Positions 1 to 64,000 of a stretch of 64,000 nucleotides of DNA are shown here, piece by piece. The stretch lies in the NCBI RefSeq assembly GCF_963921235.1, contig NC_086106.1, positions 107,694,001 through 107,758,000 of the forward strand, in the 5' to 3' direction. The first letter of the stretch is position 1, and each line of letters starts with the position of its first letter. Position numbers and translations under genes: made by a program. The DNA is from Mobula hypostoma. Its lineage: Eukaryota. The notes beneath the pieces were generated by a model, which saw nothing but the letters and a program-made list of their open reading frames with translations, had not been told where the DNA came from and searched no databases.

Positions 1-66
1 AGGCCTACAAACCATGACAAGGTTGTGGCCCTCTTGGAGGAGTCTTCTAGATGTTCAGTCTGGAAA

Positions 67-392
67 CATGCTCTTCAGTTCAACCAGTCAAGACCAACTA
101 TTAACCACCCACTTACACTCATACTAATCCCAATTTTTATTCTTACCACATTCTCTCAACCTCTCCCACCACCTGCCCCCCGCGCCAGTTTTAACCACTT
201 AGCTAAATGCTAGGGGCAATTGACAGTGGCTAATTAAACTATCAACAATGTGGTAGAAAATTATAGCATGGAGGGACTCTACATAGTCAAAAAGAAAATT
301 TGTAAACTCCACAGAGACAGCACCCCAGGCCGGATTGAACCTGGGTGTCTAGTATTGTGAAGCAGCAACTCCGAGCTTTACCGCTGTGCTGG
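67..392 (-). mobile_element. HE1/V-SINE-like tRNA-derived SINE, degenerate
   Basis: Reverse-strand V-domain-like text (aaactccacagagacagcaccccagg...ggattgaacctggg). Similar copies occur at 4395-4597, 37800-38035, 46390-46690 and 48500-48650. Confidence 0.6.
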
Positions 393-689
393 CCTATTCT
401 TCATTGTATATAAAAAAAAATGGAGAGAAATAATTTAGGATGACATTTGTCTTACAATTATTTTGATGAAAATTTAGCCTTATTTGTCACAGGTACATGG
501 AAACATACAGTGAAATACGTTGTTTGTGTCAAATCAAATCAGGGAGGATCGTGCTGGGCAGCCGACAAGTGTTGCCGTGTCATTTTTGTTCTCATATCAT
601 AAATTGGAGCGTGGTTTCAATATTTAGGATTGCGATAAGTCCAAGAAGCTGGCTGCATAATTCTGGGTGTTGAATGGCCTGATATTTCA

Positions 690-1050
690 CTCGTTCGTTA
701 TGTGCCGTGTTGTACGATGTGGGCGATCGTGGTCTGGACAATGATTGTTCCTGGCAAAGTTTTCTACAGAAGTGGTTTGCCATTGCCTTCTTCTGGACAG
801 TGACTTTACAAGCTGGGGCCCCCAGCTATTATCAATACTCTTAAGAGATTTTCTGCCTGGAGTCAGAACCAGGACTTGTTATATGCACCAACTGCTCATA
901 CGACCATCCACCACCTGCTCCCATGGCTTCTCGTGACCTTAACTGAGGAGCTAAGCAGATGCTTCACCTTGACCGAGGGTGACCTGCAAGCTAGTGAAGG
1001 GAAGGAGCGCTTTACACCTTCTTTGGCACGGACGTATCTCCATCCGGCCA
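690..1050 (-). mobile_element. RTE-related SINE / non-autonomous element
   Basis: Contains cagaagtggtttgccattgccttcttct, the reverse complement of a 3' motif typical of RTE/BovB-partner SINEs. Confidence 0.5.
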
Positions 1051-1499
1051 CCCAGATATTTACTAACTACAGCAAAAAGTTCAGATCAAAGCTCTGGTGT
1101 TCTGCCACATCCAACTGTGAGTAGAATGAGGAAGCTCCATGAACATTTCTGCCCATGTCCAGGCTTGTTACAAAACAAAAGGCAGTAAGATTTCCAACTG
1201 TCTTCATTCAGAGTCAACACTCCATCCCAGCCGTCTCCAGAGTTCACCAGCCTGAAGGAAAGCAGTCTTCCAACTGACTTGATTCACCCAAGAGACCTAG
1301 AATTGACTGAACGTAGTGCTTCTAGAAATGTTTGCATTGAAACTTTGTTACTGTGCTGCCGCAAAACAACAAATTTCACGGCGTATGCCAGGGATAATAA
1401 ACCTTATTTTGATTCTGAAAGCTTGATCCAGGGCAAGCCACATTATGAATCACACTGTTTTACTGCTGCTATAATATTGGCAGAAACTCCTCAACATGG

Positions 1500-2145
1500 A
1501 AAATTCAGTTTAGCAAAATTCCAACAAATCCAAAATAATACTTTGCTGTCCCAGCACTCTCAATTGTCAGCAGGGTGATGGAATGTGCCACTGACAGTGG
1601 TGTCAAAGTGTTCTCACTCACTAGTAGCCTGCTCACCATTGCTCAGTTTGTGCTTTCTCAGTACAACTGATTTCCAGTGCTCAGTTCAGTCTTAATCCAA
1701 ACATGATCAGGCACTAAATTCTAGAATTGGAATGAGAGTGAGTAGCTTTGAGAACAAGGTGGCATTTGACCAGATCTTTAAAGAAACTGTAGCAAAATTG
1801 AATTGAGTGAGAAGCCAGGGGAAGTTCCCATTGGTTCATTTACCAACATGAAGAATGATCACAACGAGAGATGGAATTAACATCTCAGCTAGAAGAAGGA
1901 GAATGCGGGAGTCCGCGGCAGTTCCGAAGACTGAATGTTCAACTGTTTCAACGATGACTTTCTCTCTGCCACTGAAAATGACATGGTTTTGTAATAACTG
2001 CACAGTGTTTTCTTTAATCTACAATTCATTAGGCAACTAAACAATTCCTGCATGCATGCAACATTTAGTTTTAGGATTATAAATGGCACGTTACATTAAT
2101 GCTACTCAAATACTGACAATAACCAGCTCCAGCATCCAGCTTCCC
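1500..2145 (+). mobile_element. Ancient degenerate LINE reverse transcriptase fragment (CR1/L2 group)
   Basis: Broken translation QALNSRIGMRVSSFENKVAFDQI...NAGVRGS...MFNCFNDD...NCTVFS follows the RT motif order ALDIKAAFDRV / AGVPQGS / FSCFINDL / FADDCT. Confidence 0.65.
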
Positions 2146-2154
2146 TCCATTTCA

Positions 2155-2472
2155 TCAACATCAAAGGCATCCGTTAGTCTTGCGAGACCATGGATCTGCG
2201 CCTGGAAAGTCTTCACTCTCCAGGGCGCAGGCCTTGGCAAGGTTGTATGGAAGACTGGCAGTTGCCCATGCTGCAAGTCTCCCCTCTCCACGCCACCGAT
2301 GTTGTCCAAGGGAAGGGCATTAGGACCCATACAGCTTGGCACCGGTGTTGTCGCAGAGCAATGTGTGATTAAGTGCCTTGCTCAAGGACACAACACGTTG
2401 CCTCGGCTGGGGCTCAAACTCATGACCTTCAGGTCGCTAGTCCAATGCCTTAACCACTTGGCCACGTACCCA
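2155..2472 (-). mobile_element. tRNA-derived SINE with Meta-like central domain and RTE-like tail
   Basis: Minus strand has A box TGGCCAAGTGG, B box GAGTTTGAGCC and gtgtccttgagcaaggcactt. There is a 10-bp TSD CTCCATTTCA (2145-2154 / 2473-2482) and a second copy at 38932-39242. Confidence 0.8.
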
Positions 2473-2699
2473 CTCCATTTCAACAGTATTATCATTGTTA
2501 AATCATCTTTGATTAAAGTCCGGAGGAGCAGTGTTGATCTAAAGCATAATTAGAGCAGTCACATAACAGAGCAACTGCAAGGGCAGAACCAAAGCTCCTG
2601 CAGCAAGAGGCTCAGTTGACCCCTCCCCCGCAAAAAAAATCTATAGATGCAAATACAGAATTTAATGCAATACTCTTCATTTTCTCAACAGCATCTCAA

Positions 2700-3215
2700 T
2701 GTAACACCCTGGGAAAGGTTTCACTTTCTGTAGAAGCAATGTTTAGGTTACAGTTAGAGATAACGGATGCTTTGGAATCGAGCTGGGTCCTTTGCTCAGC
2801 AGGAGAGGAAGAGAGGAGACGCTGGAGAGAACCAGTCATAGGATTCAACCTGGTGGGGGACCGTGATTCGATTGAATAAGGTGCCGGGGTCTGCCGAGGA
2901 TCAGTGAATATGTATGACTTTTAGAAGAGCTGAGCTCCAACTCGTGCACATTTGACTGTTTAATTATAATGGGCCCTTTGTGATCTCTTTTTCTTTTTTT
3001 TACTAACCCTTTGGTTAAGTTAAGATTCATAAATATAATTCCTTTAATCGTTTGTAGTGTACTGTCTGTTATTTCTTGGCACTGAGTTGTAACAGGGTAG
3101 CAAATTACACAGCGTCCACACAAACCGGGGTTTCGGGTGGGAGAGTCATCTCAATCTCTTGGGTTTGGCGGAACCAGAGTGGGTACTCCCTCAACTTACG
3201 CAGCCACGGAAACTG
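2700..3215 (+). mobile_element. Solo/truncated Gypsy LTR related to the LTRs at 49262 and 56346
   Basis: Starts TGTAACACCCTGGGAAAGGTTTCAC and shares blocks with the 49262 LTR (gagctccaact..tgcacatt, tactaaccctt, cacagc.tccacacaaac). The 3' end is not clearly resolved. Confidence 0.75.
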
Positions 3216-3334
3216 GTGGGGGAGGTCGGGGGAGTCCACCTGAAAATTCAAATCTAAGATGAGAATTTTAATATACAAGTTTGAATGACAAGCCCTCCAT
3301 AACACTCAGTGCTACAAATGAGTTCCGAATATTT

Positions 3335-3975
3335 GAAGGCGATAGCTTAACAACATACTGTCATGACAACAACCTTTCCCTCAATGCAAACAAAATGTTG
3401 ACTTCAGAAAGGGGGGCGGTGCACCTGCTTATGCCTACATCAAAGGTGTCGAGGTTGAGAGGGTTGAAAGCTTGAAGTTCTTAGGTGTGAACATCACCAA
3501 TCGCCTGTCCTGGACCATTAACTTTGATGTCACGGCCAAGAAAGCCCACCAACGCCTCTAATTCCTCAGGGGGTTAAAGAAATTCAGCATGTCTCCATTG
3601 ACTCTTATCATTTTGTATCAATGCACTGTAGAAAGCGTTCTGTCTGGATGCATAAGGGCTTGGTATGGCAGCTGCTCTGCACGTGACCACAAGACACTGC
3701 AAAGAGCTGTGGGCACAGTTCAACATATCACAGAAACCAGCCATGGACTACGTTTGTGCTTCTTGCTGCCTCGGTAAACAGCTGGCATAGCCAAAGATTT
3801 CACCTACTTCGGACATTCTCTCTTCTCCCCTGTCCTGTTGGCAGAAGATATAAAAGCCTGAAAGCGCACACACTAGTTTCAAAGAAGTTTCAGTCTCACT
3901 CTTATTAGACTTTTGAGTGGACATCTTGTATGATAAGATAGATTCCTGGCCTCACAATCTACCTGGTTATTTATT
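3335..3975 (+). mobile_element. Rex1/Babar LINE 3' fragment
   Basis: Motifs CHDNNLSLN, KFLGVNIT, KKAHQRL and YQCTVESVLSGCIRAWYGSC. Confidence 0.8.
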
Positions 3976-4019
3976 TTTTTTGTAATACAGGTGTCAAAGT
4001 AGTTGTTGTGATGCATCTA

Positions 4020-4380
4020 GTGTGGTACTGTAGTGGGTAGTGCTTGTTGCTCTCACGTTCAGCTCCTGCCGTTGGCAGTCTTGCGAAAAAGAGAGCTGAA
4101 TGTGTAAGCCCCTCCCTGCCAGTACATAGCCCCTCCAACAGCAAGCTTCATGTAGTGCGACACACGGAAACCGAGCTCCTTTTGGACTCAGGCTGAACTA
4201 CAGAGGATGGGGAGGAGGTCTGGCCCCTGTATAGGTAGTACGGTGTGTGGACAAGCCCTGGTGCTCGTGAACCAGATCTCCAGCTATGAGTAAATAGCCC
4301 CAATGCCTTGTGGGCAGCCACAGGAGAGACGAAGGCTACGGGAGTAAACTCCGATTGCAAATCCGGAGTGCAGCCCCTAA
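4020..4380 (+). mobile_element. Probable RTE-clade 5' UTR fragment
   Basis: gaaccagatctccagctatgagtaaatagcccc...gggcagcc...gaaggctacgggagtaaac resembles RTE 5' UTRs. No ORF follows. Confidence 0.4.
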
Positions 4381-4394
4381 ATCACCGGATTTAA

Positions 4395-4597
4395 CCCTAG
4401 TCTAATCACGGGGCGATTTACAATGACCAATTAACCTAAGGTATGTCTTTGGACTGTGGGAGGAAACAGGAGCACCCGGAGGAAACTCATGTGATCACGG
4501 GGAGAATGTACCAACTCTTTACTGACAGTGGCTGGAATTGAACCCTGATTGCCTGTACTGTAAACCGTTGTGATAACCACTATGCTAGCGTGCTGCT
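4395..4597 (-). mobile_element. HE1/V-SINE
   Basis: ggagcacccggaggaaactcatgtgatcacggggagaatgta is the reverse V-domain; gaattgaaccc is the reverse B box. Confidence 0.75.
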
Positions 4598-4635
4598 GCA
4601 CTTTCTCATTTCTCTTCACTGAAATTTTTCGGTAG

Positions 4636-5030
4636 TTTTTACACTTTATTCTGCATTTGTTTTTTTTAAATTTACAGCACATCCACAAAAACCACGACCT
4701 TAACCAAATCAAATTAAATATTGAGCAGCAAAAGGGAGAAAAATATAAAGGCAAAAGTAAACGTACACAGCAGAGGTGCACCGCACCAAAAAACCTCAGT
4801 CCTCACCCTGTGAGAAAGTCCAATACAGGGCCCCATATCCTTTCAAAGATGTCCCCTCTGTCCTCATTACATAGTCTCAGTCTCTTCAAATGTAAAGTAT
4901 TTGCCAGTTCTCTCAGCCACAGATCGTACGTAGGCACAGAGTCCATTTTCCACATTTGCAGGATTAACTTCTTAGCAATCACCATTCCAAAGAATACAGC
5001 CATTTTTTCCATACATATTTATTCTGCATT
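4636..5030 (-). mobile_element. L1-clade LINE 3' end (ORF2 C-terminus, 3' UTR, A-rich tail)
   Basis: ORF 4803-5012 IAKKLILQMWK...WLRELANTLHLKRLR...FERIWGP matches the fish L1 ORF2 C-terminal pattern. T-run at 4636-4647. Confidence 0.7.
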
Positions 5031-5214
5031 TGTTAATTGTTTTACCACACTGTGTAATGATTTCAACTCTATTAACAGCGTGCAAGGCAAGCTTTCAGTC
5101 ATATCTTGGTACATGTGACAATAATAAACCAATACAAATGTAGTTCATATTATTAACAAAATGAACTGTGGTAATCTCTTCCAGACTCCTCTGATTGCAT
5201 TTCTCAAACACACA

Positions 5215-6062
5215 GTAGAGTCAAAGAGGACCACAGCATAGAAACAGGTCCTACAGCCCACCTAGTCCATGCTGAACTATTATTCTGCCTAGTCCCATCA
5301 ATCTGCACCTAGACCTTAGCTCTCCATACCCCTCCAATCAATGTATTTATCCAAATTTCTCTTACATATTGAAATCAAACCTGCAACCAACATTTCCACT
5401 GGCTGTCACTCTACACCTTTACCACACTCTGAGTGAAAATGTTCCCCCTCATGTTCCCCTTAAACATTTCTCCTTTTATCCTTAACCCATAGCCCAATGT
5501 CTTTCCATTGAGGACATTTACAGCAGCAGGTGCTTAAAGAAGGCCTGGTAGGTCATCAGGGACACCAGTCACCCCGACCATAAACTGTATCAGCTGCTTC
5601 CATCTGGCAAATGGTACCGCAGCATTAAAGCCAGGACCAACAGGCTATGGGACCGCTTCTTTCTACAAGCCATTAGACTTGTAAATTTACGTTTGTACAT
5701 TGCAACGGAGTCACGACACGAAGATTTTTACTTCCTCACATTGTGGGACGGATGTAAGATTTAAGAAAATGCAAACATTCTAGTTCTTACCTCGCCCAAC
5801 CTCAGTGGAAAAATCCTGCTTGCATTCACCCTTTCCATACCACTCACAATTTTGTATAGCTCTATCAAGTCTCCTCTCATTCTCCCACGCTCCAGTCCGA
5901 ACCTTTTCAAGCTTTCCCTGTAACTCAGGTCCTCAAAATTTGGCAACATCCCCGTAAATTTTCTCTGTACTCTTTCAATCTTATCGATATCTTTTCTGTA
6001 GGTGGATGATCAGAATAGCACACAATACTCTGAATTAAACCTCACCAACGTCTTATACAACT
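5215..6062 (-). mobile_element. CR1 LINE 3' fragment interrupted by a Rex1 piece
   Basis: ORF 5761-5949 LSYRESLKR..MRGDLIELYKI, plus a CR1 3' UTR at 5215-5490. Confidence 0.8.
5492..5765 (+). mobile_element. Rex1/Babar 3' fragment nested in CR1
   Basis: Motifs DTSHPDHKLYQLLPSGKWYRSIKARTNRLWDRF. The CR1 resumes on both sides. Confidence 0.7.
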
Positions 6063-6351
6063 GGAAGGAGGAAGGAAGTGGGCTCATATGAAAGCAATCA
6101 CTTGCAAGTTTCCTTCTGGGTCGTTACTAGTCCTTCATCACAACTAGGTCTAAATCCTGGAGCTCCTTGTCACAGTGGCCACAGCAGCTCAGGGAAGTTA
6201 TTGCACCACACGTCTCAATGACAATAAATGTGAAACTCAAATTTGATAAAAAAAGACAACGCATGAGTAGATGTTAATTTATAAAGACAATATTATCAAT
6301 GAAATGAGTGTTGTTAACAAAATCAGCCTTAACATCAGCAAAACTGAATAA

Positions 6352-6885
6352 CTTATACGTTATACTTTATTGTCGCCAAACAATTGGTACTAGAATGTAC
6401 AATCATCACAGCGATATTTGAATCTGTGCTTCACACTCCCTGGATTACAAATATTAAATATTAAAGATATTAAAAATAGTTAAAATTAGTAAATATTAAA
6501 AATTTAAATTATAAATCATAAATAGGAAATGGAAAAATGGGAAGTAAGGTAGTGCAAAAAAACTGAGAGGCAGGTCCGGATATTTGGAGGGTACGGCCCA
6601 GATCCGGGTCAGGATCCATTCAGCAGTCTTATCACAGTTGGAAAGAAGCTGTTCCCAAATCTGGCCGTACGAGTCTTCAAGCTCCTGAACTTTCTCCCGG
6701 AGGGAAGAGGGACGAAAAGTCTGTTGGCTGGGGGGGTCGTGTCCTTGATTATCCTGGCAGCACTGCTCTGACAGCGTGCGGTGTAAAGTGACAGAAGATT
6801 GGTTTGTGTGATGTGCTGCGCCGTGTTCACGATCTTCTGCAGCTTCTTTCGGTCTTGGACAGGACAACTTCCATACCAGGTTGTG
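6352..6885 (-). mobile_element. Rex1/Babar LINE 3' fragment (young subfamily)
   Basis: ORF 6609-6929 TTWYGSC..DRKKLQKIV..LPSGRK..RFGNSFFP. Near-identical to 34987-35528. Confidence 0.85.
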
Positions 6886-7148
6886 AACACCTCACTAAAG
6901 AATTTATCATGGCACAGTGGAATAGCCAAGTTAATGGCTGCCTCTTTAAATTACTGATCTACAGTGGGTTCAATCCTAACTTCTGGTGCCGTCTATGTGG
7001 AGTACATACTTTCTCCCTGTACATGTTTGGGTACCTAGCTTCTTCTCAAATTCCAAAGCTTTGTGCATTGGTGGGCTAACTGACCACCAATTGCCCCTAG
7101 ACTGTACTTGAGAGTAGATTTAACAGATGGGAAAATGGAGAGAATGGG

Positions 7149-7590
7149 TGTCACAATGTGCAAAGAGACAGACTCCAATGTAGAGACGGCAACCAAAGTT
7201 TATTCATAAGAATTCCAACAGAACATCAGTGGCCCAGCTGAGTGACATGGTGAGACGTAACATTTTCAAAACTAGAACCCCACAGTTAGTACTAATCAGG
7301 CACCCACTTCAGTAATACAAGAAGCATGGAATCCCCAAGCCTATCAAAATAAACCTAGCAAGTTTAAACAGAAAGCACCAGGAGACTGCATTGCAAAGAG
7401 GGTGTCGCTGGAAAAAAAACACAAAGAAATCTAAATGATTAACGATTCTCTCTTAACAACAATTAATCAAAAATCCTGGAGTGCAACGCTTTCTGGCTCC
7501 TTACCCTGGCCTGAAGAACTCATTATAACTGGTTGCAAGAACAATTAGTGGGGGATTGGGTTTGTTCTATGTGCCAACAGAGACCTCAAG
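7149..7590 (-). mobile_element. Possible degenerate Gypsy LTR
   Basis: Begins TGTCAC and resembles the reverse complement of the LTR at 43139-43463 (reverse AATAAA near 7200). The other end is unclear. Confidence 0.3.
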
Positions 7591-7592
7591 GT

Positions 7593-7800
7593 TCAAGTTA
7601 ATTTATCTTGCGTATATTGAACCATGTAGTGAAGTGTGTCGTCCGTGTTAACAAGCAATATGCCCAAGGATGTGCTGGGGGCAGCCCGCAGTATCACCAC
7701 ATATTCCGGCACCAACATAACATGACCAAAGTGCTCAGCAGAACAACACAGGGCACAACAAGCAACGGACAGCAGTGAAAACAAGCCTTGTTCCCCTCCC
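7593..7800 (-). repeat. Unclassified interspersed repeat (also at ~480-585 minus and ~18860-19060 plus)
   Basis: Shared block tgtgctgggggcagccc.caagt...cacattccggcaccaacat occurs three times in the window. Confidence 0.6.
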
Positions 7801-8559
7801 CAGCCTCACACACACAGTCTTTTAACACCAGCACAAGTCTCCAGTCTTCAGCTGGCATGGACTCAGGCCTGCTGACACCAGGGTTTGACTTTGCCAGAGG
7901 ACGTGCAGAGATTCACAGATTGTGTTCTGACCAGTGGGGCTCAACTTCTGGACTTCTGATTCGACCTTCGGGCCTCGATCCATCCTCGGCATCCATAACA
8001 GCACACATAAGCCACTGAACACTAGACCTCGCCCTCCAGACTCCTGATTTTGCATGTCATTAGGAAACACGGAAAGCAGGGAATTTACGAGTCTACGCAT
8101 TTAATGCTCTTGAGGTTCCTGAAAAGAGCCTCTTTCTCACCTCTGTCATCTGTGCTCTCTATTGCCCAAAACCTGCCTTCTTCAGCCCCAGAAAGCGAAT
8201 CTTGCTGGATCTGACTAATGTACTCGGTAGGACTGATGGATTAGCAGTGCCTTGGACACAGTTTCATCAGTAGTAGAAATCCTGCTGATGAAACTCTGTA
8301 AAGTCCTGGCCCGTCTGTGCCATCTATCAAATCTGTCAAATATTTTCAATACTCCTGAATGTCTTTTAGCAATAGTTAAACACTACTAAAACAGAAGTAA
8401 ACAAATAAACAAGAACTAGTTAAGACAACTAAAACACAATTTAATAGTTGAAATAATTAACTAAATACAAATAATTAAGCACATCCAACTAACCAGTGGA
8501 ATTCAGGTGCACATTCAATGGTGAAGGACAGCTGGCAAGTATTGACATCCTCAGAGTCA

Positions 8560-9200
8560 GAGATTCCAACTTACTAGGACTTGTGGGGAGAAATCATAGT
8601 GCCTTCAGATAGAGTTATGAATGGGACTAGGATGTTTACAATCAAATGCTGAATACCCAAGACAGGTTCCTGGGGAAGCATAAAAATCCTGAATTTCTTT
8701 CTGCAGCTTATACAGATGTGGCTGCTTGCCTGAAATAATATACCAGATAGGAGCCTGCTAGGATCTCCAGGGACCACAATTCCGTCATTGTAATGCCAGC
8801 TACTGCCTAGGCAAGGGGGAAATGAAGCACACTTGCACAGGATATCTAAAACTACAGATGTAACTACTGCACTTGAAAGATTCAGTGGAGTTTATCATGA
8901 ACTTCATGCCAAAGTATAAACCCATAATAACACATCCCCAAAATGTTGTGCCTTTGGGTCTGAAGTGAGAAGTCAAACTGGCTTTCACCCATCCACTTTT
9001 GCTTTTGCGCAGGGATCAACCAAACAATCCCCTCCTAAAGCTGTGGGTTGCTCACGGGAATGTTGTAATGGGGGAGTGAGCTTTAGATTTATTTTTTCCT
9101 CTCTGAAAGGTGATTGGTCATTTTTCCTGGATGTAGAGAGTATCCTTCAACAAAAGGAAGCAATCAGGTGAATGTTTTTCTGGCACAGCCTGTGGGCTAG
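8560..9200 (+). mobile_element. Very degenerate Gypsy integrase relic
   Basis: Broken motifs TGYLK..DSVEFIMN (cf. GLLQP..ISMDFIT), SQTGFHPS (cf. SSGFHPQ) and GDWSFFL, in integrase order. Confidence 0.35.
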
Positions 9201-9797
9201 GTGGAAAAATGATAGTTTTGCACCAGTCCCCACAACACCTCTCAGTTCCTATTAGTGCCATCGTGACACCCTCCAGAAACATCATCCTGCAAACGCTGAT
9301 CAATAACCAGGATTCTGTTGTTTTCTAACTCCTCTCCCTACCCCCACCACAGTCACACTACTAACTTTCCTAACAAATCAAATACCCAGCCCTTCTTCCA
9401 ATCACTACCTGATCCTGAGCTGCAGCCTCTTCTGTCGCCAGTCAATCTGAAAACAAGTCCATTAGCGAGGCCATATGCTCAGAGGGGATTTTATTACAAA
9501 AATGTAAATCCTGCACCTCAAGCTCTCGGGCTGGATTTCTAACCTTCCTTGGAAATCCCATTCCAGAGAATGCTAAGGCCAGTTGTTCTTATTATAGCCT
9601 AGACAGTGCCAAGGGCAAAATCATTATAGATTTCTTATGGCCCTTTAGTAGATAAGCAAGTTATACTTGCCTGTCTGAGTTTGCAATCATCTTTAAATAA
9701 CAGTCACAACATCCTTGTTTTTTAATAATTGACCTTGATTCCATTATTTACAAATTTTATTTTCATTGCTCTATTTTCTTGTTTGAAAAGCAACATA

Positions 9798-10718
9798 AAA
9801 ATGGGATCCCACCACCAACCATATCTTCTCCTCCCCCCACTTTCTGCTTTCCACAGGGATCCCTCCCTACACAATTCCCTTGTCCATTCATTCCCCCCCA
9901 CCACCCCCCGGCTCTTATCTTTGCAAGAGGAACAAATGCTACACCTGTCCCTACACCTCCTCCCTCACTACCATTCAAGGCCCCAAACAGTCCTTCCAGG
10001 TGAGGTGACATTTCGCTTATGAGTCTGTTGGGGTTATCTACTGTATCTGATGCTCCCAGCAAGGCCTCCTGTATATCAGTGAGACTCGACACAGATCGGG
10101 AGACTGCTTCGCCGAGCACCTATGTCCCATCTGCCAGAAAAAACGGGATCTCCCGGTGGTCACCCATTTTAATTCCACTTCCCATTCCTATTCCAACATG
10201 TCAGTCCATAGCCTCCATTACTCTCGCGATGAGGCCACACTCAGGTTGGAGGAGCAGCACCTTATATTCTGGGTAGTCTCCAACCTGATGGCATGAGCAT
10301 CGATTCCTCCCCCCCCCCTCCCCGCACATTCACCATTCCTCATTCTCATTTCCCTCTCTCACCTTATCTCCTTACCTGCCCATCACCTCCCTCTGGTGCT
10401 CCTCCCCCTTTTCTTTCTTCCATCGCCTTCTGTCCTCTCCTATCAGATTCCCCCTTTTCCAGCCCTTTATCTCCTTCACCAATTAACTTCCCAGCTCTTT
10501 ACTTCCCCCCGCCCGCTTCCCAGTTTCACCAATCACCTTGTGTTTCTTCCTTCCCTCCCCCTACCTTCTTACTCTGACTCCTCATCCTTTTTTCTCCAGT
10601 CCCGATGAAGGGTCTCGGCCTGAAACGTCGACTGTACTCTTTGCCTGGCCTGCTGAGTTCCTCCAGCAGTGTGTGTGTGTCTTGGATTTCCAGCATCTGC
10701 AGATCTTCTCTTGTTTGT
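9798..10718 (+). mobile_element. Penelope-like element 3' part (GIY-YIG remnant + pseudo-LTR)
   Basis: CKRNKCYTCPYTSSLTTIQGPKQSFQV, VIYC..YIS/GET and EEQHLIF remnants, then a pyrimidine-rich pLTR with the hammerhead motif. Confidence 0.85.
10597..10634 (+). ncRNA. Minimal type-I hammerhead ribozyme motif (U4C core variant) in PLE pLTR
   Basis: CAGTC-CCGATGA-A-GGGT ctcg GCCT-GAAA-CG-TC-GACTG: stem I CAGTC/GACTG, stem II, GAAA and a GUC site ending at 10629. Confidence 0.7.
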
Positions 10719-10968
10719 GACAAAAACCATTTTATAGCAAAGTTGGCTGCTGTATTTTGTACTGGAATTTTGCGTTAAGCCACAAGGTACTTAAGCCCTT
10801 ATTGTTATTACTGAATACACTGTGATAAAATGTGTGTGAGCGCGTATAATTACCAAATACAAGTTGTTTGTGTGACTACCTTTATGTCCAGTAGAGCCTT
10901 GAATACTCTGTTTAATGCACATTAACAGTACCTGCGGATGATATAAAAGGGACAGCACTGTACATTAA

Positions 10969-11207
10969 TGTTATGTTTTGTAATTCCAAAACTTTAAACT
11001 AATTGAAAGCAAAAAGATAGGAACCCAGGAAAACTTGTCTTAGTTTGTTTTTACTTTAAGCGAGGTGTGCACGTATCGTGTGGTGGTGTAATGACGTATG
11101 CCATTTACTTACTTCGTACATATAACCAGAATGAGTCATTTAAACAACAAAGAATGCTTGATCAAACAATATATTTACAATATTACTGACATAGTAAATG
11201 CATAACA
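10969..11207. mobile_element. Solo LTR
   Basis: Terminal inverted 7-mers TGTTATG...CATAACA around a 239-bp segment. The TSD is degenerate. Confidence 0.55.
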
Positions 11208-11649
11208 TTTACTGGCCAGTTAACAACAGTTAATGGTACACTGACTTCATCAGGTATTGCCTACGTGTTTTTCAAGGATTACTAAGGAATGCTGTGACAT
11301 TCTGCACAATTGAATGTTGGAATACAGTTTTTCCCATGTGATTTCCTATACACTGACCTCCTGTTTTTAATTTAGTGAGATTTTTTACCCTGTGGAAGCT
11401 GGGATAACCTTGTCTCCTAATGTTATTTTCTTTACAATGTGTCAGTTGTTTTCAAAGGGTTTGTACATTCCTTACCACATCTCCAAGTTGTAGCTTAATT
11501 TCTTCAGCTAACTGTATCAAACTCAGCAGCAGACATTAGCAAGTGATTGTATCAATATGCTGTTCTGAAATCGTCTTCCTTTTAAAAGTCGGGTTTCAGA
11601 GGCATGAGTATTCAGATATGGTAACTGAGAGGCAGAATAGTTTTGCAAA

Positions 11650-12090
11650 TCAAAGTCAAAAGTAAAAGTACATATACGTCACCAGATACAACCAAGAGGT
11701 TCATTTTCTTGTGGGCGTACACAGGAAATCCCATAACCATAATCGAATCAATGAAAGGCTACACCAACGGGATGGACAACCAGTGGGCAAGGCACAACAA
11801 ATTGTGCAGATACAAAAGGAAGGAAGAAATAATAACTATTGAGAACATGAGAGGAAGAGTTCCTGAAATTGACTCTATAGGTTGTGGGAACATTTCAGTG
11901 ATGGGGAAAGTGAAGCTGAATGAGGTTATCTGCTTTGGTTCAAGAGCATGATAATTGATAGGTAATAACTGTTGCTGATCCTGGTGGTGTGAGTCCTTAG
12001 GCTCCTGCACCTTCTTCCTGATGCCAGCAGTGAGAAGAGGGTTGTGGGGGTCCCTGATGATGGATGCTGCTTTCCTGTGACAGCACACAG
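11650..12090 (-). mobile_element. Rex1/Babar 3' fragment
   Basis: RKAASIIRDPH, LLASGRRCRSLRTHTTRISNSYY and a 3' UTR. Confidence 0.75.
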
Positions 12091-12859
12091 TGGTGAGGAG
12101 GGCCTTACCAGTAATGGACCGGACAAAAATGCAGACCCTGCAAGATGACTGGTGGCCTTTGACAATCTCTGTGAACTACACAATGTTGTATGCTGCCTGG
12201 ATGCTAAATCATTTAAAGAAGAAGTACAAAGACAATCGGGAATGAAGGACTAAGTAGAAGTGGCAGGTTGGCCATAATCACATTGAATGGTGGAGTAGTT
12301 GGGTGACCTAGACCTGTCTCTTATGTTCTTATAATGAAGTTGTAGAGGGAGCTGGTGCTGAGATGGCAAAAGGAAACCATGATACAGTATTTGACTACAG
12401 TTCCATACTAAAGTTAGAAACTAATGGAAATATTTAGCTGTTGTGGAGCATCCGTGGAGAAAAAAAGTTAATGTCCAATCTATGATGTAATCAGAACTGA
12501 ACCTTAGTCTGAATCATAAATTCAATTAGTTTTTTTCCACAGATACTACCTGAGCTGCTGAATATCTCCAGAATTTCCTGCTTTTACTTCAGAGTTTCAT
12601 TATTTGCATGTTTTAGTTTTCTCATTTCCATGTATCTTCACTTTGGTTACAAAGACACAGGGCGATCATTCAAGATAAGAAAGCAGAAATAAGAGAAATT
12701 ATAGAGCCTATCCTGTCCATGAATGCTAAAATTGTGGGGTGGGGGGAGGGGGGAGGTTTGCTTGAGGAGAATTGCAACCTTAAGACTGATTCAGGGACAC
12801 ACAAGATGGAGAGAACACCAAACACTCCCCACATTGTCTGTCAAAGCAATCTATTGACA

Positions 12860-13385
12860 AACACCAACTCATTCAGAATGCTGCTGCTGGACTTTTAACC
12901 AAAACCAGAATGAGGGAACATTCCATACCAGCTCCTCTGCATTGACTTCCAGTATCGTTTAGAATCAATTTTAAAGATCTCTTACTTGTATCTATAGTTC
13001 TTAATGGTCTGGGACCAGATTACATCACAGAACCATTTTTGTTTTATAATCCTGCTCAAGTTCTCAGGTCTTCTTCCGTCGATCTCTTAAATTTAAACAA
13101 CCTCACTGAAAGATAATTGGCAGGTCAGCTATTTGAACTACACTTTTAAACTATGGAAATCAATACATAAAACTATAAGGGATGCAGATTCAGTTGACAC
13201 TTTTAAACACCAGCTCAAAACCTATTAATACCTTGCTTTTAACTAACATAATTTTGTCTTTTATTTTCATGTTTATCTTTTATTTTATTTTCATGTTTGT
13301 ACTTTTATCCCTCCGTAAAGCACTTAGAACTATGTCATCTGCATGAACAGTGCTCTATAAATAAAGTTATTCTTCTTATTATTAT
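12860..13385 (+). mobile_element. L2 LINE 3' fragment
   Basis: QLIQNAAAGLLTKTRMREH..LH*LPVSFRINFK..LNGLGPDYI. Ends AATAAAG followed by a (TTA)n-like tail. Confidence 0.8.
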
Positions 13386-14201
13386 CTGCTTGAGTCCTTT
13401 GGCATCTTAATTCTATTAGCCTCTTCAGTCGACTGATCATGTTGTCAATACTAGTCCTCTTCCTGAGATGCTGTGAGGCCTTAAAAGCAAAGCTGTGAAT
13501 CACCATGTAAAATAAATGGCAATAGAAAAATCAATTCTAGAACTCTCCAAGCCAATATGATGTAAATAAACCATTCTACCCCATCAAAACAAGCCACCTC
13601 ATAAAGACAAATTTTTCCATATTTGAAAAAGCAGTAATTTTATTTTTATCATAGCAAAGGCATTATACTTATTATACTGGACTTGATTTATATCATAGCA
13701 GCAAACAAATTCAAAGTCTTAGCCAACATTTTTTCTTGAAGATAATATGGGCCAAATTTCCTCCTGAGATTGAGGAGAGATCAGTATTGGACGCCTTCTG
13801 GCTGCTGTTTCTGTCTGGTAGCCAGTAGGCTCCAGCACTGATAATTGTTATTGCAGTCCTAGCCTCTTGAGCCTGCATTGCCACATATTTAATACAAGCC
13901 AAAGTGTGCACTTGGATTCATAGGCCTTGGTTATTGACCTAAATCTGCTGATATGAATTGGCTTATCTCAGATCAAGCAGAGAACATTTTGTGTGCAGTG
14001 TTCTAATGTATGTCAAGGTTCAGTAGAATGAAGAAGTTATTCCCAGTTTGAAGTGTTAACTACTTAGTTCCTTCCGATTTTTAATGAACTGATGTATACT
14101 TGCTTCCGGCTAGTGGTTCCATAGAATATTGATGGTAGTGTCCTCCCATGAGTCAGTTCATCCGTGAATTCCATAACTTCACATTCAGTTTGTAGACTCA
14201 C

Positions 14202-17086
14202 CATAGAACCATAACCATAGAAACTACAGCACAGAAACAGGCCTTTTGGCCCTTCTTGGCTGTGCCGAACCATTTTCTGCCTAGTCCCACTGACCTGCAC
14301 ACGGACCATATCCCTCCATACACCTCTCATCCATGCATCTGGCCAATTTATTCTTAAATGTTAAAAAAGAACCGCATTTACCACCTTGTCTGGCAGCTCT
14401 TTCCATACTCCCACCACTCTCTGTGTGAAGAAGCCCCCACTAATGTTCCCTTTAAACTTTTCCCCCCTCACCCTTAACCCATGTCCTCTGGTTTTTTTCT
14501 CCCCTTGCCTCAGTGGAAAACGCCTGCTTACATTCACTCTATCTATACCCATCATAATTTTATATACCTCTATCAAATCTCCCCTCATTCTTCTACGCTC
14601 CAGGGAATAAAGTCCTAACCTATTCAACCTTTCTCTGTAACTGAGTTTCTCAAGTCCCGGCAACATCCTTGTAAACCTTCTCTGCACTCTTTCAACCTTA
14701 TTCATATCCTTCCTGTAATTTGGTGACCAAAACTGAACACAATACTCCAGATTCGGCCTCACCAATGCCTTATACAACCTCATCATAACATTCCAGCTCT
14801 TATACTCAATACTTTGATTAATAAAGGCCAATGTACCAAAAGCTCTCTTTACGACCCTATCTACCTGTGACGACACTTTTAGGGAATTTTGTATCTGTTT
14901 TCCCAGATCCCTCTGTTCCACTGCACTCCTCAGTGCCTTACCACTAACCCTGTATGTTCTACGTTGGTTTGTCCTTCCAACGTGCAATACCTCACACTTG
15001 TCAGTATTAAACTCCATCTGCCATTTTTCAGCCCATTTTTCTAGCTGGTTCAAGTCCCTCTGCAGGCTCTGAAAACCTTCCTCACTGTCTACTACACCTC
15101 CAATCTTTGTATCATCAGCAAACTTGCTGATCCAATTTACCACATTATCATCCAGACATTGATATAGATGACAAATAACAATACACCCAGCGCTGATCTC
15201 TGTGGCACACCACTAGTCACAGGCCTCCACTCAGAGAAGCAATTCTCTACCACCACTCTCTGGCTTCTTCCATCGAGCCAATGTCTAATCCAATTTACCA
15301 CCTCTCCATGTATACCTAGTGACTGAATTTTCCTAACTAAACTCTCATGCGGGACCTTGTCAAAGGCCTTACTGAAGTCCATGTAGACAATATCCACTGC
15401 CTTCCCTTCATCCACTTTCCCGGTAACCTCCTCGAAAAACTCCAACAGATTGGTCAAACATGGCCTACCATGCACAAAGCCATGTTGACTCTCCCTAATA
15501 AGCCCCTGTCTATCCAAATGCTTGTAGATTCTGTCTCTTAGTACTCCCTCCAATAACTTACCTACTACTGATGTTAAACTCACCGGCCTATAATTTCCTG
15601 GATTACTTTTCGATCCTTTTTTAAACAACGGAACAACATAAGCCACTCTCCAATCCTCCGGCACTTCACCCGTAGACAGCGACATTTTAAATATTTCTGC
15701 CAGGGCCCCCGCAATTTCAACACTAGTCTCCTTCAAGGTCCGAGGGAACACTCTGTCAGGTCCCGGAAATTTATCTACTTTAATTTTCCTCAAGACAGCA
15801 AGCACCTCCTCCTTTTCAATCTGTACAGTTTCCATGGTCTCACTACTTGATTTTTTCAATTCCATAGATTTCATGCCAGCTTCCTTAGTAAATACAGACG
15901 CAGAAAACCTATTTAAGATCTCCCCCATTTCCTTTGGTTCCGCACAAAGCCAACCACTCTGATCTTCAAGAGGACCAATTTTATGCCTTACAATCCTTTT
16001 GCTCTTAATATACTTGTAAACGTTCTTTGGATTATCCTTCACTTTGACTGCCAAGGCAACCTTATGTCTTCTTTTTGCCCTCCTGATTTCTTTCTTAAGT
16101 ATTTTCTTGCACTTCTTATACTCCTCAAGCACCTGATTTACCCCCTGTTTCCTATACATTTCATACAACTCCCTCTTCTTCTTTATCAGAGTTGCAATAT
16201 CCCTTGAGAACCAAGGTTCCTTATTCCTATTCAATTTGCCTTTAATTCTGACAGGAACATACAAACTCTGCACTCTCAAAATTTCCCCTTTGAAGGCTTC
16301 CCACCTACCAATCACATCTTTGCCAGAGAACAACCAGTCCCAATCCACGCTTTTTAGATCCTTTCTCATTTCTTCAAATTTGGCCTTCTTCCAGTTCAGA
16401 ACCTCGACCCTAGGACCAGATCTATCCTTGTCCATGATCAAATTGAAACTAATGGTGTTATGATCACTGGAACCAAAGTGCTCCCCTACACAGACTTCTG
16501 TCACTTGCCCTAATTCGTTTCCTAACAGGAGATCCAATATTGCATCCCCTCTAGTTGGTCCCTCTATATACTGATTTAGAAAACTTTCCTGAACACATTT
16601 TACAAACTCTAAACCATCTAGAACCCTAACAGTATGGGAGTCCCAATCAATGTATGGAAAATTAAAATCCCCTACCACCACAACTTTATGTTTCCTGCAG
16701 TTGCCTGCTATCTCTCTGCAGATTTGCTCCTCCAAGTCTCGTTGACTATTGGGTGGTCTGTAATACAATCCCACTAATGTGGCCATACCTTTCCTGTTTC
16801 TCAGCTCTACCCATAAGGACTCAGTAGACAAGCCTTCTAATCTGTCCTGCCTGAGCACTGCTGTAATATTTTCCCTAACAAGCAATGCTACTCCCCCACC
16901 TTTCATTCCTCTGCTCGATCACATCTGAAATATCGGAACCCTGGAATATTAAGCTGCCAGTCCTGCCCCTCCTGTAGCCAAGTTTCACTAATTGCTACAA
17001 CATCATAATTCCACGTGTCAATCCACGCCCTCAACTCATCCGCCTTCCCCGCAATACTCCTAGCATTGAGATATATACACCTCAGA
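14202..17086 (-). mobile_element. CR1 LINE, 5'-truncated, nearly complete ORF2 (young)
   Basis: APE and RT domains, a CR1 3' UTR with TTCTATGG-type repeats, and a 6-bp TSD ACTCAC (14196-14201 / 17087-17092). Confidence 0.95.
14361..16906 (-). pseudogene. CR1 ORF2 (AP endonuclease-reverse transcriptase), frameshifted
   Basis: 589-aa and 260-aa ORFs with GGGVALL, YYRPP, GDFN, SDHN, YRPVSLTS, DFSKAFDKV and FADD. A 1-nt deletion near 15157 breaks the frame, and QGS is changed to QRS. Confidence 0.92.
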
Positions 17087-17202
17087 ACTCACTGAACCAA
17101 CTGAACCATACAGTTGATCTAGACTAAAACAGTGGGTGCCATTAAGTGCCATTTAACTTTTAAAGTACAGTATGTTTTTATTTTCTTAAAGATGAATGTC
17201 TA

Positions 17203-17907
17203 CATGATCTGGTAATTGGGACATATTGGGACCGACATGACCGAGCAGACTCGATGGGCCAGATGGCCTAATTCTGCTCCTATGCCTTATGGCCTTATAT
17301 ATTTTGGCCCAATTAAACAGCTGTCCCAATTAGTCAAAGTTTCAGGAAAATAGATTTTAAAAAGTATATAAAAGACCCACTACTGTTTAACTGAGTAACA
17401 AATTATGTATTTGAATGAAATACAGAACAAATTTGAACACTAACAATACTATTACAGTGCTATATAACAGTGTATTAGTTTCTAATAGTTATCGATGGAG
17501 GAATTCCTCCAGTGTAAGTTGCTGTGTTCTTTTGATTGACTGTAAATGAACAAAATCAGCACAGACACCTAGTGCAGCTAATGGATTGCCTTAATAGCCT
17601 TCCTGTGCAAAGTAGTGTTAAATTTCACTGCTTTCTCATTTGGCGTCTGTTGGCCCAAATGAATAACATAATACTATCACACGCAACTGAAGCTATTTAC
17701 AAACCGCTCACTCTGAGCACAGTGTAATGCCTAGTGGCCACCCAAGAGCATGAAACTGATATTAGTTTGCAATAGTCAAGAGGCATAGTGCCCCGAATTA
17801 ACAAAGGGTATCTTGGCTATTTTCTCTATTAGATTTTGTTCTTTAAGAGTTATCTCAAATAAACGGCTGCCCCGATAAATGATGGCTCAATTAACTGGAA
17901 TTCACTG
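17203..17907. mobile_element. Non-autonomous Tc1/mariner(pogo)-type DNA transposon with a CR1 tail inserted at ~17236-17298
   Basis: TA-flanked ends (ta|ca..tctggtaattggg ... caattaactggaattcactg|ta) and internal ccaattaa repeats. Confidence 0.55.
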
Positions 17908-20409
17908 TATCTCTAGCTATCAGGTTCATTTGAAAATAGCTGTAGAGGCATCTGATGGCAACATCCGGTTCTCCAGATCGTCAGATCCCACGGAGCTGTG
18001 AATATGGGTGTAGCTGTGGGAGAAACATGTGGGGGCTGAATCTAGGCAGCGGCTGGACTGAGCACAATCTTGTCCAAAAATTAAAGTTATTGATTCCTTC
18101 AGGAAAGAGAACTTTATGTCAAACTTCAACAGACGTTCCAGAAAAAATTCAGATTTCTTGCCAGTTTAGTTCAGCCGATAGCATTCCCAGTTCAAAAATT
18201 GGATAGTGAGAGACTGTTTTTCAGTGCTATAGAACCAAGAATTAACAACTTTCAGAGAAATTTATTAAAAAAAAACATTTAATTTCCGAGAGTTCAGTGG
18301 AAGGGGAAAATTAGCCTGATACTTCCAGTTATTTTCTGCATCAGTGACATCAGTCGTCTGACATGAAGCATTATCAATTGCCACACAACGCTCATGTAGG
18401 TGTATTGGGTCACATTTTTCCTTTTGGAAGACCAGCTGGCCAGCTACATGGAAAAATATTTTCAAATGCTTTATTCACTGGGATGTGTTAAAGAGCCACA
18501 CTCATTTTTGACATTGTCTTCTGCATTGTGCAGCATGTGGTAGCAAAGGCTCTCGATGCTGACTCATCTGCAAGACCCACTGGCATTCTGTACTTAGCAC
18601 CCCTTTGTCTAGCCTGCCTCTGCTGAGGTTGCTGAATAATTATGAACTTAGATCCAGGAAAGGAGAGGAAGCACAAACCTTGCCTTCCAAACAGCCTTCA
18701 TGGGATCACAGTCCTGGGGTCGGAGGTCACCGTGTCTCAGGATTGGAAGCCTGATTCTGCAAATCTGGGACCACAGTTTGGAGGCCAGAGACCTGGAGAT
18801 GGCCCTACTTGGGGATGGAGGCCCATTGGTGTGTGTGGATGGGGGTGGAGGTTAGAAAGGAGCTTGTTTTGTTGTTATCACTTGCTGTATCTTGGTTGCG
18901 TGTTGTTCTGCTGAGCATCGTGGGTACTATGTTGGTGCCGGAATGTGTGGTGCCACTTGTGGGCTGCCCCCAGCACAGCCTTAGGTTCTGCTGGTTGTTA
19001 AACAAATGACACACTTCACAGTATGTTTCAATGTACATATGCAATAAATAAATCTAAATCTACACTCCCTCTCTAAAGAGCAATGTCTTTTACAAGAGCA
19101 TTTTTTCGTCTGGCAGTGGTGACAGTGATTTAGTAAACTTCTACAACAGATCTATAGTCAAGTTCACTGTCACCTTAAACAGCTTAACTTCTGCATCTTT
19201 CACTTCCAAAACCCTTTACTCTTACTAATACTGAAATCTACAGCTAGTTTGCACTAACAACCAAGCACCTAGTGAGCATCAAGCAGAGTAATCCCCTTTG
19301 TCCCATCCCCTGGCCCTTTCACCTTTGCCCCCTCCCCACTCCACTCAATTAATTTTCTTCCAGTATCTATCCCATTCTCTTTTTATAATTTGTGACTCAC
19401 TGTTGTTTGTACTGCTCTTGAAGGCAGTGAATGTCAGATCATAATCCCCTCAAAATTCACTGACCATTCAGAATATCTTGATTTCTTCATCTCCATGAAA
19501 TTATCATTTATATTTAACTCTCTGAAACTCTCTGACTAATGGCCTTGGCCAAGCATGGCCGAATAGTTCATGCTTCCTCTAAGTGGGACAAAGAAATCTG
19601 CAAAAGGCTTGGAAGAAATTACATGGACCAGCAGTGTTAAAACTCTGTGACACAGGTCAGCTTTCACACAGCTGCAAGATTACTCACATTAACCCAGCAG
19701 TAATCAATCTCATTGCTAAAGGATGATAGTAAGGAGTAAAATACAGTCTTTTGCCAACTGAGATCAACCAGAGCTGCTGAGATAATGCCCGAGACCTCCA
19801 AGCACCTAAAATTTCCTTCATCCTTCACTGTGTCTCGGGATTTGAAAACTTGTAAACTGTTTTTTACCTCTCCATAGAAGTTGCCAGACCTGCTGAATTC
19901 CTCCAGTATTTTGTGTTTGGATTTCCAGAATCTGGAGAATCTCTTGCATTTGACACTGTTTTTTATTTGTTTTGTTTTTTCCTCATTCTTCCATGCTGCT
20001 TGACTTCTCTTGCGTTATGGTAGATGGATTGGGCAATGCTCCAAGCATTTTGACATGTGTCCCATTTGATGTATGCTCCTCAATTGTCCAACCACTGCAC
20101 CACTGATATGGAAGCTTCCTTCTGGGGAGCTGGAATACTAGTTTCCCCATTGTTCATCTGAACAGAATCCTGTACCAGAAAGTATTTGTCCATGTGAAAT
20201 GCATGCTCCTGGACTACTTTGCCCAATCGTAGCCATTGCCCAAGCATGTGTCTTTTTGCTTTAGAGAATAAAAGGTACTGCTTGGGTTTTGGTGTGGACA
20301 AGGATGTTGTGGTTGTCTGAATGACTGGGTTCTTTTGAGACTCTGATAATAAGGGCAAAATGAAGAGCTTGGCAGGGGCAGGGCCTCAGTCACCACAGCG
20401 CCCATCAAC

Positions 20410-22086
20410 AGGACTGAGGATAAACTTACTCAGGCGAGGCTAAACAAAGAAATAAAATAAGCTAAAAGGGTCTATAAAGAGAAAGTAGAAAAGCTCTTCC
20501 AAGAGGGCAAAGCTAGAGATGCCTGGAAAGGTGTCAAAAGAATGGCCAGCCTCCGTAATCACCAGTCTTCATCTTACCTAAGTCGGGAGGAATGTGTAGA
20601 GCTTGCAGAAGGACTGAACAGCTCTGACTGCAGGTTTGATCAGTACGTCTTCACACTGGAGATGGAGGAGCTGACCACCACAAGCAGCACCAATACAGAG
20701 TTTCATCTGAGAGAGGTGGAGAGAGTACTCAGTAAAACACCAGGTCCAGACAACATCAGTGGGCGGCTACTGAAGCTCTGCTGTAGACAACTGTCAGTAG
20801 TTTTCTGTCATCTCTTCAGCTGCTCTCTGTCTGAGCATTCCATAGCAACCATTTGGAAAACCACCATCATATGCCCAATTCCTGCATCATACCTACACAT
20901 ACCTGGAGAGGCCGGGATCATTTGTTAGTATGTTGTTTGTGAATTTCTCCAGTGCACTTAACACCATGCGACCCCATCTTATGGGACACAAACTCCAGCA
21001 AATTAATGTAAAATCCCACCTCATACTCCTCAACCTCTCCTCCCTGACAGACAGATATCAAAAAGTGAGATATAGTAGTTATATGAACAAACATCAACTG
21101 GAGCTCCACAGAGCCTGGTTATTTCACCAGTCTTGTTCACACTGTACGCAGACGACGGCAGAAGCTCACACCCAGGCATGCAGTACATCGAGTACTCAGG
21201 TGACACAGTCACCATTGACACTACCAACCCTGATGACTGCATCAAGCAGGAAATCAATAAATTTGCTGGATGGTGCACAAACAACTATCTGGACCTGAAC
21301 CCCAGTAAAACTAAGGAAATGGTGGTGGACCTTAGAAAACAACAGTACATTGTCCCAACCCTGGAAATAAGCGGCCAGCCGATAGAGCGTGTTGGAGAAT
21401 ACAAGTACCTCGGCACAACTATAGAAAAAAAAAATCGCCTTTAAGGCCAGTGGTGGGTTGATACTCTCCAAGTGCCAACAACGACTATGTTTCCTTAGGA
21501 AGATGCGGAAACTTCAGCCCCAGCCATCGTTTCTCCAGATATATTAAAAATGCTTCGTTGAATCAATATTAACCTACAACACCACGGCACGGTTTGCAGT
21601 AATAAGCACTATCAACCTCACCCCACTCAACAGAATTGTCAGAATAAGTCGTAAAATCATTGGCCAATCACTCAGCAGCATCCTTAAGAGATGGACAATA
21701 AAGAAGGCTCAACAAATGGTAGAGGACATGACACATACACTTCACACATACTACACTCTCATGCCATCTAGACGCCGCTACAGATCCCTGCCCATCAGCA
21801 CCAGAAGAGCCTTATCCAGTTTTGTGCCTTCCTCCATTTGCCTTCTCAACTCCCAATTTTGAATATATAGTATGCATAGCACCTTTGAGAGTAAAAACAG
21901 TTCTATTATGTGTATTTGTATTTTAAATTACATGCATTAATTTTTAGTATTTATTATTTATTGTGAGTATTTTATGTTGTATTTAACCATATATCATGTG
22001 CTGTTGTGTATCTTAAATTCTGTGACGTTGTCCTTACCACTGCACAAATGAAGTTCCTTATGGAAAATAAAGTGAATTGAATTGAA
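20410..22086 (+). mobile_element. Rex1/Babar LINE, internally deleted and decayed
   Basis: KTPGPDNISGRLLK, LFVNFSSALNT, SPVLFTLYADD, WCTNNYLDLNPSKTKEMVVD, YKYLG and MPSRRRYRS. Ends AATAAAG(TGAAT)n. Confidence 0.85.
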
Positions 22087-23027
22087 GAGGAATTGAATTA
22101 GTTAAAGTTGTGAACTGAGTAGATCAACACTTTAGATAGCAGTGGGCAGGCCAAATGTGGCTGCATTTTGCCTTAGGATTATGATTGAATCTTGAGTCCA
22201 GGGTGTATCAGCAGTTTTGGAGACAGGTTCATCATGATGTGGTCCATTGAGAAGCTCTTTTTGCAGTTTCAAAAACAACCAACAGAACCCTCACTTCTAA
22301 TAGTCCAGATTGTTTCTTTGGTATAATACAGAATGAGAGAGCAGCAACTAAAAGGAAGGGGTAAATGGGCATGCATATTCTGGCTGCCCATGGATGAGAT
22401 GTTGGTGACAGCTGCGTAACAATCATAATTGAGTTCCTGGCCACAGACAAGGCTGAAGCAACTGATTATAAATGAACTGTCTTCTCCCTTTTCCTTCATT
22501 CTATAATTTCTCCTGACACTGAATCTTGTAAAGCATAATTATTTCACTTCCTCTTTCTTCACCCTTTCCACAATTCCATCCTTGTCTCCTTCTCCCTTCA
22601 GATATGCAAGAAGAAACCCCCACCAGACAGTTTAGAATACATGATGAATCAATTTCACACTTGCAGCCAACAGCTCAAATATTGACACTGGACAAAGTAC
22701 AAGTCATCGAGCATCTATTCTGGAACTCTGGCAAGGACAGAAAGAGAGGATGGGTGTCAGCATACCAGAGTGAACACTACTCCTGTGGCAGAGGACACAG
22801 GTGATGATTTTGACCGACTACAGAAGAAGGTGGAAGGGTGGACGGGCTATAACATTTGGTGCACTGTAAAACTGCCCAAAAGCTCCACTCAGTGTCAAGA
22901 AGACCAGCTTTTGCTGAGCATAACCGTTGGAGTCCACCTTTTCCAATATAAAACGGGTGACCAGCTTCTGAAGCACCTCTGTGGCTGATGAAGTAGGTCA
23001 GCTCTTTCAATGAAGTAGGTCAGCTCT

Positions 23028-24042
23028 TCTGACATGTCTGTACATGGCCTCCTCTACTGCCATGATGAGCCCAAACTCAGGCTGGAGGAACAACACCTCA
23101 TGTTCTGCTGCTGCCGGTAAGGAGTTTGTATGTTCTCCCTGTGACCACCCGGGTTTTCTCTCACAGTCCAAAGGAGTACAGGTTGGTAGGTTAATTGGTT
23201 ATTGTATATTGTCCTGTGATTAAGTCAGGATTAAATCAGGGGATGGCTGGGTGGCGCAGTTTGAAAGGTCAGAAGGGCCTATTTCATGCTGTATCGCTAA
23301 ATAAATAAAAATAAATAAATTCAGCTTGCGTAGTCTTCAATCTGATGGCACGAACATTGATTTCTCTAACTTCTGGTAATTTCCAACACCCCGCCTCTCT
23401 TTTTTTCCATTCCCCATTCTAGTTACCCTTTCACCTCACCCCTGCTCATGACCTCCCTCTCATTTCATTCTCCTTCCCTTTCTTCCATGATCCACTAGCA
23501 TTTCCTATTAGATAGTTAGCGTGACACTATTCAGCTTGGGGTGTTGGAGACTGGAGTCCACTTCTGCTGTTCTTTGAAAGAAAGTCTGTACGTTCTTGCC
23601 GTGTATGCATGGCTTTCCTCTGGGTGTTCTGGTTTCCTCCCACAGTCCAAATACTTATTGGTTAGTAGGTTAATTGGTTATTGTAAATTGTCCTGTGATT
23701 AAGCTAGGGTTAAATATAAGGGTCACTGGGCAGTGCAGCTCAAAGTGCTTGTTCGGTGCTATATCTCTAAATAAAATAAATAATTTCCTTCTTCATCGGC
23801 CTTTTCCTCATCCACATATCACCTCCGATCTTCTTACTTCATCTCCTCCACCCTCACCCACTCACCTTCTCCCTCACCTGGTCTCACATAACCTGCAGGC
23901 TTATATTCCTTCCCCCCTCCCACCCTGCCTTCTGCCCCTTCCTTTCCAGTTCAGATGAAGGGTCTCAGCCCCAAAAGTTGATTATTTCCCTCCATAGACG
24001 CTTCCTGATTTGCTGGTTCCTCCATTCTTTTGTGTGTGTTAC
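23028..24042 (+). mobile_element. Penelope-like 3' fragment interrupted by two HE1 SINEs (~23109-23321, ~23513-23785)
   Basis: ctcaggctggaggaacaacacctc (LRLEEQHL) resumes after each SINE. There is a degenerate hammerhead at ~23947-23983. Confidence 0.75.
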
Positions 24043-27000
24043 TCCTGATGCTAGTTTAGAAAGGGGCTTAGGAGCATTCATCTATTCCTTCCCTAATAGA
24101 CTGGCCCTCTAAACACCTGCTATGATTATGACCTTCCACTTCCCCTTCACCTTGTTCCTCTGCTAGCAGGTTGTTCCGTTCTGTGCAGCTCTTGCTTATC
24201 CTCCCAGTCACACTTCATCTGAGATGAAGGGCCAACAGGTCTGAGAGCAACTATTCTTTTTTTTTTGAAGAATTTAATTTGCTAACAAAGTCATTCTGCA
24301 CCTGGCACACCATTTCCTACAGAAAAATGGCACTTCAACCAATTGTAGAAAACAGTCAAAAAGCTTGCAAATATGTAGCAGCAGCCAGGAAAAATTGTCC
24401 AGCAACTGACCTGTAAATGGCAGCTGATCTCTTTAAACAATGTGGTTCATGCTTTTGTTCAATGCCATGAGTTTAAGGCATGTTGTAGGCAGGACAATAA
24501 AGTTATTGGCCTCAAAATAGCTGCAGACTTAACATCATGACTGGGGACTAGCTTGCTCTTTGGACATTAACAAATGCACATACAGTATTCCCTTTACAAA
24601 TACAACAGTTTGGACATTTAAGGGATTTTGTAATGCCCCAAAAATGATGTAGTTATTGAAATCATAGCTCCATTATGCTTTTATTCATTGGCCAATGTAA
24701 TGATCTTATACATAGCATTCTCATTTCTAAGAAGCTGTGGGCAGGGTTCAGCCCCTACCACAACATTAAAATAGAACAGTCATGTGTTGACACCAAAGAA
24801 TTTTAAGTGCACATAAAATGTATTGGATTGGCCAGCTATTCAATTGGTATAAAGGTAGCTGGAGCATTAAAGAAGTTAGAACCTGGAAGAAAGTTTATTT
24901 GTCTGATAATCTTTCCAATAATTTCCATTGCTCTTGAAGGAAAAGGTGTGAACCAATCAATATGATAGAATACACAGTTAAGTATACTCATCAAGGTTTC
25001 AGCTGAGTAATTTTGTTTGTGTATATTAAAGGAGAGTTGGTGCATTCCAGATCAACATGGTTCAATAAGCATTTTGCCCCAGAGACTGAAGCCAACATTT
25101 TGACTCAGCTCAAAGCACAACCTGACCTTGAAAATGTCTGGCTCTTCCACCATAAGTGATGACATCACCAAAGAGTCAAAGACATATTCCTGGCAGCCGA
25201 GTCACAGCTTGTTTCTATGAAAACAAGTTAATGACTCGAGTGTTACCTCTGAAAGTTATTTCAGTTCTTTATTTAAACTGCATGCATTAATTTAAAGTTG
25301 GTGGTATCAGGGCAATAATTTCAGTGAATGGCTGCAAAACAAGTTAAATCTGATAAAATTTAGTTTAATTTGAAACTGTTTCTAAAATAAGACATTACAG
25401 AATGGTATTTGTTATCCCTATTAAATTTGTATATTTTAAAGTAGTAATTCTAGAAATTAGTATTAGACTTTTTACCAATTTGTTATGAAAAGCTATATAC
25501 TGGCAGAAAATGCAAAGATGTTCTCATACTTTGTGCCATAGAAAACAGGACAATTTTGCTGCCTGTGATTAAAGCCTTGGCTTATTCCCGACTCTGGGCT
25601 TGTTGTCAGGAAAATGACAGTCTATAAAAACCATACATTTCCCTAAAAGGTGTGGCTTTGAATATCTCCTAATAAGCTGCTAAATAATAATAATAAAATA
25701 AAAGCACTCCAAGTCAGTTATTTTGGCATCTAGCTTAAAGAGCAGTGGATAAGGAAGATTTCAAGAAAATTCAACCCTTTATTGTTTGACTAGATTAAGA
25801 TGTCATTGAATAAAGTTCCAGGGGACAAAGCATCCTACTTTCTTGAATTTCTCTTGTTCTATGCCGAATAGTTGTTTACTTCAGAAACTTAAGTTATTGC
25901 AGGGGACAAACAATTCACAGTCCTTGCCTCCTACCACACTTTCTGTGTAATTGTGGTCAGGTGAATGTGCATTAGTAATGGATGATAACAACAATAAATT
26001 TAGCTTAGATATCCTTAAGCACTAAAAGGCGGTTGAAATTTTGGCTAATTTAGAATGATTGTAGGCTGAGGTTGATCTCTATACTTCATGAGGACCACTT
26101 ACCCATACATCTGGCACCAGTGTACCTCGAAAGGCAGGATCCTAGAGAAATGTGGTAAGAATGTAAGGTTGTTCTCTCTTCTCACATTCAGCTTTGCAGT
26201 GATAGCATGCCTTTGCTTAAGTTTGCTGATTACTTAGTGGAGCCTTTTATTATCTGCACTTGTTGAACCTTTGGCTATTGACCTATTGCTCATTGTTGGC
26301 ATCTTACCCCATATATTAAGCTATGGCCCGTGGTTCCTGATTCCCACTGAACCCCTGATGCGGTAAGTATACTCCCTAAATTCAGTCCTGTCAAAATACT
26401 GCATTAATGATCTCTTGTTCTTCTGACCTCTAGCGAATAAAGGTTTAGCCAGTTCAGTTTGTCTTCATATAAAATATTTTTTTACATAACCTCTTTGATA
26501 AATATATCCTTTCCTAGGTAAAGAGAGCAGAATGCTCACAATACTTCATGTAGTTTCACCAAGTCTCTATATAAGTATCGGAAGATATCCTTGGTCTTTT
26601 ATCAGAACCTCTTGCCAATAAAGCCCAACAAACCCTGCATTCTTAATTGTTTGCTGTACTTGTATGCTTACTTTTGATCATTGGTATAAAAGAGCAACCA
26701 GATTATCAACATTTCCTGATCTATCACCAGTTAAATAATATTCTGCTTTTGTTCCTACAAAAGTGGGCCAATTCATATTTATTCAACTTAACTTGCAACT
26801 TCCTTCTGATTACTGTTGAGATGTTAAATTGGCAATTAGTCTATTTGAACAGAATCATTTTCTTCTCTCAGTGAAACAGGAAACATAATGATTCAACATT
26901 ACATTCTGAAAATTATGGACATTTAATAAACTCTTATAGTACCTGTAAAAAGTATTTTCCCCCTTGGAAGTTTTCATATTTTATTGTTTTACAACATTGA

Positions 27001-27077
27001 ATCACAGTGGATTTAATTTGGCTTTCTTTGACACTGATTGACAGAAAAAAGACTTTCATGTCAAAGTGAAAACAGAT

Positions 27078-27424
27078 AAGATGATGACAGCCATTGATCG
27101 TGTGGACAGTCAGAGGCTTTTTCCCAGGGCTGAAATAGCTAACACGAGAGGGTACAGTTTTAAGCTGCTTGGAAGTAGGTACAGAGGAGATGTCAGGGGT
27201 AAGTTTTTTTATGCAGAGAGTGGTGAGTGCATGGAATGGGCTGCCAACAATGGTGGTGGAGATGGATACAATAGGGTCTTTTAAGAGACTCTTAGATACG
27301 TACATGGAGCTTAGAAAAATAGAGGGCTATGGGTAACCCTAGGTAATTTCTAAAGTAAGTACATTTTCGGCACAACATTGTGGGCCAAAGGACCTGTATT
27401 GTGCTGCAGATTTTCAATGTTTCT
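27078..27424 (+). mobile_element. CR1 3' fragment nested in the Tc1 left TIR
   Basis: IDRVDSQRLFPR..RGDVRGKFF plus a CR1 tail. 4-bp TSD AGAT (27074-27077 / 27425-27428). Confidence 0.85.
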
Positions 27425-27679
27425 AGATTCCTACAAAGTGATCTAAATTAGTTACAAAAATAAAACACAAAATAATTGATCGCACAAGTATTCACCCCTT
27501 TTAATATGACACACCAAATCACTGGTGCAGCCAATTGGTTTTATAAGTCACATAATTAGTTAAATGGAAATCACTTGTGCGCAGTCACGATGTTTCAATT
27601 GATTGTAGTAAAAATACACCTGTATCTGGAAGGTCCAACAGCTGGTGCGTCAGTATCCTGGGGGGAAAAAAACTACACT

Positions 27680-28654
27680 ATGAAGACAAAAGAATACTCC
27701 AAGCAAATCTGTGGAAAGCTTATTGAAAAGCACAAGTCAGGAGATGGATACAAGAAAATTTCCAAGTCACTGAATATCCCTCGGAGTACAGTTAAGTCAC
27801 TCATCAGGAAATGGAAAAAATATGGCGCAGCTGTAAATCTGCCTAGAGCAGGCCGTCCTCAAAAACTGAGAGGTTGTGCAAGAAGGTGACTAGTGAGGGA
27901 GGCCACCAAGAGGCCTATAACAACTCTGAAGGAGTAACAAGCTTCAGTGGCTGAGATGGCAGAGACTGAGCATACAACAACTGTTGCCCGGGTTCTTCAC
28001 CAGTCGCAGCTTCATGGGAGAGCCGTAAAGGGAAAGCCACTGTTGGGGGACAAAAAACTCACATGAAATCTCGGTGAGAGTTTACCATGTGGCACGTGGG
28101 AGACTTTGAAGTTGAGCTTTTTGGCCATCAGACTAAATCCTATATTTGACGTAAACTAAACACTGCACATCATCAAAAACACGCTATTTCTACCATGAAG
28201 CACGCTGGTGGCTGCATCATGCTGTGGGGATGCTTCACTGCAGCAGGTCCTGGAAGGCTTGTGAAGGTAGAGGGTAAAATGAATACAGTAAAATACAGGG
28301 AAATCCTGATGCAGTCTGCAAAAGATCTGCGACTTAGGAGGAGATCTGTTTTCCAGCAAGACAATGACCCCAAGCATAATGACCAAGCTACACAGGAATG
28401 TCTTAAAAAAACAACAAAGTTAATGTCCTGGAGTGGCCAAGTCAGAGTTCAGACCTCAATCCAATTAAGAATTTGTGGCTGGATTTGAGAGGGCTGTCTA
28501 CTCACGATCCCCATGCAATCTGACAGAGCTTGAGCAGTTTTGTAAAGAAGAATGGGGAGACATTGCAGTGTCCAGATGTGCGTAGCTGGTAGAGACCTAG
28601 CCACACAAACTCAAGGCTGTAATTGCTGCTAAAGGTACACCTACTAAATACTGA
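27680..28654 (+). pseudogene. Tc1 transposase pseudogene
   Basis: MKTKEYS..HKSGDGYKKISKSL..RAGRPQKL, KHAGGCIMLWGCF, FQQDNDPKH and [11 protein letters not shown], with stops, frameshifts and deletions. Confidence 0.9.
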
Positions 28655-28700
28655 CTTGAAGGGAATGAATACTTGTGCAATCAATTATTTTGTGATTTAT

Positions 28701-29307
28701 GTCTTATGGTCAGCTCCTATGTCTTATGCTGTACCCCTGCATGCTTTGCAGATCGGTATCAGTTCATGGCCCGGAGGGTGGGGGCCACTGCACCACCCCA
28801 ACCTGCAATGACTCAGCCTAACACACCATCATCAGTGTGCTCGGCGCTGTCCCAATTCCGGTAAGTGATACTACACTGTATATACATTATTTCTACTTTA
28901 TATAGCCTGTGTATTTTTACGTGTTATTTGGTATGATTTGGCAGCTTCATAGCTTAAAGGTTACTGGAGAGAGCGTTTCTGCTGAGAGTGCTTGCATAAG
29001 ATTTTCTGCTGACGGCGATTGCGTGAGATTTTCGCTACGGAGAACAGCGCAGTAATGATTGTGGAAAAGTATTTCTACTTTATATAGGCTGTGTATTTAT
29101 CTTATCATTCCTGCTTTTACTACATGTTACTGTTACTTTAGGTTTTATGTGTTATTTGGCATGATTTGGTAGGTTATTTCTGGGTCTGCGAACGCTCACA
29201 AAATTTTCCCATATAAATAAATGGTAATTGCTTCTTGGCTTTACGACATTTCGGCTTATGAACCATTTCATAGGAATGCTCTACCTTCGGATGGCGGGGA
29301 AAACCTG
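28701..29307. mobile_element. Tigger/pogo-like DNA transposon, one end only
   Basis: Ends ...gcggggaaaacctg|TA. Internal direct repeat tatttctactttatatag.ctgtgtattt at ~28888 and ~29070. Confidence 0.55.
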
Positions 29308-29309
29308 TA

Positions 29310-29892
29310 ATACAAATTATGTATAAAGTAAAAAATAGACAGCTACCACAAAGTATCCAAAGGTGGTTTAAAATGAGAGAAAGTCAACATGATTTGAGAG
29401 GAACATGTATATTTCAAAAACAAAGGATAAGAACAAATGTAAAAAATCATTGTACTTCAGTCAGAGGGGTGAATCTATGGAACAGTAGTAGTGAGAATTT
29501 AAAAACATGCACCATACTTAACAAGTTTAAAAAAATTACTTAAAAATAATTTAATGAACAAATATAAAGTACATGGTTTAAAATAAATGGGAGTAATGTA
29601 AATAAATAATACTTGAAATTGGATTTTGTGTTAAAAGATTATGAATTTTTTTGTTTTGATGTGATGATTGATGCCAAATATGTTGTAAGAGGGGTAAGCG
29701 TAATAAGTTGTAGCTTCAGCCTACACCCTTTCAGTCTGTTTTAAAGAATATCTATGTTTTTTTTGTTGTAATTTTGTCCTATGAAATCATCGTTGAAAAT
29801 GATGTTTGTTATGTTTGCGAAAATCTGCAAAAATCATGCTGTGTTTGTACTGACCGAAATAAATTCCGTTCATTCATTCATTCATTCAATTC
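29310..29892 (+). mobile_element. LINE 3' end (Crack/L2-group-like) with (ATTC)n tail
   Basis: ORF MYKVKNRQLP..HDLRG..RTNVKNHCTSVRGVNLWNS..FKK, then AATAAA and ttcattcattcattc. Confidence 0.7.
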
Positions 29893-30427
29893 CTCGAAAA
29901 TGTGGCTTCTAATTGGGAAAAAAAATCATGCTTATTCTCCTGAGATCTTTCAGCTTCTCTTTCAATGTAATATTCTATCCAATGAGAGACATGCTCCTGA
30001 TTCAGTCTGATATTCATTTGACTACAGGAATTAAGTTGCAATGCCGTTAGCATTTCTACTTCTTGATAATTGATCTATTCTGTTGAAGAATTGGCAAGTA
30101 CTTTACACTTTGGGAAAAATACTTGGAAAAACACAGAACATTGACACAGAATTATTGCAGAACAGTGCAAATGCATCCACTGTATGCCAGCATTGGAGGA
30201 CTTTAGTGAGGACTTGAACAAGATTTGAGTTCTAAGAAGAGGCTGATAACCTGAAGACTCACACTCAATGTTCCCCTCTGCCATCAGATTTCTGAATTGC
30301 TTATGAACTGATGAACACTTTCCCACATTTCCTCTTTTGCATTATTTATTTTTTATTGTAACTTGTAGTAATCTTTTATTTTGTGCACTGTACTGTTGCC
30401 ACAAAACCATGCATTTCATGACACATA

Positions 30428-30885
30428 CAAGCTGCTGGAGGAACACAGCAGATCAGAGTTGAGCAAGGTTTAAATTATAAGAGAAGTATGGAAAGGAGTG
30501 AACGGTTGACATTTTGGAGTGTGACCCTTTATCAGGACTGGAAAGAAGCCAGAATAAGAAGGTGGGGGGAGGGGAAGGAGTTCAAGCTAGAAAGTGATAG
30601 GTGAAGCCAGGAGGATGAGGGAGGATTGTTGAAGTGAAATAGGTAGGAAAGGTAAAGAGCTGAGGAAAAAGGAGTCTGATAGGAGAGGAGAGCGGACCAT
30701 GCGAGAAAGAAAGGAGCAGGGACATTGAGGGAGGTGATAGGCAGGTGAGTCAAAGAGAAGAGATATGAGGGGGTCAGAGTGGGGAATGGAGGGAGGGGGA
30801 AAATTACTGGAAGTTAGATAAACCAATGTTCATGCCATCCGGTTGGAAGCTACCCAGACGGAATATGAGGTGTTGCTCCTCTACC
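30428..30885 (-). mobile_element. Penelope-like pLTR fragment inserted in a Rex1 3' tail
   Basis: Reverse of EEQHLIFRLGS and of the pLTR. A degenerate duplication catttca.. flanks it (30412 / 30886). Confidence 0.7.
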
Positions 30886-31724
30886 CATTTCACAGCATAT
30901 GTCAGTGATAATAAACCTGGTTCTTATCTTTACAATAAGCACAGGAGACCTTACAGAAATATGCAAAATCCTGATGGGCATAAATAAGGGGAATGGTCAC
31001 AGTCCTTTTTTTCCAAAATAGGGAAGTCTAAAACCTGAAAATTGTCATGTATTCAGACTATTTTGTTAGTTGAGAAAGATTCAGAGTGGACGTGGCAATG
31101 AAACTAACTGTCCAAATGTGGTTGTACTAAAAGGACTTGGCACATCCTATTTTAAATGGTGCTTAATATTCAAGTAGTTAATAAGAGGAGATGGTTTAGC
31201 TATTATCTCATTGGCAAAGACTATCATAAATGACACTTCAGGGCAAAATGCAGAAAGGAGGTGCTGTATAACTTCATTAGTTGTCTTAATTTAGTTCAAG
31301 GACACCCTAAGTTTATGCAATGCTTATAAGTTAAACTTTTGAATAATTATTTTTTTTTAATTTGATAAATCTGTGTAGCACTTAATTGCAATTTTCCAAT
31401 ATAAATTATGCTAGTAGTGAATCATTGTTTATATGCCTCACGGATAGCTTGCTTCAAAAGTTCTAAAGTGCACAATAGAGAAATGTAGTGATAAGAACAG
31501 AAAGTTGGCTGTTTGACAGCAAACCCTGTCATCTGCGCTTGCTGATAATCTCATTCAAATGGTGGGTCCTGGCAGCAGATTTGATCGAAGAAGCATTAAA
31601 ACTGTGAACTTTAACTGGATCTGTTTTGGTCTTGGTAACTACAGATGGTGTGCACCTGGGATAAAGGAATATAATAAGCCATCATATTTTGGAAAAAAAA
31701 AAGCAGTGTCTAGATAAACCTATT

Positions 31725-31975
31725 AGAGCTGGGGCATCGGCGTTCAGAGTTCAATCCCAGCATCCTCTGTAAGGGCTTTGTATGTCCTTCCCATGGAATG
31801 CGTGGATTTTCTCCAGATGCTCTGGTTTCTTCCCACAACCCAGCGGTGTACTGATTTGTAGGTTAATTGGTCACTGTAAATTGTCCCATGGTTGTGTTGG
31901 GGTTGAATCGGAGGGTTGCTGGCGTCGTGTCTCAAAGGGCCAGAAAGGCCTATTTTGTGCTATATCAAACACCCA
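31725..31975 (+). mobile_element. HE1/V-SINE
   Basis: gagttcaatccc B box and V-domain tgcgtggattttctccagatgctctggtttcttccca. Confidence 0.7.
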
Positions 31976-33946
31976 GTAACAACTTCTTCCTACACTGAAT
32001 GAGTTTTCAGGAAAACATGGACAGTTTACCAGCAGAGAAGATGTATAGTAGAACAACAGATTCAGTGTGATACAGCACGGAAAGTAGCTCCTTTTGCCCA
32101 CGTCATCTATGCTGACCGAGATGCCCAGCTAAGCTGGTCCCATTTGCCCATGTACCATGTAGAATACAATTCAATACAGGGAAGTGTAATGTGACTAATT
32201 CAATGAGAAAAGTAAGAAATGGAGAAATTCATTCAGTGGAAGCTGATGGAGGAAAATTAAGTTAGTTTTCAAATTTCCCTAAAAATCTAACTATAGATTG
32301 ATGAAACGAACAAAAACATATTAGCATGCAAGGAAACTGAACTAATGATAAACTGCACTGCAATTAGGAGTCTTCTCTTTAACTCAATACACTTTTCCCA
32401 TTATTAAACTAACCATAAAACTGCATTGCAAATGTTAAATCACGGTTAAGTGTATCATTTTACAATCCCATCATAAAATGTTCTGCACCATACATGTTTC
32501 AGCGTTTATACCAGGGAAGGGAAAGCATACCTATAAGATTAGCTTGGAAATATTGATGATTTGAAACAGAGGAGCTAAGAGTTATGTATACTCACAAATA
32601 CTTTCAAGCTAATTTCCCAGGTTAAGGGATCAACAACTTAATATTGCCACAGTAGGGTTACATCAGTTTGCATAGAACATAAACTACAGATGGGATCATC
32701 TTCCCCAATTAGATTATGCTGGTGTTTATGCTCCACTCCTTCCTTCTTCCCTCCTCTTCCTCTATCCACATACTTCTTTCACTTTGAAATGTTTACTCAG
32801 CCTGCCCTCAAATATATATAAACTATTCACCACAAACATTCCTTGAGGTAGTGGGTTTCCCAAACTCAACTATGTTTGGACAGGGCATTTCTGAATTCCT
32901 TCTATGACTTTTCAGTGGTTTTCCTCTCCTCCACAAATGGCCTCTGCTCGTAACTACTGTCAACGTCTTTCATAATTGATGACTCCTCAGTCTCATCAGC
33001 ACAGTTTCAAACTTTTGCATAAAAAACTGAAAGGTGGTTACTGAGAATACAAACGTAAGGCACTGCAGCAAGATGGTTAAATACTGGACCAATATACAGA
33101 GACTGGGCTATAGATCTGGAGACATAAGCTTAAGTGATCCCAAGGCAATTGGGGAAACTACATTCAAACAGTTGGATGAAATATCAGTAATGGTGAATAT
33201 GAAAATACCAGATTATCATAAACACTACTTTAGTTAATTAATGACTCAGGGAGTGAAATCAGTCTACTTACTTAGTCTGGCCAAAATATGACACCCAAAC
33301 CCTAGGATATGGTCCATCTTTAATTGTCCTCTGAAATGGCTCAACAAGCCCTTTCAATGTTAGTTGATGATAGATGGTGTACTAATTAACGATTCCCAGA
33401 TCCACTTAGAAGCAGGAGTGGGCGTTTCACTCTCTTCCCTCTCCTCCATTAAATAGATCATGATTGATTAGCTTGGAGGCATTTTCCTACACCAGCCCAA
33501 TATCTCTTAGTAGGTTCATATTTTAAAACACATCTATTTCTTTCTTGAATACACAATTCTCAGTGAATGAGCCTCCACACTCTCTTGAGTAGAGAAATCC
33601 AAAGTGTCACATCTTAATGGTTGAAGAACATCTCTGACCTGAATGGCTTATCAATTGGATGGGAATTTGAGTTGTTTTTTACGATTAGCACACTCAGCTG
33701 TGTTGTTCATGGTTAACCTCAGCACAAAGAGGCTCTCAGGCCTATTCCATTTCTCAGCCTTTCTTTTCCCTCCCCTTTATTAAAGCTGAGAAAGATAGCA
33801 GCCTTGGGTAAGATCCTGCAATACTGAAGCAGACACACTCTGCTAAGAAATGCAGAGTCCCTTCAAAATGGTCCAAGCCTTGAAAGCATAGCTTCACTAT
33901 ACCAACAATCTATGTACTGCCTCTTAAGTGCCATGATATTTATTGA

Positions 33947-34420
33947 AACATGCTGGAGGACCTCAGCAGCATATATGGAAAAGAATAAACAGTGGATGTT
34001 TAAGGCCAAGACCCTTCTTCAGGACTGAGAAAGAAGGGGGAAGATGCCAGAATAAAAAGATGGGGTGTGGGGTAAAGGAACAAAGCTAGCTGATAGGTGA
34101 AGCCAGGTGGGTAGGAAAGGTCAAGGGCTGTAGAAGAAAGAATCTGATAGAAGAGGAGAGTAGACAATAGAAGAAAGGGAAGGAGGAGGGGACCTAGGGG
34201 GAAGTAATAGGAGGGTGAGAAGAAGTAACGGGTCAGAGTGGGGAATAGAGGAGGGGGGATTTGTTTACTGGGAGGAAAAATCATTATTACTACTCCCCCC
34301 GGTTCCCAGCCTCCTTCGTCGACTGTTTATTCTTTTCCATAGATGCTGCCTGACCTGCTGTGTTCCCCCAACATTTTGTGTGTGTTGCTTTGGAGTTCCA
34401 ACATCTGCAGATTTTCCTGA
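33947..34420 (-). mobile_element. Penelope-like pLTR with an inverted partial pLTR at the other end
   Basis: 33947-34270 is a minus-strand pLTR. 34317-34420 is a plus-strand copy of its terminal part, forming inverted arms. Confidence 0.75.
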
Positions 34421-34986
34421 CTTTATGCTATTTATCGTGTTTTTACCTTGGTCATTCAGCAGCCATACTTCCTTACGTTGGTGTGGAGGCAACTGTCACA
34501 GAACAAAGCCATGCGTGAATACCGGGCAGGCACTGACATAACCCTCTGAACATTAAGAGAATGGAATTTCATCTGTTTCCATTTTTGGGACAAGCGAACA
34601 TTCAGTACTTGCAAGGCCACGTGGAGGAGTGTCCTCGAGAGATCTGCTAACCCAACCAAAAAACTGTGTTCACCCTGTAAATTAATTCCTGAGGTAGATT
34701 TCAATCAGGATATCCTGATGGATGCACAGAGGTCCAGACATTAATTATCACTGAGGATTACACAGGAAAAATTTTCAAATAACACCCTAGGGCCCTGGTG
34801 AAAGCTATAGTATTCTTCCTCCTTCTCCTGGCAGCTTCACCTGCTCTGCAAATACTCTGCTCATTATTTATTTAGAGATACAGTGAGGAACAGGGCCTCC
34901 TGACTCAATGAGCCGCACCCTCAGTAACCCACCTATTAACACTAGTCGAGTCACAGGACAAACTACAATGAGCAATTCACCTACTA

Positions 34987-35528
34987 TACTTTATACTTTA
35001 TTGTCACCAAACAATTGATACTAGAACGTACAATCATCACAGCAATATTTGATTCTTCACTTCCTGCTCCCTGGAGTACAAATCAATAGTACATATTAAA
35101 TCATAAATAGAAAATAGAAAATGGAAAGTAAGGTAGTGCAAAAAAACTGAGAGGCAGGTCCGGATATTTGGAGGGTACGGCCCAGATCCGGGTCAGGATC
35201 CGTTCAGCAGTCTTATCACAGTTGGAAAGAAGCTGTTCCCAAATCTGGCCGTACGAGTCTTCAAGCTCCTGCGCCTTCTCCCGGAGGGAAGAGGGACGAA
35301 AAGTGTGTTGGCTGGGTGGGTCGTGTTCTTGATTATCCTGGCAGCACTGCTCCGACAGCGTGCGGTGTAAAGTGAGTCCAAGGACAGAAGATTGGTTTGT
35401 GTGATGTGCTGTGCTGTGTTCACGATCTTCTGCAGCTTCTTTCGGTCTTGGACAGGACAAATTCCACACCAGGTTGTGATGCACCCTAGAAGAATGCTTT
35501 CTACGGTGCATCTATAAACATTAGTGAG
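34987..35528 (-). mobile_element. Rex1/Babar 3' fragment nested in an HE1 SINE
   Basis: Near-identical to 6352-6885. 5-bp TSD TACTA (34982-34986 / 35529-35533), and the SINE resumes after it. Confidence 0.85.
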
Positions 35529-36004
35529 TACTAATTGGGAGGAAACCAGGGCAACTGGAGGAAACCCACAATTTCACGGGGAGGAATGTATAAACTCCTT
35601 ACAGGTGATGTTAGAATTAAACTCCAAACTCCGCGCCTTGAGCTGTAACAGCATCCCGCTAACGACTAAGCTGTCACAGCGCCTACTCATTCTCCCGGAC
35701 ATGGTGAGTTTCAAGAGGATCATTTTCTAAAGCATTCTCATCTGGCAGGAATTGGTTTGGTAGAGTCTTTGGAGTCAGAAAGGTCTATTTCCAGGTAAGA
35801 GTATGCAAGCCAGACAGCACCAAACACTTGTGGCATCAGACATACATCCCGGAACTAACCATTAGTGTTAATGAATCCTTAGTATAGACTAGCAATGTTG
35901 GAAAAAAAGTGTATTGAGTTTAAGAGATGGACCCCAATACAATTTGTAAACTTGAGTTTTATTTATTTCCATTCATATGGACATCATACTGTATTCTAGT
36001 TACA

Positions 36005-36360
36005 AATAGTAAGGAGGGAGAATTTGTTTCCTTAAAGCACATTAGTGAATTAAATGGATTGTTGAGACAATCCAGTATTTTCATGATCATGCAACACACA
36101 TCAAAGTTGCTGGTGAATGCAGCAGGCCAGGCAGCCTGGCCTGCTGCGTTCACCAGCAACTTTGATGTGTGTTGCTTGAATTTCCAGCATCTGCAGAATT
36201 CCTTGTGTTTTCATGATCATGATTGTTGATCTGAATGTTTCATTCTAATTTTGTAGAACTTTAATTTCAACTATCCATCCGCCTTGGGGAGATCTGAATG
36301 TAAGAGTTTGAACTGATCACCCAGGTGCCTGGACAGCTTGCCAAGTGACGCAGCAGTTGT
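36005..36360 (-). mobile_element. Old Deu-domain-like SINE (SacSINE/AmnSINE-type), interrupted by a hairpin insertion
   Basis: tttccttaaagcacattagtgaa...acaatccagtattttcatgatca resembles the reverse Deu-SINE consensus as I recall it. Confidence 0.45.
36092..36207. mobile_element. 116-bp palindromic PLE-derived mini-element
   Basis: 42-bp inverted arms (36091-36132 / 36134-36175, one mismatch) and a 14-bp TSD TTTTCATGATCATG (36078-36091 / 36208-36221). Confidence 0.9.
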
Positions 36361-36529
36361 GCTCCCATACACCTGGCTCATTAAAAATGGTGTCTGGAAG
36401 GAGTCACCTCACATTTGTTCACATGCTTTGGGATGACATTTGGAGTTTCAGGATACTCAGATTAACGAATCTCTCCCTAACATTCCTTTCCATATTGATA
36501 ATTCCAGAGCATGGAGGAAACTCAAATGC

Positions 36530-36826
36530 CACAGTGGCAGAGCAGTCAGTGCAACACTATTACAGCTCTGGGCACCGGAGTTTAGAGTTCGGTTCTGGTG
36601 CCGTCTGTAAGGAGTCTCTGTGCTTCCTTGTGGAATGCATGGATTTTCCATGGGTGCTCTGGTCTCCAAAGCAGTCCAAAGATGAGCTGGGTAGGTTAAC
36701 TGGCCATTGTAAATTGTCCTGTGATTAGATTAGGATGAATAGGGGTTGTCGGGAGTTGCTGGGGCAGGGTGGTTCAAAGGGCTGGAAGGTCCTACGCTGC
36801 CCTGTATTGCTAAATAAATAAATAAA
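36530..36826 (+). mobile_element. HE1/V-SINE
   Basis: tRNA-like head, V-domain and (TAAA)n tail. Confidence 0.7.
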
Positions 36827-38931
36827 TGGGGAATCTGCTATGAAGTGCTACTTAAAATTGAATTTAATAAAATTTATAAATACTGCTGCAACCTATTTAT
36901 CTCATTTCAGGCATGTAATTGAAGAACGCCATGCTTGTTCATACCGACTTAAGTGACCATTTATGGTTTGTGTGATAATCATAATCCGGTCGAGCTAAAG
37001 GTTATGGAATACCGCTAAAAGTCCAGTATTATTTGTCATCTAAAATCAAGTTTCTACAATACATGAAGACCTTCCAAATGTTCACATTCTCAGAGCATAT
37101 ATCTCAATCAGATCAGACAAAAATATCAACCGGCAAGTATTAAAATTCATGACTGCCCTCAGCAAAAAGGGCCCACTTTATCATCACAGTAACGTTTAGT
37201 CTTCAGATTTTATCTGATTCGTATTAAAATTACTTTGTTCTGTGGACTGCCCTCTAATTCGGAAAGATACCAGAGGAAAGACCCATTATAGAAGTGAGTT
37301 CTGGTATCTTGTTTACATTGCCTCACTTTTGCCTATTGAACTATCCCGTATAGATATTCCTAATCAAATAGCCTAGCACCATGGATAATATTTTAATGAT
37401 AAGAATCTGCAAAAGACAGTTCCACCACTCTCTTCTAATTCAAGTTAGTTCAGGGTGGTTTAGTGCATAATAATCATTATGTACTACAATGTAAAATCAT
37501 ATGTGAGTGTCAAATCCAAACAGTCTCCCATTACTCTGCAAATTCAGCATTGTTAATAGTCCTGTACCAATACCAAACGTGTAGGGTTAATCCACCATGA
37601 ATCACTGCAATATATTGTGTTGGTAGCTTTGCAAAGGTGATTTAATAAAATGATTAACCCAAAAACCAAGGGGGAGAAAAGCCGAAACAATGGGTAGTAC
37701 GTTTAGACCATAATGTTAATTCCATTGAACGTCAAATCCTTAATACATCATAAAGCAAATCATGCTTACAACACCATAGCAAAGTGAGAAAGCTGAATAT
37801 TTTATTGAGAGATACAATATGCTAACAGTCCCTTATGGTACAACTTGCCCAATTGCACTCATGGGATCAATTAATTTACTAACCCGTACACCTTTGGAAT
37901 ATGGGAGGGGTCCAAAGCACTCAGAACAAACCCACTTGGTCACAGGGAGAGTGTACAAACTAACAGAGAGCGGTGGAAGTAAACCCAGTCACTGTCGCTG
38001 TAATGGTGTTACGCTAACCCGTACACTCGATCGCTGCCTTCTCTAGGTTATGTTTTAACCTGGAGGGATTTCATTTCAACAGAGCAATTCTCAACTAAAT
38101 TGAAGAATTTATGGTAAATAGCTAGGCATAAAGCCGAAAATTGACTGGAATGAGTGAGAAATAGTAATAAGAAGAGGAATAAAAGTACACTTTATAGGTC
38201 AAATCTCCAGTGACCAGATATGGCCACTATGCAAATATCAGTTCAATAACACACACCCCTTGCAGACGTCTTGTTTGTTTATATAATATGTTATGAGCTG
38301 AACATATTTCCCAAAATACTTTTATGATTCATTGAATCTGAAATACAAGCTACCCGATGGGACTGTTTTATTATGTCATTAGAAGACTCAGAGGGCATTA
38401 TATTACGATTACTGAATATATAAATGGTCTATAAATACTGCTCTCATTTATTAATATGCAATGATGCTAGTCCTGTCTGCATCATTAAACTTAAATCTAT
38501 TTGTAAAGCTGCTATTTTATCCAAGAAAGGCACCAGCTTTGCAGAGTTCATTTTCCATGTTGCTGGGACAGACTAATTTATAAAAGAAAGCTGGAATCCC
38601 TTGCCTTTGGGAAACTGCATATATTGTGCAAAACAGAAAAGTATTTTTAAGTTTGGGAGGTCTTGGTAAATTGTTGCAGTGTCTTGTGTAGGGGGCACAC
38701 ACTGGAGCCATGTGGCATCAGAGAGGATAGAACACCAGTCAGGTTGGGTGTACTGCTGGGGTGCTGCTCCGGGAAAGTGAAGAATATGTCATCATACTCC
38801 TAGAAAATAAATCATAGAGCAGTACAGCGCAGGAACAGGCCCTTTGCCAAACCAATTAAATGGCCCACTAAACTGATCCATTTTGTCTCGACAATGTCCA
38901 TGTGCTTCTATTTCCCTCACATTCATAAAGT

Positions 38932-39242
38932 AAAGGCATCCGTTAGTCTTGCGAGACCATGGATCTGTTCCTGGAAAGTTTTCACTCTCCAGGGCACAGG
39001 CCTGGGCAAGGTTGTATGGAAGATCAGCAATTGCCCATGCTACAAGTCTCCCCTCTCCACGACACCAGTGTTGTCCAAGAGAAGGGCATTAGGACCCATA
39101 CAGCTTGGCACCAGTGTCGCCACAGAGCAATGTGTGGTTAAGTGCCTTGCTCAAGGACACAACAAGCTGCCTCAGCTGGGGCTCGAACTCACGACCTTCA
39201 GATCGCTAGTCGAATGCCTTAACCACTTGGCCACGTGTCCAC
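38932..39242 (-). mobile_element. tRNA/Meta-like SINE nested in a CR1 3' fragment
   Basis: Highly similar to 2155-2472. B box GAGTTCGAGCC. CR1 tail sequence lies on both sides. Confidence 0.8.
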
Positions 39243-39736
39243 TCATATGCCTATCTAAACATAAGTGAAAAATCCCTAATGTATCTTCCTCTACCACCAC
39301 CTCTAGGAGTGCATTCCAGGCACCCACCATGATGGGTCTTATTGGATTTGACTCGCCTAATGCAAAGGCAAGTGATAAAGACATCTCCAACATCGGCCTG
39401 CCAGTTGAAAAAGCAGGTGGTTTGCTGAGGTGGTTCAGGTTAGGATTTAAATGGGAGAATCTTCAAGATAAAGCCCTGCATTCATTATCAATACCTAGTT
39501 TGTCTTGCAAAAATGGTCGACAACAGTTTGTGATATGAAGGTACTCACAGTGATTTTAGATAGGTTGGGAGTGTCAGGATTTAGTCCCAGTGATGCACCT
39601 GCAATTACTCCAAAAGACTGAAATAGGGCAAATACTGAAAGGATTTTATTCACAGTAAAATGTGACTTCCAGCATGCTGAGTGTCTGCCCCTGGACTGAG
39701 GAGGAGGAGCAGGGTGAAATCACCTTTATACAGGGG

Positions 39737-41029
39737 TTCCTTCGTCCTGGAATGAAAAGCCTCATCCTGACAGCAGATGTGGTGGAGACGGAGGAATTGC
39801 GAGAAGGGGATGGAATTTTTGCAAGAGACAGGGCGAGAAGAAGAATAGTCCAGGGAGGGAGAGCGGTGGGAAAGGATGGACGACGGAGATGACCTCCTTT
39901 TTTAAGGAAAGGGGCTTCCCTTCCTCCACTATCAACCCTGCTCTCAAACACATCTCTCCGATTTCTCGCACATCTGCTCTCACCCCATCCTCCCGCCACC
40001 CCACTAGGAATAGGGTTCCCCTTGTCCTCACCTACCACCCCACCAGCCTCCGGGTCCAACATATAATTCTCCGTAACTTCCGCCACCTCAAATGGATCCC
40101 ACCACTAAGCACATCTTTCCTCCCCCACTCCCCGCTTTCCACAGGGATTGCTCCCTACGCGACTCCCTTGTCCATTCGTCCCCCCCATCCCTTCCCACCG
40201 ATCTCCCTCCCGGCACTTATCCTTGTAAGCGGAACAAGTGCTACACATGCCCTTACACTTCCTCCCTTACCACCATTCAGGGCCCCAGACAGTCCTTCCA
40301 GGTGAGGTGACACTTCACCTGTGAGTCGGCTGGGGTGATATACTGCGTCCGGTGCTCCCGATGTGGCCTTCTATATATTGGCGAGACCCGACACAGGCTG
40401 GGAGACCATTTCACTGAACACCTATGCTCTGTCTGCCAGAGAAAGCAGGATCTCCCAGTGGCCACACATTTTAATTCCACGTCCCATTCCCATTCTGATA
40501 TTGTCTATCCACAGCCTCCTCTACTGTAAAGATGAAGCCACACTCAGGTTGGAGGAACAACACCTTATATTCCGTTTGGGTAGCCTCCAACCTGATGGTA
40601 TGAACACTGACTTCTCTAACTTCCATTAATGCCCGACCTCCCCTTCACACCCCATCCTTCCTTCCTTTCTTTCTTTCTTCCTTTCTTTCTTTCTTTATTA
40701 ATTATATATTTTTCTCTCTCTCTTTTTCTCCCTCTGTCCCTCCTTGCACATCCTCTGGGTTCCCCCCCCCCATTTCTTTCTCCCTAGGCCTCCCGTCCCA
40801 TGATCCTCTCAGATCCCTTTTGCCAATCAACTTTCCAGCTCTTAGATTCATCCCTCCCCTTCCTGTCTTCTCCTATCATTTTGGATCTCCCCCTCTCCCT
40901 CCCACTTTCAAATCTCTTACTAACTCTTCTTTCAGTTAGTCCTGACAAAGGGTCTCGGCCCGAAACGTCGACTGTACCTCTTCCTATAGATGCTGCCTGG
41001 CCAGCTGCGTTCACCAGCAATTTTTATGT
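39737..41029 (+). mobile_element. Penelope-like element (RT C-terminal linker, GIY-YIG endonuclease, pLTR) with 5' inversion
   Basis: FFKERGFP, RVPLVLTYHP, CKRNKCYTC, VIYCVRCSRCGLLYIGET..RLGDHFTEHL and EEQHLIFRLGSLQPDGMN. 39737-39853 is inverted. Confidence 0.92.
40937..40974 (+). ncRNA. Minimal type-I hammerhead ribozyme motif (G8A, CpG-decay-type variant)
   Basis: TAGTC-CTGACAA-A-GGGT ctcg GCCC-GAAA-CG-TC-GACTG. Confidence 0.7.
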
Positions 41030-41273
41030 GACTCCACAACCTATGGGCTCACATTCAAAGATTCTACAGCTCAGTATATTTATTTTCCTTTTTTATTATT
41101 TGCAAGATTTGTCATCTTTTGCACATTGGTTGTTTGTCAGTCTTTATTATTTTTAGTTTTTCATAAATTCTATTGTAGTTTTTATTTTTTTGCAAATGCC
41201 TGCAAGAAAATGAATCTCAAGGTAGTATATGGTGACATATATATAATTTGATGATAAATTTACTTTGAAAAGG

Positions 41274-41885
41274 CAAGATGGCACCAGCAACCAATGATAT
41301 TTTTCAGACTAAGTATTCCACAGACCAGCAAAGATCAGCTGGCTTAGTGAACAGAGTGGTGGACTCCCCTGCTGAAATCCAGAGGAAAACACACAGAGGG
41401 GGATCACAAAGCCGAGGAAAGAGGACCAGGTCGAGACAACAGAGACTTTTGGAGAAGAGGAGTTCGGTGAGTAATACCATTCTGGCTGACCGGAAGTGCA
41501 CTGAGAGCGGTAAGCGTAAAGGAGTTGAGTGCTTACTGATCTGGTTAACAACGGATGGTGCAACCCGGGGTGTACTACGATCGAGGAACGTGTTTGCAGA
41601 CTGGATATTGAACTTTTCACTGTTGGACTTTGGCCACATTGCACCGTGATACAACACTTGGCGGCACGGGAGGTCGTTCCTGCCTGTGGCCATCGAATGT
41701 GCAGCTCCTCCCGTCGAGGGTCAGACACCCTGAGCCAATAGACTGGTCCTGGACTTATTTTCCATCTGGCATAGTTTGCATTTTGCTGTTTGATTGTTGG
41801 GGTTTTTTTTATTGCTATATTTACGCTCTACTCTTGGTTGGTGCGGCTGTAACAAAACCAAATTTCCCTCGAGATTAATAAAGTA

Positions 41886-41918
<33 letters not shown>
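41274..41918 (+). mobile_element. Internally deleted Rex1/Babar element retaining 5' and 3' ends
   Basis: 5' aagatggc, RGKR.. and APE piece VNNGWCNPG..ERVC..DIELF, joined to 3' RSFLPVAI, AATAAAG and a (TATC)n tail. Confidence 0.7.
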
Positions 41919-41919
<1 letters not shown>

Positions 41920-42234
41920 GTAGATACATATCTTCTTCTGGACTGAGATCAATGCAGTCTTCAACCTGTAATTTCCCTTTTAATCATGTTTGTTTGAACT
42001 GAATAAATGATCTAGTGCTTTTGCAGTCTCCTGGGGATTTCGGGGAACTGGACGCCCAAGAATACAGGTACTTCTGGGGCGGCGATCGCTGGGTGGACGG
42101 TGCGTTGAGGCATAATGGTGGAAGACAAACTTGTGGTCGACACCATTACTCAGCGCCAATTAAAGCAACGAGCAGGATTAAAATTGTTGAGGACAAGAAG
42201 AGAAAAGGAGCAGGCATTCAGCGCTATCTGCCTG

Positions 42235-42840
42235 CGTCTGGCCAGTCTCCATCCCTTCTCGCTGCTGCCGACAGGCAGGCGGTGCAGGAGTTTTGGGTCC
42301 CACGTCTCAAGGTTCGTGAGCAGCTGTTGCCCTGCAGCCTTCGGGCTCCCGGACGGGTTTCACTCACCTCAGCGCTGAATGGCCTCGGCAGCTGCGGACT
42401 CACTTTGGGGGGCTCTGCGGTTCATGTTCCACGTGCTTTTGTTTGCTTTGTTTTTGACCATTTGCACGATTTGGTCAAGGTGAGGGATGAACCAGTGTTC
42501 AGCTCACCACTCCGTGAGGTTTACTCACTTCAGTACTGAACTGATTCTGCAGCTGTGGCCTGAAACAATCTGCACTCACCTCAGCACTGAACGGGCCCCA
42601 TGCTGTAGGCTCACTTTAGGGGACTCGGCAGTTCATGTTCTGTGTGTTATTCCTTTCCCTTTTTACTGTTTGCACTAGTTTTTTTTTGCACACTAGGTGT
42701 TTGAGTCTTAGTTGTGTGGGTTTTCTAATGGGTTCTTTTGTGTTTGTTTGCCTTGTGGCTGCTTTCAAGAAGGCGAATCTCAAGGTTGTATGCAGTATAC
42801 ACACAGTACATTTATTATCAATGTACTTTGAACTTTTGAG
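42235..42840 (+). mobile_element. Rex1/Babar 3' end with partial tandem duplication, GC-shifted
   Basis: FSLLPTGRRCRSF..SRF motif. The ctcacctcag..ctgaa block occurs about three times. 3' tail aatctcaaggttgtat..tactttgaa. Confidence 0.7.
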
Positions 42841-43138
42841 TCACTTGAAAGAGGACTTGCAGGTGGAGTCAGCCTGATGTACCTCCTGTTCTCCTCCAGG
42901 ACGATGGAGGTTGCAAATATGAAAGGTGAGGTTGAAGAAACCTCAACAAGCTGATGGGAAGCATTTTGATATTATGTATAGCATCCATGGTGTACCAAGC
43001 ATGAAGAGGGTAAATGATTAAAGTATTGATTATCAAGTAGACTGTACTGGCAAGGTTCGTGGCAAGCTTTTTGAGTGTTGTTGGAATTAAAGTTATTTTG
43101 TCAAATGGAGGGTATTTCAACACACTTAACACCTAGAT

Positions 43139-43463
43139 TGTCAGGCCTACACAGGCAGGCACCTCCCTGGCTCCTCCCTACTAAGATAAGTTACCTGCCA
43201 CTAATCTCCAACATTGCCTGCAGCCTGTTTAAACCTAACTCCCATCCACAGTCCTCTGTTCACCCATTGAACCAGTCAGCCTCAGCTGGTTGTTCCTAGC
43301 CTTCAATCACCTTGTTGCTTTATCATGTGAAGTATCTGTTCACTCTTGTTTTATGGCCCCTCGCGGCTTGTTATTTTGCACTTTATTAATAAAGCATTGT
43401 TTACTGCTAAATTGGTCTCCAAGGCTCTGCTTTTGGGCCAAGCCTCTTCTGCATTTTCTGACA
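43139..43463 (+). mobile_element. Solo Gypsy-type LTR
   Basis: TGTCAG...CTGACA termini, with AATAAA at ~43388. Confidence 0.65.
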
Positions 43464-45723
43464 TAATGATGGAAAGACTTACATAAATTAGGTAGTTAGG
43501 ATATTCAGCCACCAATCTGCTTTTTCAGCCAAAGAACTTAAAGGTTTCTCAGAATTTTAGCAACAAGGAACATTGCTTTTTTCTTTAAAAAAAGGCTGAT
43601 ATTTGAATATCTGTACCTTCCACATATCGGCCCATGCCTGAACATTGTGCAACTTATACGTTCATGAACAGCTGCTTTATTTATGTGAGGGATTGCATAT
43701 GATTTTGAAAGTTGCTCAATCATCTGTGTTCTTCTGCTGACCTTTATGAGGAAGGAAAATAGTAAAGTAACTGACGCAGGACACAGCTTAAAAAGCATTT
43801 GCACCTTGTCTTGAGAAAGTTGGCTTCCAGGAGCCAGTCTGATGCGTGACTTGGACAGAAACTTGCAAGCGGCGTTTCCACCACAGGCTCACAATTCTTT
43901 GTAAGGAACTCCCCTTCTTTTCTGGGTTGTTTTCCAAAATATACATAAGGGAATAATGGATAAAACTTTTTTGAAGATGTTGGTCTGCTTCAGAACAGTT
44001 TCTAATGCAGCAAATTTTGCCCCTAACAAAAGATACATTGAAGACTATCTCCTGAATTTGAACTTTTTAGTGTTTTAATTTTAAATATTTTTAACTTTTG
44101 AGTTTTCAGGTCTGTATTTTTCTGAGCTCTAGGAGAAACATTTCTCTTCCCAATTTCTAAGTAAGTCAGTCGCAAATCCTAGTACCAAATCTATTCTGGT
44201 TACATATGAACTCACAGCATGCTGCTCTTGCAACTATTATTTAGTTTTTTATTATACACAAATACAAATTTCACAAATTTCATCAAGTTGTTAAGATTTA
44301 TTAATTCTTTGAGTTGTAAAAAAATAATGATGTTCCCTAAATGTCCTTCTCCGTCCCTGTTCTAGCCTCTAGAAGCACAGTTCATTTTGCATGAACATCA
44401 CTTCCTGTCCATAAGCTGTTTTTATACCATTTCCTACATGGGTATTTTTTTAAATTCTGATTTGAAGCACATGGTGGGAAGACATTCATCTTCATCTATT
44501 TGCCCTGGAATCAGCAATATCTTTTCACAAAAAGAAAAATCATTAAGAGCCCTGAAAGAATGCTTGCATCTCAGATGATTTTTGAGAGGTTGTTTAGCTC
44601 GCTGCATAGCTGTGTCCACACGCACAGTGAGGGTAGCAGCGTCTCTCTGATCTTCACTACAATGTTTCTTAAAACCTATTCCTTTCACTAAGTCTTCGGT
44701 CATCACTTCTAATATCCCTATCTGTGTTTATCAGCATCGTTTTCCTTCACTTTTCATTATTAATAGTTATTTTAAGTGAGTTGGGATGTTTTGTTATGTT
44801 AGAGGCTCTGTAAAGAAAAGTTGTACTGGTTGCTGGGCCAAATCTACGACATACCGCATTTGAATTTCGGAGGTGGCCTAACTAGTTACCTGTTATAAAT
44901 TCAGTGGAGCAGCTGTGACAAAATATGCCCTGATGTTAATTGGGAGCCTGGTGAGAGTGGGGATGGAAATAGAGCCTTTCGATACAGGTTCTCCTCAGCA
45001 TACGAATACCCAATTTCTGTACAGCCTTCACACTTGAGGAATTAGCAGACTGGTGGTATAGATTTGCTGCCTGCTGCAGGAGGTGTATTTCTCATTTTAA
45101 ATAACTTGATGAGGCTGTACAACTCTGATTCTTTCCTCATTCCAGATTCCACTGTCCCAAAGCAAAATGTTTCAGCTGCTAAAAATCTGAAAGGAAAGCA
45201 GAAAGTGTTTAACTGTTCTCGCATCATCTGCAGAAAGAGGGAAAAAAAATATTGCTTGAGATCAAGGAGCTAATGAACGGTCATCAACCTGAAATGTTAG
45301 CTTTGTTTCTTTCTCTACGGACGCTGCCTTACTTAATGTGTATCGTTGGCATTCTCCATTTTATTTTCCGTCTTTCATGACGTCTGTCCAGCTTCCTTTT
45401 GAAATGCGGCAACTAAAGGGCATGCCTGCTCCCGTGTGGAATGCTTGCTGCTTGTGTACCTCTCTTTTCCTCCATGGAAATGTAGTACGTTCTCCAGTGA
45501 TCTGATCCCTCCTGATACTGCTTAATCGGTGCCATATCTGGTTGGTTCTCCATCTTCACTCTCCACATCAACATATCCAATATTGCCCCCTTTCTCTCTC
45601 TCTCTCTCTCTGAACAACTTATCAAATTTTCCCAAACTTTAGAAGCTCCTTGTAAAACCCTGAACTTACAGTTGGCGCACTACAAAGGGTTGTGCTAACC
45701 TCTTTGCAACCGTGGTGCCTTGT

Positions 45724-45925
45724 TGGCCGGTGGTGTAGTGGTATCCACGCTGAACTTCGAGTGAGTGGTTCAATTCCAGCCAGATCCTTGCATGCTTTCC
45801 ATCCATGCTGAGTTGAGGATTGTGTTAGCAACTCGGCCTCGTAAAAAAAACAGACAAAAATGCTAAAGTAACAGCAAGGTTGTTGCTCCATAAACCACAA
45901 GGCACAGAAAGGAACAACAACAACC
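45724..45925 (+). mobile_element. tRNA-derived SINE with (AAC)n tail
   Basis: A box tggtgtagtgg, B box ggttcaattcc and tail gaacaacaacaac. Confidence 0.65.
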
Positions 45926-46789
45926 ATGACATCTGCTCAGATGTTAGTCCTTAATCTTATAGCTTACATCATGCCAACTGTTGAGCTAGGTACTTCTGAA
46001 ACATAGCAAAGTGCTGAAGGAACTTAGCAGGTCGGGCAGCATCTGTGGAGGGAAAGGTATTGCTGTTTTCAGGTCGAGACCCATCATCTGGTCCGAAGGG
46101 AGGATCTGGACCCAAAACACTAACTCTCCCTAGATCCTGCCCGATCTGATGAGTTGTTTGTTGTTCAAGGTTCCAGCATCGGCAGTCTCTTGTGTTTCTA
46201 CTTCATAAATGTGTTGAGGGGCTTCTGATCCCATCACCCCAGGCAAAAATTCATTTCCCGTCATACTTTGCTTAAGTAAACAAAATCTGCGAATTCAGTT
46301 TGAAACTCCTACTAATTTATTTAATCTTTAGTGGGCTTATCTTTTTGCTACGTGATTTAACATCTTACCGATTTTTACCTCAGCAACATAGAGACATACG
46401 GTACGGAAACAGGCCCACTGGGAGCCTGGTGATCATTGAGCACCCATACACAGTAATCTTACACTAATTCTATTACATTGTCTACTGACTTCCATCAGCT
46501 TCTCCCTAGATTCTACCACTTACCTCCATGCTAGAGACATGTTACAGTGGCTAATTATTGCATTAGCTATGTGGGAAGCAACCTGATCTCCAAGGGGAAA
46601 TCCATGTGGTCACAAAGAGAACAGACATGCTCCACACTGCAGCAACCAGAAGTCAGGATAGGTTCTGGGTTGCTGGATCTCTAAAGTAGCCGCAGTTCAT
46701 CTCCTCTCCCCCTCAAACCTATCACCTGCCATCTTGTGGACCTTCCCCTCCGCCCACCTTCTTATTGGGGCTTCTTCCTCATTCCTTTC

Positions 46790-46827
46790 CAGCCCTGATG
46801 AAGGGCATCAGCCCAAAATGTCAACTG
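46790..46827 (+). ncRNA. Hammerhead motif copy in a PLE pLTR fragment (~46697-46892), GAAA>AAAA
   Basis: CAGCC-CTGATGA-A-GGGC atca GCCC-AAAA-TG-TC-AACTG. The CTGATGA core is intact and stem II is fully Watson-Crick. Confidence 0.55.
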
Positions 46828-47670
46828 TTTATTCCCTTCCGTGGATGCTGCCTGACCTGCTGTGTTCCTCCAGCATTTTGTGTGTGTTGCTCTGCCCAGG
46901 CACCTCTCTGGTGCCCTAATATCTAAGCTGCCTGCTTAGAAAATCATATCACTGTGCAAGTGTTTAGATTATGGTTTCTCAGCTTGCTCTGGCTCTTGTT
47001 TGCAGTGAGTTTTAGTAGCAATTTCTCATTTAAAAAATGAAGCTTTGATTGCGAGATCTGTGTGCCTTTGACTTGTTATAAAAACTGTAATTGTCTAATC
47101 ACCTTCATTTTTTAAATATTTTCAAAGTGCTACACATTTAGACAGTAACTCTCAATTTAAGACAGAAGTTTGAATGACTAACACTGAAGAGACAGATTTT
47201 TAATTAAAATTTTCAATCAATTTGTTCTTTCTCATCTTCTCAAATGATTACATGACATTTGTAAACTGTGCAACTCAAAAATCTTCTGTTGTTATTCTTG
47301 GAAATTTAATTATGTAACTTGAACATTTTTAAAATATAAAATGTCTTAAGTCATGAATAGCAAAGAAGCCAGGATCTTTGACGTTGACTCAAGGTGATTT
47401 TATTGGCCTTAGCATTAAAATTCTGATCTATGTAGTGAATTCCAAAGTTGCTAATGCCAGTCACTAATCAAATAATTTACCATTAGTCCCAGAGTGAGTC
47501 AGGAAGAAATATGTGGAAATGAGAAATGGTTTTCAGGAAAAAAATAGATGTGAGTAATCACTGAGTTTAACTTTTTTTTCCCATCAAATATTAAGTCAAA
47601 ATGCAGGTTTTTGGAGCAAAAGTCTTTTTCAGGGTCAAAGTAATCAAAGTAAAATGTATTATGCAAAGTG

Positions 47671-48197
47671 CACACAGTAGCCACTTTATTAGGTACACGG
47701 ACACCTGGTTGTTAATGCAAATATCTAATCAGCCAATCCTGTGGCTGCAACTCAATGCAAGAAAACATGCAGATGTGGTGAAGCAGTTCAGTTGTTCAGA
47801 CCAAATATCAGACTGTGGAAGAAATATCATCTAACTGACTTTGACTATAGAATGAATTCTGGTGCCAGACAGGGAGCTTTGAGTACCTTTGAAACTGCCA
47901 ATCTCCTGGGATTTCTCCAGAGATCAGAATCTCTAGAGTTTACAGAGAATGCTTCAGGGAAAAAAAACACCCAGTGAGTGGCAATTCAATGGGCAAAAAG
48001 ACTTTGTCAATGAGAGAAGACGGGGAGAATGGCCAGAATGCTTGAAGCTGACAGGAAGGGGACAGTAACTCAAGTAACCACATGAAAATACAACATGTCG
48101 AACCTTGAAATGGATGGTCTACAGCAGCAGAAGACGACAAAAAGACACTCTGGCCAATTTATTAGGTACAGTAGGTATCTAATAAAGAGACTGACTA
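47671..48197 (+). mobile_element. Non-autonomous Tc1-like element
   Basis: TIR cac.cagt.gccactttattaggtaca and a transposase N-terminal relic (LTDFD..GARQG..ETANLLGF). Second copy at 62711-63279. Confidence 0.75.
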
Positions 48198-48899
48198 TAT
48201 GCTCCGTATATTTACCTTGAGATTCATTTTCTTCCCGGAAAATAAAGAAATACAATAGCATTAACAAAAAAAACTATAGATAGGCAGAGACTGACAAATT
48301 GACAAACAATATTTGCAGCTAATGATTTATTTAAGTCTCATCTTACAATGTAGAAAGAAAATTCTTCCCATCAAAACTCTGTGAGCTGTCAGAGCAATCA
48401 AACAAAAACCTTTTGCAACTTACTCTTCCTGACATACCCATGAACTGTCCCTGTTCTCCAGCTGCCACCTATATTGAGGGCAATACAGCAAACTAGCCCA
48501 CTGACCAGCATATGCTAGAGATGTGAGATGAAATTGGAGCACCCAGGAGAAACCCACAGAATCACAGGAAGAACATGGACAGCTCCAGAGTCAAGATCGA
48601 ACCCGAGGTACAGGACCAATGATGCAGCAGAACTACCTGCTGTGGTGCTGGCTGAGTACAGGAACAGGAGCTCATGTTGTGAGAGTAATTGAAATGTGAG
48701 GGAAGAACACAAGTACCAGCATGGGTTGTTTACCTGAAAGCTTGTTTCTTTGCTTATTTCCTTGTAATTCTTCGAGCACACTTAGGCTTGCTGGGACATG
48801 GAGAGCCAAGAGATAGAAAGTCTTAATGAGCTTTTGCTCATTCTTCATACTGTTTTGTTGAGGAATCACCATGAGGATTTCATCGAGGTCACTTCATTT

Positions 48900-49261
48900 A
48901 GATAATATAACTCATCACAGATAGGAGTCCTTTTGCCCACAATGCTGTGCCAACCCTTTAGTCGACTGTAAGATTAATCCAAGCCGTCCCTTCTCCATAG
49001 CCCTCCATTTTCCTTTCACTCATGTTCACTAAGAGCCTCTTAAATATCCCAAATGTATCTGCTTCTACTACCTCTCCTGGCAGCACATTCCACACATCTA
49101 CCGCTCTCTGTGTAAAGCAAAACTACCTCTGACAGTCCCCCCCTGTACTTTCCTCCTCCCATCACCTTAGGGTTATGCCCCCTCATAATAGCCACTTCCA
49201 CCTTGGGAACAAGTCTCTGGCTGACTACTCAATCTATGTCTTCTACCATCTTGCATAGCTC
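48900..49261 (-). mobile_element. CR1 3' half (target of the Gypsy insertion)
   Basis: CR1 ORF2 end and 3' UTR on the minus strand, cut exactly at the LTR start. Confidence 0.85.
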
Positions 49262-49839
49262 TGTAACACACTGGGAAGGGTTTCACTGCTAATGTGATGG
49301 TTTTCTGTGGCAGTAGTGTTTGGGTTATGGTTCGAGATAACGGGGCTTTGGAATGTGCACCGTCCAATGAGGGGAGTGCTTTTTCTTGTTGTGTGCCCGA
49401 GAACGAGGTGACCTGGGTCTTTTGTCCAGCGAGAGATGAAGAGAGAACATGCAAGAGAGGGGAGGTGATAGACTGCAGGATGGAGAGGGCTTGGAGTGGG
49501 GCCGGGAGTCAATGAAGCCCAGGGGAAATTGATGGAGGAGCAGACGAAGGGGAAACCATGAGCTCCAACTTGTGCACATTAGACTGTTTCATTGAAATGG
49601 ACCCTTTTCTTTCTGTTTTTATTTACTAACCCTTTAGTCAAATTAAGAATTATAAAGCTAAATCATTTAATTGCATATAGTGTACTATCTGTTATTTCGT
49701 GGTACTGATTTGTAATGGAGGAACAGATCACACAGCATCCACACAAACAAGAGGTTTTATACCTCAGATTTCACATGTTCGGTGGGGCTGGAGACTGTCT
49801 TCCCTGGACTAACACCGCCAGCCGAACCTGAGGGTTACA
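49262..49839 (+). mobile_element. Gypsy 5' LTR
   Basis: TGTAAC...GTTACA termini, followed by a PBS. Confidence 0.92.
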
Positions 49840-49843
49840 ATTG

Positions 49844-49863
49844 TGGGGGTATCGTTCCGGGAT
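49844..49863 (+). promoter_or_regulatory. Primer-binding site, tRNA-Pro-like
   Basis: TGGGGGTATCGTTCCGGGAT versus the canonical tRNA-Pro PBS TGGGGGCTCGTCCGGGAT. Confidence 0.75.
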
Positions 49864-49936
49864 TGATTTATGTTGGATGCTGTGTGATTGCCCTGAGCTT
49901 TGAACCAGTGGGTTGTGTGTTTAAGTCTGTACTGAT

Positions 49937-50553
49937 ATGGATGCTGTCAGAGTTGAGCAGTGGTATGCATCCACAGGGTTACCAGTAACAAATACGTGTG
50001 TGTTGAGTGGGCTAGATATTTGTCCTCCAGATGGATTGTTAATTTGACTTTTAAGTACTGTTAAAGCTGTCGGCAAAGTTACAATTGTGGGGCAGAGGTT
50101 TGATAAAATGGCGGACACAGACTTTGTTTTAGTTCAGACTAGTGCTGACGTAACGGCAGTAGAACTGCCTGGTACGATTGGGTCCCCAGGTGAGGGAGGG
50201 GCATGGGCTGTCCGTACTTTCCGGGAGGAGGAGAGTGTAGCGAAGCGGGCCAAATCACAAGTCGAGTCTCCCATAGGTGGGGGCGGAGACTTCAAAGACA
50301 GGGTTCTCTCATTTCTGAGGAGTGAGGGGGAAGGACTGGTCGGATTTGGAAAGTCTAGTTAGTCCCTGTTCCCCCGAGATGAGTGAGGGTTCTGAGTTAA
50401 TGTCAGCTCGTACCTCTCTGGCGAATAAATGGCCCAGTGCAGAGGCAGAGGGTCCTAGTTATAGGAAGATAAGAGTGTTCTCTGGAATGAGGCCCATCCC
50501 CCAGGTGGAAGAGGAGTATGAGACTTGGACAGAGCAGACCTCTCAGTTGTTAG
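49937..50553 (+). pseudogene. Gypsy gag of PNMA (paraneoplastic Ma antigen)-like type, truncated
   Basis: MDAVRVEQW...PGEGGAWAV and SYRKIRVFSG..EEEYETWTEQ match PNMA-family motifs (PGKGGVWKV, YRKLRVFSG..EE.FE.WLEQ). Contains a stop and a frameshift. Confidence 0.8.
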
Positions 50554-53103
50554 TTTGAGGTGAGGACGGACAACAATCCCTTAACTTGTATACTGACCTT
50601 GGCAAAATTGGATGCCACAGGTGACTGGTGGTTGGCGGCGTTGTCTGCCTATGATTTCAGCCTGAAGTACCGCCGGGAAGCAGGAACATAGATACTGATG
50701 CTTTGTCTCAATGTGCGCACGAAGGGCTGGTCAGGGACGAAGAGTGGGAGAGCGTTCCTGCCTCGGGGGTGAAAGCCATGAGCCAGTTTGCCATCACGGT
50801 GAAGGCAGAGGGGAGGCAAGGGCAGGATCAAGCGGTAGATCAATTGGGAGCTTCTGATGACGCCATTCCACAAGCTTACTGTAACCTGACTGCTCTGAAA
50901 ACAAACCAGTTGCTGGAATTGAGCCCTGGGGAAGTGGCAGCTGCTCAGCGAGATGACCCGGGCATCGGTTCCATTTGGTCAGCGGTTGAAAAGGGAGACA
51001 CGGCCCAAGTGGAGAAGATGAAACACGCTGCGGTACCTCCATTACTGAAAGAATGGCCCAGATTGGAGTTGAGGAAACAGATCCTATACCGGGTCACATC
51101 GCCTCCGGACCGACCTCGGCGTCCCCGGCTGGTTCTGCCTGAGAACTATCGGAGGACGGTGTTGAAGTCACCTCATGATGATTCTGGACATTTGGGGGGT
51201 TAAAAAGACCGATGGAATGCTCAGAAATGAGTTTCACTGGCCCTGAATGAAGCCGGAGTGGAAGAATACCGCAAGTCGTGCATTGGATGCATACGGTGGA
51301 GGATGCTGCCAAATCGGGCAGCTCCCTTGTCTCACTTGCAGAGTGCGGGGCCACTGGACCTGGTGTGTAAGGATTTCCTGTCAATAGAACCCGATGCCAG
51401 CAACACGGCAAATGTCCTAGTCATCACGGATCACTACACCAGATATGCGCAGGCTTTCCCTACCAAGGACCAGAGGGTGTCCACGGTGGCCGAAGTGTTA
51501 TGGGAGAAGTATTTCATTTACTATGGCCTTCCCAGGTGGATACATAGTGACCAGGGACAGGATTTCGAGAGTAGGCTCATCCATGAGTAACTGAGCATGC
51601 TCGGAGTCAAGAAGTTGAGGACTACTTCTTATCACCCACAGGGTAATCCCCAGCTCAAGAGGTTTGACCGGACCCTGGTAGACATGCTCAGAACCTTGGA
51701 GATCAGCAAAAAGAGCAAGTGGAGTCAACATATTAGACATCTGGTCCACAGCTACAACTGTACACGAAATGAAGCTACCGGGTACTTGCCATATTTTCTG
51801 TTGTTTGGGTGCAAGGCAAGGTTTCCCATTGACTTTTGTCTTGGGACTGACGAGGAAGACCTAACATTGAAGACTTATCTGAAGTATGTGTCTGATATGA
51901 GAAGGAAGGATACTTGGTAGTGTGGAGGAGCAGAGGGATCTCGGGGTACATATCCACAGATCCCTGAAAGTTGCCTCACAGGTGGATAGAGTAGTTAAGA
52001 AAACTTATGGGGTGTTAGCTTTCATAAGTCGAGGGATAGAGTTTAAGAGTCGCGATGTAATGATGCAGCTCTATAAAACTCTGGTTAGGCCACACTTGGA
52101 GTACTGTGCCCAGTTCTGGTCACCTCACTATAGGAAGGATGTGGAAGCATTGGAAAGGGTACAGAGGAGTTTTATCAGGATGCTGCCTGGTTTAGAGAGT
52201 ATGCATTATGATCAGAGATTAAGGGAGGTAGGGCTTTACTCTTTGGAGAGAAGGAGGATGAGAGGAGACATGATAGAGGTGTACAAGATAATAAGAGGAA
52301 TAGATAGAGTGGATAGCCAGCACCTCTTCCCCAGGGCACCACTGCTCAATACAAGAGGACATGGCTTTAAAGTAATGGGTGAGAAGTTCAAGGGGGATAT
52401 TAGAGGAAGGTTTTTTACTCAGAGAGTGGTTGGTGCGTGGAATGCACTGCCTGAGTCAGTGGTGGAGGCAGATACACTAGTGAAGTTTAAGAGACTACTA
52501 GACAGGTATATGGAGGAATCTAAGGTGGGGGCTTATATGGGAGGCAGGGTCTGAGGTTCGGCACAACATTGTGGGCCGAAGGGCCTGTACTGTGCTGTAC
52601 TATTCTATGTTCTATGTTTGAAGCTGAAAAAGGCTTATGAATTAGCTGAGATCGCGGCTGCCAAGCAGAATCAAGGAAATAAGAGGAGGTACGATCAAAA
52701 GGTGAGGTTCTCCCAACTCCTGCCGGGAGACCGAGTCCTCATAAGGAATTTGGGGCTACCTGGGAAACATAAGTTGACTGACCACTGGGCGGCTACGCCC
52801 TATGTGTGAAAAGTCAGATGTCAAATGTACCAGTTTTCCGGGTGAAACCAGAGGATGGGAATGGGCCTGTCAAGATTCTCCATCGGAACTACCTTCTGCC
52901 TCTGGGACAAGAGGTGCAAGTTGACCCAGAGCCTGACCTGGAGCTTACACCTAGTAAAAGGACTCTGCAGCGATGCGGGCAACTGAAGGACGAACAGCAG
53001 GAGAGGCTAGACTGGCCCCCACCCCTGAGTGGGTTACTGACTTGGAGGATGAGGAAATGGAGGTATGGTATGTGCTGCCTTTTGCTAACTCCCCATTGAT
53101 TGA
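50554..53103 (+). pseudogene. Gypsy pol remnant: RNase H C-terminus and integrase, interrupted by CR1
   Basis: FEVRTDNNPL..AKLDATG..YDFSLKYR, HDDSGHLG..CIGC, LVCKDF, ITDHYTRYAQAFPT, HSDQG, TTSYHPQGNPQ and PGDRVLIRN. Confidence 0.9.
51905..52617 (+). mobile_element. CR1 3' fragment nested in the Gypsy integrase
   Basis: ORF 51922-52554 EQRDLGV..RPHLEYC.QFWSP..RGDMIEVYK with a (TTCTATG) tail. The integrase resumes as LKKAYELAE. Confidence 0.9.
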
Positions 53104-53104
53104 T

Positions 53105-53222
53105 TCTCGGCCCGAATCATCAACTGTTTATTCATTTCCATAGATGCTACCTGACCTGCTGAGTTCCTCCAGCATTTTGTGTGTGTTGCTTTGGAGTTCC
53201 AGCATCTGCAGACTTTCTCATG
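53105..53222 (+). mobile_element. PLE pLTR terminal fragment at the left inversion breakpoint
   Basis: Starts mid-hammerhead (tctcggcccgaa) and continues to cctgctgagttcctccagcattttgtg. Confidence 0.8.
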
Positions 53223-54149
53223 TTTATGTAATTGTAACTTGTTTATGCTAACCAATTGAAATTAAAACAGAATACAGATGATTTTGACCTGAGTTGTCCA
53301 GTGGGCAGGCGTGTGGTGAAAATAGGACACCCATTCATTCTTGTTGCAGTGGACCTAGTCACCTGGGGATCTGGGCCACTTTTGCATGTCCCACGTGGGC
53401 GAAGTCCACTGCAACTGTCTAGTTGAAGAAACGAATGAAGAACTTCTAGTTTTGAATATTAGATTTGCATCAGCTGGAGGTACAGGGCAACATTAATGAG
53501 GGAGTTACAAATCATAAATTGGGGTCTCGAAAGCCAGAGTAAAAAGTAGAGACAAGATACTCCAGATGTGGAGGAAACAGCGTGATGGAAGAACTCAGCT
53601 GTTTGAGCAGCATCTGTTGAGAGAAAGAAACCATCGACATTTCAGGTGGAAACCCTGCATCGGGACAGAGTGGAGCAGCAGCGAAGCACGGTAGGAATGT
53701 GGTCGAAGAGCCAGAGGAACCACAGAAACGGAGTGGTCAAGAATTCCCAGTGGAGAAAGGATGAAAACCTCTTCAAAATTGGCACATCATGGAGACTTCA
53801 GAGTGGAGTAGTAAAGTGGAGACACAGGAGACTGCTGGATTCTGGCGCAACAGACATTTTTTTGTTGATCCTGTAAGCACACATCTTCTCCCTGCCCCAG
53901 CAAACAAAACGTTCAGTGTATTTTGTACTGCTTTATGAGCAGCAACCAAACAGAAAATGCAGCGGCTGCTGGAAATCTGAAATGAAGAAAAAATGCTGTA
54001 AATAATCTCCAAAAAGATATCCTGCCAAAGGGTCCCCGAAAATTGACTGTACTTTTTTCCCCCATAGATGCTGCCTGGCCTGCTGAATTCCTCCAGAATT
54101 TTGTTTGTTGCTCCATTAAGATAGTATTCATGGACGAAGAACCTCGAAG

Positions 54150-54400
54150 AGGTTGTAGAGTCTCAATGATCCAGAGATCTATGTTGGCAGGAGTCAGGGC
54201 CTTGTGCTTTGATTCTTGGTAGGGTCACTCATGCCAAGCAGGTCAAAGGGTAAAGGCCAAACTAAGAGTTGTCCACCGGTCCTCCAGGTTCAGGGGTTCA
54301 GCTCAGGACTAACAACCCTGATTGGTCAAACAAAATTGCAGTGAAGATGCAGAACATTCACTGCTGCCCCAAGTGCCAGTCGTGTAACAGGCTGTAAATT
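54150..54400 (+). mobile_element. Probable RTE 5' UTR-derived repeat
   Basis: ggtcctccaggtt..ggggtt..ctaacaaccc is a motif common in RTE 5' UTRs. Confidence 0.45.
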
Positions 54401-55961
54401 AATAAGAAATGGACAAAGAAGCAAAATTAATGTTTCAGGTCAAAGCACTTTCAATAAGAATTAGGAAAAATTATGCACAGAACAAGTTCATAGAGACAGG
54501 GAAAGGAAATGGGGATCAAGATGAAAGATGAAAGGTCAGGAAAAGGGTGGAAGGTAAAAGAGATTAAATAAAAAGAGATGCAGGATTGGGTGTAAGAAAT
54601 GATAAAGGCATCAGTGAAAAATAAACAAGAGAAAATTTCTTTACTATTTTCCATAGATGCTGTTGGCCTGCTGATTCCTCCAACATTTTGCGATTGAAAA
54701 ATAAAGTTGGGTTATAGGAGATGTAAATGACTCTTTAAGGCTTATTAGTTAAATTAACTAGTGTTAAGAACAAATGGGCAAAATGTTAATGGCAAAGTTA
54801 TTTATGGCCGTCAGTTGCGCTATACATTGCTTTGGAAAAGAAAGTGTATGAACGGACATTGCATAATGTTTCTAGATGATGTAGTTATCATTGTTGAGTG
54901 ACTGGCAAGCTGTTAGTGAGAAACAGCACCCTGAAATACTGCCTATGCATTTCTTTCAACAGATGCTGTCTGACCCATTGAGATCCCTCAGCAGATTATG
55001 TTTTGCTCCAGATTGCAGTATCTACAGTCTTCATTGTTTCCCTAACTGTGTTACATACTTCATAACCCAATGTCTCTCATCCTTTCCATCCTCCTCACCA
55101 CAACTTCTTGTACAAGCACCTGAAAATCTTGGAGCCCATTCTCTCACTCATATTGTGTCATATTTCATTAGTCAAGTTCACTTCTATGCAACTTCTCTAA
55201 TTCTAAGGCTGGTTATGAGCAGTGGAGGCTTACTAGAATGGAGTGCAAAAGGTTGATCCATTTCTATTTTGGCCGGGGAGTCAACAGAATACTTAGAACT
55301 GGTTAGTTGTTCAAATCATTGCCATCAGATTCCTGAATGGACATTCAACCTATGAACACTATCTCACTATTTGGTTTTTCTTTTTTGGCACTATAATTTA
55401 ATTTAACTTTTTTAATATATATACTTACTACAATTTACAGTTATTATTATATATTGCAATGTACTGCTACTACATAACAATAAATATCATGACATATGCC
55501 AGTGATATTAAACCCAATTCTGATTCATTGAAGAGCATGTATTGACATGGTGTCTTCATTCCAGTCAATGGTTCTTGATTAGTTGCACTCAAGCACATTT
55601 TTGAAGTTAGCCTATTATTGGCGTGAATTTTCTCAACAAATGCACTGAAAGTCCTATTGCTGCATGTAATCAGAGCTTTGGCTACAGATGGCAATGATAA
55701 AATACAGATTCACCTTCAAGGCAGAATCGATTTTATGATTCCCAAGGAACCTGTCATAAAAACATTTGTAGTTAAGCCTGAGTATGGGGTTCAGGACAGG
55801 ACTGTCAAGGGAATTCTTTGCCTAATACTTCAAACTATAATTCACTTATCCACATGTGGTTTACAGATGTTTTGCTTGGAAGGAAGAAAGAATGATTTTG
55901 GATCAATGGTCATCATTCTCCTGGGTTTCCTATAGTACTTCCAAAATAATTCTGTGCAGAG

Positions 55962-56345
55962 ATATGGGAAGATTCCATCAGTGTGGAAGAACAGAAGGAT
56001 CTTGGGGTCCATGTCCACAGATCCCTCAAAGTTGCCATGCAAGTTGATAGGAAGGTCTGGAAGGCAATGGTGTGTTAGCCTTTATTAACGGGGGGGGCGG
56101 AGGGATTGGGTTTAAGAGTCATGAGCTAATGTTATAGTTCTATAAAACTCTGGCTAACCACACGGGGTATTATATTCGTTTCAAGTTGCCTCATTATAAG
56201 AAGGGTATAGAAGCTTTAGAGGGTATGCAGAGGAGTCTTGCCAGGATGATGCCTGGACTAGAGAGGGTGTCTTATAAGACTAGGCTGAGTGAGCTCGAGC
56301 TGATCTCTTTGGAGTGACGGAGGATGAGGGATGACTTGATAGAGG
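55962..56345 (+). mobile_element. CR1 5' half, continuous with 48900-49261 after re-inversion
   Basis: Ends ..gacttgatagagg (DLIE). The reverse of 49257 onward continues tatgcaagatgg..catagat. Confidence 0.85.
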
Positions 56346-56903
56346 TGTAATCCTCAGGTTTGGCCAGCAGCATGAGTCTAGGGACAGTCTCTGGCCCCGC
56401 CAAACGTGTGAAATCTGAGGTGCAATACCTTTTGTTTGTGTGGATGCTGTGTGATCTGTTCCCCTTTACAAATCAAGTACCACAAAATAACAAACAGTAC
56501 ACCATATGTAATTAAACAATTTAGCTTTATAATTCTTAATTTGACTAAAGGGTTAGTAAAGTAAAACAAAAAGAAAAGGGCCCATTTTAATGAAACAGTC
56601 TAATGGGCACTAGTTGGAGCTCACGGTTTCCCTTCCACTGATCCTCCGTAGATTTCCCCCGGGATTCGTCGACTCCTGGCCCCACTCCAAATCCACTCCA
56701 TTCTGCAGTCTACGACCTCTCCTTACTCAAGTCTTCTCTCTTCAAAAGACCCAGATCACCTTGTTTTCAGACACACAACAAGAAAAAACACTCCCCTCAT
56801 TGGACGGTACACATTCCAAGGCCCCGTTATCTCGAACCATAACCCAAACACTACTGCCACAGAAAACCATCACATTAGCTGTGAAACCTTACAGCATATT
56901 GCA
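56346..56903 (-). mobile_element. Gypsy 3' LTR (inverted relative to the 5' LTR)
   Basis: The reverse complement aligns end to end with 49262-49839. It is preceded on the minus strand by a purine-rich PPT (56904-56922). Confidence 0.92.
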
Positions 56904-57310
56904 CTCTCCACCTCCACACCAAATTTAGTCATATCCTCATGACTTTGAGATAATTTGCCAACCCTTCATGCAAAGCAGAAAGTCCAACCCAGGTGTAAAA
57001 GGCAGTGACAGAGCTCCCCAAAGCAGTAGGTACCACATTCTGTTCCACTGGTGCTACATAGGCCAGCCTATCCGGTGGTCTCCTGATTCCTTGAGACTTC
57101 CATACCCCTCATCTGCTTCTTCAGGTTCCGACACTACTGGGGATACTTCTGGTCTACCTGGCGAGGCCCTCCCTGGTTTATCAATCGTGCCCTCCTGCAA
57201 CTCGAACCCCTCTTCATCCCTTGCAGGGTCCTGCTGAAACCCAGGCTGTCCGCAGATAGCTTCCCCCCACCCCCCATCCCACGCTTTCCCCTGACTCAGC
57301 ATGAGAAGGG
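56904..57310 (-). mobile_element. Gypsy pol C-terminus / 3' region with PPT
   Basis: Minus strand encodes SQGIRRPPDRLAYVAP, a typical Gypsy integrase tail, and leads into the PPT and LTR. Confidence 0.8.
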
Positions 57311-57629
57311 TTGGGGTTCAGGTCAGCCCTGCTGAGTTCCACCAGCATTTTGTATGTGTCATATTAAATTTCATGTTATAATAAGTGTTACTGGCAGCAT
57401 CAAATGTCAATTTTGCATACAGTTTTCCCCACCATCTTTCCTGTTGGTTGAATTTAAAACATTTTACCTTTGAATAGATTGAAAGAAACAGTGATCTGAT
57501 TGAATATACAAAGAAGTTTCATTGTTCTTCGCCTGTGGGCAAATTGGATTGGTTTCCATGAGAAGCAGTCAACTGGGCTACTGTCAATGGTGATCCCAAG
57601 TAGATCTATAAACAGAACCAAATTAGTAG

Positions 57630-57960
57630 CATTCTTCCTCTTCCTTGTTTCTATCTCACATTCCTTCTATGACTCACACTTCCTATACCACTCATCCACA
57701 CTCCACATGTACTTTTCCACATTCCTTTTCAGATTCCACCCTTCTCTTACATTTTTTCCATTTCTGTTGTCTTATCCTCTCTTCACTCCATCCAGTTACT
57801 TCTCTGCTTTACTCTTTTCCATTCCCTCTTGCTATTCCTCTTTCTCTATCCCTCATTCTCTTTCTTCACATTTCTCTCTCATTACTTCACTTGCCATTCC
57901 TTCATCTAGTCCCATTTTTTTCATCTCCTTTCTTCCTTACTTTTTCTCATTCCATCACTC
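57630..57960. repeat. Pyrimidine-rich low-complexity tract
   Basis: About 330 bp of mostly C/T with very few G on the plus strand. Confidence 0.7.
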
Positions 57961-58729
57961 TTGCATTGGAATAGACAGCTGTACATTTTGCTAACATGAG
58001 CACTGATTCCATTTAAATAACACAATTCCACACTTTCTGATGTAAAAGTCCATAATTTATTTTTACTGTGTTACATTTAGAATTAATAGAAGCCTTTGTA
58101 ATTAGTGTATATCACGGGATTGCCTGGTGGTATCTTGCAGCAATCCTCTATCATTATTGTATTAATTTCTAATTATTGAAAAAGATTATGGGGGAAAGGT
58201 TACTGGAGGTTTGTTCAGCAGATAAGCACAGATGCCTATGCTGTCCTCAAAATCACAGGCAGTGACACTCACCCTCAGAAATCTTGTCTCAGGATGCCTC
58301 TGCTGAGTTAAACCACACTTGATACTTTGCAACATATCGATGCAGTGGAGATGTCCATCTTACTGGCTTAGATTTATAAAAGTTACTTTTGCATTCAGAA
58401 GTGGAAGGGGAAGTTGCAGCCTTGCAGGGCTCTCAAAACTGAAAGGGTTCATAGACAATATTTTTTCCTTTTAGACAGCCACTTAACATCCACTTTTGTG
58501 GCCATTGCACAAGGAGATTTCCTCCTGGCCCACTGATCTTCAGAAGCAAATATCAGATTGTTCTGCCACCCCCTCAGACCATTATAGATTGAACCTCTTT
58601 CTTGCCAATACACCCCAGTGTCAGAAAGAATGCTACGTATATTATGGTATGACCCTTCACAAGTAATTCATTGAGTTGGGAGCCACGGGGGAAGCCGACG
58701 CAATCTCACAGGCTCTCACAAAGTTCTAG

Positions 58730-59032
58730 AACATAGAACATATGACATTACAACACAGTACATACCCTACAACCTATATTGTTGTGCTGACCTTTTAACC
58801 TACTCTAAGATCAATCTAACCCTTCCCTCCCACATAGCCTTCCATTTTTTTGCATCCATGAGCCTATCTAAGAGTCTCTTAAACGTCCCTAATGTAACTA
58901 CTGTTACCCGGCAACATGTTCCACACACCTGACACCCTCTGTGTAAAAAAAAACTTAACTCTGACATCACCCCCATACTTTCAAATCACCTTAAAATTGT
59001 GGCCCCTCATACTAGCCATTTCCATCCTGGGA
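58730..59032 (-). mobile_element. CR1 3' fragment
   Basis: aacatagaacat tail and reverse CR1 ORF2 end. Confidence 0.7.
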
Positions 59033-60980
59033 CAAAAGCCACAATCAGTGTTTTACAGACAGCTCTTCCACTCAGCCACAGGATTTCAGAATGTTTCATG
59101 AACCCACGAACACTACTTCGATATTCCTCCTTTGCAGGATTTATTTATTGTTACTTGCAGTAATTTTTATATCTTGCCCTGTATTGCTTCCACAAAGCAA
59201 CACATTTCTTGACGTATCAGTGATTGATAATAAATTTGGTCTGATTCTGCTACCAATGTGGAAAATTCAATCCCTAATACCTGAAACATAGTGGTTACAC
59301 AAGGGTGAACATTAATACTGTTTAAAACTGGGTGCAATTGAATTCCCCAAATTTGTAGCATTGTTTTGAGGCTAGAAAAAGTTGCAGACGAATTTTAAGG
59401 ATATTGGCACTTAGAGTTTCAACTTCAATTTTACATAGTGAGAATGTTATTTGAGATTCCAATGGGTGCTAACAGCTGGGCACCATTAAATATTTGATTG
59501 AATAAAGTAGAAAACATTTTAAATTCAAATAGTTAAAACCACAGCTATGTATTGTTAATAAAACAAAGAAAATGGCAATGGAGCAGCCAAAAAAATTGTT
59601 ACTTCAATGGTTGACTTTAAACTGTTGCCAGGACTTGATATATAACAATGAGTGAAATGGAAGCCAATTCATAGTGATGGTCAGTTTTTGTATTTGAATT
59701 TCAGAAGTATAAAATCTCATAATGCAGCACATCAAAGACCTGAATATACTCAAGCTTGATAATTTCTTTCTCAGATGTGGTAATGCAGAATGGTGGACGC
59801 ATTCCTGACATACTTCTTCTTGTCCAAATTAACTCTTCTCTATGATGGTATTTAATCATTGAAGAATAGAGTTGTGCATATAATTTTAGTAGCATTAGCA
59901 GCTAACATTGAGTTAATATTTGCAAATAGAATAGTAAATATTTTGGCAGTTACCTTTCTTAAGTTTTCTCCCTTAATTTCTTTAGAGTTGCAATACACTC
60001 ATCATAAATTGATCTATTGATTCAAAACCAATACTTTAATTGCCCTTGCGACATTATATTCTGGACTACCCCAAATTAAATATCTTCTTCAGTTTTGAAA
60101 CTGATCATGAACAGAGTTTAATTTAATTATTCATTTTTATGTAAATAACATATCAATAAAACTACATGCAAAATCTTCAAAGATTCAAAGTACATGTATT
60201 CTCAAAGTATGTATGCAGCATCCAACCCTGAGATTTGTTATCCCACAGACAGCCAAAAAACATGGAGCCCAAAGAAAAACATCTAACTCTTTGAATTGCC
60301 TATTTGACTTGACAATCTGTACTTGCTTCCTTACAAAACGAAGGAAGCAATTTTAATCAAAATTACTTGCCATTTTACAATAAATGAAAAGCAAATACAG
60401 CACATTCTGGAAATCTGTGCTATGTTCTAAAATCAGAAATGCAGGAGATCCTCAGCATTGGTGGAGAGAGAAATAGGGTTAACATCTAAAGTCAGAGGCC
60501 CTTCATCAGAATAGAGGTAATAAGAAAATAAATATATTATAGATTGCATTTACGCTCTACTTACACTCCTCTGGACAAAGCAACCACAATTAACTAAATG
60601 ACAGTAAAAGCAACTGTTGTCCATTTTTCCTTTTGTTCTCTCTGCTCCTCCCCTTCTCTGCAATTTCAAACAAGCCTGCTTTCACTTTTTTTTCTGGTTC
60701 TGATTAACGGTCGTTGACCTGAAATATTAACTCTGGTCCTCTCTCCTGAGATACTGCCTGATGTGCCCATTGTCTCCACCATTTTATGTTTTTGTACCCG
60801 ATTCACAGCATGCTCCATTTTATTTCTCATTTAAAGTTTAGAGTCATAGAGCCATAGAAAACTACAGCACAGGAACAGGCCCTTTGCCCCATTTAGTCTG
60901 TATCGAACCATTTAAGCTGTCTAGACCCATCAACTTGCACCCAAACCATAGACCTCCATACCCTTCCCACTCATGTACTC

Positions 60981-62195
60981 GTGAGTCAACATGGCTTTGT
61001 GCGTGGTAGGTCATGTTTGACCAATCTATTGGAGTTTTTCGAGGAGGTTACCGGGAAAGTGGTTGAAGGGAAGGCAGTGGATATTGTCTACATGGACTTC
61101 AGTAAGGCCTTTGACAAGGTCCCGCATGGGAGGTTAGTTAGGAAAATTCAGTCGCTAGGTATACATGGAGAGGTGGTAAATTGGATTAGACATTGGCTCG
61201 ATGGAAGAAGCCAGAGAGTGGTGGTAGAGAATTGCTTCTCTGAGTGGAAGCCTGTGACTAGTGGTGTGCCACAGGGATCAGTGCTGGGTCCATTGTTATT
61301 TGTCATCTATATCAATGATCTGGATGATAATGTGGTAAATTGGATCAGCAAGTTTGCTGATGATACAAAGATTGGAGGTGTAGTAGACAGTGAGGAAGGT
61401 TTTCAGAGCCTGCAGAGGGACTTGGACCAGCTAGAAAAATGGGCTAAAAAATGGCAGATGGAGTTTAATACAGACAAGTGTGAGGTATTGCACGTTGGAA
61501 GGACAAACCAACGTAGAACATACAGGGTTAATGGTAAGGCACTGAGGAGCGCAGTGGAACAGAGGGATCTGGGAATACAGACACAAAATTCCCTAAAAGT
61601 GGCGTCACAGGTAGATAGGGTCGTAAAGAGAGCTTTTGGTACATTGGCCTTTATTAATCAAAGTATTGAGTATAAGAGCTGGAATGTTATAATGAGGTTG
61701 TACAAGGCATTGATGAGGCCGAATCTGGAGTATTGTGTTCAGTTTTGGTCACCAAATTACAGGAAGGATATAAATAAGGTTGAAGGAGTGCAGAGAAGGT
61801 TTACAAGGATGTTGCCGGGACTTGAGAAACTCAGTTACAGAGAAAGGTTGAATAGGTTGGGACTTTATTCCCTGGAGCGTAGAAGAATGAGGGGAGATTT
61901 GATAGAGGTATATAAAATTATGATGGGTATCGATAGAGTGAATGCAAGCAGGCTTTTTCCACTGAGGCAAGGGGAGAAAAAAACCAGAGGACATGGGTTT
62001 AGGGTGAGGGGGGAAAATTTTAAAGGGAACATTAAAGGGGGCTTCTTCACACAGAGAGTGGTGGGAGTATGGAATGAGCTACCAGATGAGGTGGTAAATG
62101 TGGGTTCTTTTTTAACATTTAAGAATAAATTGGACAGATACATGGATGGGAGGTGTATGGAGGGATATGGTCTGTGTGCAGGTCAGTGGGACTAG
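60981..62195 (+). CDS. CR1 ORF2 reverse transcriptase, open 404-aa C-terminal part of a 5'-truncated element (60981-~62265)
   Basis: SQHGF..RSCLTNL, DFSKAFDKV, GVPQGSVLGP, FADD and RDLG. It has no native start, belongs to the same subfamily as 14202-17086, and interrupts an older minus-strand CR1 tail (~60845-60980 and ~62266-62375). Confidence 0.9.
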   Translation: MSQHGFVRGRSCLTNLLEFFEEVTGKVVEGKAVDIVYMDFSKAFDKVPHGRLVRKIQSLGIHGEVVNWIRHWLDGRSQRVVVENCFSEWKPVTSGVPQGSVLGPLLFVIYINDLDDNVVNWISKFADDTKIGGVVDSEEGFQSLQRDLDQLEKWAKKWQMEFNTDKCEVLHVGRTNQRRTYRVNGKALRSAVEQRDLGIQTQNSLKVASQVDRVVKRAFGTLAFINQSIEYKSWNVIMRLYKALMRPNLEYCVQFWSPNYRKDINKVEGVQRRFTRMLPGLEKLSYRERLNRLGLYSLERRRMRGDLIEVYKIMMGIDRVNASRLFPLRQGEKKTRGHGFRVRGENFKGNIKGGFFTQRVVGVWNELPDEVVNVGSFLTFKNKLDRYMDGRCMEGYGLCAGQWD

Positions 62196-62710
62196 GCAGA
62201 AAATGGTTCGGCACAGCCAAGAAGGACCAAAAGGCCTGTTTCTGTGCTGTAGTTTCTATGGTTTCTATCCAAATTTCTCAAAAACATCGAGATTGAAATC
62301 GTATCCACCATGTGTGCTGGCAGCTCACTTCACACACTCACCACCCTCAGTGAAGAAACAAACTTACCTTAGTTCTGGCATAGACAATTCACCAGCTGTT
62401 TTCTAGGAGATACACATGTAAAATGGCCCCCAATTCTTTAGACTTTGATTGACAAGGCTGCATGTAGGTTCATAATTCAGGTTAAACCCTGTTAAGTCAC
62501 AACTGGGACAGTGATAATACTGTTGGATAGCAGGTCTCCAGTCACAAAACACAAGGATCTGTTTGTTTTCTTAGCTGGCGTTTTTCTGCTATAGTTGTGG
62601 GAAGGTGGGAAGATGCACCTTTAAAAACCTTTCAAAGACTGAAGCCCTAAGTCTTTATGGTATTCTAAAAAGTCTACTTTACCAGGAGTTCAGCTGCATA
62701 TGTTCACATA

Positions 62711-63279
62711 TACTCAATAGTCACTTTATTGCTCAATAATGCAAAAATTTAATCAGCCAATCATGTGACAGCAACTCAATGCATAAAAGCATGCAGACAT
62801 AGTCAAGAGGTTCATTTGTTGTTCAGACCAGACAACAGAATGGGGGAAAAATGTTATCTGGATGACTTTGACTGTGGAATGATTGCTGGTGCCATATGAG
62901 GTGGTTTGAGTATTTCAGAAACTCCTGGGATCTCCTAGGATTTTCATGCATAAGGATCTCTAAAGTTTAAAGAGAAAGGTGCAATAAACAAAGTAATATC
63001 CAGTGAATGGCAGATCTGTGGGTGAAAATGCCTTGTTAATGAGAGAGGTCGAAGGAGAATGGCCAGACTGGTTACCGGTTCAAGCTGATAGGAAGACAAT
63101 AGTAAATTGAAAACTCAAATAATCACACATTATAACAGTGGTGTGCAGAAGAGCATCTCTAAACACACAACATGTCAAACCTTGAAGTGGATGGGCTACA
63201 GCAGCAGACGGATACGAACATACACTCAGTGGCCACTTAATTAGGTACAGGAGGCAGCTGATAAAATGGCCACTGAGTG
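62711..63279 (+). mobile_element. Non-autonomous Tc1-like element ending in a 57-bp mini inverted-repeat unit
   Basis: Homologous to 47671-48197. Right end TA|CACTCAGTGGCCA...TGGCCACTGAGTG|TA (63223-63279). Confidence 0.75.
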
Positions 63280-63559
63280 TAGTCAGCAGATGCTTCAAAA
63301 AGGTAACAATTAATCATGAGATGCATGCATCCAGCCAGTTCAACATACTTCAAAATAATATTTTTGGGATATTTTGATTGCAAGTGCTAATTGTTCTCAG
63401 AGCAATTGTTTTCATAAGCAAAGATTTGGGCCTTGGAAGTACATCAGTACACTTTCAGCAATAGATAGCCATAGTTCATGACATTCTCAGGGGTGATCAG
63501 CAATAAAAACAATTCTATGCTCCATTCTTTGGTGACTTACCAAATCTCCTCAAACTCCC

Positions 63560-63945
63560 AGTGAAGTACAGCCACTGGTTTTCCTTCTTTGAACTTACAT
63601 CAAAGTAATGGGCCCAGGACAGATCCTCTGAGATGCTGATGCCCTGGATTTTGAAGCTGCTCACCCCTTCTACCACTCAATGTGGACTGTGTGCGTTCTC
63701 CCAGCTTCCCTTTCCTGTGGTCTACAATCATTTCTTTGATCTTCCTGACATCAAGGCAAACTATCTCCTGTATGCCTGCTTGTTGCCTGTGGAACTCTGC
63801 CCACAACAGTCCTGTCATCAGCGAAATTTATAGATGGCATTTGAACTGTGCCGAGCCATATATTCATGAGTGTAGAGAGAGTAAAGCAGTGGGCAAAGCA
63901 CACATCCTTGAGGTGTGCTTGTCTTGATTGTCAGCAAGGAGTCTA
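63560..63945 (-). mobile_element. Rex1/Babar RT fragment
   Basis: Reverse of aaatttcgctgatgac (KFADD region), LDVRKIKEMIVD and FKIQGIS. Confidence 0.65.
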
Positions 63946-64000
63946 TTAATTGGTCCTTCTTTGAAACTTAATTAGTTTCCAATAGGCATAGTCTAAATCA

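Follow-up and report, generated by a model that had tools for sequence, protein, structure and literature searches.

An old 4.2-kb inversion splitting a Gypsy-type element and its host CR1, with likely Penelope-like arms at both seams

The window analysed here (64,000 nucleotides of Mobula hypostoma, contig NC_086106.1) contains a real and old inversion, which splits one old Gypsy-type LTR element together with the CR1-type LINE that hosts it. Because the breakpoints are complementary, the target site duplication (TSD) has the 4 bp of the family, the LTRs are sisters and the two halves are equally distant from other copies, the locus is read as one Gypsy inserted in one CR1 and split later, an order that a preliminary description of this DNA had also proposed. 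Thanks to the nested dead repeats, the inversion can be traced at base resolution and its age bracketed by two clocks. Pieces that likely belong to a Penelope-like element (PLE) lie at both seams, and we favour, with somewhat better than even confidence, an origin in which the two copies made by one doubly primed PLE insertion were attached to the ends of a second break, within the Gypsy. Neither this mechanism nor the arms at both seams, the 12-nt junction filler, the internal deletion and the second CR1 had been part of the preliminary description.

The split Gypsy-type element and its host CR1

The two elements and the inverted segment comprise the following features.

48927-49261, minus: host CR1-type LINE, 3' portion, lying outside the inversion on the left side of the LTR element
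49258-49261, plus: left TSD copy, GCTC (CR1 overlap and family TSD comparison)
49262-49839, plus: 5' LTR (LTR1), TG...CA ends
49842-49863, plus: PBS-like tract after LTR1, in the same context 3' of the 5' LTR in other copies
49864-50552, plus: leader and 5' stub of gag, stopping at the internal deletion junction
50553-51908, plus: decayed pol (post-RNase H region and integrase core) with many stops; rve, E=3.7e-8, on 51231-51587
51909-52621, plus: younger CR1-type 3' fragment within the integrase region, missing from other Gypsy copies, ending in a short microsatellite tail
52622-53103, plus: pol 3' region up to the left break (comparison with other copies)
53104-57315, no strand: inverted segment, 4,212 bp (copy complementarity and CR1 overlap; right seam bridged in organism C)
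53229-55975, no strand: host DNA inside the inversion, about two-thirds without repeat matches
55976-56345, plus: host CR1-type LINE, 5' portion, with the right TSD copy at its end
56342-56345, plus: right TSD copy, CCTC, at the end of the CR1 5' part; one mismatch against GCTC
56346-56903, minus: 3' LTR (LTR2; LTR comparison)
56904-56920, minus: polypurine tract before LTR2
56921-57315, minus: pol tail, from the right break (comparison with other copies)

The placement of the 5' LTR and PBS on the plus strand and of the polypurine tract and 3' LTR on the minus strand was borne out. Like other Ty3/Gypsy (Metaviridae-type) elements, the copy has two TG...CA LTRs, a PBS (which we take to be of tRNA-Pro type), a polypurine tract, a 4-bp TSD with one mismatch and RNase H before integrase. 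The last of these was established through another copy, L072, in which positions 4962-6308 correspond to window 50552-51908 and overlap a frame bearing RT_RNaseH (E=6e-15, L072 4718-5377), with the rve match of the window downstream. No reverse transcriptase match was obtained in the two other L072 frames scanned, and this region is deleted from the window copy; a PNMA_N match on the frame 50048-50359 is weak (E=0.012, below the cut-off). It had been proposed that gag and pol run along the plus strand from 49262 to 53103: the left end of the inversion stands, whereas the continuity does not, with approximately 2.9-3.8 kb missing at 50552/50553 (compared with three longer copies) and the inner CR1 piece lying at 51909-52621. 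Unlike an ordinary Ty3/Gypsy element, the copy is thus internally deleted, CR1-interrupted and divided by the inversion; it is an unremarkable dead element whose use here is as a marker.

The left break of the inversion lies at 53103/53104 and the right break at 57315/57316, the latter 5 nt from the position 57310 first suggested. The counterpart of 57315 (minus) comes 10 nt after that of 53103 (plus) in 11 of 11 other copies, so that the break cost the Gypsy 10 nt. The inversion seams share no homology. The CR1 cut by the 5' LTR does continue, as had been claimed, in the CR1 abutting the 3' LTR: projected on genomic CR1 copies, the two pieces have exactly 4 nt in common in 21 of 28 cases, while among the other seven, four give an overlap of 9-34 nt (the local alignment begins late in the second piece) and three match two different places in the locus. 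The reported GCTC/CCTC duplication holds as well, 4 bp being the TSD length in 7 of the 11 family copies examined (six perfect, one with one mismatch; the ends of the other four are unclear). Turning the segment around therefore restores both elements at once, as predicted, the Gypsy less its 10 nt and the CR1 to the base.

The two LTRs differ at 12.4% of 547 sites (74 of 567 in a second comparison) and are sisters in the tree (support 94/87). Their divergence approaches that of unrelated copies (13.1-19.6%), the tree support is moderate, and the two halves show no sign of a common subfamily, their distances to 25 copies being uncorrelated (rho -0.02). These points would suit two separate insertions of one LTR family, oppositely oriented, or non-allelic homologous recombination (NAHR) between inverted repeats. 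Such an origin is nevertheless very improbable, since the breakpoints of the LTR element complement each other to within 10 nt and those of the CR1 exactly, and LTR pairs of six other intact copies are 10.6-16.6% apart. The same complementarity rules out independent insertion of the LTRs or CR1 halves, which the preliminary description had named as fatal to its reading, and the median distances of the two element halves to the 25 other copies are equal (11.7% and 12.0%). NAHR is further opposed by the absence of inverted repeats at the breaks, the PLE arms being on the same strand and the Gypsy break having no homologous partner. A copy on the same contig that best matches the left half (L002) was considered as a duplicate of the locus and discarded, its flanks not matching.

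The LINE pieces, which we assume to be CR1, are tied to a reverse transcriptase by a chain of identity. A frame with an RVT_1 match (E=8.5e-28) contains 61556-62076, to which the inner piece (51927-52444) shows 68% identity; the host piece (55980-56349) in turn matches the inner one at 72% identity. Both pieces are thereby placed at the end of a non-LTR, RT-bearing ORF2.

The inversion in other organisms and its age

An assembly artefact, in which a misjoin flipped 4.2 kb, had been left as the alternative to a true inversion. Both seams lie in repeats, and among the contigs listed none of organism A or B bridges either of them; the right seam falls there in a gap, which was treated as uninformative. 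In organism C, however, which is approximately 9-11% diverged from the window, one 640-nt contig from another study (X9 and X11 are one sample) aligns to 57278-57703 in one piece across the right seam, with 38 nt on the Gypsy side, 45 differing letters and 7 gaps, and runs into single-copy DNA. The inversion is therefore not a misassembly. In addition, the 10-nt loss, the 12-nt filler and the absence of seam homology appear unlike the traces of a misjoin, and we regard an artefact as scarcely credible. Concerning the comparison with related species that had been recommended, organism C carries the right seam, whereas the uninverted allele was seen in none of the contigs listed, and no bridge of the left seam was found among them.

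The host DNA of the inversion is represented by single-copy contigs in organisms A, B and C. Those of organism B show 84 differences in about 4.9 kb (1.7%), and one of its contigs runs 30 nt beyond the CR1/LTR junction, which was not counted under the 31-nt rule. A comparison over 6.8 kb at 88% likeness was swamped by repeats and, among the contigs listed, gave no bridge of either seam. Organisms D-F had a share of 0.05-0.07, organism D having little or no depth in single-copy bins.

Per-lineage ages are approximately 6% for the LTRs and approximately 4.5-5.3% for the species split, and 7.6% for the long PLE arm, which differs from the family majority at 9 of 119 sites. Judged from these divergences, the age of the arm would fit an inversion between the Gypsy insertion and the split from organism C. 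The probable order would be the host CR1, then the Gypsy (LTRs 12-13% apart), then the inversion and finally the split from organism C.

Penelope-like arms at the seams and the origin of the inversion

The features at the two seams are as follows.

53105-53228, plus: left-seam PLE terminal repeat, tailed arm (arm positions 2-125)
53226-53241, plus: weak candidate PLE TSD, copy 1, score 7
57316-57327, no strand: junction filler of 12 nt, of which 8 nt are an opposite-sense copy of PLE arm positions 48-55
57328-57359, plus: right-seam PLE terminal repeat, tailless arm (arm positions 52-83), present in the bridging contig of organism C
57360-57374, minus: weak candidate PLE TSD, copy 2, pairing with 53226-53241

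The arms are likely Penelope-like, as judged from structure and from a sub-threshold GIY-YIG match (E=0.0098; 16.6 bits against a cut-off of 22.6) in one of six frames taken from two longer copies in the window, both of which terminate in this arm. Of 29 copies, 28 were parsed as two-armed, with an inverted terminal repeat pair and an optional tail on one arm, and 14 of 28 have a TSD score of 7 or more, compared with only 4 of 161 and 1 of 168 null pairs, in keeping with EN+ PLEs. What we presume by eye to be a hammerhead-ribozyme core-like motif occurs in longer PLE copies; an Rfam scan of the window gave no match at the gathering score. Hammerhead motifs are described in pLTRs of PLEs in the available part of PMC4209133.

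Arm-end counts from query-selected copies are biased by the query, and an unselected 664 kb around the window was used instead. It contains 146 PLE arms whose ends form two clusters (67 at positions 76-93 and 48 at 117-125); the seam arms end at 83 and 125. There are 32 head-to-head pairs, 20 of which combine one tailed and one tailless arm, 13 of these 20 with a clear TSD (score 8 or more). Nearby there are intact fold-backs in which a long tailed arm and a short tailless one flank a centre of 7-13 nt.

At the inversion, both arms point away from the two Gypsy ends, and their 3' ends face the two sides of one target site, as in L1-type retrotransposition-mediated inversions. The arms overlap at positions 52-83, whereas in the L1 type the pieces share an internal breakpoint and do not overlap. 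This argues against membership of the L1 type, not against working like it, the overlap being normal in intact fold-backs of the same PLE family. The split target duplication is only suggestive: a score of 7 over 15-16 nt was reached by 28 of 400 AT-matched nulls and by 1 of 168 and 4 of 161 cross-pair nulls (0.6-7%). A 4-nt target overlap considered before was dropped in favour of this candidate once intact copies revealed longer TSDs.

According to the reading preferred here, the PLE enzyme would have cleaved the two strands of an AT-rich target lying 4.2 kb away from the break in the Gypsy and elongated both ends, using its two start sites, while a second double-strand break, perhaps made by the same enzyme, would have opened the Gypsy pol tail. 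Each cDNA end could then have been linked to a Gypsy end by end joining that lost little and added a short templated filler. With the arms attached to the Gypsy ends and not to one another, the intervening DNA would have been turned around. The available text on the anole PLE protein reports cutting and extension of both strands, with reverse transcription starting at two sites that bound the tail (PMC11167929), and a precedent is found in the portions of the L1 reports at hand, where both cDNA ends of one twin-primed L1 connect with breaks already present (10.1101/2024.08.27.596794; PMC11702581).

A different course, which we hold to be unlikely though worth weighing, is that a finished short fold-back PLE broke later at its centre through hairpin or cruciform fragility and was joined to a second break in the Gypsy, the PLE being a fragile site. 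It yields a map identical to that of a single PLE insertion step, which counts against the latter, and the age test on 119 sites separates neither from the other. Moreover, the break sits where the fold centre would be, natural centres often carry short fillers, and the arm age of 7.6% is slightly above the approximately 6% of the LTRs. On the other hand, the arm coordinates suggest a weak substrate, with a shared stem of only 32 bp and a loop of about 60 nt; a second break, separate yet simultaneous, would be needed, and the inversion falls within a narrow interval with which the arm age is compatible as well.

Chance would require an ordinary two-break inversion with end joining, in which a break fell inside an older PLE and trimmed it, or two unrelated PLE scraps happened to flank the seams. 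PLE arms are common, head-to-head insertions span 4.1% of the DNA so that either break would fall inside one in 8% of cases if large deletions are allowed, and the TSD falls short of significance under the AT-matched null (7%). The screen of 664 kb also gave no second PLE-bridged inversion among 16 other testable pairs, which, together with a left seam unbridged among the contigs listed, counts against the single-insertion reading too. However, the Gypsy break lost just 10 nt, and with a similarly small loss on the PLE side the 19 short fold-backs in 664 kb give a chance for either break of 0.2-0.3% for the centre and approximately 1% for the whole insertion. The arms are, besides, one tailed and one tailless in the correct orientation, and the TSD score of their flanks is the joint highest of 36 nearby same-strand pairs. 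Coincidence is considered a poor explanation, less probable than later breakage of a fold-back. A second same-strand arm pair with a TSD score of 7 was not confirmed by the 664-kb screen.

Related systems and possible meaning

The arrangement resembles L1-bridged rearrangements as presented in the accessible parts of three reports (10.1101/2024.08.27.596794; PMC11702581; PMC13526784), with element pieces at both junctions, 3' ends at one target site, 5' ends joined to the ends of the other break, and a balanced outcome with little loss. Those events are somatic and of megabases, whereas the present one is PLE-type, inherited and common to two species, and spans 4.2 kb, with arms that overlap in sequence, no poly(A) and a TSD that is only suggestive. 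EN+ PLE insertions with inverted pLTRs, as far as the available text describes them (PMC3846280; anole Poseidon PAc, PMC11167929), likewise have head-to-head terminal repeats, a short TSD and an optional tail of 30-40 nt on one arm (about 40 nt here); the arms described here are, in contrast, unjoined, 4.2 kb apart, on the same strand and at inversion seams. An association of Penelope with breakpoints is also found in the Drosophila virilis group, where Penelope and Ulysses occur at inversion breakpoints; in the parts of these sources at hand (PMC3681739; PMC12910113) the link is cytological and the sequenced D. virilis inversion involves other retrotransposons, while both seams here are base-resolved and in a vertebrate. 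A literature search, with subscription papers mostly outside its scope, found no base-resolved PLE-bridged inversion.

The event itself looks neutral. No Pfam domain was found in the frames tested of the carried host DNA (53229-55975), a tRNA scan returned none, and among 96 of 121 non-repeat frames scanned for host genes, a scan that short exons would escape, the sole match was an RT fragment at 21079-21441. With no effect on a host gene found, the single event was therefore probably without biological consequence.

If the PLE arms were the cause, retrotransposition-bridged inversions would extend from L1 in tumours and cell culture to another class of retroelement and to the germ line, and two-ended PLE priming, so far seen in vitro, would gain in-vivo support. 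A simple genome-wide signature would follow, namely same-strand tailed and tailless arms with an inverted TSD. As a tentative conjecture, which we put at below even likelihood, PLEs may be recurring makers of small inherited inversions in cartilaginous fishes, the locus being a fossil, resolved to the base and shared between species, of one insertion bridging the two seams, a germ-line counterpart of tumour L1-bridged inversions.

As a minor observation, an ATT word adjoins the Gypsy break; it is the preferred cut of the anole enzyme, but too common to count.

One LTR element and its host CR1 in two halves

The window comes from a 3.5-Gb genome whose repeats point to a probable cartilaginous fish. 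The interval 48000-59000 was read directly and its repeats and reading frames were mapped, and other copies of each repeat were fetched from the same genome. The preliminary description had proposed an inversion of about 4.2 kb splitting a Gypsy provirus, and comparison with these copies indicates that the two LTR-bearing pieces are indeed one element cut in two. The features of this element are:

49262-49839, plus strand: LTR1, with a PBS-like tract at the expected place
50552/50553: internal deletion; three longer copies contain ~2.9-3.8 kb that is absent here, and two of the three show a 2-nt overlap
56346-56903, minus strand: LTR2, with a purine tract at the expected place

A 304-nt query from the left flank of the left break returned 11 other Gypsy-family loci, and in all of them the base matching 57315 (minus) comes 10 nt after the base matching 53103 (plus). 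The breaks are therefore complementary; the left one remains at 53103/53104, whereas this spacing moves the right one from 57310 to 57315/57316, with 10 nt lost. A pol piece and tail on opposite strands were found in none of the 29 Gypsy-family loci examined. LTR1 and LTR2 differ at 12.4% of sites, which is lower than all cross-copy values (13.1-19.6%) and falls within the range of six intact two-LTR copies (10.6-16.6%), a range that marks the family as old. Moreover, they are sisters in a tree of 24 LTRs (support 94/87), as are five of the six other pairs, which argues against two independent insertions. The left and right halves are equally far from other copies (median distance 11.7% vs 12.0%), as judged on the 25 loci, out of 30, that align over 250 sites or more in each half; across these 25 loci the two sets of distances were uncorrelated, giving no subfamily signal linking the halves. 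Decay of the window copy is evident from many stops, from a CR1 piece inside integrase and from the internal deletion of 2.9-3.8 kb.

The two host CR1 pieces were projected separately onto 28 genomic CR1 copies, and they overlap by exactly 4 nt on 21 of these. A 4-bp TSD was found in 7 of 11 Gypsy-family copies examined, the ends of the other four not being resolved. On this alignment the CR1 pieces, too, are one element, and both the single host and the 4-bp TSD of the first reading hold.

Several other copies were observed. Most Gypsy-family copies (L014, L066-L085) are internally deleted at differing points or carry CR1 or Penelope-like element (PLE) insertions, and a partial LTR at 2700-3215 of the window is 73-80% identical to the LTRs of the window element and other copies. 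Locus L080 has at 4602-5664 a strand switch inside pol with overlapping coordinates, the sole case among 29 other loci, and no PLE arm was found at the switch. Window positions 52622-52921 differ at 6 of 299 sites from a copy 1.1 Mb away on the opposite strand of the same contig (L002/L014), which shows 8-26 differences per 100 in most other bins; five other copies show 5-18 per 100 over the same positions. This segment, which ends ~180 nt before the left break, resembles the product of later ectopic gene conversion over ~300 bp. In addition, a younger LINE copy at 60897-62195 holds an open CR1-type RT frame (432 codons; RVT_1, E=8.5e-28), and another repeat has two copies ~15 kb apart (47672-48186 and 62737-63281), the second terminating in a 24-nt inverted repeat.

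Reality and age of the inversion

Public contigs of the source species and relatives were aligned to both seams, and single-copy DNA of the locus was present in runs of three organisms (A, B and C). A 640-nt contig of organism C, whose two runs represent one sample, aligns in one piece at 57278-57703 (45 other letters, 7 gaps) and comprises 38 nt on the Gypsy side, a filler, a short arm and then single-copy DNA. Because it bridges the right seam into single-copy DNA, an assembly error, the alternative initially offered, is rejected. The left seam was bridged by none of the contigs listed, and organisms A and B have a hole at the right seam. The suggested comparison with sister species thus yielded the right seam in organism C but no uninverted allele in the contigs of A, B or C.

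Divergence between organism C and the window is 10.6% at the right-seam contig and about 9% (144/1,645) pooled over four contigs. Given LTR divergence of 12-13% and a split from organism C at 9-11%, the inversion would be younger than the former and older than the latter, provided that rates are similar. The CR1 pieces, ~20% from their best relatives, are older than the LTR element, and nesting requires the same order; the proposed succession of CR1, Gypsy and inversion is therefore retained. The first observation is confirmed, and its interpretation is supported and extended.

Penelope-like arms at the seams

Both Gypsy ends adjoin fragments of one abundant short repeat, both on the plus strand, which had previously been missed:

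53105-53228, plus strand: left-seam arm (arm positions 2-125)
57328-57359, plus strand: right-seam arm (arm positions 52-83), separated from the Gypsy end by a 12-nt filler

Longer copies of this repeat continue into a reading frame that gives a weak GIY-YIG match (40311-40526), and the insertion anatomy is that reported for PLEs in PMC3846280. For PLE repeats, hammerhead motifs have also been reported (PMC4209133). Longer or two-armed copies occur in the window at 9804-10716, 33947-34416, 36090-36210 and 40094-41030.

An arm census of 664 kb fetched without selection gave 146 arms, whose ends form two clusters (67 at positions 76-93 and 48 at 117-125), matching the pair of RT start sites between which the PLE tail lies; the protein of an anole PLE cuts and extends both strands (PMC11167929). 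Among 32 head-to-head pairs, 20 combine a tailed and a tailless arm, 13 of them with a clear TSD. The window arms are likewise one of each type and would have stood head to head prior to the inversion, and nearby there are intact fold-backs in which a long arm with a tail and a short one without it enclose a centre of 7-13 nt. From these features the second break falls in the middle of an apparently single PLE insertion. The flanks offer a TSD candidate of 15-16 nt in the family's register, which ties for the top score (7) among 36 nearby same-strand pairs; nulls score as high in 28/400 AT-matched cases and in 1/168 and 4/161 cross-pair cases, and a split PLE TSD is no more than suggestive. 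Within the filler, 8 nt copy arm positions 48-55 in the opposite sense, possibly as a templated patch; other 8-9 nt matches arise in the region by chance.

Formation and frequency of the inversion

The 664 kb contain 19 short fold-backs, a density at which either break would fall at a fold centre by chance in 0.2-0.3% of cases and within a whole short fold-back insertion in about 1%. The chance of such a hit rises to 8% once every kind of head-to-head insertion is counted and large deletions are permitted. Since the Gypsy break lost just 10 nt, a causal link between PLE and inversion is the likelier case.

The favoured reading, held with moderate confidence, is that the inversion formed during PLE insertion: both ends of the PLE target would have been extended, after which the resulting pair of cDNA ends would have become attached to a second break, one to each side, at a distance of 4.2 kb. 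Human L1 offers a parallel, since a single twin-primed insertion is reported to engage pre-existing breaks with both of its cDNA ends (10.1101/2024.08.27.596794). It has also been reported that a twin-primed L1 intermediate yielded translocations in place of insertion (PMC11702581) and that L1 cDNA intermediates recombine with programmed breaks (PMC13526784). The long arm departs from the family majority by 7.6% (9/119 sites; median of 28 copies, 7.0%), which would fit the inversion's age window and is also compatible with an earlier insertion, as expected if a later break struck a finished fold-back PLE, a possibility to which we give clearly less weight than to inversion during insertion; a chance coincidence of break and PLE is given less again. 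NAHR was rejected, the geometry that it requires being absent.

The 664 kb (130 pairs) were also screened for cases in which a tailed and a tailless arm share a strand and the two halves of a repeat complement each other at the inner ends. This retrieved the window locus, and no second PLE-bridged inversion was found in the 16 other testable pairs. One further same-strand pair, tailless and tailed (L169-L170; contig 107532502 and 107539717), lies 7.2 kb apart with a TSD score of 7, and its inversion was not confirmed in the screen for complementary halves. No host domain was found in 96/121 non-repeat frames scanned, and the inversion looks neutral.

Inversions read from split repeats are ordinary, and a base-resolved, inherited PLE-bridged inversion was not found in the literature searched. 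In Drosophila virilis, the reported link between Penelope and breakpoints is cytological (PMC3681739; PMC12910113), whereas the window inversion is resolved to the base.
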